A stretch of 63,938 nt of DNA, the filler included, from Folioceros fuciformis (taxonomy: Eukaryota): NCBI GenBank assembly GCA_049999805.1. It is 11 parts of 11 records of this genome, joined end to end, with 100 filler letters (N's around TTAATTAATTAA, not from the genome) between each part and the next. Parts side by side here need not be neighbours in the genome. Positions count along the whole stretch, not along the records: positions 27,670 to 49,538 come from JBNGIO010002025.1; 10 more parts are not named here. One strand, written 5' to 3'. Shown here piece by piece: positions 1 through 63,938 of this stretch (the first letter of the stretch is position 1; each line of letters starts with the position of its first letter). Below the pieces are notes generated by a model. The model was not told where the DNA came from. It saw only the letters and a list, made by a program, of their open reading frames with translations, and made no database searches. Made by a program: the position numbers and the translations under genes.

Positions 1-579
1 TTACATCAGGAAAGTGATTGCAGCATGAGTGGTGGAAATTATCTACTGCCCAACAGAAGAGATGACAACTGATATCCTCACGAAAAGTCTTGGGCGCATC
101 AAACACTACTAGCACGCCGGCCTTGGACTTTGCACTGTAGGAGAACTCATCAAATGGAGCAGGGTGCCTGATCAGCAGCTCAACAGAGCTCGAGCGCAGC
201 CGCAAAGGGATTGGAGCGCAAGTGACTGAACGAAAGTTGAGAAGTCGGCCTGCCCTAGTTTCTGGATTTTTTGAGTCTAGGTTGCTCAAATCTCGTTAGC
301 AAGTTTACGTTTTTCTCTATGTCAAGTAGATATAGATAAGCAAACAATAAATGACATATATATACATATATAGTTAAATATGTGTAGATAGCCCTCTCAC
401 CTGAGTCGAAGTGTAGGTTAAATACATTAACTTACTTACAGGTTAAGGGCTAGACAGTTGGAAACCCTAACCATCGCCATGTCTTGGTGACGTGACCGAG
501 AACGCTGAACAACAACTTTTATTTTTCTCACACCGTGACACCCGTCTGATCCATCTCACTCACAAAGAGCTTATCGACA
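1..579 (+). mobile_element. 3' end of a degenerate Ty1/Copia retrotransposon (RNase H tail, candidate 3' LTR 412-579)
   Basis: Frame from nt 3 reads YIRKVIAA*VVEIIYCPTEEMTTDILTKSLGRIKHY*, matching the Copia RNase H C-terminus (ADILTK motif) with stops; TG...CA-bounded segment 412-579 follows. Confidence 0.6.
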
Positions 580-1074
580 AGCAAGCATGTTTTTCACATG
601 AAAGCACTAGGCCTGGTAGAGTTCTCTTCCTACTTGCTTGAACATTGCTTTTGGGAGAGTTGGTTGCCCTCGTGGGCTGTCCCCTACTGCTGGAACCCAT
701 TTGAGTGTTATTGGAGGTCCTAGCCATCGTTGATGGAATGAAACCCTAGGAACGCCAATTGCCCTTCTTTACACAAATTTATACCCCTACCTCCGTAGGC
801 GACTGCTTCTAGCTTGTGAATCTCTGTACAACTCATTTCATGCCCCTTTGCACCGTTCCTCCCTATAGCTCTCACCACAGCAAAGTCCTTTCTCTCGCTC
901 TGAGTACGCTTGGCCATAACAAGTAGTTCCTCGACATAGGTGTCTTGTTGCACTACTACTTCCTTCTTCTCTTCTATGTAGGTAGATGTAGTTCACTATG
1001 TGGAGGTGGGCACTCTTTGTTGATGGAACACCTTAGGTAGAGATCCTCCTTTAAATATCCTCTTGTCATATATA

Positions 1075-1174
1075 NNNNNNNNNNNNNNNNNNNNNNNNNN
1101 NNNNNNNNNNNNNNNNNNTTAATTAATTAANNNNNNNNNNNNNNNNNNNNNNNNNNNNNNNNNNNNNNNNNNNN
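1075..1174. other. Artificial contig spacer (also 6161-6260, 17268-17367, 19361-19460, 23562-23661, 27570-27669, 49539-49638, 52934-53033, 60357-60456, 62310-62409)
   Basis: Identical N44-TTAATTAATTAA-N44 block ten times; the core gives stop codons in all six frames. Confidence 0.98.
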
Positions 1175-1727
1175 TGTTTTAACGTTTCCTACTCATGTCG
1201 CCGCTGTGAGACGACAGGAGACGTGGAAAACGGCGGGAGAGGTGCGTACTGCAGACTTGCAAGGGGAACGGTGGAAGCGAGGAAGCGACCACGATCCTAA
1301 CGCGCAGCCACATTCGAGTGGCACATTGGTGTCACTCCGGTGCGGCGATGTTGATGCGAGGGGCCGTGTAGGACCTGCGCTTGCGGCATTTTCCTGCTTC
1401 ACTTGCGGCTTGTGGAGTTTGGAATCTGGTGCAAGGAGATTCCAGCTCTCAGGGTCAGCCTGTGGTGGAGACAACGGGGCTGTGTCCGTCCTTGGGAGAC
1501 CGTGAAAGAAGCGGGGCTTGGTGGGGGATGCTGGCCAGAGAGGTGCATTGGAAGCGGGGCAGGGCTCGGTGGCGGTGCGGGTGTAGGCTGGCTTGAAGTG
1601 GAGCTGCAGTTTAATGCACACTTCGCTCCGGAAGGGCAGCCCAGGCGGGCGTGGCCTTCCGTTGGCCAAGAGGTGGCAGGTGCGGGATAAGAAGGGCAAG
1701 GTGCCTTCGTCTCCCGAGCCCCAGGCA

Positions 1728-4700
1728 ATGGCTACCCCTGTCAGCGCGGAGGCTGTCGGGGATGCTCGCAGGGTGGAAAAGGACGTCGTGGAGCAGCAGG
1801 TCCTTATATCTTACTCGTTTTAGCTTTGATGGTGCTGAATCGCAGTCTCTGAAGTTTCTCTACTGTGTCTGCAGCTACAGAAGTCCGTGAAGGAAACGCA
1901 AGCTGACGTAGGTGAAGTGGAACAGGCTGCTGAGAGTCAGCTTGCTGAAGCCCGGGAGATACCAGTTGGTATTGGGAATAAGGCTCTTCTGGCAAGTTCG
2001 GAAGGTGATGCGCCAGCAGAAGCTAGTGAGAAACAGGCGGATGTTGACAGGAAGTTACAAGAGGTGAAGGCTCGTGAAGGTGCTCTGGAACGGCTCAAGA
2101 CTGAGTGAGTGTGTCCATGTGGTTTGGTCATGGATGGAAACAGTTGAACATTGTTCTTACAATTTGCAGAGTTCGTCTGCCGTGCTGTGATGAAAATAAA
2201 GAAAGTTTTTAGCAAGTGTGAGTTTTTGCAGGATGGAGGCACGCAGAGCAGAACTTGATCTTGAAAAGAAGGCGTTGAAAGAGTGGGAGAAGAAGTTGCA
2301 GGAAAGCCAGGAAAGATTGCTTGATGGGGAACGCCTCCTGGCTAGAACAGAGGAATTTGTCAATGAGAAAGATGTTTCGCTCAAACAGGTTGAGAAGGAT
2401 CTAGAGGAGTCTAGAAAGTTGCTGGAAAAGGAGCGGGTTGTGCTTCAGCAGACTGAGACGAGTTTGAGTGCGCAGCTTGCAGCAATCAACTTACGAGAGG
2501 AGGTAACGGCTCGATGGTGTTGGGGACTGCATTCGTGTTGATTATCGTGATGATATTTGCGTTATCTGGGGTGGGGTGCATTCCTCTCGGTTCTCACGAT
2601 AAGTTTTTTGTTATGGTGGGATTGTATGGGTATGTCCTGCTCCTCCTTTCGTGGTTGGCAGCCTGACGGGTTGGTAATGGATCTCTTTGCTGTACAGAAT
2701 GCAATTGAAAGGGAGATATCAATCAATAAGAAACAGCAGGAGCTGATTCTGTCTCAAGAGATGCTCTTCAGCCGTGAAAGGGTATGGTCCTTAATCAGTT
2801 TGATCATTAGTCTAGAACGATGCAAGACTCGGTTGTTGTGAGGAAGGCAAAATCAGGAGCATATAACCACTGATCCGTTTCTTGGCCGTCTAATGTTCAG
2901 GTACTTGAGCAACGTGAGAATCATTTGAGGGAGACTGAAGCCTTTATTGCGAAGGAGAGGGATCGCTTGGAAACCCTGGAGGAATCCTTGAAGTCAAGAC
3001 AGGAGAGTCTTGCTGAACAGCAAAAGGCGATGGTATTCATGTTGTCCTGCACTAGTTTTCGTTCACGATCCACCCCCTAGACATCCTTCGCTCATGCAAG
3101 TCTGTTTTGCAGGAAGCTGTGCGGAAAATTCTTGAAGATGATGACCTCGAGCTGCAGAAGAGAAAAGCAAAGTCTGATGAGATCTTGGGAGAGCTTGATG
3201 CTCGGCGCTTATCATTGAATCTGGAAAGCGAGAAGATCCAAGAGACCAGTAAATCTTTGGAGGAAAGAGAGGCCACACTGGAGCAGACTGCCCAGGCAAT
3301 CCGCAATCGGGAAATCCTTGTCAATGAGAAAGTTGACAGTCTTGTTCTGAGAGAGAAGGATGTGGAGAACAAGCTTTTTGAAATCGCTGACAGGGAGCAG
3401 GAAATCAAGGATTCAGAGTTGCAGTTCCAAGAAGAGAAACGTCTTATTGAACTTGACAAACAAGAGGCCAGAAAAGGGAAAGATGAAGTTTTTGGCATGA
3501 TGAAAGAGTTGGAGATCGAGAGGCAGCAGATTGAGGAGGAGAGAGAGAAGCTGAAAGCAATTGAGGAGGATAGAGTGGAGTTGCTGAGAATACAGACTCA
3601 GCTGAAAGAAGAGATTGACTCTTACAGGGCCAGTAAGCAAGAGGTAAGTGTACAATTAGAAGCATTGATGAAGGACAAGAAGGAATTTGAGAGAAAGTGG
3701 GAAATACTGGACCGGAAGAACGAAGAATTGAGGACAGAAGTGGAACGCTTTCAGCAGGAAAGTAGGGGGAAAAGCGAGTGGTTCCAAGTGGAAGAGGAAA
3801 GACTGAAGAATGAGAGAAGGGAGCTGCAAGAGGAGTTTCGGAGGAACTCTGAGGCGCTTCGGTTGGAGAGAGAAGCGTTTCTTGGCAGCAGTGAAGAAGA
3901 AAGATCCAAATTGTACCATGACATCCAGAAGGAGCGAGAAGAGTTGGTCAAGGATATTGACTTGAGGACTGCAGAACTTGAACGGAGAATTGAGAAGGAA
4001 AGAGAATTTTCCAGGAAAGTTGCTGATGACAAGGAATCCGGTTATGCGAAAGAGGTTGAAAGGCAAAAGGACCAGATTACTGCAGCTCGGCAGGCCCTCC
4101 AGAAGGAATTGGAGGAAGTTGAGGTAGAGAGAGAGAAGCTATCGAGGGAGAGAGTGGTAATGCTGAAGCAGCGTGAAGAGGCAGAACGTGAATGGAAAGA
4201 GATTCGCAAGGACATAGTCGAATTACAAGTGCAAGGAGAAAAGCTGAAGGAGCAACGGGAAGGTCTGAGGACTGAAAGAGAGGAAATCCTTCGGCAGGCT
4301 GCGAGGCTCAAAATATTGCGAGATGAGTTCAGAGATGGTGAAAGTAGCCTCATGGGGTCTGAGATGAGGGTTTTGCCCAATTGTAAGAACGATGGAGAAG
4401 TTCGATCTTCCAACGATCAGATTGAATTGGATGTAGGGCCAGGGACTGTGACTGTGCCCGATGTTGTTGAAAGGACTCCTGAGAGGCTAGCTAGTTTCTC
4501 ACCAGGTGCTGGTTTTGCATGGTTACAAAAGTGTTTTTCGAGGCCAGCCCAGGCAGGTGATAGCAGGGCGAGGCAAGAAATCTTTCCAGGTATTCCAGCT
4601 GGACAAGCTGATATTACCGGCACGCCTGAAACTGGAGGGTCTCAGAATGCGGTGGAGTCAGCCAGTAAATCAAAAGGGACAAGGCGAGGGCCGCAGCGAG

Positions 4701-6008
4701 CTGGGAGTTTCAACAACTCCCAGCTAGCACAAGTTACTGGGACAGAGGATGCAGGTGGGAAAAGTAGGGGCAGGATAAAAAGAACTCGATCCATCAAAGC
4801 TGTGGTTGAGGATGCCAAGTTGATTCTTGAGGAAAGGAAATCTCGCGATGAGGCTATAGATCTAGGTGAGGAAGGAGCAGAGGAATCTTTGCAGCACAAA
4901 ACCGTTCATCTGTCACAAGCTGTGGAGAGCCCAGAACAATCTCAGCAGCAGAGTGATGCGGATTTTGGCAAGGCAATCAAAAGTGGCAGAAAAAGAAGTC
5001 GCCAGCAGTCGATTTCGAATGAACATGAGTCCGACTACTACGACTCAGCGTCCCAACTAGCAGGAGGCGGAAAGCGAAAGAAGCGTCAAGGTGAAAGTGG
5101 AGCAAACGGAGATTCAGGAACACGGCGATATAATTTAAGGCACTCAACCATGTACGTTAATGGGGGTAATGACGAGGCTTTTGACTTTATTGTTCGTCAT
5201 GTCCATATTATAACCGGTCCATCCTTTGCGGGTGGTGGTGTATGCAGTGTAAGTGCGCAGGTGGCACACAAGTTGCCAGACAAGACCAATGCTAATGTGG
5301 AGAAGGTTCATGTTGTCTCCGAAGCAGACGCATCCCTTCCGGTAGTTCACGGGGATATTGGACGGGAGGTTGCTGCAGTAAGTGTGCTAATCCGCAAATC
5401 GGTTGGAACGGTGGTTATAACAGCAGTCAGCTAAAGTGTGGCACCTGTTGCAGGCTGAGGCTGTCATCGCACAGATCCAGCAAGAAGTAGCGAAGCAGGC
5501 TCTTCCCTCATCCTTGGTAGCGCTGCCTGATGATGGGCTTAATGATGCCATCGGGTCTGCTCAAGATTCTGCCCTTAAGGTCAAGGAAAGGAGAGTCTTA
5601 CGTGTTGAGCTACAACATGCGCGTGGTGCTGAAGAGTTACGCTTGGGGGTGCATGACCATGAGGAGCAGGATCAAAGGGTTTGCAATGTTGAGGAGGCTG
5701 AAGATGTCGCAGAAAACGGTGCGGATGAAGATGGCGCAAGCGTTGCAGCTCGTGTTAGCAAAAGGGATGTAGGTTATGAGCTGTACGGCAACAACGGTCA
5801 TGGTGAAGAGCAGAAACAAGCATCGGAGGATGAGGAAAATCTAGATGAACTACAGGGTGACGATGATGGGAACGTGGCTGAGGGGGAAGATGAGGATGAA
5901 GGGGGTGAAGCAGGGGATTCCGATGACTCTGAGGAATCTGAAGGGTCCGAAGAATCTGATGAGTCGAAGCCACTTAGGAAGAAGATCTGGGATTTTCTCA
6001 CGACTTAA
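1728..6008 (+). CDS. NMCP1: Nuclear matrix constituent protein 1 / CRWN-LINC plant lamina coiled-coil protein; exons 1728-1799, 1875-2104, 2232-2502, 2698-2781, 2901-3032, 3113-5151, 5248-5377, 5454-6008 (start uncertain)
   Basis: Long E/K/R coiled coil; NMCP1 motifs WLQKCFS, RTRSIKAVVEDAK, RRYNLRHST, acidic tract and terminal KKIWDFLTT; phase-consistent GT-AG introns. Confidence 0.92.
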
Positions 6009-6260
6009 CCACGCGATAGTGGGAGACAATTCTGGGATTTTGGGTCTTCCCGACTGTAATTGTGCTTTAGGTTTAAGTCGCCTTCCCTTTGTAACTCCGT
6101 TATTCAACTTTTTTATTGATCTAAAGAACACCTGCGATATTTCCATGTTTTATTTACCACNNNNNNNNNNNNNNNNNNNNNNNNNNNNNNNNNNNNNNNN
6201 NNNNTTAATTAATTAANNNNNNNNNNNNNNNNNNNNNNNNNNNNNNNNNNNNNNNNNNNN

Positions 6261-6597
6261 GTGTTGGTGCTGGAGCGAGAGAGTGAGTGAAGTGAGTGAA
6301 GGAAGTCGCAGATCTGAGAGGTTAGAGTCGTTGTAGTGACTGGAGTGAGTTTGTGGGCACCGAGAGAGGTGCAGCTGACCGCCGGACAGCGAGGCCTGTC
6401 CTACTCCTGATCGGAGCTAGAGGGGAGCCCTCGAATCCATCATCGAGTTGATCAAGTCCGACCCTCCATCCACAGCAGCAAGGAACCCCATCGCTCCTTC
6501 GTGGGAACGAAACCCAATGTCTCAACGACAGTGGGATAAGTGTGGCCACTAAAGGTGGAACCCATTGGCAATCAGTGCCCGGGGTTTTGCCTCCACA
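6261..6597 (-). mobile_element. LTR-like insertion truncating the neighbouring Copia integrase
   Basis: Integrase homology of ORF 6322-6930 stops at FELFKEW, where a TG-starting non-coding sequence (TGTGGAGG, minus strand) begins. Confidence 0.5.
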
Positions 6598-8948
6598 CCA
6601 CTCTTTGAAGAGTTCAAAGGTATCACTTTTCCGCTGCATGGGAAAGGTCCAACTATATCGACTGAAATTGTTCGTCAAGGTAAGATAATAGTTGGAGCCG
6701 CCTATGGAGGGGACCTGTATCCTTCGAGATATGTCAGCATGGACGAGGTCCAATACAGAGGTAGCCCTATATGCTGGAGTGGGAGGGAAAGGTTTTTCCT
6801 TTTGCTTCGCAAGTATGCACACTTCGTAGGATGATAGTTCCTTGAAACAACGGGGAAATGGTTCCCTATAACATTGCTTCGCAGACATATCAAACCAACT
6901 TCTGCCTGTTGGGATGCCCAAGTCTTGCATGCCATAAGAAAGCCAGTTGCTTGGTGTTCATGTTGGCTAACCCAGTGCTGTGAATTGTGGTAGTTATCAT
7001 GGGTAACAGATCAAGGCGGTACAAGTCATTATCAAGTAGGCCCTTGAAAATGCAGATATTTGGAGACGTTTTCCTATGGAAGCTGCACATATCACCAGTG
7101 GCCTTCATCTCGAAGGTCTTGAGCTTCAATAGTTGGCTCATGGACAATAAGTTCTTTGCCATGGCTGGTACAAACAGGACGTGTTCCAGAATAAGATTTG
7201 AACCATCCTTTAGTTGGAAAGTGACTTTGCCTTGTCCTTTGACTTGCAGGCTACTGTCATGCTGTTTGTCTCCAAGGAGAACTTTGTCGCTCTCACATCA
7301 CAAGTTCAAACAGGTGAATTGATTCTTGTTTCGACAAATATGAGCTGTGGCACCTGAATCTAGGTACCAACTCTTATTGTCCTGAGGAGAGCTAGTCAGG
7401 CATATGGTAAGTATCTTAACTACGTCCTTAGAATCACTGGGTTTGTCCTTAACGACACTAGCAGAATTCTTGGGAGTTCTTTGTGGTTCACCAGCCTTCT
7501 TCTTTTTACATTCGCGAGCCCAATGGCCGGAAATACCACACCAATTGCAACTACCAGTTCTTATAGTTGGGTTAGAAGAGCTGGGGGTCTGGGTGTTTGG
7601 GGGTTTACCCTTATGTCTCTTGGGTGTGTGCCTTGCAGACAAAATTTTATCTCCTCTGGATCGCGAGCCTCCAGCTGAGTTGTTTGTGGTTTGTTCTTCC
7701 TGAAACAGGGCACCCACAAGGATGTCGACTGTATAGGTTGAAGTCCGTCTAGCTGAGGCCGTCAGGTATGGGGTATTCTGCGTGGTGATGAAGCCTTGAT
7801 ACGAGGGTGGCAACGTTGTGAGGAGGTGAGCTGCCGCATCTAGTTCGTCCATTTTTGTACCCATGCTCAGAAGCTGAGATCTGAGTTGATGAAATTTGCT
7901 AACGTGGGTGGCTATTTTCTCCCCCTCCCTCATCTTCAACGTATAGAATTCCTGCCTTATGGCACAAAGTGACATCAAATTATTAACTTGGTATGTGCTG
8001 GCAAGCTAATCCCAAACTTGATGTGTGCACGTGTCAGGAACTCCACAGTGGGTACAAGGTCTTCATCCATACCGTTGATAAGGAAGGCTAATGCTATAGA
8101 GTTGAGAGACAGCCAACGCTCCACTACGTGAGCAGGTGGTGGTGGCGTGCTGTTTGGGTCCGGTTCTGGCACTGATTGGTCCACAACTCCCCATACTCCT
8201 CGGGCTTTGAGAGCAGACCGCATGCGCAGCTTCCAAACTGGATACTTGGTGCCATTAAATCGGTCTTTCTCTTTCATATTTGAGGTAAAGGTGGGGACGG
8301 GTGCAGATTGTTGCCAAACCTGAGGTGTGAGAGGAGGTGGTGGTGGTACAGTGCCCATTGTTGATACTAAGGTAAGTGCTTGTAACTGTGCTGCAAGTTG
8401 ATCTTCAATGGTTTCTAGGAGATCGTCATGATCTGTATCCGAATGGCTAAGATGTGCTATATCACCACTACCTTGTGACGACGTAGAGCTATCTGGCATA
8501 CGCAAGAGCCTCCTCTTGGAAGGTTATGACCTTGAGAAAGGCAAGAGGTATGAAGTTTGCTACCTAACATCCTCAGCTGTTATCTAACCAAATGTAATGC
8601 AGGGGAGGGGTATGTCCGAGCACATAGGGAGGACCAAGCAATGTGAGATTGATGGGTTCTTTGTGTGTGGTTTGACAAATTCGTCCCTTGCACTGTAATT
8701 TGTTTCTTTACTCTCTTTTATTTTGTATGTGAGGGTTGTCAGTTGGTGGTATCCCCTATCAACCGACAAGTAGTGCCTTACCTGACGAAGCGTGATGTCT
8801 CTGACCTCAGGAGGTGTTGTAGATTGAGAAACGTGCCACTCGGCCAGGTGTCAGCTTAGGTCGAAGAGTCGCGGGGGCACACGCGACACTTTGCACCTCG
8901 CAGCTCTCAAGTAGCGGAAGGTGCGTGATTGGGAAAAACTGTAGCCTG

Positions 8949-9518
8949 CTAGATGCTGGGGGCAGCAATCTCCAACCTCTGCAGGTAATCAGTGATTTCC
9001 TTGATCTTCGATGTAAATTTCTCAGTGAGAACATCAAAGCTTGCCAAGGTTTGCAAATTGTTGACAAGGAGTCTCGCCAGAGAATTGATCGCGGTAAGGA
9101 TCTCTTTGAGAGTTGCGTCCAGTCGGTTGGAGGCAACTTCACTGTGGGTATCTCTAGAGGTGTCTTCCCTCGAAGAAGAGTCGGAATCGAGGAGACGGTG
9201 CGGTCTTGGTGGTCTGCGGGCTCGCCACTGTCTCCTGCCCCTCCTCCGGTCCCCGTAATATCAGTCCTGAGGTTGGGGGTCTTCAATATGAGAATTGGAG
9301 ATTTGGTAATCCCAGTATTGAAGTGCGCGAAGTAGTTCAGCATGCTCCCTATCTCTGGACCAATTCAAATTGTGGAGCCCGGTCCTTCTTGAAATGGATT
9401 GAGCTGTGGCGCTCAATTCGGCTGTCGGCGTAGCTGCCCTAGGAGTCTGCTGCAAGTTGTTGCATCTGCAAAAATGTGAGCCATTCCCCTGACCGGCAGA
9501 TCCACCACGCCGAGGCAT
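8949..9518 (-). pseudogene. Accessory ORF upstream of Copia gag (190 codons, one internal TGA at 9263-9261)
   Basis: ATG ~37 nt after the PBS; reading through one TGA the same frame gives an Arg-rich, then Ser/Asp-rich, then helical segment (LDATLKEILTAINSLARLLVNNLQTLASFDVLTEKFTSKIKEITDYLQRLE). Confidence 0.55.
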
Positions 9519-9554
9519 AGTTAGGTGGTAGAGGGAAGCATCAGAACCATAGAG

Positions 9555-9566
9555 GCTCTGATACCA
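9555..9566 (-). promoter_or_regulatory. Primer-binding site complementary to tRNA-iMet
   Basis: gctctgatacca = reverse complement of TGGTATCAGAGC, directly abutting a TG/CA LTR end. Confidence 0.9.
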
Positions 9567-9827
9567 TGTGAATTCTATAGTAGCAGAGGGTGAGAGCTGG
9601 GAGAGCGGATGACCCCTTGCTCATTTGGAATATCAAAGAAGTAAATTAAATATAATGGGCAAAAAAATGTGTTTAAAGTATAGTATGTTATTTAACCCTA
9701 ACTAGTTAATTAGGTTGACCGGGTTATGGTTACCCTTTCAACACCTACTGCAACTTAACATGGAACAGTGGAGTAAGTCTTATCTGACCTGGTTGTTGGT
9801 TGATGTTTTTGCCTCTATGCTTATTGG

Positions 9828-12800
9828 ATGGATGAGGATGACTTAGATCTTGATTCCTTGTCCAAGTCCTTAGCCCGCCTAGTCTTAGCATCAGGTTTTG
9901 TTGAGGATGTAGGCTTTGTTACAAGTCCTTCACAAGTCACAGTGGCAAGTCAGTCATCACAACCTCAGTTAGCTGCAGCCATGGTTGGCACATCTGTGTC
10001 TTCTCTTGCTCCCGATGTTGTTCCTAGCGGTTATGGAGGAGAATTCAAAGAGAAGGATTGGTTTGATGGAAAACCAACCAGATATGAGGGTTGGCAAGCT
10101 CGGATGAAGGCCTACCTAGATGCGCAAGATGTGTGAAAGTATGTTAATGGTACTTTGCCTGATCCTCGCAAGATTCCAGCAACAGCCACAATCCAACCAA
10201 CTGCTGATGAGATTGCTATGTGGAACAAAGGCAATAAAATTACTTTTGCTATTCTTCTATCTGGCCTGAATGAAGCCACGGTGGCAGAAGTTGAATACTT
10301 AGAGTTTGCAGCAGCAGTGTGGAATCAGCTCAAAGAAACTTACCAGGTGCAGAATATCCTTACTCTTGTTGCTGCTAGGAACGGATTTCACTCTTTGAGG
10401 ATGAAGGAAGGTGATTATGTTGCTATACGTATTAGTCACTTCAGGGTGTTAAGAGCTTAACTAGCTTCATTGGGCAATATACTTACTAAGAACGAGGCTG
10501 TTGCTCGGTTGTTGTCCAGCCTTCCTCCCTCCTACCAGAGTTTTGTTTCAACCCAGAATGCTACCTTGAGATTTTATGTAGCTGCTGTTTCTGCTAGGCA
10601 GGTACAAACACTGACATTAAGCAAGCTGACTAGTGCACTCTTTCAAGAAGAACAATCCCCCCATAGAATTGGGGGACAGCATCAAAAAGCCAGGAGTGAG
10701 AGGGTGTTAGTTGTTGCCAGAGGGAAACCATTTATGGAGGGAAAAGGAAAGGAGGGTCCTGGTGTTACAAGAGCTTCGACTTCCAAGAAACAAGGAAATT
10801 GTCATTGGTGTCAGCTGCATGGACATTGGGAGAGAGAGACTGTTGTAAAAAGAAAGCTGGAGAGCCGAAGAAGGAGGTTTGGCCAGAGGCTCATGTCGTT
10901 GTGAAGGACAAGGGCTCTACAACCTCTTCTCGCAAGAGCAGCTCCAATGTTCTTACAGTTTGCTTCATGTCCACCAGGGATTCTTCTTCTGCTTGGTTCA
11001 TAGATTCAGGTGCTACATCACATGTGTGCAATAATCAGAGTCTATTCACCACCTTCACATCACAAACATCACCTCAGTTAGTGTATGTGGGGGATGCGAG
11101 AGGTGTAGCTGTCAAGGGTTCTAGTATAGTTACCATTTCATTGTTGGAAGGTGAGGATATACAGCTTGAAGGTGTTTTGTATGTACCTGCTATGTCCAAG
11201 AACCTTCTATCTGTTAGAACAGCTACGAAATTAGGCCGCTATGGTTTTACCTTTGAGCGGGGCAGTTGCTGCATTTACAGACTGTCAGCTCCTGGACTTT
11301 GCATAGCACGAGGAGAGGTTGTGGATGACTTGTATAGGTTGCATGTCAGTCCTTCTTCTACCGTGGTGTATGCCTTGTCATCTTCCTCCAAAGCAAATCT
11401 ATGGCATGCCAAGGTAGGACATGTCAACAAGGAAAAGCTCAACTTGATGGCTTCTTTAAATAGCTTCAGGGAGAAACTACCTACTTGTTTTAAGAATCTA
11501 CCAATGTGCAGGTCTTGTGTTCTTTCCAAGCAAAAGGAGTAACCTTTTAAGAACAAGCAAGCACAAAGGGCAAAGTCAGTTTTGGAACTTGTTCATGTTG
11601 ACATTGCTAGAAAGCTTTCAGTCGGATCCTTGGGTGGTGCTGAATATTATCTTACCTTGACTGTGACCTCTCTCGATATTCTTGGGTGTTCCTAATCAGA
11701 CTTAAGAGTGATGCCTTTGAGTGTATTGAGTCTTGGATTTCTTTGGCTCAAAGAAAAGACTAGAAAGCTCATCAAATGTCTTCGAACGGATCATGGTGGA
11801 GAGTTTTCAGGCCACAAATATGATGATATGCTTTAGTCACAAGGCATTATACATCAATATTCCGTACCATACACTCAACAACATAATGGAGTTGCAGAAA
11901 GAAAGAATCAAACTTTAATGGGGATGACAAGAAGTATGCTCAATTGGGCTGGCTTACCAAAGAGGTTTTGGGCAGAAGCAATTTCCTCAGCAGCTTATAC
12001 CCTGAATCGTGTGCTTACAGAAGTAGTTCCTAGAAAAACCCCTTATGAAGTGTTCTAGAAGAAGAAACCAAGTCTTCTGCATCTCAGGGTCTTCGGTTCC
12101 TTGGCATATGCATATGTTCCTAAGCCACGCTATTGTAAGCTTGATGATAGGGCAAAACCATATATTGTTCTAGGATATTTAGAAACTTCCAAAGCTTACA
12201 GGTTGTTTGATTCACTTACTCAAAGAGTGGTGTTGGCGAGGAGTGTGGTGTTTGATGAACCTATTTCTCCTCGTTCAAGTCTTTCTTCAGACCAACTTGC
12301 TTTAGTGGGGGTTAATCCAGATTCTGTCACTGTGCCTGTTGAAGATAATTTCACTCCTGTTAGTTCATAGACTAAATTTCAACACTTGGCTTATGTGGAA
12401 TATCTTAGTTCTGATGGCGAGTCTGTTGCTGAATTACCTGGACTTGAGGATGCACTAGGTGTGGAGCAAGATGATCTTCCTACACCTGTTGATCACTTGG
12501 ATGCTGATCCTACTCTAGTTGCACCTATCCTTTCTAATGATGAGCTAAATGAGGACCTGGATGCTTTAGAAAGTTCTTCTTCTAGTCATGAAGACCAGGC
12601 AGATTCTGAGCCTCCAGATGTAGTCTTAGTTCAACCTAAACCTAGGTATCCTACACGTGACAGGCGCCCTAGGGAACAATGGTATGAACCTCCATATCAG
12701 TTAATTGATTTTCGCCGCCCTCAAGCTCATGTTGTAGATTTGAGTGTACCTGAGTACGACCAAATCCCCAATCTTATGTTGAAGCATTTCATGGTCCTGA

Positions 12801-14235
12801 CAGAGAAAAATGGAAGCTCTCTATTGCTGATGAGTGCAACTCGCTCATTAAAAATCAGACTTGGGAGTTGGTTGATCTACCACAAGGTAGAAAACCCATT
12901 AGTTGTAAGTGCGTCTTCAAAACTAAACTCAATGCTGATGGGACTATAGCCAGATATAAATCTAGGCTAGAAGCTAGGGGTTTCAGCCAAATACTAGGGA
13001 TAGATTATGGTGATACTTTTTCTCCTGTGGTGAAACCCCCTTCCGTTCGTATCCTGATAGCCTTGGCAGCTAATTTAGAGGTGCAGCAGATGGATGTCTG
13101 CACAACATTCTTACACGGTGAGTTAGAGGAGACTTTATACATGGATCAGCCTGAGGGGTTTGTGGACAAACAATATCCACAGAAAGTTTGTAAGTTGTTT
13201 AAAACAATCTATGGTTTAAAACATTCTCCTAGAGCTTGGTACAAGAGAATTATGAAGTACCTTAAATAGCTTGGTTTTCTACAATCTCCTGTTGATAGCA
13301 ATGTGTTCTTCCTTCCAGCTGGTGCTCAATTTGTCATCCTTGCGTTGTATGTGGATGACTGTGTATTGTTGAGTACCAACCTTGAGCAGCTTGCCATTGT
13401 TAAAGAGATGTTGCGCCGGGAATTTCAGATGACAGATCAGGGAGATCTTCATTTCTATTTGGGCATTCAGATTTTGCGAAATTAGTCAGCTGGCTTGATC
13501 ACTATGCATCAGACTAAGTACTTGAAAGAAATTTTATGTCATTTCAACTTACAACATGCTAGAGCAGTTGCTACTCCCTCGGCAGTGGGGGTTAGGTTGA
13601 TAGCTGAAGATCATACAAGTGTTGACAAGGCTGAGATGGCAGCTGTCCCCTATGTCAAGGCAGTAGGTTGTCTCATTTTTCTCTAATTGGACCCGTTCAG
13701 ATATCAGTTACATTGTCTGTGTTGTGTCTCAATTCTTGAAGCAACCTGGATGCATACATTGGGTTGTTGTCAAACGGATTTACAGATACTTGAAAGGCAC
13801 GGTTTCCTATGGCCTACAATATTCAGCAAGTGGTAGTAAGAGTTTGGTACTTAACTCTTTTGTAGATGCTGATTGGGCCTCGGATACAAATTTTTGAAGG
13901 AGCCTTTTAGCCTACTGCTTCCTATTGTCTTGTGCAATGGTGAGTTGGAGCTGTAAAAAATAGACTTCTCTTGCTCTCTCATCAATTGAAGCCAAATATG
14001 AAGCACTTAATGATGCATGCAAGGAGGCTGAGTGGAAAAGATAGTTTCTTGAATCAATTCAGCAGAAGCAGGAGGGTCCTACCAGATTGTTCTGTGACAA
14101 CATGAGTGCAATAGCCCTTGTCTCCAATCCTCGCTTTCATGCACATACAAAGCATATCAAGTTATACCATCACTATATACGATATGCTGCAGAACATGGA
14201 ACTGTTAAGATGGAGTATGTAAACACAAATGACAA
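9828..14235 (+). mobile_element. Degenerate Ty1/Copia gag-pol (gag, PR, INT, RT, RNase H)
   Basis: CHWCQLHGHW knuckle, WFIDSGATSH, LWHAKVGH, RT motifs YGDTFSPVVK, QMDV, YVDD, RNase H DADW and CDN; many stops and frameshifts. Confidence 0.95.
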
Positions 14236-17200
14236 TGTCAAGCCATATTGATTAATTAGGGTACCTAATTAATCAATTAGATATAATTAATCTAATTAGG
14301 TAGATCAAGGATAGCATAATTAGATTAGGGATAGCTAGGTAGGGAACGTGTGACCCGTTTAGGGTTCATAACTATTATTGTGCGAAACGGTGGAGAGGTT
14401 TTGAGTGTGGGCGGCATGGCAACGGTGTAGAAGAGGAGGACTGGGGGTAATGGCCAGGAGCAGGATGACATATAAGGGCTGAACTTCTAGGCTCAATCTT
14501 GCAGTTGTTAGAAGTTCTCTCGTTGAGCCTAAACCTGCGGGCTAGCCAAGGAACTGCTTGTCAATCCATTGCTCAGAATTAGAGTGAAAAATCGTTGATG
14601 AGTTGCATTGCAGTGTGAGCATGAGTGACTGGCCGTCTTAGCATGCCGTGCCGGGGCTAGGTGGAGAACTTATTACAACTTGCAAACCTAGCCGTTGTGC
14701 TTGCAGGATTGAGGCCTAGCTCACAAAACCCAGCGCTCAGGCAGGCAAGTTCACAAGTGCTAAGGTGCTCCGTCGCAAGCATCAGCAGGACGTCGATGGA
14801 CGCCAGGGCTGGACAGTGAGCTGAGGCACTTAGCTCAAGTGTCAGGGGAATTCAAGCAAGTTGTGGTGCCCCGTCGCGAGCATCAGGGTATTGTCAATGC
14901 TGGACAGTGAGCGGAGGCACCCAGCTCAAGCGCCAGAGGAATCCCAGCAAGTTGTGTGTCATGTCGCGGGCACCAAGGTAGCGTCGGGGCATGGAGGTGC
15001 TGAGCAGCGTGTTGATGGGCAACGATGAATGTGTGTGTGCATGAGTGTCAGGAGCCAAGAGGGAGGGACTCAGTGAGCGCAAGCTGAGTCTGTCCATGAA
15101 CCCGAACCGACTCAACTGTGTGGAAGTTCCGCTCACGGAGCTGAGGAGGCAACTGTACAGTCTGTGATCTGCAGGGTGGGGGGGAGGACGCTCAGGTGAA
15201 GCTGAATCCATCCAGTTGTGAGCTAGGGCCAAGGAAGGACAAATCGTGTGTGTGGGAGCGACGCTTGTGTGCACGCACGCAAGGCCACTGACGCTGCACT
15301 CAGGACTGAGAAGCTGAGGATCACGACACTGTGCATGGGCTTCAACGGGATGCTTGGATTAAGGCGCTGTGACTGACCTGTAGCGTGGTGTCTGGTTTGC
15401 AAAGTGGTGCATGAATTGTGACACCGTTCCTGGCTCGTGACGTGGTGTAACTGAATCATGAAGCTGTACTTGGACCTCAACGCTGCGACTTGATCGTGTA
15501 ACTGAGCCTGGATCATAATGCTGACCCGGCCTAGGCAGGCTGTGAGCAAGAGAGGAGATTTGGGTCACGGATAGGGCTCTGTGGACTCCACATGCTGAAT
15601 AGACCCTTGGGAAAGGATAGGTTTTCTTTTTTTTTGGATTGGTGAGGGAGTGTTGTAGAGGAAAGGTGGGGAGATTAGGTTAGAATAGTAGCTAGATTGA
15701 TGGTGAGTCGATAGGGTAGGTAGGTTGTGTGGTGGATAGGACGTGGGCTCTGGTTCCTGGGGTAAGGTGATGGAGGAATAGTAAACCCTAGGACGTCATG
15801 GAAGGCGAGCAGGGCTCTCTCTGGTCGATGCTGGTGGAAGCGGGAGACGGGAATAGCGGTGCCTGGGACTGAGGGCCCGAGAGCAGGCGGTCACGCAAGG
15901 AGGGCCTAAGGTTGTGGGAGCATCATGTTCGGGGAAAGTTAGCCAGCCAGATGGCCGGGTAGGGGGAGTGTTGCCTCATGGTCAGTAGGTTGGAGGGTAG
16001 CCGGGTGAGTAAATGGACCGGCTGTTCGGCTAGCCATACGAGTCGGCTAACTTGGCCTGGGCGAGGCCAGGCAGTCGGCTGGCCAAGGGAGGAGTAGGCA
16101 GCAGCCAGGCAGGTGGCATGGCCAGACCCAGGCCGGGGGCTGGGCCGGATCGGACAGGTTGCCTAGCAGGCACTCGTGTAGGCTAGGCGGGTGGTGGCGG
16201 AGCACAAGCAAGTAGCAGCCTGATGGGGGGTTCGCTAGAGCTAGATGGGCGGCTTGGCTGGTCATAGGTGAGAGCAGGTGCCGGATCGGCGGCTACTGTG
16301 GAGGGGACAACCAGGCCAGGCCGTGGCGACTGTGGAGCTGGTTGTCGGTGGCCAATCCAGGTCGGTGTAGGCCACGAACGGGCAGCTAGCAGGGGATCGA
16401 CAGCAACTGGGGACTAGGCCGCACCAAGCAGGCCGGCTTGGAATCGTCTGGTGATGGCGAGCTGCTGGAGCGCAGGCTGGAGCTGAGCTGGGCAGCCGAG
16501 TTGGTCGGATGGCTACTGAGGAGCCTAGTCGCAGCCCAGCCTAGCCTAGCTACAGGCAGGCTGCGGGCCGGTCTGTTGGGCTAGCTTCTGGCCAGGTTCA
16601 GGAGGGCAGGAGGCCGGGCATGTCGGTGGCAGGCCAGCTGAAGGGTAAGCGGCCATCTCGGAGTCCGGGCTGGCTGTGGCTGCCCATGACTGGTGCGAGG
16701 CAGCCTGGAGCACAAAGGAGCAGCCAGCTGACGGGCGGGCTGGCTGGCCTGGCTGGGCGGATCCAAGCTGGTTGAGACCGGGGCAGGATCTGGAGGTTGG
16801 CAAGCGGTCAGCAGCAGCCGGGTCTTGGTCGGCAGGGCGCTCCAAGGCTGCGGTAGTATCAGATTCAGGAGGCAGACCAGCCAGGCGCGGGCAATGGCAT
16901 AAGGTCCTGGACAGGCTGGGTGGCGGCACCTCTCCAATGGCTGTAAAATCAACTACTGTAGGGCCCAAGCACGCAGGCGGCCAGCCGGATTCAGGCTGGC
17001 TGAGCAGGTGGCCTGGCCATGGCGGCTGGTCGCAGCTGGGCCAGATAGCCTAAGGCGGCGCTGGATCGTAGCCAGACGGGCCTCTGGCTGATCCAGATCG
17101 TGCTGGCCAGGAGGGGGGGCCAGGTATGCGAGAAGGATGGTAGAGGGGCTGCTGGCTGGTGATGGTTGGTTGAGGAGCTTAGCCAAGCAACCCAGCCCGC

Positions 17201-17267
17201 GCCGGTGGCGAGCAGGCTGCCGGGATCGGATCCCGGCTAGGATCTCTGCTAGGCCGCGGGACCGGCT
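14236..17267. repeat. Large non-coding repeat, probably an LTR or LARD-type insertion into the Copia RNase H
   Basis: Copia frame ends at VNTNDNV where TGTCAAGCC begins; contains ~95-bp imperfect tandem units (14765-14970) and GC-rich GCCAGCC/GGCTGGC-rich tracts; no recognisable protein. Confidence 0.5.
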
Positions 17268-17367
17268 NNNNNNNNNNNNNNNNNNNNNNNNNNNNNNNNN
17301 NNNNNNNNNNNTTAATTAATTAANNNNNNNNNNNNNNNNNNNNNNNNNNNNNNNNNNNNNNNNNNNN

Positions 17368-17631
17368 TAATATTAAACTAATCACCCAACCCTATGGCCT
17401 GGTACCGAACCTAAACCTTCCCAGCTCGGGGACCAAACCTATACCCACTCTTATAACCAAACCCACTATTTCTTGGTCAATTAACCCAATTAGCACAAAG
17501 AAAAATAGGAAAAATGACCAGAAAATCAAGGAAAATTAGGGAAAATAAGTTGAAAAAGAAAACCAAACCATACCACTATCAACCCTTTTTCAACCAAAAC
17601 AAACTACTACCCCAAACTTTGGAGGTTCACA
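17368..17631 (-). repeat. LTR terminus of a repeated (Gypsy-like) family, copy 1
   Basis: Near-identical to 23662-23884; ends ...ccccaaactttggaggttcaca (TG start on minus strand). Confidence 0.75.
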
Positions 17632-19548
17632 CTGACCCTGTACACCCTAGTGCACTGCCCTCTTTGGTGTCGGCCTACTCACTGCCTGACTTGCTTGCTG
17701 CGATAGCCTCCTCTCCGTCCTGCCTCCTTGCTCTATTGTTCTTGTTGCCCACATCCCACTGGGGCGCACCTCATTGATGGCTCTTCTCCTCACTCTGCCT
17801 TGTTGGAGATCCTAAGGATCCCTCACCTCTCTTCCTAAATAAGCCAACCTTAGCATGGATCTTGGTCCTCGAGCCTAAGACCGAACCTAATCCGAAACCT
17901 AAGGGTTGGTGCCAAAACCAAGTTTGTGTAGGCTCGGTAACCAAACCTAGATCCTTCCCTTAGACAACCCAAGTTGTTGAGGTGATAGAGCTGCATGTCA
18001 AAAAGTGAACAAAGCAGAAGAGAAAGAAGGAAAAAAGAAAGAAGAAAAATCTAACTAAGCACATCTACCTCTTTCCTAACAAAACCTGGCCGTTGTCCCA
18101 ACAATTAGAGGCTTATAAGGGTTATGAAGCATTTAAATGGAAGACTATTTAGAAAAAAATTATTCTAGGTTTTATTACACTCAACATACAAGTCTCGTAG
18201 GACCACCTTTTGTACAATTTGTTCACAACATAATTCTCTTCACTTTTGTGCTATGCTCTAGATTTTGTTAGGCTTGGCAATGTTGAAACGGTTTAAGAGG
18301 CACTTCCTTGGTGGGCCTTAGTTTGTGTGTATATGCTCTCGTGTGTGTGTGTACCCTACCATCACTCTCTTGAATTGAATAGTCTCTTGAGCTCTACGCT
18401 TGCTCACATTGTGACCATCCCCTTATGCAAATATTCTTGGCTTAACGTGTTTGGTTGGCCATAGTGTGAACCCCTCCAATAACCAAAGCAATGCTCCAGT
18501 GGGATACGGATGTTTGGTCCCCAACATCCAGACTTCGGTCCGAACACAACTTTTGTTGAAATTCTCGATTTAAATAACTTCTTGCCTCTCTCGGACTCTG
18601 CGGCATGTTGACTGCGGTAGACCAGGGCGAAGGGATTAGCAGGAAGACTGACACATCCAAGCTACCATCGTACCTGTGTGGAACATTAAATTTAGAGGCC
18701 AATGTTCCGAGAGATAGAAGTGATGAGGATCCCTCCGAGGGATAGAAGTGGGATTGATCTATTAGGGGGACGGAGGTGGTCTGGTACTGAACCGCCAAGT
18801 TTGGCAAGAAGTCCGAGCAGGGGACCTACTAAACCAGGCTGCATGCAACCACTCTAAGTTCCCATGTGACATGCAACCACTCTAAGTCCTTAGGTGCTTG
18901 GGAGCTTAGGGAAAGCAGCCATTTGTGAGCGACCTGGAGGCCGGATCCTAGGGTCTATGAGCAAGAGGAAGAAATTGGAGTAGCGGGGCCATGGATTCGT
19001 TCTTTTTTTCCCCTCCCTCGCACTCTCCACTCTCGCAGGCCTGTCACCCAAGTTGCAATGGAGGAGGATAGCTCGTTGGGTGCTGTGGACTGGGAATCTA
19101 GGGGTAAAGCAGGGTGTGCTAGAGGAGGTACAGGTTGCATGCTGGGCTGGCTGGAGCAGTGACAAGAAGGGCTGTGAGCAAACGGCATGAGGAGCTATCT
19201 CCCAAAGATTCTTTTTTCTCTCTAATTTGTTGATCATGGGGATCTGGCTTCAATGGGGGTTTTGCATCCCGCTAATCTTTTGATTTTGGTGTGGAGAGCA
19301 ATGTGTGGAGCCAACCAAGCTCCCTTTGGATTACTGCTCACAGGAGCTGCCTAACGGGGTNNNNNNNNNNNNNNNNNNNNNNNNNNNNNNNNNNNNNNNN
19401 NNNNTTAATTAATTAANNNNNNNNNNNNNNNNNNNNNNNNNNNNNNNNNNNNNNNNNNNNCAACCACAGCTTAGCACCCTATTATCCGCACCATGCACTC
19501 TGGGCTCTTGTAGATAACACACATCCCGATACTAGACTCTTCTTGTAA

Positions 19549-22500
19549 TTGTGTATGACATCAGGAGAGTTGAGTGTGCCAAAAGCTCCCCCCTTGCCCC
19601 CAAAACCAAAGAGTCATAAAATTAGAATCCCGCCTAAACCACCAGCCATGGCTCAGACAACAGTGAACAACTTTACTACGTTTGAGTTTAGGGAGAAAGA
19701 CAGGTTTGCGGGTAAAGATTTTGAGATATGGTCGGCAAGGGTGAAGTCAATTCTCTTGGACAAAGAGTTGTGGGGAAATGTTTCTGGGCAAGTTGTCAGG
19801 CTAGTTCCAGTAAATGTTGGAGCACCAACAGCAGCAGAAACAATGGCCATTCAGAACTGGGAAAAGGATGATCGTAAAGCAAGGGCATTGCTAATGCAGA
19901 GTCTCGCCACTGAGACTATGCATCATATGCTGTCAACAACAACTGCAAAAGAAGCTTGGGATCAAATCCAAGACTCATATGTTGCAAAGGATACCCTAGC
20001 ACTAGTATTGGCCACTCAACATTTCTATCAGCTACGAATGCTGGACCAAGACACAGTTGAGAAGCATATAACTCAGTTCAGAATCAATCGCTCCTGACTT
20101 GCAACTCTAGGAACGATCGTAAATGATGAACACGCTGGTGTGATTCTGCTAGCCTCTCTACCCACATCTTGGTCAGCATTCGTAACTTCTCAGCAAGGCT
20201 GTGCAAATTTGACAGTGGCGATGGTCATCTCTGCTATGTATCAACACGAAAACACCAAGCGGATGGCATCCTCTTCCCAAAATCAAGGTGATGGAGGAGT
20301 GTTGTTCGCACGGGGACGTTTTCAGAGGTCAGGGAAGCCCTGGCAGAACAAAGATCAAGGAAGTCAAGGGTTTCACAATACAAACCGAAAGAATGGTAAA
20401 TGCTCCTACTGCAAGAAACTGGGGCACTTCTGGAAGGAGTGCAGGAAAAAGAAATTCGATGACCAAAAGCGTGGGATCTCGTCGTCAAAAGGTACCAGCT
20501 CACAACTTGTTAGCTCCCCGGGGTGCTTTATTGCGACCTGTAATATAGCAGCAAAGTTTGATAGCTCCTGTTGGTTCCTTGATTCCGGAGCTTCTCATAT
20601 AATAGGTGAAGGGACAGTTGAGTTACAGCTGGCTTTAGGGGGACTGCTCTCCCTGCATCCAGTGTTATTTGTCCCAGCTTTAACCAAGAATCTACTCTCG
20701 ACAATAGCGTTGGGTCAGCTAAAGCTGTACCGCATAGTGATGGAAGATGATGTGATGTTTATAACATTGAAAGTAACACCAGATAAGGTGCTTGTGACTG
20801 GACAGCCTGAAAAGGGCTTAATACTCCTGGATGCAAGAGCTATTAATCAGAAGCAGCTGAAAGCGAAAGTTACAAGTATGGACACCACACAGTTATGGCA
20901 TCAATGACTCGGTCATCCATCTTTTCGCAAGCTGAAGCAACTTGTAACAGGAGAATTCGTAACAGGAATACCACAGTTTCCTGTGAATACTCAATGTTTT
21001 TGTGAGCCCTGTATTTTAGGAAAACAGGAGCGTCAGCCACACTCTAGAAGTTCAACTAGAGCCGGAGAACTATTAGCATTAGTCCATACGGACGTATGCG
21101 GGCCAATGGAAAATGCATCGTGCGGAGGGAGTCGTTATTTCGTCACATTTATAGACGATCTAAGCCATTTTACATGTATTTATTTCATGCACAAGAGGTC
21201 AGAAGTATTTTTGAAGTTTAAGGATTACATCAGCTATGCTCAGAGACATACCTCAAAACAGTTGAAGGTTCTGCGGTCTAATAACGGAGGGGAATACTCT
21301 TCATCCGAATTTGATCAGTTCTGCAGGAGGTATGGCATCCAACGGCATTTCTCTGTGGCATACACACCACAGCAAAACGGGATAGCTGAGAAGCGAAATA
21401 AGGACCTCAACAACTCAGCAAGATGCATGTTGCAAGCTGCAAAGCTTCCTAAGATTTATTGGGCAGAAGCAGTATCTGTAGCAACACACATACAGAACAG
21501 GTTGCCCACAAAGAAACTCATAGAACTAACACCCTTTGAGGCATGGACAAGACGCAAGCCAGATCTTAGGTATCTGAAGGTGTTTGGGTGCGTGGCGTAT
21601 GCACATGTGCCTGCAGAGAGACGTCAAAAATGGGATCCAAAGGGAAGAAGACTCATGTTTGTTGGTTATGCCGATGGAATTAAGGGGTACAAGTTGATTG
21701 ATCCCATTGTCAGAAAGGTCACATATGCCCGAAATGTGATCTTCAAAGAGGATTCAATGTGGTCAGCATTAAGAGGGAGCAATGATCAACTAGAGCTGGG
21801 GAAGGATACAGACGTATCTACTTATCCTGAAGAGGTTGAGACAACCATACCCTCATTCCCAACTAGCCAGCCAGACACCTTCTCTCCCAGAAGGCACCTA
21901 CCACCACCATCAGCAGCTGCAAATCCTCCCGATCCAGGTGGTGGTGCCGATTCAGGTGAAGGTGATTTATTATCACCACGAGAAAATCAACAGCAACTAG
22001 ACAATCAACAGCGATTAGATGATGTTCCAGCACCTACTACACCAGTTGAGCCAAGTTCTCCGCAACATGAGAATCAACCCAGACGTTCACAGCGGATCAG
22101 ACAGCCACGCGAGTTATGGAAGGAGCCACCTCTCACCTATGACCATGCCCGTCAGTTGGCATTTGAAACAAGAGAAGCAGCTGATGAAGCTCAGAGAGGT
22201 AGTGATCCGCAAAGTTATGATGAGGCATTATCAGGCTCCAATTCAGCAGGCTGGAAAGAAGCTATAAAGAAAGAGCTTGACTCGTTGTTGAAAAACGAGA
22301 CGTGGGAGCTGGTGCCATTACCCCTAGGGAGGAAGCCGATTAATACAAAGTGGGTGTTTAAGACAAAATACAAAGCTGATGGCATCCTAGAAAAACTGAA
22401 AGCCAGATTAGTGATAAAGGGTTTCAGTCAGATACTAGGTGAGGACTATCTAGAAACGTTTTCACCAGTGGTTCGATTAGGCTCAGTTCGACATTTGATA

Positions 22501-23561
22501 GCTCTGGCTGCACAAGAAAACCTAGACATCCATCAAATGGATGTTCAGAGTGCGTTTCTGCATGGCACTATAGAGGAAAATATATATATGGAACTTCCTC
22601 AAGGATATGATCCAGGACTGGGAGATGAGCATTTAGTCTGCAAGTTAAAGAAGGCTTTGTATGATTTGAAACAAAGCCCTAATAAATGGTTTGAGTGTAT
22701 CAGAGATTACCTGATTGCATGCAGATTTGAACAGAACCCGTCAGACACCAATGTGTTTATCCTGCGAGACTCTCAGGGATTTGTACTACTTGCATTATAT
22801 GTAGATGATACTATTTTAGTGTCAAATAGTCCAGATACGCTGCAGAAGGCCAAAGATATCTTGTCAACAAGGTTCTCCATGACAGATATGGGTGAACTTC
22901 ATTCGTTTTTAGGGATGAGAATAACGAGAGATAGAACAGAAGGTACAATTACCTTGTCCCAAGAGAAGTATGTGCAGCAAGTTTTGAGGAAGTTTCACAT
23001 GGAATCTGCAAAGCCTATTGCTACACCAATGTCAACATCAGTAAGGTTAGTGCCAATGCCAGCACCTCTGTCAACGGAGGATATACAACTCATGGAACGA
23101 ATTCCATATAGAAATGCATGCGGATCGCTGCAGCACTTGCAAGTTTCGACTCATCCAGATATTAGTAAAGTTGTATCACAAGTATGCCAATTTTTTCAAG
23201 CATACAAGAATGAGCACTGGACTGCTGTGAAGAGAGTTCTGCACTACCTTAAAGGCACAGCATTATATGGCTTGATCTATAAAGCAAACAGAAGTCCAGG
23301 ACGCAGTGTAGCTAAGTTACAACTCACAACATATTCAGACAGTGATTGGGCTGGAGATTTGGAGAAGAGGCGTTCAACGGCTGGCTACGCAGTGGTTGCA
23401 GCCTCAGCTGCAATTTCGTGAGCAGCAAGCGCCTACGGACAATTTGTCTTTCATCTGTAGAAGCTGAATATTCAGCGTGCACTGAAGCTGCAAAAGATGT
23501 AGTGTGCCATCGTCAGTTTGCGCAGGGGTTAGGGATGCAGTATGATCAAGCAACAAAGTTG
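19549..23561 (+). mobile_element. Ty1/Copia gag-pol, comparatively well preserved (few stops), runs into gap
   Basis: FREKDRFAG, CSYCKKLGHFWKEC, WFLDSGAS, integrase HTDVCGP and QNGIAE, RT QMDVQSAFLHG and YVDD, RNase H SDSDWAG; 812-aa open stretch. Confidence 0.97.
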
Positions 23562-23661
23562 NNNNNNNNNNNNNNNNNNNNNNNNNNNNNNNNNNNNNNN
23601 NNNNNTTAATTAATTAANNNNNNNNNNNNNNNNNNNNNNNNNNNNNNNNNNNNNNNNNNNN

Positions 23662-23884
23662 ACCTAAACCTTCCCAGGTCTGGGACCAAACCTATACCCA
23701 CTCTTATAACCAAACCAACTATTTCCTAGTCAATTAACCTAATTAGCACAAAGAAAAATAGGAAAAATGACCAGAAAATCAAGGAAAATTAGGGAAAATA
23801 AGTGGAAAAAGAAAACCAAACCATACCACTATTAACCCTTTTTCAACCAAAACAAACTACTACCCCAAACTTTGGAGGTTTACA
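23662..23884 (-). repeat. LTR terminus of the repeated family, copy 2, inserted into a Copia RT
   Basis: Matches 17368-17631; TGTAAACC start replaces RT after ISALKSK. Confidence 0.8.
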
Positions 23885-26800
23885 CTTTGACTTCAAGGCT
23901 GAAATCACATCACTGCTATTCCCATCAATTAGCATATGATCCACATAGAGGACCAGAATGAGCAAGATTCCATCCTTAGCTTGCTTTGTATAGAGGCAAT
24001 GATCCTCATCGCTATGCTTGTAGCCTTGAGAGAGCATAAATGAGTGGAACTTGTAATACCACTCCCTTGGGTGCCTGCTTCAGACCATAAAGGCTCTTCT
24101 TTAACCTACACACTAGATTCTCTTTGCCCTTCTCAATGAAACCCTCTGGTTGCTGCATGTATACCTCTTCCTGGAGATCACCATGCAGAAATGCCGACTT
24201 CTCATCCATCTGGACAAGTTCCATGTCGTGCGTCACAACCAGAGCAAGAACACATCGCAAGGTGGTCATTTTGACAACTGGTGAGAAAATCTCATCAAAG
24301 TCAATACCTTGCTGTTGCTTAAAACACTTAGCAACCAATCGCGCCTTGTACTTGGGTTTGCCATAATAGGGTATCTCCCTCATCTTATACACCCATTTGC
24401 ATGGCAACGCCTTCTTGCCCCCTAGGCAACCGAACCAACTTCCAAGTTTGGTTCTTTTGGAGCAAATCCATCTGCGACTACATCGCCTTCTCCCACTTGT
24501 CCTTGTCAATCACTGACATGGCCTGTTGATAATAGGAGGACTCCCCACAATCCGTCAGCATGACATAATCAAGAGATGCAACATACCTGTCAGGAGGACG
24601 TGAAATCCTTCCTGACCTACGAAGCACTGGCTCCTTGATTGGAGCTGGTTGCACTCTCTCCTCTTCTACAAGGGGAGGAACTTGTTCCTGCACATCACGA
24701 CATTCAACCTGCACGAGACGGTCAAGTCCATCTTCTTGGAAGACCACCCGTCGCACCTCCACAGTTGGAGTAGGCTTCTTGTGCATCTTGGTCTCATTGA
24801 AGAACACGTCATTGCTATGAACCATCCTCTTGACCTCTGGATCCCACAGTCGGTATCCCATCTCACCAGACTCACCATAGCCAAGAAAAATACATTGTCT
24901 TGTCTTAGGAGCCAACTTGTCCCGACACTCCTTCGGAACATGGTAGTATGCCTCGCAGCCAAACACTCGTAGATGCTTGTATGACGGCTTCTTTCCTGAC
25001 CACATCTCCTCTTGAACCTGTTCATCCACAGCGCTATTAAGAGATCTGTTAATAAGATACCACCGCGGTAGACACTGCTTTAGCCACAAATCCGTTAGGC
25101 AATCCAGAGTTTGACAACAAACTACGCATCCTCTCTTGGATGGTTCTGTTCATCTGTTCAGCCACACCATTCTCGGGAGGAGTATACGGCGCAGTCAATT
25201 CTCTCTTGATTCCCTTGGAATCACAGAATGACTGGAAAGCCTTCGAAACATACTCTCCCCCATTGTCTGTCCTTAGACACTTCAGTCGGAGGCCAGACTG
25301 ATTCTCCACAAGGGTCACAAATTTATGAAACACTATAAGAACATCATCCTTTTTCCTCAAAGGATAAACTCACACCTTGCGTGAGAAATCATTTATAAAA
25401 GTGATAAAATAGGATGCACCACCTAAGGATACAGTTGGCATAGGTCCACAAACGTCACTGTGAACCAACTCAAGAGGTTTACTTTTGTGTTTACCTCTTG
25501 CTCCATGTGGTGACTTCATCTGCTTCCCATACAAACAATGCTCACACACGGAGAAATCGGAGAAGTCAAAAGCAGGGGCATAACCAAAACGAGATAAGAT
25601 CTTAATTCCTTTTTTAGACATATGTCCTAACCGACTATGCCACAAGGAAACACTTGGCTGTTCCCTTACACAAATCACATGATCCTTAACAGTGGTTACC
25701 TGAAGTGAGTACAAAGTGCCACACTTCGATCCACGAGCTAACAAAAGAGAACCTTTGGAGATCTTCCAAGAACGATCTCCAAACCAACAGTGGTACCCAG
25801 CGTTATCCAACTTCCCTCCGCTAATCATGTTTTTGGTCAACTTCGAAACATGCCTAACATCCTTCAGTACGAATGAAGATCCATTGTCGAACTTCAGCTA
25901 CACATCACCAATGCCTACAATCTCACATGCGTAGTTATTTCCAAGCTGAACACGTCCTTTCCTAGTAGCATCATAGGTGCTAAACCACTCCCTATGCGGA
26001 GTAACATGGAAAGATGCTCCAGAGTCAATTATCCAATTAGAGAATAAATGACTCTCCACGGCTGTCAGTTGTGCATAATCGAAGGAAGAAGAGGTAAGAA
26101 CATCTCCATCATCAATAGAGTTCACCTCGTCATGCTTGACACTTGGACTTTCCTTGTTGTCGCTCTGCTTCTTCTCCTTTCCTTTGTCCTTCTTGAACTT
26201 CTCGCAGTCCCTTCTGATGTGACCCTTCTTGTGACAATGGTAACACTCAACATTGTTACGACTATGAGACTTACTACGGGAAAGACTTCGCTCCTTGTAC
26301 TTCCCCTTTGAAGTGGACCTTCCTCTGACCATGAGGGCATTGGAACCTTTCGAAGGTTCCATATTCTTCTTGTTCACCTCTTCTATTTATAGGCTACGTT
26401 CTACATTTACCATGGTGAGACCACTGGCAGGAGCGGAATTACTCAGAGCTGTACGAAAGGTGTCCCAGCTCTTTGGTGATGTGACCAACAGAAACATAGC
26501 TCTCACGGAATCTCGGAACGAGATACCTTGAGATGAGAGATGGCTGAAAATGGTATTGAACTCATTCAGATGATCAGACATCCTCGTCTCTTCCTTCATC
26601 TTCAAGTCCACTAGCTGTTTCAACCAATACACCTGAGAAGCTGCACTTTGCTTCTCGTATAGGTCACACAACTTCCGCGATAGCTCGTAACTTGTGGTCT
26701 TGTCTTTCACATTGAAGTAGACTGACTTTGACAATGTTAGCATGATGGTAGATCTAGCAAGTTCATCTAGATCCTGCCACTCATCCGGAGTCATGCTAAC

Positions 26801-27480
26801 ATGTTTCACTCCTAGCAGCTTGATGGGCTTGATCTACTTGTTCTGTACTAGAACATTATACACTTGTTCTTTCCAAAACGGAAAGTTCGTGCCATCTAAC
26901 TTCTCGATATTGAACACGACGTTTTCTGAGGACGCCTTGTTTCAAAGTCGATGCAAATCAAGCAAAAGGCTAGTTAGAAAGCAGCGTCAGTGCTTGTCTT
27001 CCTAAGATGTGTATAAGACGAATCGGCTGTCCACAATCCTACTCGATGGACCTAAATTTTCTGATTGAAATCTGGCTGCTTCGTGGTTGGGATTTCTAGC
27101 ACGCGCTCACGTCGCTTGCACCTCAGTGCCCACTCCTCGACGACATTACTTGTGTCGACTACGTCTCGACGGCCTCACCTGCACCCTAGTGGCCTCCGTG
27201 TCGGCGTTTGCGCATCAGCGCCCGCTCTGGCACCAGGTGTCTCGCGGCGCCACCGTCGCCCGTCGCCACCGTCGGGCGCACTGGCGCCCCTTGCCGGGCT
27301 GGCACCCTGGCAAGCGCCTCCCCCGGGCCAGGGCCTGCGGCGGCCTGGCTTGCACCCCCGCGGCCGAGGGCCTGCCTGCACCCCTCAGGGGTTGGCGAGC
27401 TGGCCGCCTAAGCCTGCCCGGGTGTGGGGTTAAAATATGGTACCCGGGGGTACCGCGAGGTCCACACAAGCCCTCTATGT
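23885..27480 (-). mobile_element. Degenerate Tnt1/Tork-like Ty1/Copia element (GC-rich leader, gag, PR, INT, RT)
   Basis: IEKLDGTNFPFWKEQ, CYHCHKKGHIRRDC, WIIDSGASFH, LWHSRLGHMS, LRTDNGGEY, DFDEIFSPVVKMTT; leader homologous to the 51497-52026 region. Confidence 0.95.
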
Positions 27481-28070
27481 CGTTGTAGCTCTGGGATTCA
27501 ATCCCAAGGGAATGATTCGTGTTAAACTACATAGGTTAGCTTCTAAAGTCAATTAGCACCTAAACTCGANNNNNNNNNNNNNNNNNNNNNNNNNNNNNNN
27601 NNNNNNNNNNNNNTTAATTAATTAANNNNNNNNNNNNNNNNNNNNNNNNNNNNNNNNNNNNNNNNNNNNGTTAGGAACTAGCTTCGATCCTAGAGCCCGT
27701 TCTTGGTAAGAGCCCGTACTTGTTACGAGGTAGTTTTGGTCCTGGAGTCAGGTTTCTTGATACTTCGTAGAGGTAGCTTTAATTTTAGGCTCTCATTCCA
27801 CACTATTTTCATCGTACTCGTTAGGTACTGCTTAGACTCGCTGATTATAAAACAATTCGTATCTACATGACATGGAAGTAAATATGTATATCAACAAACG
27901 GCTGCTCTGGAAGAGAGGCAAACGCATTTGCCCAGGAGGGAAAAAAACGTGGGTGCAAAGCTGAAAGGTCAGGCAGCGAATTGCGTGCAACAGGTAGCGG
28001 ACAAGCGTGTGCTTTCCGAGGAAAGTGAAGTGAGTCCTTTCTCCAGGCAGTTGATGACTGGTATGTACAG

Positions 28071-29362
28071 TTAGCCGACAGTGGATTCCACTCCCGCATC
28101 TGGGAACTTCTCATGCGCTTTGGGTACATTCTCCTCATACGGAAGATCCCCAAGGTCGGCATTGTGCAGCAGGGGAGCTCTCTCTTCCTGGACGCCACCA
28201 GATTTGGTCTGCCCTACATCTGCGTTCTCATCAAAGCACACAGACTACAGTCAGGAATGGCCACTCGGTGCTCTTCACGGGAGCATTGTATTTCCGTGGC
28301 AACAGCTCACCGGTTGGGTGTTCGACAGGAAGGTCGGGTGCGGGTGCTGAGTCGTCTTCGCCAGAAACGCTCCTACCTGGCTGTCTTTCCACACTGAACG
28401 TCCTTGCATCACCGCGGAGCCCGTGGACTTGGGTTGCACTGAGCAGTCCCGCTCGCTCGTTCAGGTCGGCAGCAGCTTGCATCGACGCAGCGACTCCCCC
28501 GGGCACAATCTGGCCATAGCCGCCCCGAAGCTCGGCTTCCCGGATTTTGGCGGCGTCGTCCTGCGTGACTACCTTGTCCGCGTATAACTGCACGGTGGCG
28601 TCCTGGTTGGCATGGGCGGCACACAATGCCGCCTGTCAGAAGACGGCTTCCTGCCCATTTGGATCAGCAGAGAAAGGGGAAGGGAGTCCGAGGCTTACAA
28701 CGAGCACATCGCCGAGGGTGGCGGGCTCCTCCGTGTCCTCCCGCAGGTTGAGCTCCGCCGCGGACTGCGCCGTGGCGGCCAGCCCTCCATGCGGCACGGC
28801 GGGCAGCCCCGTGGCCCGGACCTCCGCGCTCTGGATGGCGCGCGCGTCCTGCAGCTGCACAGGCCGGTCTACTGCCCCGACTGCCGCAGCCTCCAGCGCC
28901 TGTTCGTCAAGCACGGATTGGATCCCTCCTCTTTCACGGCAAGGCAAGAGCAAGAATTGTGGGCGGTAATCCGGCACTCACCTCTCCGATGGTGATGGCC
29001 TCGGAGGCGGCGATGTCGGTCCGGGTGGGCAAGGGACATGCCGTCTGCACCACCGGCTGCCCAGCAAGGTACTCCGTCTCCAGCAAGGCCCCCGGCAGCA
29101 CCGTCTCCACCACCGTGACCCCGGTCTCCGCTACGGGCGAGTGCGCGTCCTTGGCCACCAACCCCAGCTGCACGTTCCGGGCGGCGGCCGCTTGCATCGC
29201 AGACGCGGCCCCGTGTTTCTGCGTCTTCCCCGTGGCCAACGCCTCAGCACTCTGCATCAGGGCTGCATCCTCCGGCGTCACTGCCTGCTCCGCGATGGCC
29301 CCTGGAGCGTCCACGAACACATCCCCGTAGGTGACGGGCCGCTGCGCCTGCTCCTGGCTCAT
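28071..29362 (-). CDS. Late embryogenesis abundant protein D-34 (SMP repeats); exons 29362-28982, 28899-28699, 28602-28311, 28219-28071
   Basis: MSQEQ..VTYGDVF, DAALMQSAE, ITIGEALEAAA, GGLAATAQSAA, TLGDVL..DA...ADK.VT..DA, PGGVAASMQAAA; GT-AG introns of 82, 96 and 91 nt. Confidence 0.92.
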
Positions 29363-29533
29363 CTTTGCCCCACTATCGACACCAACAAGACTCGGTGCTG
29401 CTGCTTCCTCCTGAATGCCTCCAACTGGTAGTCTGACAACTGCTCTCCGATCAAGGTCGATGGCGTCTCAAGCTGATGCTTCGGAGAGTGGAGAGGGGGC
29501 AGTATATGTAATTACGGTAGCCAGGAAGGACGG

Positions 29534-29572
29534 CCACACGCGGCGCACATCCAGAGAGCCTTCGGGACACGT
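29534..29572 (-). promoter_or_regulatory. ABRE (ACGTGTC at 29572-29566) plus CE3-like CCGCGTGT upstream of the LEA gene
   Basis: Canonical ABA-response motif ~200 nt upstream of a LEA start codon. Confidence 0.55.
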
Positions 29573-30392
29573 AGCAATGCGCAGGTGGCGTCCTGCTATT
29601 GTGGCTTGCAAGATCGCATTAACTGGCCCGGTTCCAGGATTTGATTGGGCCAAGTTAATGCGCCACCCGCCCAGGCCTCCTCGTCTGGTCGCAAGGTAGA
29701 CAACATATATGAACATATTCCAGTGAGATGGCACTGGCGATGGCGATGCACGGTGCGCAGTTGAGGATGTGAGGAGGCACTCGACTTTCTGGACGCAGTG
29801 AACGGAGATTGAATGTTTCTTATGATATTAGTACGTACATGTCAGTCGCCGGTTTACTGGTGGCCACCATGACTCATGTATGAGAAGCAACGTATTTATC
29901 CTCAGGTGATTCTGGGATCATATCCGAGGTGCTCGTCCCACCAATGTCATTTGCCATGTGGCCTGGTTGGGCATGTGAGTCGCCTCGAGGGTCGGAAAGA
30001 TCGACGGACCAACGTGCCTGCATTGATCAACGGGCTGGCACAGAGTAGTAGTACACAGGATGATCTTTTCAGAGCGCGGGACTTCGTACAGCGCACCATT
30101 TGACTTAGCCAATTCTGCAGTAGGGTTCGTTTCCTATCGGTTGCCGGATTGATGACCTGACGCAAGAAAAGCTACAACAGTCAATATCACTCAGAGTGAG
30201 AGTCTTATACGAATGATTGAACTGACAGGCGTAAGTAGTTGTTTACACCAAGTCTGTGTGTGTCTGTTCGCTGCAGTCACTCGACAGGAGGAGCATACAA
30301 AGGGCGCAGGAATCTGGGAGACGGGTGTTGAAGCAGCCTTGAATTTGTTGCTAAGATGGAGGGAAGCAGCGTGAGCAGGGCTGGTGGATGGG

Positions 30393-32209
30393 TCATTTCA
30401 CCTCTGGTCCGGGGTCGTTCACTATGCTGTTCACCACATGAAGAACCTTGTCCACATCCACTGTGAGCGTGGTGTTCTTCCCTCCGGGACTGTAGAAGAG
30501 GTGGTATCCGAAGTTGAGAACCCCGGCCAGGTTCTCGTAACAGCTGTTGGAGAAGTTGGTGGGGCGGACCTCTATCACAGACGAGCCGTAAGGCATGAAC
30601 ACCATGTTGGACAGTCCAGCGCCGTGGGGGGAGATGTATACCACGGCCTTGGAGAACAGAGCTTGGATATCCTTGAACATTTGCTTCCTCTTCATGTTGT
30701 CTTTGTAGTGGAAGAGCTTAACCCTGGCCACCCCATAGGTCTGGGTCAAGCTCTCCACGAGGGACACAGTCTCGTTCACTCTCCGGGTGGTGTCCCTGTA
30801 TCCCACCACTATCAGCCAGTCAGGCACACGCTCGAACACGATCCGGTTGTCGTTCTCCAGGTGCAGGTACTCCTGCCTGATCTTCTCCCATCCCACAGGG
30901 GAGCTCTGGCCGCAGGGCTGGCTGACTGCTGTGATCAAGGTGTTAGCGTACGCCAGATCTTGCTGCCCATCCATGTAGTGGACATTGAACTCGTCCAAAG
31001 ATTCCAGTCCCAGAACCTGCAAAACGTATCGGTAGTGGTCGTCGTTGCGGGACACCAAAACTGGAATCCCCGGCATGCTGCGGAGGATGGGCAGCAGCAC
31101 AGCCCACTTGGGCACCGACTCTACCAGCGCATGGTAGTAGTTGTAGAGCCCCATGGTGAGGCTGACAGCCACATCAAACCGTACAAGATTAGTGACTCCA
31201 CTGGTGAACAGTGGGTTGCTGAAGTGCTCCCCGCACCCGCCCTTGAGATACATGTTGTGAGCGTCGAAGATCTGCGCGTGGTAGTTGGTGTAGACGTTGG
31301 ACATGACCGCGACAGCCCCGAAGTACTCCCCATAAATGAGCAGGGTGCGAGCAACATGATCGCCCCCCAGCAAATGCTCCGGGATAGACCTCGGAAACGG
31401 CCCCTGCGAGTTGAGGCACACAGCCGCCAGCCCGTGCACCGTCTTCCCACATTGCCAGAAATCCGGGCACTCCAGTTTCCAGCCCCTCCCCGGTCGGATC
31501 TCCAGCGCAGTCGGCCCCGCTCCAGAGCACAAGTTAGGCAAATTGTGGAAGGCCCGGGTGTTGAGGTCGTAGAGGGCGTGGAAGGTGAGGTTGTTCGGCA
31601 GAGCCTCCAGTTCCTCCTTCACGTGGTACTTTCCTCGAAGGCTGCGCTGCGCAACGGGCCCAACTCTTGGACCTGCACCAAAGATTGTCATTAGACATGC
31701 TGGTCCCTCTATTACCATTGCGGTTGACACTGCTGCTGGCAATGCCCAACAACCGTGAGCTTCGCTCAAGAGAGTTCATCGCACTCACCTCGGCCCGCAT
31801 CAATGCCGACTGGTCTTTCGAAGCCACTCACAACGGTGTTGAGGAAATTGAGGCCGACGCTCCCACCTTCCACCGGCGCCTCTTCCCGACGGGCGACTCC
31901 GTCGCGGTGTCGCTCCGCTCGGAGCAGGTTCCCGTGGGGCCAGGCGAAGGAGAGCTCCTGGCTGTCGAGGAAGGCGGCCTTGGTCAGCCCCGCGTGGTAC
32001 AGGCCGTCAGGCCGCAGCTGCAGCCGGCAGAGCGCGCGGCGGTAGGGCGAGAAGAGGGAGTACGAGTTCGAGTCCTCGCTGTCCCCCTCCCACGTCCCAT
32101 CCCAGGTGCACGACAGCAGGTGCACGCAGAGGTGGGTGGTGGCCACGAAGAGCACCAGCAGGCAGAAGCGCAGGAACATCCTCCACCAAAGGCCCGGGCT
32201 TCTCGTCAT
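30393..32209 (-). CDS. Glycosyltransferase family 61 (DUF563)-type type II membrane protein; exons 32209-31789 and 31672-30393
   Basis: N-terminal signal anchor; NYYH motif and ISPHGAGLSNMVFM...VIEV signature; 116-nt phase-1 GT-AG intron joins the two ORFs. Confidence 0.85.
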
Positions 32210-33262
32210 GGCCTCTGATCCCCTCCCTCCTCAGCGCAGGTGCCAGCAGCTCCCGACATTGCGCAATGCAATGCCATGCGATGCAATGCAGGATGCAAGC
32301 CAGCTGGTAGGATGCAACCCTGAGCAGCAGCCCCTGCGTAGAAGCAGAAGAGGAAGTAGAAGTGCAGCCTCTCTGCTCACCCCGCTGAATCGGACAGCAC
32401 GGAGCATATGAGGCGGAAGGACAACGACCCACAAGCGCCGAGGCACCACCAACCTCCGTGCAGGCCGCTGGTACGGCAGATCGAGGGTGCTGCAGCAGCG
32501 GACAGCTTCGGCGGTTGATTACGTCTAGCAGCACCTGGAGTGGCGTAGCGTGCGCTGCCTCTAGACTGCTTCCTCTCTTCCGGGCTTACTGTCAAGGCGA
32601 GCCCAGAGGAGATGGGAAAGGTGGTCATGGAGGGGGCAGTTGGGCGACTCCCAATCGCGGGCTCAATAATCGGGGCGAGGGCAAGAGCGCGATACCCGCT
32701 GCTTCGACTCCATGCTGGCTGACTTGATCAGCAGGGCCCAAACGGGCGGGGGCGAGCCTGGCGAGAACGTGAAAGAGAACTGGAACCAAGGCAGAGGCTT
32801 AACAGTTTTCGGGACACTGGGCAGCCCGCACACACTTTGCACGAGTGACACGGGACAACGCTCCGGACAAGGACGACAAGCCAATTGTCCTCTCCCATAA
32901 GTTATGGCAATTGTCGGGACTCTGGGCTCTCGCAGTGCATGTTAGGGGCCCGCCTCTGGGATACGGACTCTGGGACCAGAACCAGCACATACTGCCGATG
33001 GGCCCTCTCTCACAGAGTCACAGGCTGCTCCGCCCCATTTATGCATCCGTCCTCCTACGCTCCCCACCCTCCCTTTCTCCAACAAAGCTCTCTGACTCTC
33101 CATCAATGCGGTTTCAACACCCCTCTTTTCAACATCCGTGTTTTTGCAGTGTTTTATGGACTACGGAGAGATGGATAAACCAGTCTACTGTACAGTCCTG
33201 CACTACAGCGGTGGCATGGAGCACTGTACAGCCTTTGGACGGACTAGGCAGTCCTTGGACTC

Positions 33263-33929
33263 TGTAAACACCTAGGCTCCACACCCTAACCAATTTCACC
33301 ATTACTCCTCCCACCTCACCTTCTTCTTGATGAACCACGTTGCTGTCGGATAATGCCTCTTCAAATCCCTTTGTCTCCAAGGCAAGGAGACAAAATAAGG
33401 AACTGGTACCTCTTCCAAACTCCCTCCAAAAGCAATCAGTACATGAATACTTGGGATATCTTCGGTGGCCATTACTCCTTCCCCTTCCCTTGATCTCTTG
33501 AAGACGATTTCAAAACCACACCATTAGTCCAACACGGGCCAGCGAATGATAAGTACATGCATTTTATGCTACCATGAAATTTAATCTCCTCTTTGGTACT
33601 TCTACCCTGTTAAAGGATATGAGCTCATTCTAGCTTTTGGAATGTTTAACTTGAGCCACTACAGATCGGACCCACTACATCATTCTCCAGATTAGGAAAA
33701 TCTGTACTTACCGTCAAAGCTCTTTACAGCATTGCCCATATCCCACGTTGGAAGATACTTGGTCCAACATCCACTGCAAAGCAATATAAGGTCTTGATAA
33801 AGTGAAGGTAAATAATAGAATTAAAAGAAGACCTCTAGAAAGATCCAACTCAGCCTTCTCGGCTCTTGAAAGAGAGATACCAACGAGATGCTATTAAATA
33901 CCAAAGAATATTACTAGCATCTTGTTACA
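33263..33929. mobile_element. Possible solo LTR
   Basis: AT-richer 667-bp block bounded by TGTAA...TTACA; no matching target-site duplication seen. Confidence 0.25.
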
Positions 33930-34144
33930 GGTATACATTAAACTATGTACACATGTAGGTGTGCATGCACCCTCGATTGTTTAAGGTTGTTGAGAGAGAT
34001 CAGGGTTTGAAACTAATTGCTTACCGGCGTAGGTTAGGAAGTATTCCTTTGTGCTTCGCCTCCGTCTTCGAATTTGGTTGTTGCTACTGGAAGTGTGTAT
34101 CAACAAGTCCAGCTACTCTACATGCATCACCTGCGCACCTGGTG

Positions 34145-35774
34145 ATGGGATCGAGTGCGAAAGGGAAAAAGGCGTCCCGAGGAGCTGCAGCCCGTTCCAA
34201 GAGGGAGTCCCAAGCCATCGGTGATCTCGTAGCTTGGGTTTCCGTACCACTCTCTTCGACTGCCGCTGATTCCAACCTCCTTGGCAAGGCTAGGCCTGGG
34301 CCTGCCTCGGCTCCGCTTTTCGATCTGCACACGCACAGCACGTTCAGCGATGGCAGACTGACGCCATCTGAGCTTGTTGCCAGAGCTCATGCAACTGGGG
34401 TCGGTACACGACAGTGCAATCTCCATGCTTCATATTTGTGGGGATGTTGGTGGTCTTGAGTGTTGTGGTTTGGCCTCACCGATGTTGGGTTGTTGCGCAG
34501 GTGCAGGTACTAGCTCTCACTGACCATGACACCATGGCAGGGGTGCCAGTTGCCATGGAAGCTGGTCTGAAGCTTGGCGTGCGGGTGATACCCGGTGTGG
34601 AGATCAGCGGGCTACACCAGGGAAGGTGAGCTGCTTTCTGGTTCAGGCAGGCGGGGAGTAGTGAGATCGTCATAGCCGGCTTCTGAGTTTCATTGGCGCT
34701 TGTTTCAGTGAGCCTGTGCACATTCTAGCTTATTATGGACCTTGTGGCCCTGCAAAGGTTACTGAACTCAATGCGGTGTTACATGGAATTCGGGAAGGAC
34801 GATTTCTTCGGGCGCAGTCCATGGTGCAAAAGCTTCGAGCATTAGGAAAGGAAATTGGATGGGAGCGTGTACTGGCTATTGCTGGGGAGGGAGTTGCACC
34901 GGGACGGGTGCATGTGGCTAGGGCACTGGTAGACGCAGGGCATGTTGCCACTGAGCAAGAGGCTTTTGTCACTTATCTCCATGATGGTGGTCCTGCATAC
35001 GCCGAGTAAGTAGGGGCTCTTCATGGCTTTATGCTGCAACACCAGATGCCACATTTTTACCCCTCTCCTGCTCTTTTTGCCTTCAGGGGTGCCGAGCCTC
35101 CTGCGAATGAGGTTGTTCGGCTCATTCGTTGCACCGGAGGGGTGGCAGTGCTAGCACATCCATGGTCCCTTAAGAACAGTTTTGCGGTTATTCGAAGCCT
35201 GAAGTCAGCGGGGCTTCATGGGATGGAAGTGTACAGAGGAAGTGGTAAGGCTCCTGCCGAGTCTTGTGCTGCCATCGGTCGTTTTTTCCGGGCTAATGTT
35301 CCTGTTGCCCTGCCCTGCTGACTGCCTCGTCCTTTTCCTGACTGAGGTCGCTCTGATGGCTTCGGAGCCTTGTGTGAAGCCTACGAGTTGTTCAAGTTGG
35401 GGGGTTCGGATTTTCACGGGAGAGGTGATCCCAATGAGACACAGCTAGGTGGTGTGTCTCTTCCTGCACTAGTACTCCAGAGGTTTCTCAAGACAGCAGA
35501 GCCTATTTGGAGAGCCGCATTGAAGGACATCTTACATGACTTTGCAGATGACAGTAAAGAAGCATCTGCAGTAGAGCTGGCCAAATCAGTATCATCATTT
35601 GCAGAGTTCGATGGAGTGAAAACAACAGCTTTAAGGAATGCTGCTGGGTCCAGATTGCGGGTGTCTCCCTGGTTGACAGGAAAGGAACTCACGTGGGTTC
35701 AGGAAGAAGCAGCTTTGCTTCAGCTCCTTGCAGATACTGGACATGAAAACCCCTCAGGTACACAGAACCAGTAG
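34145..35774 (+). CDS. PHP-domain phosphoesterase (TrpH/YciV-like), about 5 exons
   Basis: FDLHTHSTFSDG, ALTDHDT, IPGVEIS, VHILAY, PGRVHVARAL, VLAHPW, GGSDFHG; introns 34400-34500, 34626-34708, 35006-35086. Confidence 0.92.
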
Positions 35775-36018
35775 TAGGACCAACTTGGTCGTATGCACGA
35801 ATTTCGGGCGAACTTACATTTGAAGGCTTCTTTTGCTGGGTCTGCACTGTGAATGGTCGCCCCATTTGCGGTTGATCAGACTGTGATGTCCGATTGAACT
35901 TCTAATTTGCAATAGGCGCTCGAGAACCTCGAGGTCACGTTCCGCAAAATCTCCTATCCTTCCCTTAGTAGAAGGAACCCGCTACAGCCGGACCGAAGCT
36001 TTCACTTGTTTCATCCAA

Positions 36019-36126
36019 CCTGATCACTAGCTTGTGTGTTTGTTCCGTCCTGATCACTAGTGTGTGTATTTGTTCCATCCTGATCACAAGTGTGTTTATT
36101 TGTTCCATCCTGATCACTAGTGTGTT
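36019..36126. repeat. 30-bp minisatellite, ~3.6 copies
   Basis: tgatcac(t/a)ag at 36021, 36051, 36081, 36111 with similar intervening sequence. Confidence 0.9.
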
Positions 36127-36560
36127 GCTTTCCCAGTGTGTACAACGTCGGACAGCACTACTGCAGGCTTAAGCATCTATGTGAGACATAGAAATATAAA
36201 AGAATCTGACAACAGACTGCGGCTCTGCAAGTGGGGATAGAACCGACAGCTCAAGGTGGCTTCAAATAATACCTGGTCTGCATTCCGTAAGAAAATGAAG
36301 CATTTACAATTGCATTGCAGCTGCCACTGCAGATTCCTCTCACAGCCCTCTTCTTTCCGTTCAAATCGTCTGCTTGTGGCATTTGGCTCAGCATGTACCC
36401 TCAATGACAGACTTTGATCCACAGCGTCAGGCAATCCAGAACGCAGACGGGGACAAATGGAACCACATTTCCTAAGGAGTGCTAAAGTACTAGCCAGCTA
36501 CTGAACTCTGAAAATCACCCCGTCAGTCCCAAATTTGAGACATGGTGCATTCCAAAACAC

Positions 36561-36863
36561 CTACTTCCTCTTCTTGGGCACGGGAAACTTGTCTTCCTTG
36601 CATGCCTCCCCTCTTGCTGTCGACTTGACGTCTTCTGCCTCATCCGCAGGGGTGCCGTGGCGAATGAAGTAGCTCGCAAACTCCTCCATGCATTGTTCCT
36701 TCAGCTCCAACAAACCATCAGACAGCTGCCTCGGGCTTGACACGCTTTTTGAAAATGCTTCATCCATGCCTAGAGTGACAGTCACGCTAGCGACAGGACG
36801 ATCCATGGCCTCTCGATATGCTTCGCGCGAAGTCGCCTCCTTAACAACAAGAGTACGAAACAT
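36561..36863 (-). CDS. Small intronless protein (100 aa), GON7-like (KEOPS fifth subunit) candidate
   Basis: Two beta-like segments, amphipathic helix LSDGLLELKEQCMEEFASYF, acidic tail, terminal PKKRK; head-to-head with PAA. Family assignment from architecture only. Confidence 0.55.
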   Translation of the reverse strand: MFRTLVVKEATSREAYREAMDRPVASVTVTLGMDEAFSKSVSSPRQLSDGLLELKEQCMEEFASYFIRHGTPADEAEDVKSTARGEACKEDKFPVPKKRK

Positions 36864-37057
36864 CACAGGTCGAACGGGCTAACTTAAATTCTAACTGTTA
36901 GGGTTGAGGTACTTGTTACGGTAACGGGTGGGAGTTAGGACAAAAACTTGCGGGTTCTGGTTCGGCTAGAACACTTTTGCCACTGGGGTGCACGCTGCTG
37001 TTTGGCTTGGTCTGCTTCTTATTCCAGCTCCGCACTCACAGGTACCTAGCACACATC
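36864..37057. promoter_or_regulatory. Candidate bidirectional promoter with telo-box-like motif
   Basis: 194 bp between divergent ATGs; TTAGGGTT at 36898-36905; perfect TTAGGGTTT in PAA intron 1 (37259-37267). Confidence 0.5.
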
Positions 37058-38413
37058 ATGAGTCGTGGCACTGGAGCTGGGTATGATCGCCATATCACCG
37101 TCTTCTCCCCAGAAGGGCGGCTCTTCCAGGTGGAGTATGCCTTCAAAGCCGTGAAAGCAGCTGGTATCACGTCAATTGGAGTCCGTGGGGCGGACTCCGT
37201 TTGTGTTGTCACGCAGAAGAAAGTTCCGGTATGTAATTGCAGACTCCACTGAGACCCATTAGGGTTTGACGTTCAGCTGCACGATAGTTTGCCTCAGATG
37301 ATGGTTTTGGTTACTTTTAGGACAAACTCTTGGATCAAACTAGCGTCACTCACCTTTTCTCAATCACCAAAACCATAGGCCTGTTGGCCACTGGAATGCA
37401 AGGTCAGATTCTGTAACTTCTTTTGAAATTGATCAACACTTGCGTCCATTTTCTGCGAAGGATATCCTGACTGTTTGCATTGCCTGGCAGCGGATTCCTG
37501 TTCCTTGGTGCAACATGCACGAAATGAGGCCGCGGAATTTCGTTTTAAGATGGGCTACGAAATACCTGTCAACTATCTTGCCAGCACGTGCGAACGCTCT
37601 TTTCTCTCTGTCTTGTTTTCAATTGTTTGAAGTTAGCAAGGAAACTGCCATGGATTCTTGATCATGTGGAAAACACGCAACAGGCTGGCAGACAAGTCAC
37701 AAGTGTACACTCAGCATGCCTACATGAGGCCTTTGGGAGTGGGTATGAATTCAGGGATTTTTCTGAAGTTCTTGGAATTGCCATAGTTTTCCACTTTTCT
37801 GCCTTTGAGGGGTGCTATTCATTTGCTTCGTCGTGTTTATGGCAGCTGCTATGGTAATCGGCATCGATGATGAACTGGGTCCTCAGCTTTTTAAGTGTGA
37901 TCCTGCTGGGTATTTTGTTGGCTACAAGGTTAGATATTGCCGCCATCTTGCTGGATGAGCAAGTGACAGTGACTCTCATACAGGACTGATGCAGGGAAGG
38001 TGACACCTTTTTTAGGCAACAAGCGCCGGTCTTAAGGAGCAAGAAGCTGTCAATTTTTTGGAGAAGAAAATGAAATCCAATCCGCAGCTGACTTACGAGG
38101 AAACTGTCCAGGTTTGTTGTGAATTGCGGCCTTGCAGTATCAGCGACCTCATGTTGACACCCTGCGTCTGGTTTGCAGACGGCGATTTCTGCATTGCAGT
38201 CAATCCTTTTGGAGGATTTCAAGCCTACCGAAATTGAGGTGAGAAAAATAACGCCATCTGCGTTTGCATTTCCGGGAAGGTGGATCAGGACAAAGCCTGA
38301 CTCTGAAGGGTCCTTTACAGGTCGGTGTCGTTAAGAAGGATCATCCAGCTTTCCGAGTTTTGACCACTGAGGAGATTGACGAGCATTTGACGGCGATTAG
38401 TGAAAGAGACTGA
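37058..38413 (+). CDS. PAA1: 20S proteasome subunit alpha type-6, multi-exon
   Basis: [83 protein letters not shown]. Confidence 0.97.
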
Positions 38414-38695
38414 GCATTTTATACTGCATTTCTTCCTTCGCAATTGTCAATCCATCTGAGGATTCTCTCCTTCTTCCGGGCTCTGTATCTAGTACCTCGA
38501 AGCCTTAGCAAAGGCATGTCGTCGAAGTTTATTGTCCAGAGACACAACTAGCAGAGAGTGCGCATGCTTGGTAGATCTAGACACCACCAATCTAAGGTGG
38601 AATAGCCATCCTGGCAGGTCCAGTTCATTTACATACACAAATAATATCTTCTACTAGAACTACACGCTAACAACGGGAAATGGGAAACCCTTTCC

Positions 38696-40943
38696 CTAAG
38701 CGCGGTCTCGGGCTACTCCAACCTCGTACAGATACTCCACAAATTCATCAATTAAATATGGCCAAGCTCCTTCTGCGTCATAATTCGATAGAGAAGGATC
38801 TATAGTCTGCAGCAGAGAAGGAGACAAGTCACATTCATGCACCTAGGCATGCTTTAGCACATGGGCAAGAGCAGGCACGGACCAACCCAGATGAAAAGGG
38901 GCTTACCCTAGAGAATTCCAGAAGCTGCGACCACGTATCCTTCGAGATGGCTTTGTTGTGCTTGGCCTGGAAAGATTACAATAACATATCCACTCTCAAC
39001 GTCACCATCCTCTAGGACTTAAAACTTGGGAAGACACCATCTCCATATCACTTACTTGCAAGAACTGACACCAATTTTCTACTAAGGGCCACGCTCGTTC
39101 TGCAAACAGCAAGCGCCACATGCCAACAGCTGTGTCGAGAGCCAAAGATTTTTGACCCTACAAGATACAGACCACTGGTGGCATCAGCAGCTTCAACCCA
39201 GATACCATCATAAGGACGCCTTTAAGTACAATGTTCCTAAAAAGTGTGAGACCGACCCACCTTTTCCTTGGCCCACCCGAAAGCGAAGTTGTAGATGTCC
39301 CGAAACTTATCTGAAAATACAAGGAGACAGGTGTGAAAATGCACCAATTTACAAGTTCGTTCATAGCAAAGCATATTCCAGCTCATACAGCAGGCCTACT
39401 GTTTTAATTTTTGGGAACTGAAGGAGATCAAACTTGTGAGAGATGGTTTCACAAGATGAGCACTACGGCAGCAGAGGTGAGGACCGTACGTTCATCTTTC
39501 AGCTCTTGCCTTAGCGAGGGGAGCAGATACTTGAGTTTGTCAAGAGAGTCTACGCTGCATAAATAGGAGATCCGATGTTAGGTCGTTGTGATAGATGAAA
39601 TTGAAACCAATTTGTGCATCAGATAAAAGGACCAGCATCTCCTAGGAGAAAGATAATACCCCAAAGAGTGGAGCCCTGCAGTGAACTCCAGCTTTGAGAA
39701 CTCACACATTGTAGCTGCTTTCATATGCCATGAAATGACCAGCTGCAAACAGTTAAATAAGATGTAGCTTAACAATCAGCAACTTTACCACACAGCATAG
39801 TGCTGGAACATGACATACTAGTAGTAGGAACCTGATTATGTGCTTACCATTACAACATCGCCAGGATCTACCTGCACAGAACCGACATGCCAAACACCTC
39901 CGTCAGAGAAGCCTACGGTTGGACCAGAAGGAATCTCACACTTCTCAGAAAAGTTTCGTGCAATTTTACCTGCAAATCATCGCAGAACAACGATACCCCG
40001 TCTACTAAGATCATGTCCGAGTAAGGATCTGCAAAAACACACTGAAGATGAATGGCTGGGTGAAAAAACTAACAGAGAACGGACAATGCTATCTCTGATG
40101 TGGACTTGGTTGGGAAAAATGGATGTCGGAGCTCAAACAGTCTAAATTCTGTGCCTTTATATCTGTTATAAAGTTCTTCAACATGCCGAGGATCCGTTGG
40201 CGGTCTTGATGGGGGCTGGGTGTAGAAGTACTCAAAGGCTCCTTCCAAATTCCAGTCACTTGACTTCAGGGCCGCTAACGCAGCCTTCTCACTGCAACAG
40301 CATGAACGAATACGCTGTGGTCGTTCAAATCATCCAGCCACCGGATCAATCTTCGCTGTGGCAGCAAAACTTCTCATACCTCGCTCCCGCTGCAATTGAC
40401 ATGAATTTCTCAACCTTCTCACGATGTCCCCTCCCTAGCTTGTTCTACAATAGCAGCAGTATGACCAGGCGTTAGCACCGAGAAGAGCCCCTACTAAACT
40501 CATCGTATACGCAATTCCCATACTAGATTCCTACATCCTTAGGAATGGACAGGACAGGAAAGGGAATTTGGGATGGGCATCCTTAGGGTAGCCAGATAAG
40601 GGTCTCAACGAATGCTACAGGCAACTTGTGAACTCTACCCCCATCCAGTGCAAAGCTGCGTTGGCTGCGTATAAATAACCTGTTCACCTTACTTGTGAAC
40701 TCAGGTCCAACAATTGTGCTCACAGGGACGTGCAACCACATACAAAACCTGCTGCTCACAGAGGCCAAGAGTACTAACTCTTGTCCTAGCTTAGTATCCC
40801 TAGGGTTTAGGGTTGAATAAGGCTAGCGGGCATTTGACCCGACAATTTCATCGATTCAGAAGTTCTGTGATGGCTCGGATTGCACTGGTAAGCACCAGCG
40901 CAGATGTGCGGCACTAAAGTAAATAGCGGTGCCGACTCACCAT
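38696..40943 (-). CDS. DCN1: DCN1-like protein (defective in cullin neddylation 1), multi-exon with ATG-only first coding exon
   Basis: [81 protein letters not shown]|gtgagt at 40943-40935. Confidence 0.95.
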
Positions 40944-42126
40944 CATTTCAACAGCCACAATTGGCACAAACCACGCGCCCTCCTTGTCTCCAGAAACCTT
41001 CGCATAAAGGGCCCAGCTTATGGAAACTGTCGCAGATGGGCTGACTTGTGGACGCCGCGCAGCATAAATGAACCAAGAGTCCCTGCAGCAGTCGCAAGCA
41101 GAACCATTGCAGAGCCGACTCCATCACCCTGCGGAAGGTTGGACAACATTTCGTGCAACGAGTGCTGCATCTAGACAAGACCACATACCGGAGTGAGTAA
41201 TCTGCGGCCACGAGGGCGTCACGCTTCCCGAGCGCACTGAGAGCCCCAAGAAGACGAGCCCACCCGACCTCGTTGTCGACCACGATCCAGCCAGCTTCAC
41301 AGAAACCCCAGCCAGCTTTAGGCGACTAAGAGCTATGCACTTCGAAATGCCAAGGTTCAAGTGGTGGTGTTTTTCGTGCTGTTCGTAGTTTCATGACACT
41401 TGTGGACCCTTGCTCGTCTGTGCCTCCCAAGCCATGCCCTTTTTGTGGTCCTACATGGGGTTACTTTTCCACACGGCTTTAGCCGGTGTGCCGGGCTGCT
41501 TTGGTGTGTCAGCTTGGAACATCCTGCTGCTACGTTCCATGAGTGGCGGAGCAAAAGCGCTATATGCGCGCTGCAGATCTGCTTGGATATCAGTTACCCT
41601 TGTTTGTGGCCCACAGCATGCTCAGCACAGGAATGTCTGACTATGTATGAGACGATGCATTCATTGCGATGCATCTAGGTTCTTCCTGTCTGCTGTGTGC
41701 CAGCATGATCCGCTCCCGCAACAATGGATGTAGATACGAGTGTGTGTACGTGATTTGGGAGCTAGACTTGTGCACCTTCTCTAACTGCGCCCACCTACTA
41801 ATGGATCGAATTCAACAGAGATTAATACATTTAAATAATTTACTTAAAATCCATATTTTGAGTCTGTCTGAAAGATCATCTTTTTATGTGCCAATGTGAA
41901 AAAGAACCTGGTATGGACTGACCTCAGTTAGCGATTGTGTGTCAATATCAACAACAACTACTTGATGATATTGATATAATACAATATAACAGACTCTTTT
42001 GAGTACTGATTTTTAAAAAAAATTAAAGATATAAATTCATTTACAATAAAGTAATATTACCTTCTCTATTAAGTACTAAAATTTTGATAAATCATAGAAA
42101 AATAAATTACTTTGATTAGATCAATA

Positions 42127-43836
42127 TTAAAAATAATTCCACCTAAGAAACTCATGTGTGGGATCAACATGGTTGGTGAGCAAACTTCGAATTCTTGCCA
42201 TATTAAGCTCATTATCAGTGGTGATTCGAATTTGAGCACAAAAGGTGTGTGTGTTTGTTCCATGTGGTGGTGGGTTATTGGGATCAATAGCTTGTAGATC
42301 AAAATCACCTTGGTTTTCCATGATGATGTCTAGCATCTCGTTAATAAGAAAAGGATCAAAAATGTTACCTATCACATGGATTGTAGACGAAACAAGCTCT
42401 GAAGGTGAGGAAATATTTGTTTTGTCACTATCCACTTTTGCCAATGTTAATGCTGCAACAGCTTGCTGCTGAATAAGGTGATCAAAAAGAGGATTAAGCC
42501 GTCCTCTTGAAACAACACATGCATTTTGTATCAAAAGTGGCATTGTTTGTAGAGTCAAATTACATGTCATTGCTTCAAGTAATGGTGCAATAGCATCGCT
42601 GAAGTGTTCAGTTGCTTCGCGAGGAAATTCTGTCGGGAGCACATCCACGGCTAGAACTATAATTCCATCGCCTTCCATATTGCCGTGATAAGAAGTCGTG
42701 AGGGGATTATATCGGAAAAAAGGTTTATCTATACTGGTTTGTACATAAACACATTCAATGGAGCCATTGAGATCACAAGAAATGTCCGCAACACCCAACA
42801 AAAGTATTCGAGAATCAAAGTCGGGGTCGCTCTCTTTGATTAGGAATAGCTTTTGTAGTTGTTCATTTGTTAGTAGACGAGGGAATCTAGGCTCCCAATA
42901 CATACAGTTGATGATAAAGGAGGTGTAAGGGGCAACATTAGTATGAAAAACAGAGTGATATTCTTCTGGATTAGCATAATAATGTGCTTTGTCAAAGTCC
43001 TTGCGATTAGGATTGTTATGTTCAACCATGTGTGAAGCATCTATCAAACATCCAAAGACCTTGAACCTATTGCTTTGTTCTGCATTAAGGGTGTTCTTGA
43101 CCAAATTAGGAAGCTCTTTGGCATCCACGAAAGAATGTGGCAAAAGCTTAAAAATCTCCATAGCACCTTGTCCTACATTTCCACACGCCGTAAACACAAA
43201 GACTAGAGGACAAATAGCAGAAGGCAACCCAGTATGTTTAATCTCTTCTCCTAGAGCTAGTACAGCCTCGCTAGCCTTACTCAAAGAAGGGTACATGTGA
43301 GCAAAGCCTAATCCCAAAAAAGGGGTTGAAAAGCCTAAGTTCAGGAACCTCTCCCCTATCCCTCTTAGAAAGTCCAACATCCCCGCCCTACCTGCAAATT
43401 CTCCAAACGCAACTACTCGCTTGCCCTCTTTTGTGGCCATAAGCTCATAGTCGAATAATGTAACATCCTTTTCCAACACTTCACCTAGCAGTCCCATGTT
43501 ATGAGGTTGTCCTTTGTGTGTGTGTGAAAAGAATGCATAAGAACGTTGTGGTAAAATAGTACCAAGTTTTGGGCTCTTCACTCCTAGAATCAGACCGCAC
43601 TGTGACATGTCTTCACTTACCTCACATCCTGCTTCCTCATAACTTAAGTTTTGGTGTATGCGTTTTGTACATGGTTGGATTATGATTTTTTGAATTCCTT
43701 GGCTTGTAGGTTCTTGTTTTCTTCTCCTTAAGAGCTCCAAGCAATGAAATGGAGTGAGTGGAGCCCTTCTCTCCCATTTATTTTCTTCTTTCAAAATCCC
43801 CACCACTCCATTTCCATACATCTTCACTTCTTTCAA
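42127..43836 (-). CDS. LKR: Intronless monofunctional lysine-ketoglutarate reductase (LKR domain plus plant linker domain, no SDH), 569 aa
   Basis: GNGVVGIL..NKWERRAPLTP, FFSHTHK, DYEL, FAGRAGM, STPFL, INCMYWEPRFPRLLT, DISCDLNGSIE, AVDVLPTEF, GNIFDPFLINEMLDII; one uninterrupted ORF. Confidence 0.93.
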   Translation of the reverse strand: MKEVKMYGNGVVGILKEENKWERRAPLTPFHCLELLRRRKQEPTSQGIQKIIIQPCTKRIHQNLSYEEAGCEVSEDMSQCGLILGVKSPKLGTILPQRSYAFFSHTHKGQPHNMGLLGEVLEKDVTLFDYELMATKEGKRVVAFGEFAGRAGMLDFLRGIGERFLNLGFSTPFLGLGFAHMYPSLSKASEAVLALGEEIKHTGLPSAICPLVFVFTACGNVGQGAMEIFKLLPHSFVDAKELPNLVKNTLNAEQSNRFKVFGCLIDASHMVEHNNPNRKDFDKAHYYANPEEYHSVFHTNVAPYTSFIINCMYWEPRFPRLLTNEQLQKLFLIKESDPDFDSRILLLGVADISCDLNGSIECVYVQTSIDKPFFRYNPLTTSYHGNMEGDGIIVLAVDVLPTEFPREATEHFSDAIAPLLEAMTCNLTLQTMPLLIQNACVVSRGRLNPLFDHLIQQQAVAALTLAKVDSDKTNISSPSELVSSTIHVIGNIFDPFLINEMLDIIMENQGDFDLQAIDPNNPPPHGTNTHTFCAQIRITTDNELNMARIRSLLTNHVDPTHEFLRWNYF

Positions 43837-44857
43837 ACTCTCTTGTTAATAAACATACATAAACTAAGGATAAGATACCTCTATTTGGAAACCAAGATCA
43901 CCAAAGAAATGTTGTTTAGATCTCACACTACAACATGTTTATACTTGCTAGGTCTGATTAGAGTTTATAAAACATTGTTTAACATTTTTTTTATCGGTTG
44001 ATTTTTATCATAGTTTATACTTGTTAAGTAAATTTTAATCACTATCACCACAAGTTCACATATTTTGATTCAGAGTAGATGATATTAATGATATGTTACA
44101 AGAACTGCATTGCATGAAGAAGCTAAGCTAATGCATGATGCTATTTTATGATGTGAATACAAAATATAGTATTTTAGAACCTAGTGTTATATTTTATAAT
44201 TAGGGTTTTCTTGGTATGAAATTTTGAGCTTTCTCTCATTGTTTATTATTATTATTATTATATTCCATTTCAAACTTGAGTGACATGCCCACTTCCACCT
44301 TTAAACTTGAGAGATATATATAATTGATTTGCATTTATTTTGACAGGTAAGTATGATCAAAATTAGAGTGTATAATTGTTTTGAGATATACATATGCCAT
44401 GATTTTTTAAAATTCTTTGTTTTTTATTAGGTTATTGGATTGTAGGTTGTAGTCAATATAATATCTTCATAAGAATAAAAATAATTCTTTTGTGTGTCAA
44501 GGCTTTTTTTATATCAAACCAAGTACACCCAGACAAACAAACAAACATGTTCTATTGTGAGACCTAAATGCAGCTGTGCTGATGCTATAATGCCATGAAT
44601 TATACATAAAATTTAGAGAGCAAATATAAAAGTTAGGCTTTTTTGAGAAAAAAAAACACAACTTTTATTATCTATTTTTATAAATTAGGTTTATAAACCA
44701 GAAGATAAACGTGTTTCAACTAACTATCTTGTTATGCATGTGCGAAGCGTGTAGCTAGTAGCTAGCTCTTCGACGGGGACAAAGGTGTAACGATGTGATC
44801 GATGGGATGCGCGATGAGGATGAAAACGGATTGAAATTGTAGCGTCCTCGGAGGGCG

Positions 44858-46552
44858 ATGGCTCTATCAGCACAAAAGTATGATCCGAGCAAGGCCAAGG
44901 CGCCTCTGGAAGCCACAGTGGAGGGTGCACCTTCCTCGTCCGACCCTTACTTCAAGGGGAATTTCACAGTTGCACTTGGCCGGCAGGAGCCGCTGGAAGT
45001 GAAGGGAACGAGCTCCCGAGCCCTGGGAGCGCTGAAACAGGGGCCCAAGAAAGAGCAGGGGCACACCCAAGTGAAGCTGTCGGATCACCACTCCATCTGC
45101 ATCTCAGCGAGGGGGGTGGAGGTGGCGGTCGGCTCGGCAGATTCCGCTGTGTACATCGTGAATGTGGAGACGGGCAAGTTCGTGAGGACGATGGGGAGCA
45201 AGGAGTTCGGGCATACGGAGTGGGTCACATGCCTGGAGTACATGGAGAACGGTCGCATCTTCAGTGGAGGCATGGACAGCAAGCTGTGCCTGTGGGAGAA
45301 GAACGTCCCGAGGTGCAGCTACATGGTGGGCCACAACTCGGCCATCTCGGGCTGCCAGGCCATGGCGGCCAACGATGTGGGGGTGAGCTCCAGCTACGAC
45401 GGCACGTTGAAGGTGTGGGATCTGTCCAAGACCTTCAACGAGTACAAGCGCGGGGTCCCGTGCTTGGGCACGCTCAAGGGGCATCACGGGCCGGTCACGA
45501 AGTTCGTTCTTGGCGTCCAGGAGAGCAGCATCGTGAGCGGATCCAAGACCGGGGAAATCATCCTGTGGGACGGCGCGGAGGGGAGGCCGCTTATGCACTG
45601 CGTGGATGCGCACAACGGGGCTGTCACAGCGATCGTGAGCATGGTGGGCGGTAACAAGGCGGACAGGGAGAGTGCGGGAACCGGGGAAATGTTTCTCACG
45701 GGAGGCCAGGATGGCATGCTTCAGGTTTGGGACTTCCGCGTGAGCCAAGGACCTGTCTTCTCTGTCAAAGCCCACAGGTTCCCTTCCCTACCCAGTTTGC
45801 AGTGTCTTTCACTCCATCCCTCCCCAGCGTTGAAATTGGTCTCTGGGGAAAGAGAAATTTTGCGTATACGCATCACTTGCTGTAGCTGGCTTCGCTCCAC
45901 GTCCACAAATTTCCTGCCTGGGAAACCACGTCTACGCATCAATTGTCGCAGCACCATGACGTCACGGTCGCGTCCTCAGCCTGCCTGCTGATCCCGCACT
46001 TACCCTTGGACCTGATCCTGCTAAATCTTGTGGGCCTTGTTGCTCCAAAGAGTGCCTCCAATGCTGTGTGGCAACTGTACAGGACATTCCAAGGATGTCC
46101 AGTCGCGTTTGTGGGCGTTTCGGTCACTGCAGGTAAGGCTCATGTGGTGACGGCAGGGGGAGATAAGGTGTTGAAGGTTTTGGATCCCCGAGCGTCGTTT
46201 CAGACTGTCCACACCATGCCTGATCACACCAGCAATATCACGGCCCTTCAGGTCTACGGTAACGCCTCCACCTTTCCTTCCAGATGCCAGGTCCCAACCA
46301 ACTTTAAATACTTATTCGGCCATAGGTGCTGGTTGTTTATGCTGACTTGATACAATGTGATGCACGGCAGGTGTACTGCTGTGGAGCGGGGCAGCGGATG
46401 GGAAGGTGCTGCTGCACGAAGTGACCAGTGGCAACTGCTTGTATTGCCTCCCTCCCGTTGCGAAGGGCTCCGTGAGATGCCTCACTCTGGCAGGAGACAG
46501 CAAGCTTGCTGTGGCAGGGGATGACGGAACTGTCGTCATCTACCCCCACTAG
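44858..46552 (+). CDS. WD40-repeat protein; exons approx. 44858-45777, 46083-46258, 46371-46552
   Basis: GH..WD repeats: GHTEWVTCL..SGGMDSKLCLW, SSSYDGTLKVWD, TGGQDGMLQVWD, TAGGDKVLKVLD, SGAADGKVLLH. Confidence 0.88.
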
Positions 46553-48493
46553 TAACGTATCACTCGCTGCACCTGAAACGGCATCACTTGAATCGGACAC
46601 ACATGGTTTGCGTTTCCCACTGGAATCTGCGTTGTCGACACAAATGCTACACAGAAACAGTACCACAGCTTTGTAAGGGCCTCTCAGGCCTCTGTGCCTC
46701 AGGTTCAGTCACCACCCACCACACAGAATCACACCTCACAACGCGGAACCGCTCACAAAGTGAATTCAACCCCCCTGTTTCCACAATCACAAGTCTGAAC
46801 GAATGAAAAGATGATCAGTGGGACCGGTTTCATTGTCAGCAGCTTGGGATTGGGCATGCACTGGGAGGTGATGAAGTCTGCGCACCCTCCTCATCAATCA
46901 TGCAATGTCAGAGGTTGATGAACAGACATTGTCACGCAGGCTGGGGTCACTTTCCTGCGAACGACTGATGACTGCCTTCTCTCCTGCATGAGGGCGCCCT
47001 GTATGAGGGAGCCGGTTTGGGGTAGTTGGCCGACCGGCAGCGTCCAGTGGGTGTCATGAGAGCGGAGAAGTGCTCTCGTACAGCATTTCAATCAGCCAAA
47101 TTGGTTACTAATACCTGGGAGCCTTATCCGATTCCAACTGCCTCTTCCTCCCAGTCTGACTGATTGAGGGGCCTCGCTCACATGACAAGCTGCACTCAAC
47201 CCTCTCAACAATGACAGTCGATGTCAGTCTGCAGTATGCTTTCATTTCCTCCAAGACCTTGCGTGCAGCACCCACTGACCGTGCTGTTGCCATTGCATTG
47301 CTCACGTATCGTGTGGTGAACGTGATTTTGAAGGGAGGAATTTCTGCCACTTGTGCTGCAGTAAACGTCACGCAGCTCTGATATTTCCAGCTTTCTGACC
47401 TCAGATAAGATGATGGAACAAGTTGAAATTACTTTTCCTCACGACTTGACCTGTCAAAATGTATTATACATAGCTGCAGAGCCGTCATTCAACTGCCTGG
47501 CATTCACGAGGGCCTGTGACGAGGATCTCATCAGATCAGCGAGAGCGCGAGCCCGAGCTGCAGCCCATCTGCCAATCCGAATAAGACAACGTCGCCGTCG
47601 CATGCCCTTCTGTCAGTTGTGTTCAAACCATTCCCCAGCAACTTCTTTCAAACGACCTGTGGGACAGCTCTCTGCAACTGCAACTGCAGCTACAACTGCA
47701 ACTACAACTGCTACTGGCACTGCTCTGCGCTTCAAGGGCTGACAGCAAGACTTGGTAAGCCACTGGGTTGACACGCCAAATGTGGGCAGGGAAGCTCCTC
47801 GAGTGTTCGCTTCCACAATTGTGGCATCTCCTCAAGTGGTTCCCTTCACATTGTGATCAGCTCCTCAAGTGTCTCGTTGCACATCTGGGCCCATGCCCAT
47901 GCCCATGCCCTTGTCAAGCTCGTAATCATACTCGGAGATTGTCAGCTGTATCATATCACACCCCCTCCGTATGCTTTTGTACCGGTACCCCCAGCATGTA
48001 TCACATCTCTCGCTTTCCCTCAGCAACTTGTATTGTACCCACGTAGTAACTACGTGTGTAGCTGTCATGGCTGTCAGGCTGTGGTAGCTCTCCAGGTCCA
48101 CCGCTGAGGAAAACCAATTTACCCCGCATCCGCTTGATGCTGAAAGACGGAAATGGGAATGGTAGCTTGGTTGGCTTCATAGCAATGCAGATCCGAAATA
48201 AGATCAGATGCAAAGTTCTAAACAACCGGTGGTCGGGTGCGAATCGAGTCCCGTTGGGTCGCTCCTTCCTTGACTAGCTCTGCTCCGACAAGAAAGTTTC
48301 AACTTCCACATGAATGGCATCACGTTCAAGGTGAGACCACCATGCACCATGGAGCTTTGCATCACAGACCGCCCAGCCATGAGCATGAGAATGAGCATGA
48401 GCATGAGCATACGCCACGCCAGTAGGGATACATAAACCCAGAATCGTGATTCCCTTGGCGGAAAGTATGAAACACAAGCCCTCAAAACTTTAG

Positions 48494-48534
48494 GGCACAG
48501 GCACCGGCACCGGCACCGGCACCGGCACCGGCAC

Positions 48535-48573
<39 letters not shown>
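48494..48573. repeat. (GGCACM)n hexamer microsatellite, ~13 copies
   Basis: Direct reading. Confidence 0.95.
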
Positions 48574-48574
<1 letters not shown>

Positions 48575-49638
48575 CACGAGCAAGACATCCAGAATCCACG
48601 GTCACTGTCACCATGCGAGACGGCCTTGTCCCTGCACTTCCGTGAGTGAATCGGCAGCGGGAAAACTTTCGTTTCGGTTGCAACTTGCACAGCGTACAAT
48701 CAACCCCTGATTCCGTGAGCGTTGCGGGCGAACAGTAACGGTTGGGCTACCGGCTGCAACTGCTGGATATGTGTGAAGGCTGTTGATTCTTTAGGCGTGG
48801 TGGGGGGAATGAGGGACCACATTCCACAGGCTACAGTGGTCCTGGAAATCCACATCCACAACGACCTTGGCCATTACTTTTGCAACCGATTTAACCGACC
48901 GTGCGTCCGAGCTCATCGCATGGAGGAATCTTAGCAGCGAGTTACAAGGCCATAATAGCCGGAAGCGACTGTTCAGGTCATGCATGAGGCAGAAGCGCCC
49001 AGCCCAAGCTGATACAGATATTGGCTGATACATACTGTAGCTATCTATTGCAGCCTTGGATGGAAAAGGGGGGGGTGGGGGAACTAATGGTGAGTTGTGC
49101 TGGAGAAGCATGGGCAATCCGCGTACTCTTTTCAAATGTGGCAAATAGTCTAGATATGCTGCTGGAGCTGGAGTCGGTACACAGTAGAAGGAAGAATCTT
49201 GCTCGTGTCCCGAGGACACGTAGCTGAGTATATCTGCACCTACAGTGGCTTTCAATACCCCTTTTTATGGGAAAGAAAAAGGTTGTGCGATGGGCTGGGC
49301 GTGGAACAGTGGAAAAACCCATGCCGACACCACGAGCACGCCTGCATCAGGAATTGGATTTGCGGTGGACGGAAAAGTAAGTTTGTCGTCGCAGATGCCA
49401 CCTCCGCATATAGGCAGCGAATAATAGGGGACGGAGGCTGGGCCTGGGCCTAGAGGACGGGGAAAAAGGTGGGTTGTGCCGGCTGGACTTGCCTTGGCTG
49501 TTCTCGTCTTGGGGTCTGAGGTGGGTGTGAGATGGGCTNNNNNNNNNNNNNNNNNNNNNNNNNNNNNNNNNNNNNNNNNNNNTTAATTAATTAANNNNNN
49601 NNNNNNNNNNNNNNNNNNNNNNNNNNNNNNNNNNNNNN

Positions 49639-51496
49639 CTCTGTGGTTAGATCTCAATCCATTAGGATGTTACTTGCTATGGGAACGGAACATGATTTGT
49701 ATCTGCATCAACTGGATGTTTGCATAGCGTATTTGTACGGCAAGCTTGAGGAGGAACTTTATATGCAACAACCTAAGGGGTATGTTGATTCTAAATACCC
49801 CAACAAAGTTTCAAAATTTCTCATTTACGGCCTCAAGCAATTTGGTAGAGTATGGTACTTTACCATGCATGTTTATTTATTGGAAATTAACTTTGTACAA
49901 AGTACTGCTAATCCAATATATATATGCTTACCCAAGGCTCCTCATACGTCATTTTGGCTTTATATGTTGATGACGTAATATTAGCCACAAATGATAAGAC
50001 CCTATTAGAACATGTCAAACAGCTTTTATCTAACAAATTTGAAATGAAGGATATTGGTGACTTGAAGTTTTGTTTAGGGATCCAGTTGGTGAGAGCTGAT
50101 GGGGTGATGGCCATACATCAAAACAAGTACATCAAGGAAATTTTGAGTAGTTTCATATGGACGAGGCACGACCAGCCACTACTCTAGCTGCTATGGGTGT
50201 CAAGCTCACTAGTCTTCAATGTGCGCAAACCCCAGAGGAGCAGTTGGATATGCAGGATGTTCCATATAGGCACACAATTGGAAGTCTAATTTTTGTGGCG
50301 AATTAGACCCGACTTGATGTTCAGTATACTGTAAGCACAGTGTCACAATTTTTAGAACGTCTAGGCAAGGCTCATTGGGTTGCCGTCAAGCGTATTTTCA
50401 TATACTTAAAACGCACTCTGACACATGGGCTCATATATAAGCATAGTGGCAAGGCTAAACTCATTCTACAAGGTTTTACAGATGCTAATTGGGCGTCTGA
50501 TGTTGACTCCCGTCACAGTCTCTCCACATATTGCTTTCTTCTGGCAGGAGCTGCCATCAATTGGAGTTGCAAGAAACAACCCTTTATATCTTTGTCTTCA
50601 ACAGAGGCAGAGTATAAATCTCTCAATGAAGCTACCAAGGAAACTGAATGGGAGAATAGGTTTTTACAAGACTTGGGGCAGACACAACAAGACCCTACCC
50701 CCATACGTTGTGACAACATGTCAGCGCTTGCTTTGGTTGCTAACCCTCGTTTCCATGCGCGCACCAAGCATATAGAGATATCCCATCACTACATTAGGGA
50801 TGCTGTGGATAGAGGGGTAACAAACGTTAGCTTTGTTGGAACAGATGATAATGTGGCCGACATTCTAACCAAAGCACTTTCAAAGCCAAAACACTATAAG
50901 CATATGGATCGCTTAGGGCTGGGTGATTACTCAGCATATGTGAATGGCACATAATACATGGGAGAACAAATAACTCAATGGATGAAGCTACATGCAAACA
51001 ACCAATCGTGAGTTATTTATCTTCAAGTTGTTTATTCATGAGTTTTTCTTCAAATTCCGAGCTGCTGCAACTATGCCGCTAGCACATGTGTTTTCTATCA
51101 CATAGTGGGGGACGCCCCATGCATGGAGAATCATTGGCCGTTGGTGGACTATTGGTTTTGTTTTGTTTTGTGGAGATTGCTTAGGACAAACCGATACCTA
51201 AGCGTGAAGCTTGAGAGGGAGTGTTAAGATAACAAGCTCTATCACACTTAGGGGTATATATATTTAATTTAGATTCAATATGTTTAGTCGAAGTGAAATA
51301 ACATGACTCTAGGTCATGAGTATTTAAACACATTTTCGTAAACATTTTTCATTGTATTGTTCATTCAGTTTTGGCAACCAGCGCTTGCACAACCTCCACA
51401 TCTTGCACACCATTTACATGGTCTTCCTCTTTCGTGCATTGTAGCATTCTTTGCGAGAGAATTTTCATTGCTCTACAGTAGCACTTAGGCTAATCA
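49639..51496 (+). mobile_element. 3' part of a Ty1/Copia element: RT, RNase H, PPT (51211-51221), 3' LTR (~51222-51496)
   Basis: HQLDV, YVDD, FTDANW, SSTEAEY, CDN, HARTKHIE, ADILTKAL; TTGAGAGGGAG followed by TGTTAAG. Confidence 0.93.
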
Positions 51497-52328
51497 TGAT
51501 TCAAAATCGATACAAATCAAGCAAAAGGCTAGTTAGAAATCAGTCGGAATGTAATGTAGATCCCGAAAGTTACCCTCACAACTCGTTCCGATTCGGCTGT
51601 CCACAATTCAGGCCGACACGACGGGCCTAAATCCTCCAATTGAGATCTCGCCGCCTCGCGGCTGAGATCCCAGCTAGCCCGTGCTCGCGTTGTTCACACC
51701 CCGCCGTCCACCCTCACGTCGCTCGCGCCTACGGTGCGTATGCTCGTGTCGCCGCGCTTCGGCGCCCTTGCTTGCGGCATCCGCGATGCCGGCACTCCGA
51801 CGTTAGGCACCTGCGGCGCCTGCTGCCCCCGGCACCGCCAAGTGCCCCTGGGATGGGCGGCCGGGGGGCCTGCTGGTGCCCCTGGCGCCCTCCTCCTAGG
51901 GCAGGCTCCCCGTGTAGCCCGGCTTCCACTCTCGCTTTGCTGCGGCCTCTACCTAGATACCCATCTTCACAGCCTTGCGCACCGTGTCCACAGCACCTAG
52001 AGCCATCTTCCTTGGTACACAACCTGGCTCTGATACCAGTTGAAGGATCACTAGAGGAGCCACATGGTGAAGGAAGAGAGGAGGAAGCAAGAAGGAGAGG
52101 AGAAAGAGAGGTCACACTCTCAGTGTCTCACATTGCAAGGGAGCTCAAGGGGGTATTTATACCCTCTAGAAGGGCTCCCAAGGAAGCTTCACAAGAAGCG
52201 CACAAGAAGCTACGCAAGAAGCTTTCTACACATTAGCTTAAGCTGATCTAATCAAATGATTCTTAACTAGACACTAATCTTAGACTAAACACATTAGTCT
52301 AAGCACATTGGGCTTTAATAACCCTACA
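51497..52328 (-). mobile_element. 5' LTR (52328-52041), tRNA-iMet PBS (52038-52027) and leader of a Copia element, interrupted at about its gag ATG
   Basis: TGTAGGG...CCTTCA LTR with TATAAATA; PBS; leader matches 26940 onward (aaatcaagcaaaaggctagttagaaa). Confidence 0.9.
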
Positions 52329-52352
52329 ACTAGCAAAGAGGAAGGAGGGCTT

Positions 52353-52933
52353 TGTAGGGTTATTAAAGCCCAATGTGCTTAGACTAATGTGTTTAGTCTA
52401 AGATTAGTGTCTAGTTAAGTATCATTTGATTAGATCAGCTTAAGCTAATATGTAGGAAGCTTCTTGTGAAGCTTCTTGTGAAGCTTCCTTGGGAGCCCTT
52501 CTAGATGGTATAAACACCCCCTTGAGGTCCCTTGCAATGTGAGACTCTATGTGAGAGTATGATCTCTCTTTCTCCTCTCCTTTTACCTCCTCCTCTCCTC
52601 CTTCACCATGTAGCTCCTATAGAGATCCTTCAAGTGGTATCAGAGCAAGGTTATGGAGCTTGGTTTGTGGAGTGTGAACGAAAAAAACTTTCGGAACTCC
52701 CATTTTGAGCGACGGAATGAGCAGGTTGTGATTTTTTTTGTGAAGGGACAGGCGAATCGGCTTAGTAGGTGAATAAGGCCAGGGTGTTTATACCCAAAGT
52801 CCCCCTTGGGCTTCGGGGTTTGGGGTGTACTGGAGACCGGGACAAGGAGGGGGAATGAGCGAGTGCCTCCTTGGCCCTCGGGTCATTGAGAACATTAAGG
52901 ACCAGGTCTGTAGGTAGGTGAGTGGGGTATGTC
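52353..52933 (+). mobile_element. 5' LTR (52353-52632), PBS (52635-52646) and a different leader; same LTR family in opposite orientation
   Basis: Near reverse complement of 52041-52328, followed by agTGGTATCAGAGC. Confidence 0.9.
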
Positions 52934-53033
52934 NNNNNNNNNNNNNNNNNNNNNNNNNNNNNNNNNNNNNNNNNNNNTTAATTAATTAANNNNNNNNNNN
53001 NNNNNNNNNNNNNNNNNNNNNNNNNNNNNNNNN

Positions 53034-53099
53034 CCAATATGCAGGGAGTTTCACTTTCTTCTCCTTCTTTGCCTTTTTCTTTGGATCGGCGAGTGGCAT
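53034..53099 (-). CDS. Possible 5' end of a gene running into the gap (MPLADPKKKAKKEKKVKLPAYW)
   Basis: AAAATG context, open to contig end, Lys-rich; only 22 codons visible. Confidence 0.35.
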
Positions 53100-53729
53100 T
53101 TTGGAGGATTTTTTTTACTTTGAATGCTAGATTATGTATTTGAAGATTTATTTAAAAAAATATTATTTTCTTGAAATATCTTTAACTTATCAATCTAAAT
53201 CATTCTCAATCTAAATATGTATAACTACAAATTCCCCTATCATATTTTGTTTACACATTGAAAACAAAGAAAAAAACTTTCTATTTTACAAAGGAGAATT
53301 AATAATAATATATGCTACAATATTTTCTTTATTTAATTTATACGTTTTATTTGAAATTCCTAAATAAATTTTAATCTTGGTATGAGTCATGTTGTTTCTT
53401 ACTAAGAATATTAAGTATATAAATTACTAGCAGAGCATTTGGAGATTCCAAATTTCAATTTTAAATACTTACTTTTATATATGTTTGTACTTTATATTAG
53501 GTCTAAATTTACATATATGTACATACATAGAAACCTTATAAATGTGCATGAATTGATGTCACACACTCTATAAACTAGAATTTGGTATTAATGAAATTCA
53601 AAATAAACATAATTAATTGACGCCGAATGCATACTTGCTACCCACTTCTCCAACGGTCTCGAGGTTAGGTGTGTCACAAAACTCGGGAAGTAGGGGCAAA
53701 CGAAAGAGGCGACAAGGGAACTTTGGGCA

Positions 53730-56700
53730 TCAGCTCATGCATCCGAGCAGCGGATACTCCTTCCCATGATGAATGGACGATTCGACCACACAGCTTTCGT
53801 TTTTTATTTCGAAAAACAGTTGTTCCAGTGTTGCATAAATGCTGCCACTCTCGGGATGATTCCTATCCCCAACCAAAAATCTATGCACCAGTCCCTCCAT
53901 ATCTGTCCACCAGCTCTGGCCAGGCTGCTTCCATGCCCCACATATTTTTCTTCTTGCTTGCATCTCCTCTGCCTGCTCCCACATCTGGGCACCGATGTAT
54001 ATGTTTGACATCGAGACATATGCTGCAGGATCCTCACTGTCCAGCTGGACTGCCTCGTCGAAAGCATGGCGACCCACCTCCACGTTGCTCCACTTTCGAC
54101 AAGCGCCCAATAAGTTGTGCCAAACCGCAATAGTAGGCGGTACAAGCATCGTCCTTCCCACAGTCAGTGCCTCCTCTACTCGGCCTGCACGCCCCAGAAG
54201 GTCCACCATGCATTAGTAGTGCTCTACTGTAGGGGTAATGCTATAGTGTTTGTGCATGGTTTCAAATATCTCTTGCCCCTTGTTTACTAGACCCGAATGA
54301 CTGCATACTGTGAGCAGACAAAGGAAAGTGATGCCGACTGGTTTTGTGCCATCGTCTCTCATTCTGTCAAACAAATCGAAGACCATTTGACTATCGCCTT
54401 GCCGGGTGTAGCCTGAAATCAGTGCATTCCAGGTGACGACGTCTCTGTCAGGCAATGACTTGAACACCAGTTGTGCATCAACCATGCTGCCACACTTCCC
54501 ATACATGTTTATCAAACCGTTGGCTACAAGGGCGTCAGCTTGCAGGCCTTGTTCTTTGATCTGCGCATGTATTTGCCTCCCCAGATGCAAGGCAGCTAGA
54601 TTTGCACAGGCCTGCAGAAGGCTCACAAATGTCACACTGTTGGGTGTGACAAGACCCTCTTCTTGCATAGCCTTGTAAAGAGCAAGGGCTTCCTGCCCCA
54701 TGCCCTGCTGGGAATAGCCAGCTATCATGCAACTCCACGTCACCACATTCTTTTGGTCAAGTCTGTCGAACACTGCCCGGGCATCCTCTAGGCTGCCGCA
54801 CTTGGAATACATGTTTACCAAACTGCTAGCCACGAAGACATCAGGTCGGAGTTCAAGTTCACCAATTTGTGCATGAAGCTGCTTCCCCTTCTCCAGTGCT
54901 GGGTAACCTACACTTGCACATGCCTGCAGGAGGGACACGAAGGTCACAGAGTCCGGAGCACTTATCCCTTCTTCTTGCATGGCGGCGTGAAGACGAAGGG
55001 CTTCCTGACCCCTGCCCTGCTGAGAATACCCTGCGATCATGGCATTCCACGTCACCAGATTTTTCTGGGCAAGTCCATCAAACACACGCTGAGCATCTTC
55101 CAGACTGCCACACTTTGCATACATGTTCACCAAACTGTTGGCTACAGATAAATCAGCCTGAAGCTCTCGTTCTCCCAAATGTGCATGAAGTTGCTTTCCC
55201 TTCTCCAAGGCTGGGGCACCCACACTTGCACATGCTTGCAGGAGGCACACACACGTCACAGGGTTGGGTGCAGCCATGCCTTCTTCTTGCATGGCACTGT
55301 GAAGAGAAAGGGCTTCCAGATACATGCCCCGCTCAGAATATCCTGCTATCAGAGCTGTCCACGTGACTACGTTTTTCTCAACAAGCCCGTCAAACACGCC
55401 TCGAGCATCCTCCAGGCTGCCGCACTTTGCATACATGTTCACCAAACTGCTGGCCACACACGCATCAGATTCAAGCCCTCGTTCTCTAATTTGGGCATGA
55501 AGCTGCTTGCCCTCCTTCAGACCCATGGCGCCAACACTTGCACATGCCTGAAGGAGGCACACAAATGTCACAGAATTGGGTACAATGGTGCCTTCCTCTC
55601 GCATGGACGTGCATAGGGAAAGGGCTTCCTGTCCCATGCCCTGCTGAGAGTAAGCTGCAATCATAGCATTCCACGTCGTGACTTGCTTGTGAGAAAGGCG
55701 GTCGTCAAAAACTTCTCGAGCACCCGCCAAGCTGCCACAGCTAGCGTACATGCTTATCAAACTGCTGGCGACAAACACATCAGCTTGAAATCCTCGTTGA
55801 GTGAGTTGAGCGTGAAGGTACTTGCCATTCTCCAGAGCGGCGGGACCCACAGTAGCACATGCCTGCAACAGGCTCACAAAGGTGACGGAATCAGGTGCGA
55901 CGATGCCTTCTTCTTGCATGGCGCTATAAAGACGGAGGGCTTCCTGTCCCCTGCTCTGCTGGGAATACCCTGCTATCAAGGTGTTCCAAGTCACCACGTT
56001 CTTGTGAGCAATTCCATCAAACACGTTGTGAGCCTGGTCCAAGACGCCACACTTTGCATACATGTCCACCAAAGTATTGCAAAGAAACAAATCAGGTATA
56101 ATCCCGGTATCCAACACCTGGGCATGAACCTGCTGCCCAGTTGTCAAGTCTGCTGCCCTTGCACAGGCCTGAAGCGCTGCCACAAAGACATGCCCATCCG
56201 GCTTCGTGCCTGACGCGGGCATTCGGCGGTAGAGTTGTATGGCCTCCTTATCATGCCCGCATTTTACATGAGCAGAGATTATGGCAGACCAGGTAAAGGC
56301 ATCTGGTCTGGGCGTTAGCGCAAAAACATCCATCGCTTCCTGCAGCCTGGCATGAGCAGCATACATTCGCAGGACATGGTTGCACAAGAAGGTGTCCGAG
56401 TGATTCCCCCCTTTCACAATGAGAGCGTGCACGCGTCGACCCAGCACAACATCCCTCTGGACCGCACATTGTGCGAGGAGCGTGCGAAAGAGAGGGTGGG
56501 CAATCCGACAGCGTGCGCGCACCAGAAGTCCCAGAGCCTCGACAGCCTGGGTGAGCTGCCCCTTCTGACACAGCTGGCTCACGGTCTCCGCCGTCACGCC
56601 GCTTTCATATCCTGCAGGCCTGCGAGGGTGAAGATCATCCGGCACTGATGGAGGTGCACGCCTGCCCGTGTCCACATCCACCCACGCTGGCTTGCAAGAA

Positions 56701-56780
56701 ACGGAAGCGAGGCCAGCGGAGCCTTTCAAGTGCGACGGACGTGCGGCAGCACGGGAGGCAGCCATGATACGCAAAAGCAT
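53730..56780 (-). pseudogene. PLS-class PPR RNA-editing-factor gene (PLS-E1-E2-E+, WW-type PG box) interrupted by one in-frame TAA at 54215-54213
   Basis: Transit-peptide-like N-terminus, ~7 P-L-S triplets, EHY*CMVDLLGRAG, AAYVSMSNIY, WKQPGQSWWTD..VHRFLVGDRNHP; no HxE/CxxC or DYW end; intronless. Confidence 0.88.
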
Positions 56781-59700
56781 CCTCCTCCGAGCCCCAACCG
56801 AAGAGGCCAAGCCGGAATCCTAAACCCAGATCCGGAGCTCCAGGTGATGCCCTGATGGCAGTTCCCATACCCATGTGCGCTAACAAAGCATGGACATATC
56901 CCCGGGCGGGCACTCGCAACACCAAGTCGTCCTGAATGGGAGGCAAGAAACGACACATAGCCTAGCTCGCTCCAGTCCCTTTCAGAAGCCGCCACCGCCG
57001 TGTTGGAGCAGCAGGAACGGCAAGCCGTCCGGGACGAAGGTAGTCCCAAGTCGGACCAAGTGGCAGAGTCGGGCATGAGGAACAGTCTCCGTGCTGTTGC
57101 CAGCCCTGAAAATGATACGACATGTGCGACACCCTTGTTTGTGGGCAGGCAACACTCGAAAAACCCTCAACTGCATCTTGTGGAGAGGCGCTGGAACGAG
57201 TCACAGCGTGCCAAGCCAGGTTCAGCCCCCCCTTCCCTTCCCGTCCCGTCCCGTCCTGGGCCAAAAGCAATGGAGTGTGATTGGTGTGGTAAGTCATGGT
57301 GCCTGGCTTGCTCGTGTGTGGCCAGACGGAACGGAGAATGATGCACTCGGTGTGCAAGTACGTACACGAGTTCCAAGGAGCTACCAAAAGCTGAATATCC
57401 GCAGCTCGCAACACAAAAGCGCCCTGCTGACGATGAAGCAGGTGGTTCACAACTAATCCGTTCCTTCCTTCCTCCTTTGGTGCAGTACGCTTCAGCACAC
57501 GTACCATTGATAGGGTTGATTCGTGAGTGTTGTTGGAGCTCCCATCCATGCAGCAGGAGCAGGATCCTATTTTCTTCTCCTCTCCTGAAGATAGATAGAT
57601 ACCCGGTTGCTTTTCCTTGCTGGTGCTGGTGCTGGTGCTGGTGCCATGGTGAGGCGCGCATGGAGGGAGAGGGGAGGCACAACGAACGACTAAGGAGTCG
57701 GATGGAGCATGAAACGCATTGGCAATTGGTGTCGGCATCACCTAGCTGTAGCCATAGCCATAGCCATAGCCAGTTGCGCACAAAGCCAAAGATAAAAATG
57801 GAAGGCAGCGGGTAGCGCGCCTCGGGTAGCGGCATCCGGGTAGCGGGCTTCCGGGTTTGGGTGTCGGCCCTAAAAATGGCGAAGGGAAGAAGCGACGCGC
57901 ACGCGTGGGCCTGAGGGAAACGCAACTGGGCAACGCCGGTGGCGCATGTCAACGGCGCCTGAGGAAATGGCGGGGGCCCGAGGCCGAGTGGTGGCACGGC
58001 GACCGGGGCACCGGTTTGGCAGACGCCGCACGCGCACTCTCGTCGGAGCTGGGTAATGGCCGACCGGGACCCGGCCCGCACGCTGACAGGCAGGCGACCG
58101 GGGACACACGGGCGCCACCGGGGCACCGACGCGGGCACCGACAGTTGCCGGTGGGCCAACGGAGCCGTGAGGGACCCGCCCCACCGCGCCCCGCCCCGTT
58201 CGGCCCGGCCCGGCCTTTCCAGACGCATCTCATCATGCGTGGGGCCTGACCGGGCGTGACGCTGGGCCACGAAAGTGCGCAGCTTTGGTTCGTCGTAAGC
58301 TTGTGTATGCATGTATGGTTTAGGGTCTGTACATACATACATATATGACATGCATATGTACTGTACTGTACTGTATGTACTCTATGTATGTAGTGAGCGG
58401 GTGGCACAGAAGCATACCGCCTCATGAGTGGCGCGGGAGAGTGTGACGGTGTGACGTTACGGGGTCCGTTCACACACCTACCCGTTCCGTTGGATGTGGA
58501 CCAGCCGGAACCGGAGTTGGAGCCGGAGCCGGAATGCGGGCGAGGCGGGCCCACAAAGGCAGGAGGGGGCCGCCCCACGCGGGACTCCAAAAACAAATAT
58601 TCGCTTCCCCCATGCTATCATGGCCCGCAGTGGGCCACGCCATTTCCCATTCTGCGCTTTTCCAATAGTGGAGCGTCCACAGGAGGTACAGCGTAGCAAA
58701 GCAGGCTGAGTAGTACATACATACGCTGCCACTAGTCACGTGGTACGGAGTATTGCGGCCAGGGCCCTCCAGGGCGTCTGCCCTAACTACCGCCTTCATT
58801 GCCCGCCAGCAAGCAAGCCAGCCAGCGAGCCAGCGAGCCAGCCAGCCAGCCAGTCAGCCAGACAACCAGCCAAGCCTTGGATCTGTCATGGACCGCCTCG
58901 CCTGACCCCTATACACCCCACCAAAAAAAAAAAAAAAAAAAGCCCCTACCTGTGGATCCGATGCTGCGCTTTCTGTCCTTGGCCTTGCCGCTATCGGTTT
59001 TACGCGTTTCGTGATACGCACTCCACGTCGACGTCGACCTTGCTTGCAAATTCGACTCCATTTGCTTGTCTATTTACATGTCGCCCCCTCGGTAAGCACA
59101 TGACAAGAACGAAGGAGGAGACGAGACAAGACAAGACGTTTGATTGGCCTAGATGCTAAGCAAGCAAGCGGAGGTCGTCGTTGTGCGGGAATTGGAAATT
59201 CGGTCAATTCGATTAGGGACTAGGTGAATGGAGACACGAGGATTAGGGGGGAAGCAGTATAATCCAGTTTCCCTTGCACCTTCTTCCTAATTTGTGCCTG
59301 AGAAGGGGCAGCAGGAGGAGGAGGAGGAGGAGGAGGAGTGGAAAGACGAATCTACAAGTACGCTGCAATTGTGTGATATGTACACAGTGCAGGTGTGGAG
59401 GTGCCGGTGCATTCATGGAGATTTGTTAGGGCAACCAGGCCGGCAAGCAAGTGGTAATAACAGCTTGGAGGCGGAGAGGGAAGGGGGGCCGGCAAGGCCG
59501 GTAGTGTACTTTTGTGGAGCTTGAAGCTGGCTGGGGGGGTTTGACCAGGCTTGGGGCAGTCAGTGGGAATTGGCAGGCTCATCAATGCAGTGCGGAATGC
59601 TCTACTTGTCTATGGGCCTTGGCTTGGCCACGCCAAGCCAGCCCGGCCAACTTATGTCCTGTACATATATGCATATGTACATACGTTGCAACTCCCAGCG

Positions 59701-60456
59701 GGCCGTTGGCGCGATGGTGTTGCCTTTCCGTCCAATTCCTTTTTTTTTTCAATTCCCTGGCTTCAGCTGCCGAGCCAAAGATTCTCTGCTCTGCTGACCG
59801 AGGTCACCGAGGGGAAGACTGGTGGACTGACGAAGTCCTGCCAGGGCATGGACTGGATTGGACTGGACTGTTCCTCACAGTCACGCTAGCGGGAGAGGGA
59901 GAGGGAGCGGGCAACGGCAGGGCCAGGGCCAGGGCCAGGGCCAGGGCCAGCGCCAGAGCAGAGGCAAGAGCCGCAAGAGGCAGAGACGAGAGCTGCAAGA
60001 GGCAGAGGCAGGAAGGCGGGTGATGTTGTTCTGCGTTGGTTATGGTTCAATCATTCCGTAATGAGGCGTGGTTGGAACAACAGCAAGATCACAGCGGCCT
60101 GGCCTGTGCTCACCAACCGGTGAGCGAGCTACTTTCGGCAGTAAAAGTGCCAAGTGTGTGTGTGTGTGTGTGTGCCAAGGAAATCGTTGGCATGGCAGTG
60201 CAGTGCATCCTCCAGCTGCTGCCCGAGCCGCGGCAGGGGAAGGGGCAGGGGCAGGGGCAGGGGCAGCGGCAGGGGCTGGAGCAGGGGCTGCAGATGCGGC
60301 AGGGAGCAGTGAAGAGGGTGAGGAGTGCACATGGGGTGTTGGAATCTTCCAGGCGCNNNNNNNNNNNNNNNNNNNNNNNNNNNNNNNNNNNNNNNNNNNN
60401 TTAATTAATTAANNNNNNNNNNNNNNNNNNNNNNNNNNNNNNNNNNNNNNNNNNNN

Positions 60457-61741
60457 CCTCCCAGCTCGGCCGTCCTTTGTCTTTTTGTAGTACTTGTGCA
60501 CATTCTCAAACTTCTCCTTGCATTTCTTAGCACTTCTGTGAAAGCCAAGCTCCGCAAGCTTCCTGCAAGACCACCCCGAAGAGGTCTGGTCAGAGGTAGT
60601 CTAAGAAAGCAACAACTTTACCGAGTTTCAGACGTCCACAGACCATTCAAGCCCGTCACTGTACCTCCATCGACATTCCAAGAGAATGGGGGTAGCGGGG
60701 GGCCAATCAGGGAGGGGTCTCACAGTGGAGAAAAAGGGCGGCTGGACTGGACTGGACTGGACTGATCCCACAAAAAACACCAGGCAAGCGCATCGGTGGA
60801 AATGGAGGGCAGACTGCAGCTTACCTTTAAAGAGAGAGTGGGTCGGCTAAAAAAATCCGGGGAAGAAGAGGTGGTGGTTTCAGCAAATTGGCTCTCCCGG
60901 CAGAAATGCTACTACGTGCTACATGGGGGTACTACCTAGAAGTTAGAAGAGTACCAAGAAAGGAGAGGTTGGTCTAGCTAAGGCTGCTAGTACGCGAACA
61001 AACCTGCAGGGAAGGGAAGTTTCTAGCAAATCTGCGTGTCTAGAAGGCACGCATAGCCCAAGCCCAGCGCTGGTGCGAGGGAGTGCCAGATGCTTTGCCT
61101 TTCTGCAAGGAGATGCCCGGATGCACAAATTGCACTGCATTGGCATTGCTTCCCTTCCCCTCTCCCACTCCCTCTCCCTCTCCTTCACCTTCACGTCTGG
61201 GCGCTTTGCTTCCACACAACAGAAAACCAACCAGAGGAGGCCTCAGTTGCAGTGATTTACCGCGACACATCTTCCCAAAGGGGCCCCTTGAGTCCAGAAT
61301 CACGGAAGTTGGCATCCATTTCCGATCGAATCTTGATGAGGGCGAGTGTCTCCTGGCGGGGCCAGCGATTGCCCCCAGCGCCTCTGTCCCCCTCATCCAC
61401 GCCCTCCTCGTCCCCAAGCGACTCCCGGCCCTGCACCAGCTGCTTGAACCCGGTGGGCGAGGGGCGAGACGCGATGGGCGAGGTCTCCTCGGGGGAGTCA
61501 GGCCCCCCGGCGAGGCCCAGCTGCTGCACCATCTGGGCCTGCGCCTGCTGCTGCGTGTGCTGATGCTGCTGTTGCTGTTGAACCTGCACCTGCACCTGGC
61601 CATGTTGCTGGTGAGGCGCGGGAGGCTGCTGGTGCTGGTGCTGGTGCTGCGCGGGCTGAGGCGGGGGATGCTGCTGCTGGTGGTGGTGCGCGTGGAGCTG
61701 CTGCTGCTGCTGCACCTGCTGCCCCTGACCCGAGGAAACAA

Positions 61742-61776
<35 letters not shown>

Positions 61777-61949
61777 TGCACCTGCTGCTGCGCCAGGTGA
61801 TGGTGCTGAGCATGCTGGTGGTGCGGGTGGCCCGACGGCGACGCCAGGCTCATGTCGTGCTGCGAGAGCCCGAACATGTGTGCCGGCGGCGCCCTGGCCA
61901 CCACATACGGCGGCCCGTCCGGAACTCCATACTGGCCCCCAGCTTGCAT
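60457..61949 (-). CDS. GT-2/GTL-type trihelix transcription factor, 5' part; exon 1 61949-61261, exon 2 from 60562 into gap
   Basis: GNRWPRQETLALIKIRSEMDANFRDSGLKGPLWEDVSR spliced to KLAELGFHRSAKKCKEKFENVHKYYKKTKDGRAGR; Q/H-rich N-terminus; 698-nt GT-AG intron. Confidence 0.95.
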
Positions 61950-62699
61950 CTTCCCGTTCCGCGCGCTCTTCTTTTCTCCGTTCTTTGCTCCCTCTGGTCC
62001 CGTCCGCCGTGGCGACTGGGTTCTTTCCTCTCGCCCCTCCCGCCCTGGCGTCTTTCTTTGAACCGCCCACCTCCTCCAATTCGGCCCCGGAATGTGCCTG
62101 CTTTCTGCAGGTCCCAAGATCAAATTCCACCCCGTACCACTAAGCCACACGGCCAGCAGCCGGAGCGGGAGAGGCAGGTAGGCTGGGAGGCAGCGGCCGA
62201 CAACCGCCTCGACGACACAGGCCTCGACACTGGACTGGACTGGACTGGACTAGACTAGACTGGACTGGACGACACAGATAGAGAGAATCCAGAGCAAGGC
62301 GCAGGGGCCNNNNNNNNNNNNNNNNNNNNNNNNNNNNNNNNNNNNNNNNNNNNTTAATTAATTAANNNNNNNNNNNNNNNNNNNNNNNNNNNNNNNNNNN
62401 NNNNNNNNNCGGCTAGGGTTGCCCCACAAGGGCCACCATCTTGGCCATCGTATCCATAGTATTGTGTTCCAGCGATGTCTCATCCCATAGCTGTCCATGG
62501 CTCGAGCTTCGGCTCCACAACCTGGGGCCGCTGCCAACTCACTGCTGGTATTTATATTGCTCTCACTCTCGTGCCCTAGCTGTCGATGTAGTTGACCTAT
62601 CCGTTAGGGGTGAGAGACAACCCCACTTAGACAAATTTCTTTTCTAAGGCAGCCACCTTATTCAAACTATTATTTAATTGTCATATAAGCTAATTATAT

Positions 62700-62964
62700 A
62701 ATAATTATTACTAGACCAAAAAACCAAACCTAAGACTAAACCAAACCTATGGTCTAGTACCAAGGCCAAGTTTCCTTAAGCCTAGTACCAAACCTATGAC
62801 CACTCTAGTAACCATACCAACTATTTACTAGTTAATTAATCTAATTAGAAAAACAAAAAAAATGAAAAATGACCAGAAATAAAGTTAAAAATAAACCCTA
62901 CTAAGTTGTAGCTAACTCTATTTTAATGAAACTGAAACAATGCCCCAAAATTTGAAGGTTTACA
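62700..62964 (-). repeat. Diverged copy 3 of the LTR terminus family (a related remnant at ~63200-63380)
   Basis: caaacctat..cactct..taacc, aaaatgaccagaaa and ccccaaaatttgaaggtttaca shared with the 17368 and 23662 copies. Confidence 0.7.
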
Positions 62965-63938
62965 CAAGTTCATATCACACCAAGAAGAACACAATACAAG
63001 TGGAAGTAAGGAGTTGTAGGAGCTAACCTTATGCTAGATTTTAAAGAGTTAAGATAGCAAGCAAGCAACACCACTGCTGATTACCAGCTAAAGTTAGGCC
63101 TGAAAATGATATTTCCTATGGCAAAAACAGTATCAACTAGAAGGCCTCCTTCTTATCGAGCCCTAGCCCCTAGCGTGCCTATATTGTCCTTAATTAATAT
63201 TACCATGCTAAAATCCAAACCTAATTTTAAGCTGACCCTACAAACCTTAAACCTTGACCAGACCTACAACCACTCTAGTGACCATAGCAACTATCTCGTG
63301 GTCAATTAGCTTAACTAGCAGAAATCAAAATAGAAAAATAATAAGAAAATAAAAATAGAGAAAAAAACTTTTACTAAGCAGCATCTAGCTGCTTAGTAAA
63401 GGTCGCATTAGAAAGCACCTTGAAACCCCATCCATGCTTAGCTCCTAGAATGGAATCTTTCCTCTTGTGTTTGGAGTAATCTTGTTTGAGGAGAGTGCTT
63501 CACTGCTCAAGGGTGCGATTTCTAGACCACTAGTCCCACTGTCTAGGAATGCCTCTCAATCTATAGGAGCATGTCATATAACATCATGCAGGCTACTCTT
63601 GAACATGAAGCCCATTTTTGGCCACATGTGGCATGGTAGGAGTATGCTCACTATGGTCCCAACTCCCAGCATACTCAGGATAGTTTGAGTGTTAAAGGCC
63701 ACCCGCAACACCATGTAGTCCAATGCTCACCTCACACGACACATATCTTCATTGCCAATTCTTTGGCCCCCTTGCCAGGGTATCTTAAGGCTTTCGTATC
63801 ACAACAAGCTTAGCCATAATTTGTACAAAGAGAAGGGTTACTAAGAGAGCAGCACTTGGATCCAACTAGAAAATAAGTTTGAATATCATAAACACACACA
63901 CATGTGAAATGCAACTTAGCATTTATGATATAGCACCA

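Follow-up and report, generated by a model that had tools for sequence, protein, structure and literature searches.

Analysis of a 63,938-nucleotide window from Folioceros fuciformis (the whole stretch of DNA considered here) confirmed that a separate gene encodes an LKR/LOR domain and a Saccharop_dh_N module, with the SDH part absent. Lysine catabolism in plants is usually described in terms of one bifunctional gene with many exons, with LKR held in check by the interdomain and the SDH half. The reading we favor, with somewhat more confidence than doubt, is that the focal ORF is a genuine nuclear gene, kept by selection, that encodes a monofunctional LKR with Saccharop_dh_N and descends from a bifunctional LKR/SDH, probably by retroposition; we infer its catalysis, substrate, cofactor, expression and retroposition.

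Gene structure and domain architecture

The protein, hereafter WIN, is encoded by an ORF on the minus strand at 42127..43821, a complete single-exon coding sequence of 564 codons that runs from an ATG at 43821 to a TAA stop at 42127-42129 within a stop-to-stop frame of 42127-43845. The initial annotation had counted 569 codons; the ORF is real and on the minus strand, but that count begins at an in-frame TTG at 43836, and the ATG start gives 564. As a check on chance, the remaining two frames of the same strand were found to contain 34 and 49 stops, and the longest open run among 2000 shuffles was 174 codons, compared with 564 for the focal ORF.

When the window was searched by tblastn with three full-length LKR/SDH proteins, a single uninterrupted collinear match was returned, and no SDH exon or SDH-like match was found anywhere in the window, including the 14.4 kb of this contig piece that lies downstream. 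The LKR/LOR catalytic domain occupies residues 1 to ~455 (42457..43821, minus strand), as delimited by Pfam PF05222, PDB matches and an AlphaFold model. Within it, AlaDh_PNT_N (PF05222) was matched at residues 8-145 (E 7e-16, 59.1 bits against a cut-off of 30.4), the human LOR domain structures 8DDA/8E8U/8E8T matched collinearly over residues 6-439 (E 1e-87), and the model, with a mean pLDDT of 89.5, gave target-normalised TM scores of 0.87-0.90 to 8E8U/8DDA. WIN begins at the same alignment column as the canonical plant proteins, so no presequence has been added.

The Saccharop_dh_N "interdomain" module follows at residues 477-562 (42136..42393, minus strand), as indicated by PF04455, structural models and Foldseek. 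The Pfam match (PF04455, "LOR/SDH bifunctional enzyme conserved region") covers residues 479-549 at 24.8 bits against a cut-off of 23.5. A beta-alpha-beta-beta-alpha-beta fold is predicted for the module (domain model pLDDT 78.9), and its top Foldseek match was 3MGJ, the Saccharop_dh_N of MJ1480 (TM 0.67-0.69), followed by the AgrE/ArgZ middle domain. The tail DPTHEFLRW forms the last predicted strand of the module, with the stop two residues beyond it. Neither SDH family (PF03435/PF16653) was detected in WIN by Pfam, and the stop precedes the point at which SDH starts in canonical proteins. Pfam, tblastn and the position of the stop thus all agree with the earlier description of an LKR followed by the plant linker and then a stop, without SDH.

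Closest relative and sequence constraint

Searches for relatives spanned 1.84 billion representatives and 5.8 billion clusters. The exhaustive representative search returned 2661 matches at E <= 1e-3, led by P0002 at 747 bits with the runner-up at 562 bits, and a word-indexed search concurred that P0002 is the only close relative. This protein of 563 aa is 59-60% identical to WIN and has the same start, length, stop position and tail (DPTHEFL.W). The candidate P0001, which scored higher in the word-indexed search, was rejected as a closer relative because it is a Brassica gene model in which two LKR-only copies have been run together. Among metagenome contigs we found 65 loci, all of them canonical or more distant, and neither the tail of the subfamily nor the GAM loop signature occurred in any of them.

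Differences between WIN and P0002 are distributed as expected under constraint: of the 117 columns invariant over 30 canonical streptophyte rows, 15 differ, as against 218 of the remaining 440 (Fisher p 7e-14), and the difference rate rises from 13% at invariant columns to 30% where conservation is 80% or more and 60% where columns are variable. Each protein retains 101 of the 117 invariant residues, and by this sequence evidence the focal ORF looks like a maintained, long-conserved gene rather than a decaying copy. The earlier claim that the frame had been kept open despite divergence is borne out by this constraint together with the open-frame statistics.

A silent relic, conserved once and now unexpressed or heading for loss, seems very improbable. 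The replacement of a loop Gly by Ala is private to WIN, and in its low GC3 and its CpG o/e of 0.44 the ORF is similar to transposon ORFs found in the window, but the frame is fully open over all 564 codons, the end branch of WIN in the tree is near equal to that of P0002 and not longer (0.67 vs 0.71), the two proteins have 16 invariant-column changes each, and yeast Lys1 is functional although it, too, carries Ala at this point of the loop in the alignment.

Introns and origin

Canonical genomic loci are split into up to 10 segments (L052), with recurrent intron positions at residues ~86-89, 115, 158-159, 215-216, 245-254, 278, 303-304, 370 and 404-408, and the focal ORF is unbroken across all of these, at least nine in number. 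The loss of all introns fits an old retrocopy. The ancestor would have been a bifunctional streptophyte LKR/SDH gene, from which an old event may have stripped the SDH part along with every intron; the simplest route would be retroposition of an mRNA before WIN and P0002 split. The initial annotation had also proposed a retrocopy, and the absence of every intron, as in a cDNA-derived copy, speaks for that proposal, but no poly(A) tract was found in the 3' flank of the focal ORF, nor any target-site duplications or flanking direct repeats. Their absence is expected for an old event and is compatible with retroposition.

Phylogenetic position

WIN and P0002 form a long-stemmed clade (stem 1.12) within a polytomy that also holds the major land-plant lineages of streptophyte LKR/SDH. 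In the best tree the pair lies outside the mosses, liverworts, ferns and seed plants, each with 100% bootstrap. An AU test rejected neither a placement of WIN next to seed plants (p 0.42) nor one next to angiosperms (p 0.18). Identity to WIN is flat at 48-53% across liverwort, moss, lycophyte, fern, gymnosperm-like and angiosperm proteins, where the labels "gymnosperm-like" and "fern" of unnamed tree rows denote only a position beside named rows.

Gene fission, in which the focal ORF has replaced the bifunctional gene as the sole LKR and a separate SDH is encoded elsewhere, appears unlikely. It would be consistent with a stem similar to that of the mosses (1.07), with the presence of the pair in the same polytomy as the major lineages, and with the observation that no canonical LKR/SDH could be assigned to the host lineage among the named rows. 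A lineage-wide housekeeping gene should however be commoner than two members among all of the representatives and clusters searched, and the composition of the focal ORF is unlike that of the linked genes.

The eudicot LKR-only proteins nest inside eudicots (99/97 and 100/100), with Citrus and Mercurialis grouping at 100/100. Judged from the tree, the origin of WIN and P0002 is separate from that of these ~450-aa eudicot LKR-only genes, while the AU test allows WIN next to the angiosperms as a whole. With independent origins, LKR-only genes would have arisen more than once in plants.

Genomic context and composition

The window consists of 11 contig pieces joined by N44-TTAATTAATTAA-N44 spacers, and the piece carrying the focal ORF is 27670..49538, with spacers at 27570-27669 and 49539-49638. 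Because the pieces are joined, physical linkage to the focal ORF is limited to 27670-49538. DNA contigs of runs X1 and X2 bridge 39500-42308, 41530-42247 and 43586-44934. RNA-like contigs of run X4 cover 39500-41807 (spliced) and 44780-46866 and not 42010-44770, a distribution that has no bearing on the expression of the focal ORF. The neighboring genes had been called intron-rich, which holds for the DCN1-like gene, with at least seven introns in its RNA contig, but for that gene only. A proteasome alpha exon on the same contig piece had its best match in PDB 7QVE, which we take to be a plant proteasome. On a different contig piece, a PPR protein had its best named matches in Diphasiastrum (43-47%), Adiantum, Ginkgo and Sphagnum. 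From such matches the host is probably a land plant outside the seed plants.

Both flanks of the focal ORF are AT-rich. The 5' flank (43822..44779, GC 0.28) lies between the ORF and the start of a divergently transcribed WD40 gene, whose RNA contig begins at 44780, and contains a 26-nt inverted repeat (43915-43940 / 44543-44568). TATA-like words 377 and 501 nt upstream of the focal ORF are uninformative. The 3' flank (41808..42126, GC 0.245) reaches the 5' end of the DCN1-like RNA contig (minus strand, 41807), and no poly(A) signal of the AATAAA/ATTAAA type was found in it. The focal ORF itself has a GC3 of 0.34, compared with 0.74 and 0.81 for the linked genes, and its composition resembles that of the copia ORFs of the window. 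This low GC3 and CpG o/e could reflect silencing or a foreign origin.

Horizontal acquisition or capture by an element from an AT-rich donor, be it a different plant or a virus or mobile element carrying a plant cDNA, with insertion between two host genes, is in our judgment improbable. The ORF fills a gap between two divergently transcribed genes, two of the 4 N-free patches below 0.33 GC in the window are its flanks, the amino-acid make-up of WIN is the most AT-leaning of 41 aligned rows, the AU test allows a position by seed plants or angiosperms, and the GC3 is well below the 0.55-0.81 of host ORFs, although that host range comes from just four ORFs. Against such a transfer, no donor clade was found: the best tree places WIN and P0002 outside each of the supported land-plant groups, and identity is flat to all land-plant lineages. 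Among viral contigs, 80 pattern matches yielded no confirmed relative, and there were no terminal repeats, LTRs or target-site duplications around the focal ORF, and neither of its flanks recurs at another place in the window.

Catalytic residues and predicted function

WIN contains the motifs GVKSPK (80-85), HKGQPHN (102-108) and FTACGNV (210-216). The first two had been noted as shifted, and both are present as described, but the catalytic Lys and His are retained. Lys82, in GVK (codon 43576..43578, minus strand), aligns with the catalytic Lys77 of yeast Lys1, and His100, in FFSH (codon 43522..43524, minus strand), with its catalytic His96; the His100 column is at least 90% conserved across 60 aligned proteins. 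The acid-base catalytic roles of K77 and H96 in yeast Lys1 are given by the title of a paper (Kumar et al. 2012) that the available text of PMC9490328 cites. The ERR and R135 positions are also retained in WIN.

The dinucleotide-binding loop FTACGNV (residues 210-216; 43174..43194, minus strand) has Ala212 in place of the first Gly of FTGxGNV. At this column Gly is found in 37 of the 39 other covering rows, and P0242 has Ser. Two eudicot LKR-only rows deviate at positions further along the nucleotide loop. The odd loop reported earlier is there, but it is less unusual than it had seemed, as the active yeast enzyme has Ala at the aligned position and P0002 the usual Gly.

WIN is predicted to be a cytosolic NADPH-dependent enzyme that would convert lysine and 2-oxoglutarate to saccharopine, with Lys82 and His100 as the putative acid-base pair. 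It is probably an oligomer like the human domain, and by analogy the helix at 448-465 may contribute to the active site of the neighboring subunit. Such an enzyme would not be held back by a fused SDH, as LKR is in canonical plant enzymes, and its saccharopine might go on to an SDH from another gene, or might accumulate.

The 16 changes in WIN at the 117 family-invariant residues include D58N and K184S, and eight derived residues at columns invariant in the 30 canonical rows are common to WIN and P0002 (Q221M, G408S, L411I, Y448H, H486N, A496M, G515N and V533I), which could point to a changed function. An LKR fold with an altered substrate, such as another amino acid or 2-oxoacid, or an altered cofactor, or with a non-catalytic role exerted through the Saccharop_dh_N module, would draw on these residues, among which Q221M adjoins the nucleotide loop and Y448H lies in a helix that matches, by position, the human C-terminal helix described in the available text of PMC9490328, and on the retention of the C-terminal module under selection with no SDH to link. 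However, the catalytic Lys and His, the conserved Arg positions and most of the invariant residues are unchanged, and we regard such neofunctionalization as doubtful. For the opine-like product proposed in the initial annotation, the evidence weighs neither in favor nor against.

An LKR with only Saccharop_dh_N might serve its lineage as a lysine reductase of its own, and possibly the only one, or saccharopine or a related carboxyalkyl-amino acid might be an end product or signal and not a channeled intermediate; we consider this an outside possibility. If it were true, a "linker" kept without SDH would show that LKR itself has a functional partner in this module.

Comparison with known LKR systems

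Relative to the bifunctional plant LKR/SDH (EC 1.5.1.8 + 1.5.1.9), WIN has the same LKR domain and interdomain module, collinear from the first residue, but lacks the SDH half, is encoded in one exon versus at least ten over the same stretch, stops at the end of the Saccharop_dh_N module in a conserved tail of its own, and has a long stem in the tree. According to the available text of PMC7253579, plant LKR keeps its activity once it has been parted from SDH, and SDH fractions inhibit it. A natural LKR with the interdomain under selection offers a ready test of the role of this module for LKR alone, and WIN also tests the fate of saccharopine once the two steps are uncoupled. In practical terms WIN matters only modestly: enzymes of this class are familiar, annotations already include LKR-only genes, and function and expression here are predicted only.

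Monofunctional LKR had been characterized in the initial annotation as mainly an alternative transcript, a view that is out of date given the separate monofunctional LKR gene of poplar (reported in the available text of PMC3017810) and many eudicot annotations. The same text describes monofunctional LKR transcripts from the LKR/SDH locus in cotton, Arabidopsis and switchgrass. Such transcripts arise by alternative polyadenylation, ending in an intron past the LKR domain, and like WIN their product is without SDH, whereas WIN comes from a separate gene and runs through the interdomain module. The eudicot LKR-only genes (~450 aa, "AASS-like"; at least 12 named rows of 404-526 aa, with PF05222 only) likewise encode LKR separately and without SDH, but their proteins stop before Saccharop_dh_N, unlike WIN, and their nucleotide loops deviate in a different manner. 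A narrow literature search of main texts found no report of an intronless gene for LKR plus the interdomain. LKR-only genes are already known in plants, and WIN is a variant that keeps the interdomain module and is intronless.

Beyond plants, the human LOR domain of AASS (8E8U, 8E8T, 8DDA) has the same fold as WIN at ~37% identity and is without Saccharop_dh_N. The available text of PMC9490328 indicates that the isolated human domain is active alone if its C-terminal helix is included, and that this helix reaches the neighboring active site. Yeast Lys1 (2Q99, 3UGK), also without Saccharop_dh_N, is ~21% identical to WIN and shares the aligned catalytic Lys and His and the loop Ala.

Gene structure

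The LKR (lysine-ketoglutarate reductase) ORF runs on the (-) strand from an ATG at 43821 to a TAA at 42127-42129, a total of 564 codons within a stop-to-stop frame of 42127-43845; the initial annotation was right about the open frame, but its count of 569 codons began at an in-frame TTG at 43836. The ATG aligned with residue 1 of canonical, bifunctional plant LKR/SDH proteins (MxGNGVVGIL), and therefore the N-terminus is neither short nor extended. This is not a chance frame, as the other two frames of the (-) strand contain 34 and 49 stops and the longest open run in 2000 shuffles was 174 codons. Pfam matches to the predicted protein (WIN) were AlaDh_PNT_N at residues 8-145 (E 7e-16) and, at residues 479-549, Saccharop_dh_N, described as the "LOR/SDH bifunctional enzyme conserved region", which passed its 23.5-bit cut-off at 24.8 bits. 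The saccharopine dehydrogenase (SDH) family was absent among them, and the human LOR domain, which has a solved structure, matched collinearly (E 1e-87). With three full-length LKR/SDH proteins as queries, tblastn returned one uninterrupted match, the LKR ORF itself, and nothing resembling an SDH exon in any part of the window; for linkage to the gene, this negative result holds over 14.4 kb on its downstream side and 5.7 kb on its upstream side. The observation of a stand-alone, intronless LKR gene without SDH is confirmed, the motifs reported with it (FTACGNV, GVKSPK, HKGQPHN) were all found in the translation, and the interpretation first attached to it is partly supported.

Genomic context

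The window consists of 11 contig pieces divided by 10 spacers, each N44-TTAATTAATTAA-N44, a six-frame stop linker (1075-1174, 6161-6260, 17268-17367, 19361-19460, 23562-23661, 27570-27669, 49539-49638, 52934-53033, 60357-60456 and 62310-62409). Gene order across spacers is meaningless because the pieces are merely strung together; the spacers also cause artificial dips in GC profiles. Piece 27670-49538 carries the LKR ORF as well as a GT61-like ORF, a proteasome alpha gene, a DCN1-like gene at 39500-41807 (-) with UBA_4 and Cullin_binding matches, and a WD40-repeat gene at 44780-46866 (+). RNA contigs covered the last two. The DCN1-like contig, with its 5' end 320 nt downstream from the stop of the LKR ORF, reveals at least seven GT..AG introns of 88-496 nt each. 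The WD40 open frame stops at 45991 and its RNA contig continues, with an intron at 46258-46369 that either lies in the 3' UTR or points to an unspliced intron masking the true C-terminus. Logan DNA contigs from two runs join the LKR ORF to both neighbours with 0 differences (39500-42308, 41530-42247 and 43586-44934), which is not independent support because the assembly may have been built from those runs. An RNA-like run from another study with the same species label contained both neighbours as spliced transcripts at ≥99%, linking the contig piece to that organism. To judge from the named relatives of a PPR protein on another piece, the host is probably a non-seed land plant. Just upstream of the LKR ORF, about 650 nt of AT-rich sequence lies between the arms of a 26-nt inverted repeat (88% complementary; 43915-43940 and 44543-44568), which may mark the two termini of a small non-autonomous element.

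A close relative under constraint

An exhaustive search of 1.84 billion representative proteins found a single close relative of WIN, P0002 (563 aa), at 747 bits, the next match scoring 562 bits. A word-indexed search was concordant, with one row above P0002; this row, P0001, is a Brassica napus gene model in which two LKR-only copies are joined head to tail. WIN and P0002 are 60% identical, have the same start, end and stop positions, and share the tail DPTHEFL.W.

As a yardstick for constraint we used 30 canonical streptophyte rows, leaving out five outgroup rows, three eudicot LKR-only rows and a gappy Closterium duplicate. Across these, 117 columns were invariant; WIN and P0002 each keep 101 of them, and both keep 94. 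Since their split the two proteins have come to differ at 15 of the 117 invariant columns, 46 of 152 columns conserved at ≥80%, and 172 of 288 variable columns (invariant columns versus the rest, Fisher p 7e-14), and their end branches are equal (0.67 and 0.71 in the 41-row tree). As read from the alignment, this pattern is that of purifying selection on both proteins, not decay, in agreement with the original view of a gene kept open despite divergence.

Phylogeny and origin

Separate LKR-only genes are already known in plants: PMC3017810 describes one in poplar, as well as LKR-only transcripts in cotton, Arabidopsis and switchgrass, and the word-indexed search contained at least 12 eudicot proteins of 404-526 aa with PF05222 (AlaDh_PNT_N) alone. 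Those in our trees nested within eudicots, Arabidopsis lyrata in addition to the Citrus and Mercurialis proteins (P0041, P0052, P0047), which formed their own 100/100 clade apart from the bifunctional proteins of the same species, a pattern that points to an old rosid paralogue. The eudicot LKR-only proteins end before the Saccharop_dh_N module, which WIN retains, and are an invention separate from WIN and P0002. These two add a new, second LKR-only clade, rare and independent, intronless in WIN, which has kept the module, has its own conserved tail, and has been under constraint since an old split. No description of an intronless LKR-plus-module gene was found in a narrow search of the literature.

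A careful 41-row tree grouped WIN and P0002 as a 100/100 clade (stem 1.12), joined in a polytomy by Closterium, mosses (stem 1.07), liverworts, Selaginella, ferns plus Diphasiastrum, and seed plants; bootstrap values of 100 kept the pair out of every one of these crown groups. A quick tree of 76 rows made before it, from a set without other land plants, placed them beside seed-plant rows (SH-aLRT 90). The identity of WIN to every land-plant lineage is flat at 48-53%, and AU tests rejected neither seed plants (p 0.42) nor angiosperms (p 0.18) as its neighbours in the tree.

Canonical genomic loci from metagenomes are broken at recurring positions, into as many as 10 segments spanning residues 3-452 in locus L052, and the LKR ORF is unbroken at all of them. 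The loss of all introns together with the 3' half is most simply explained by retroposition. The retrocopy proposed by the initial annotation is thus a plausible origin, but inspection of the flanks and direct repeats around the ORF found neither a trace of a poly(A) tract nor a target-site duplication. The stop common to WIN and P0002 makes the event of origin old.

The composition of the locus leaves room for a foreign origin of the ORF, or for a silenced context. The ORF has a GC3 of 0.34 and a CpG o/e of 0.44, compared to GC3 values of 0.81 and 0.74 for the linked WD40 and GT61 ORFs and 0.39-0.50 for copia ORFs on other pieces; its flanks (GC 0.245 and 0.28) account for two of the mere four N-free patches with GC below 0.33 that the window contains, and among the 41 rows WIN has the most AT-leaning amino-acid composition, that of P0002 being less so. 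However, the native GC3 range is ill-defined, four host ORFs being too few, and a foreign origin is further countered by the lack of a donor clade in the 41-row tree, of a viral relative among viral contigs, and of a mobile-element boundary around the ORF.

Predicted function

Lys82 and His100 of WIN aligned with yeast Lys1 residues Lys77 and His96, which the title of Kumar et al. (2012), cited in PMC9490328, gives as the acid-base pair, and the ERR motif and Arg135 are retained. The nucleotide loop FTACGNV, singled out earlier as unusual, is indeed rare among LKR/SDH proteins, having Ala212 where 37 of the 39 other rows covering the column, P0002 included, have Gly; but the active yeast Lys1 also has Ala there (GALGRCG; HMMER alignment), and therefore Ala212 need not be a sign of inactivation. 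An opine-like or otherwise changed substrate is speculative. The AlphaFold model of WIN was confident (mean pLDDT 89.5, pTM 0.80) and superposed on the human LOR domain with a TM of 0.87-0.90. PMC9490328 describes the isolated human domain as active only when its C-terminal helix, which extends to the active site of the neighbouring subunit in the tetramer, is included; in the WIN model a predicted helix at 448-465 occupies the corresponding place, a match by position only.

Residues 477-562 form a beta-alpha-beta-beta-alpha-beta fold in predicted models, with top PDB matches to 3MGJ, the Saccharop_dh_N domain of MJ1480 (the best, TM 0.67-0.69), and to the middle domain of cyanobacterial AgrE/ArgZ. 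WIN ends two residues past the last predicted strand; canonical LKR/SDH proteins run on from that point through a variable spacer to the SDH Rossmann fold. Between WIN and P0002 the module is less conserved than the core (42% identity in the last 105 aligned columns versus 62%), yet still open and alignable, and its survival in a protein without SDH suggests that LKR itself makes use of it. According to a review (PMC7253579), plant LKR freed of SDH is still activated by Ca2+, and fractions containing SDH inhibit it; because of that inhibition, a free LKR such as WIN would, by analogy, escape this restraint.

Other contig pieces

Copia-type retrotransposon ORFs (gag, integrase, RVT_2) were found at 7298-8005, 10700-11542, 19549-23421 and 24478-25149, on several other pieces, with one frame (20908-23421) open over 837 aa. 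A 792-aa open frame at 3056-5434 (+) had no Pfam match and lies where GC skew is strong (0.28-0.34 between 2 and 6 kb). Piece 53034-60356 carries a single-exon PPR protein of 868 aa (54216-56819, -), whose best named relatives are from a lycophyte, a fern, Ginkgo and mosses, at ≤47% identity.
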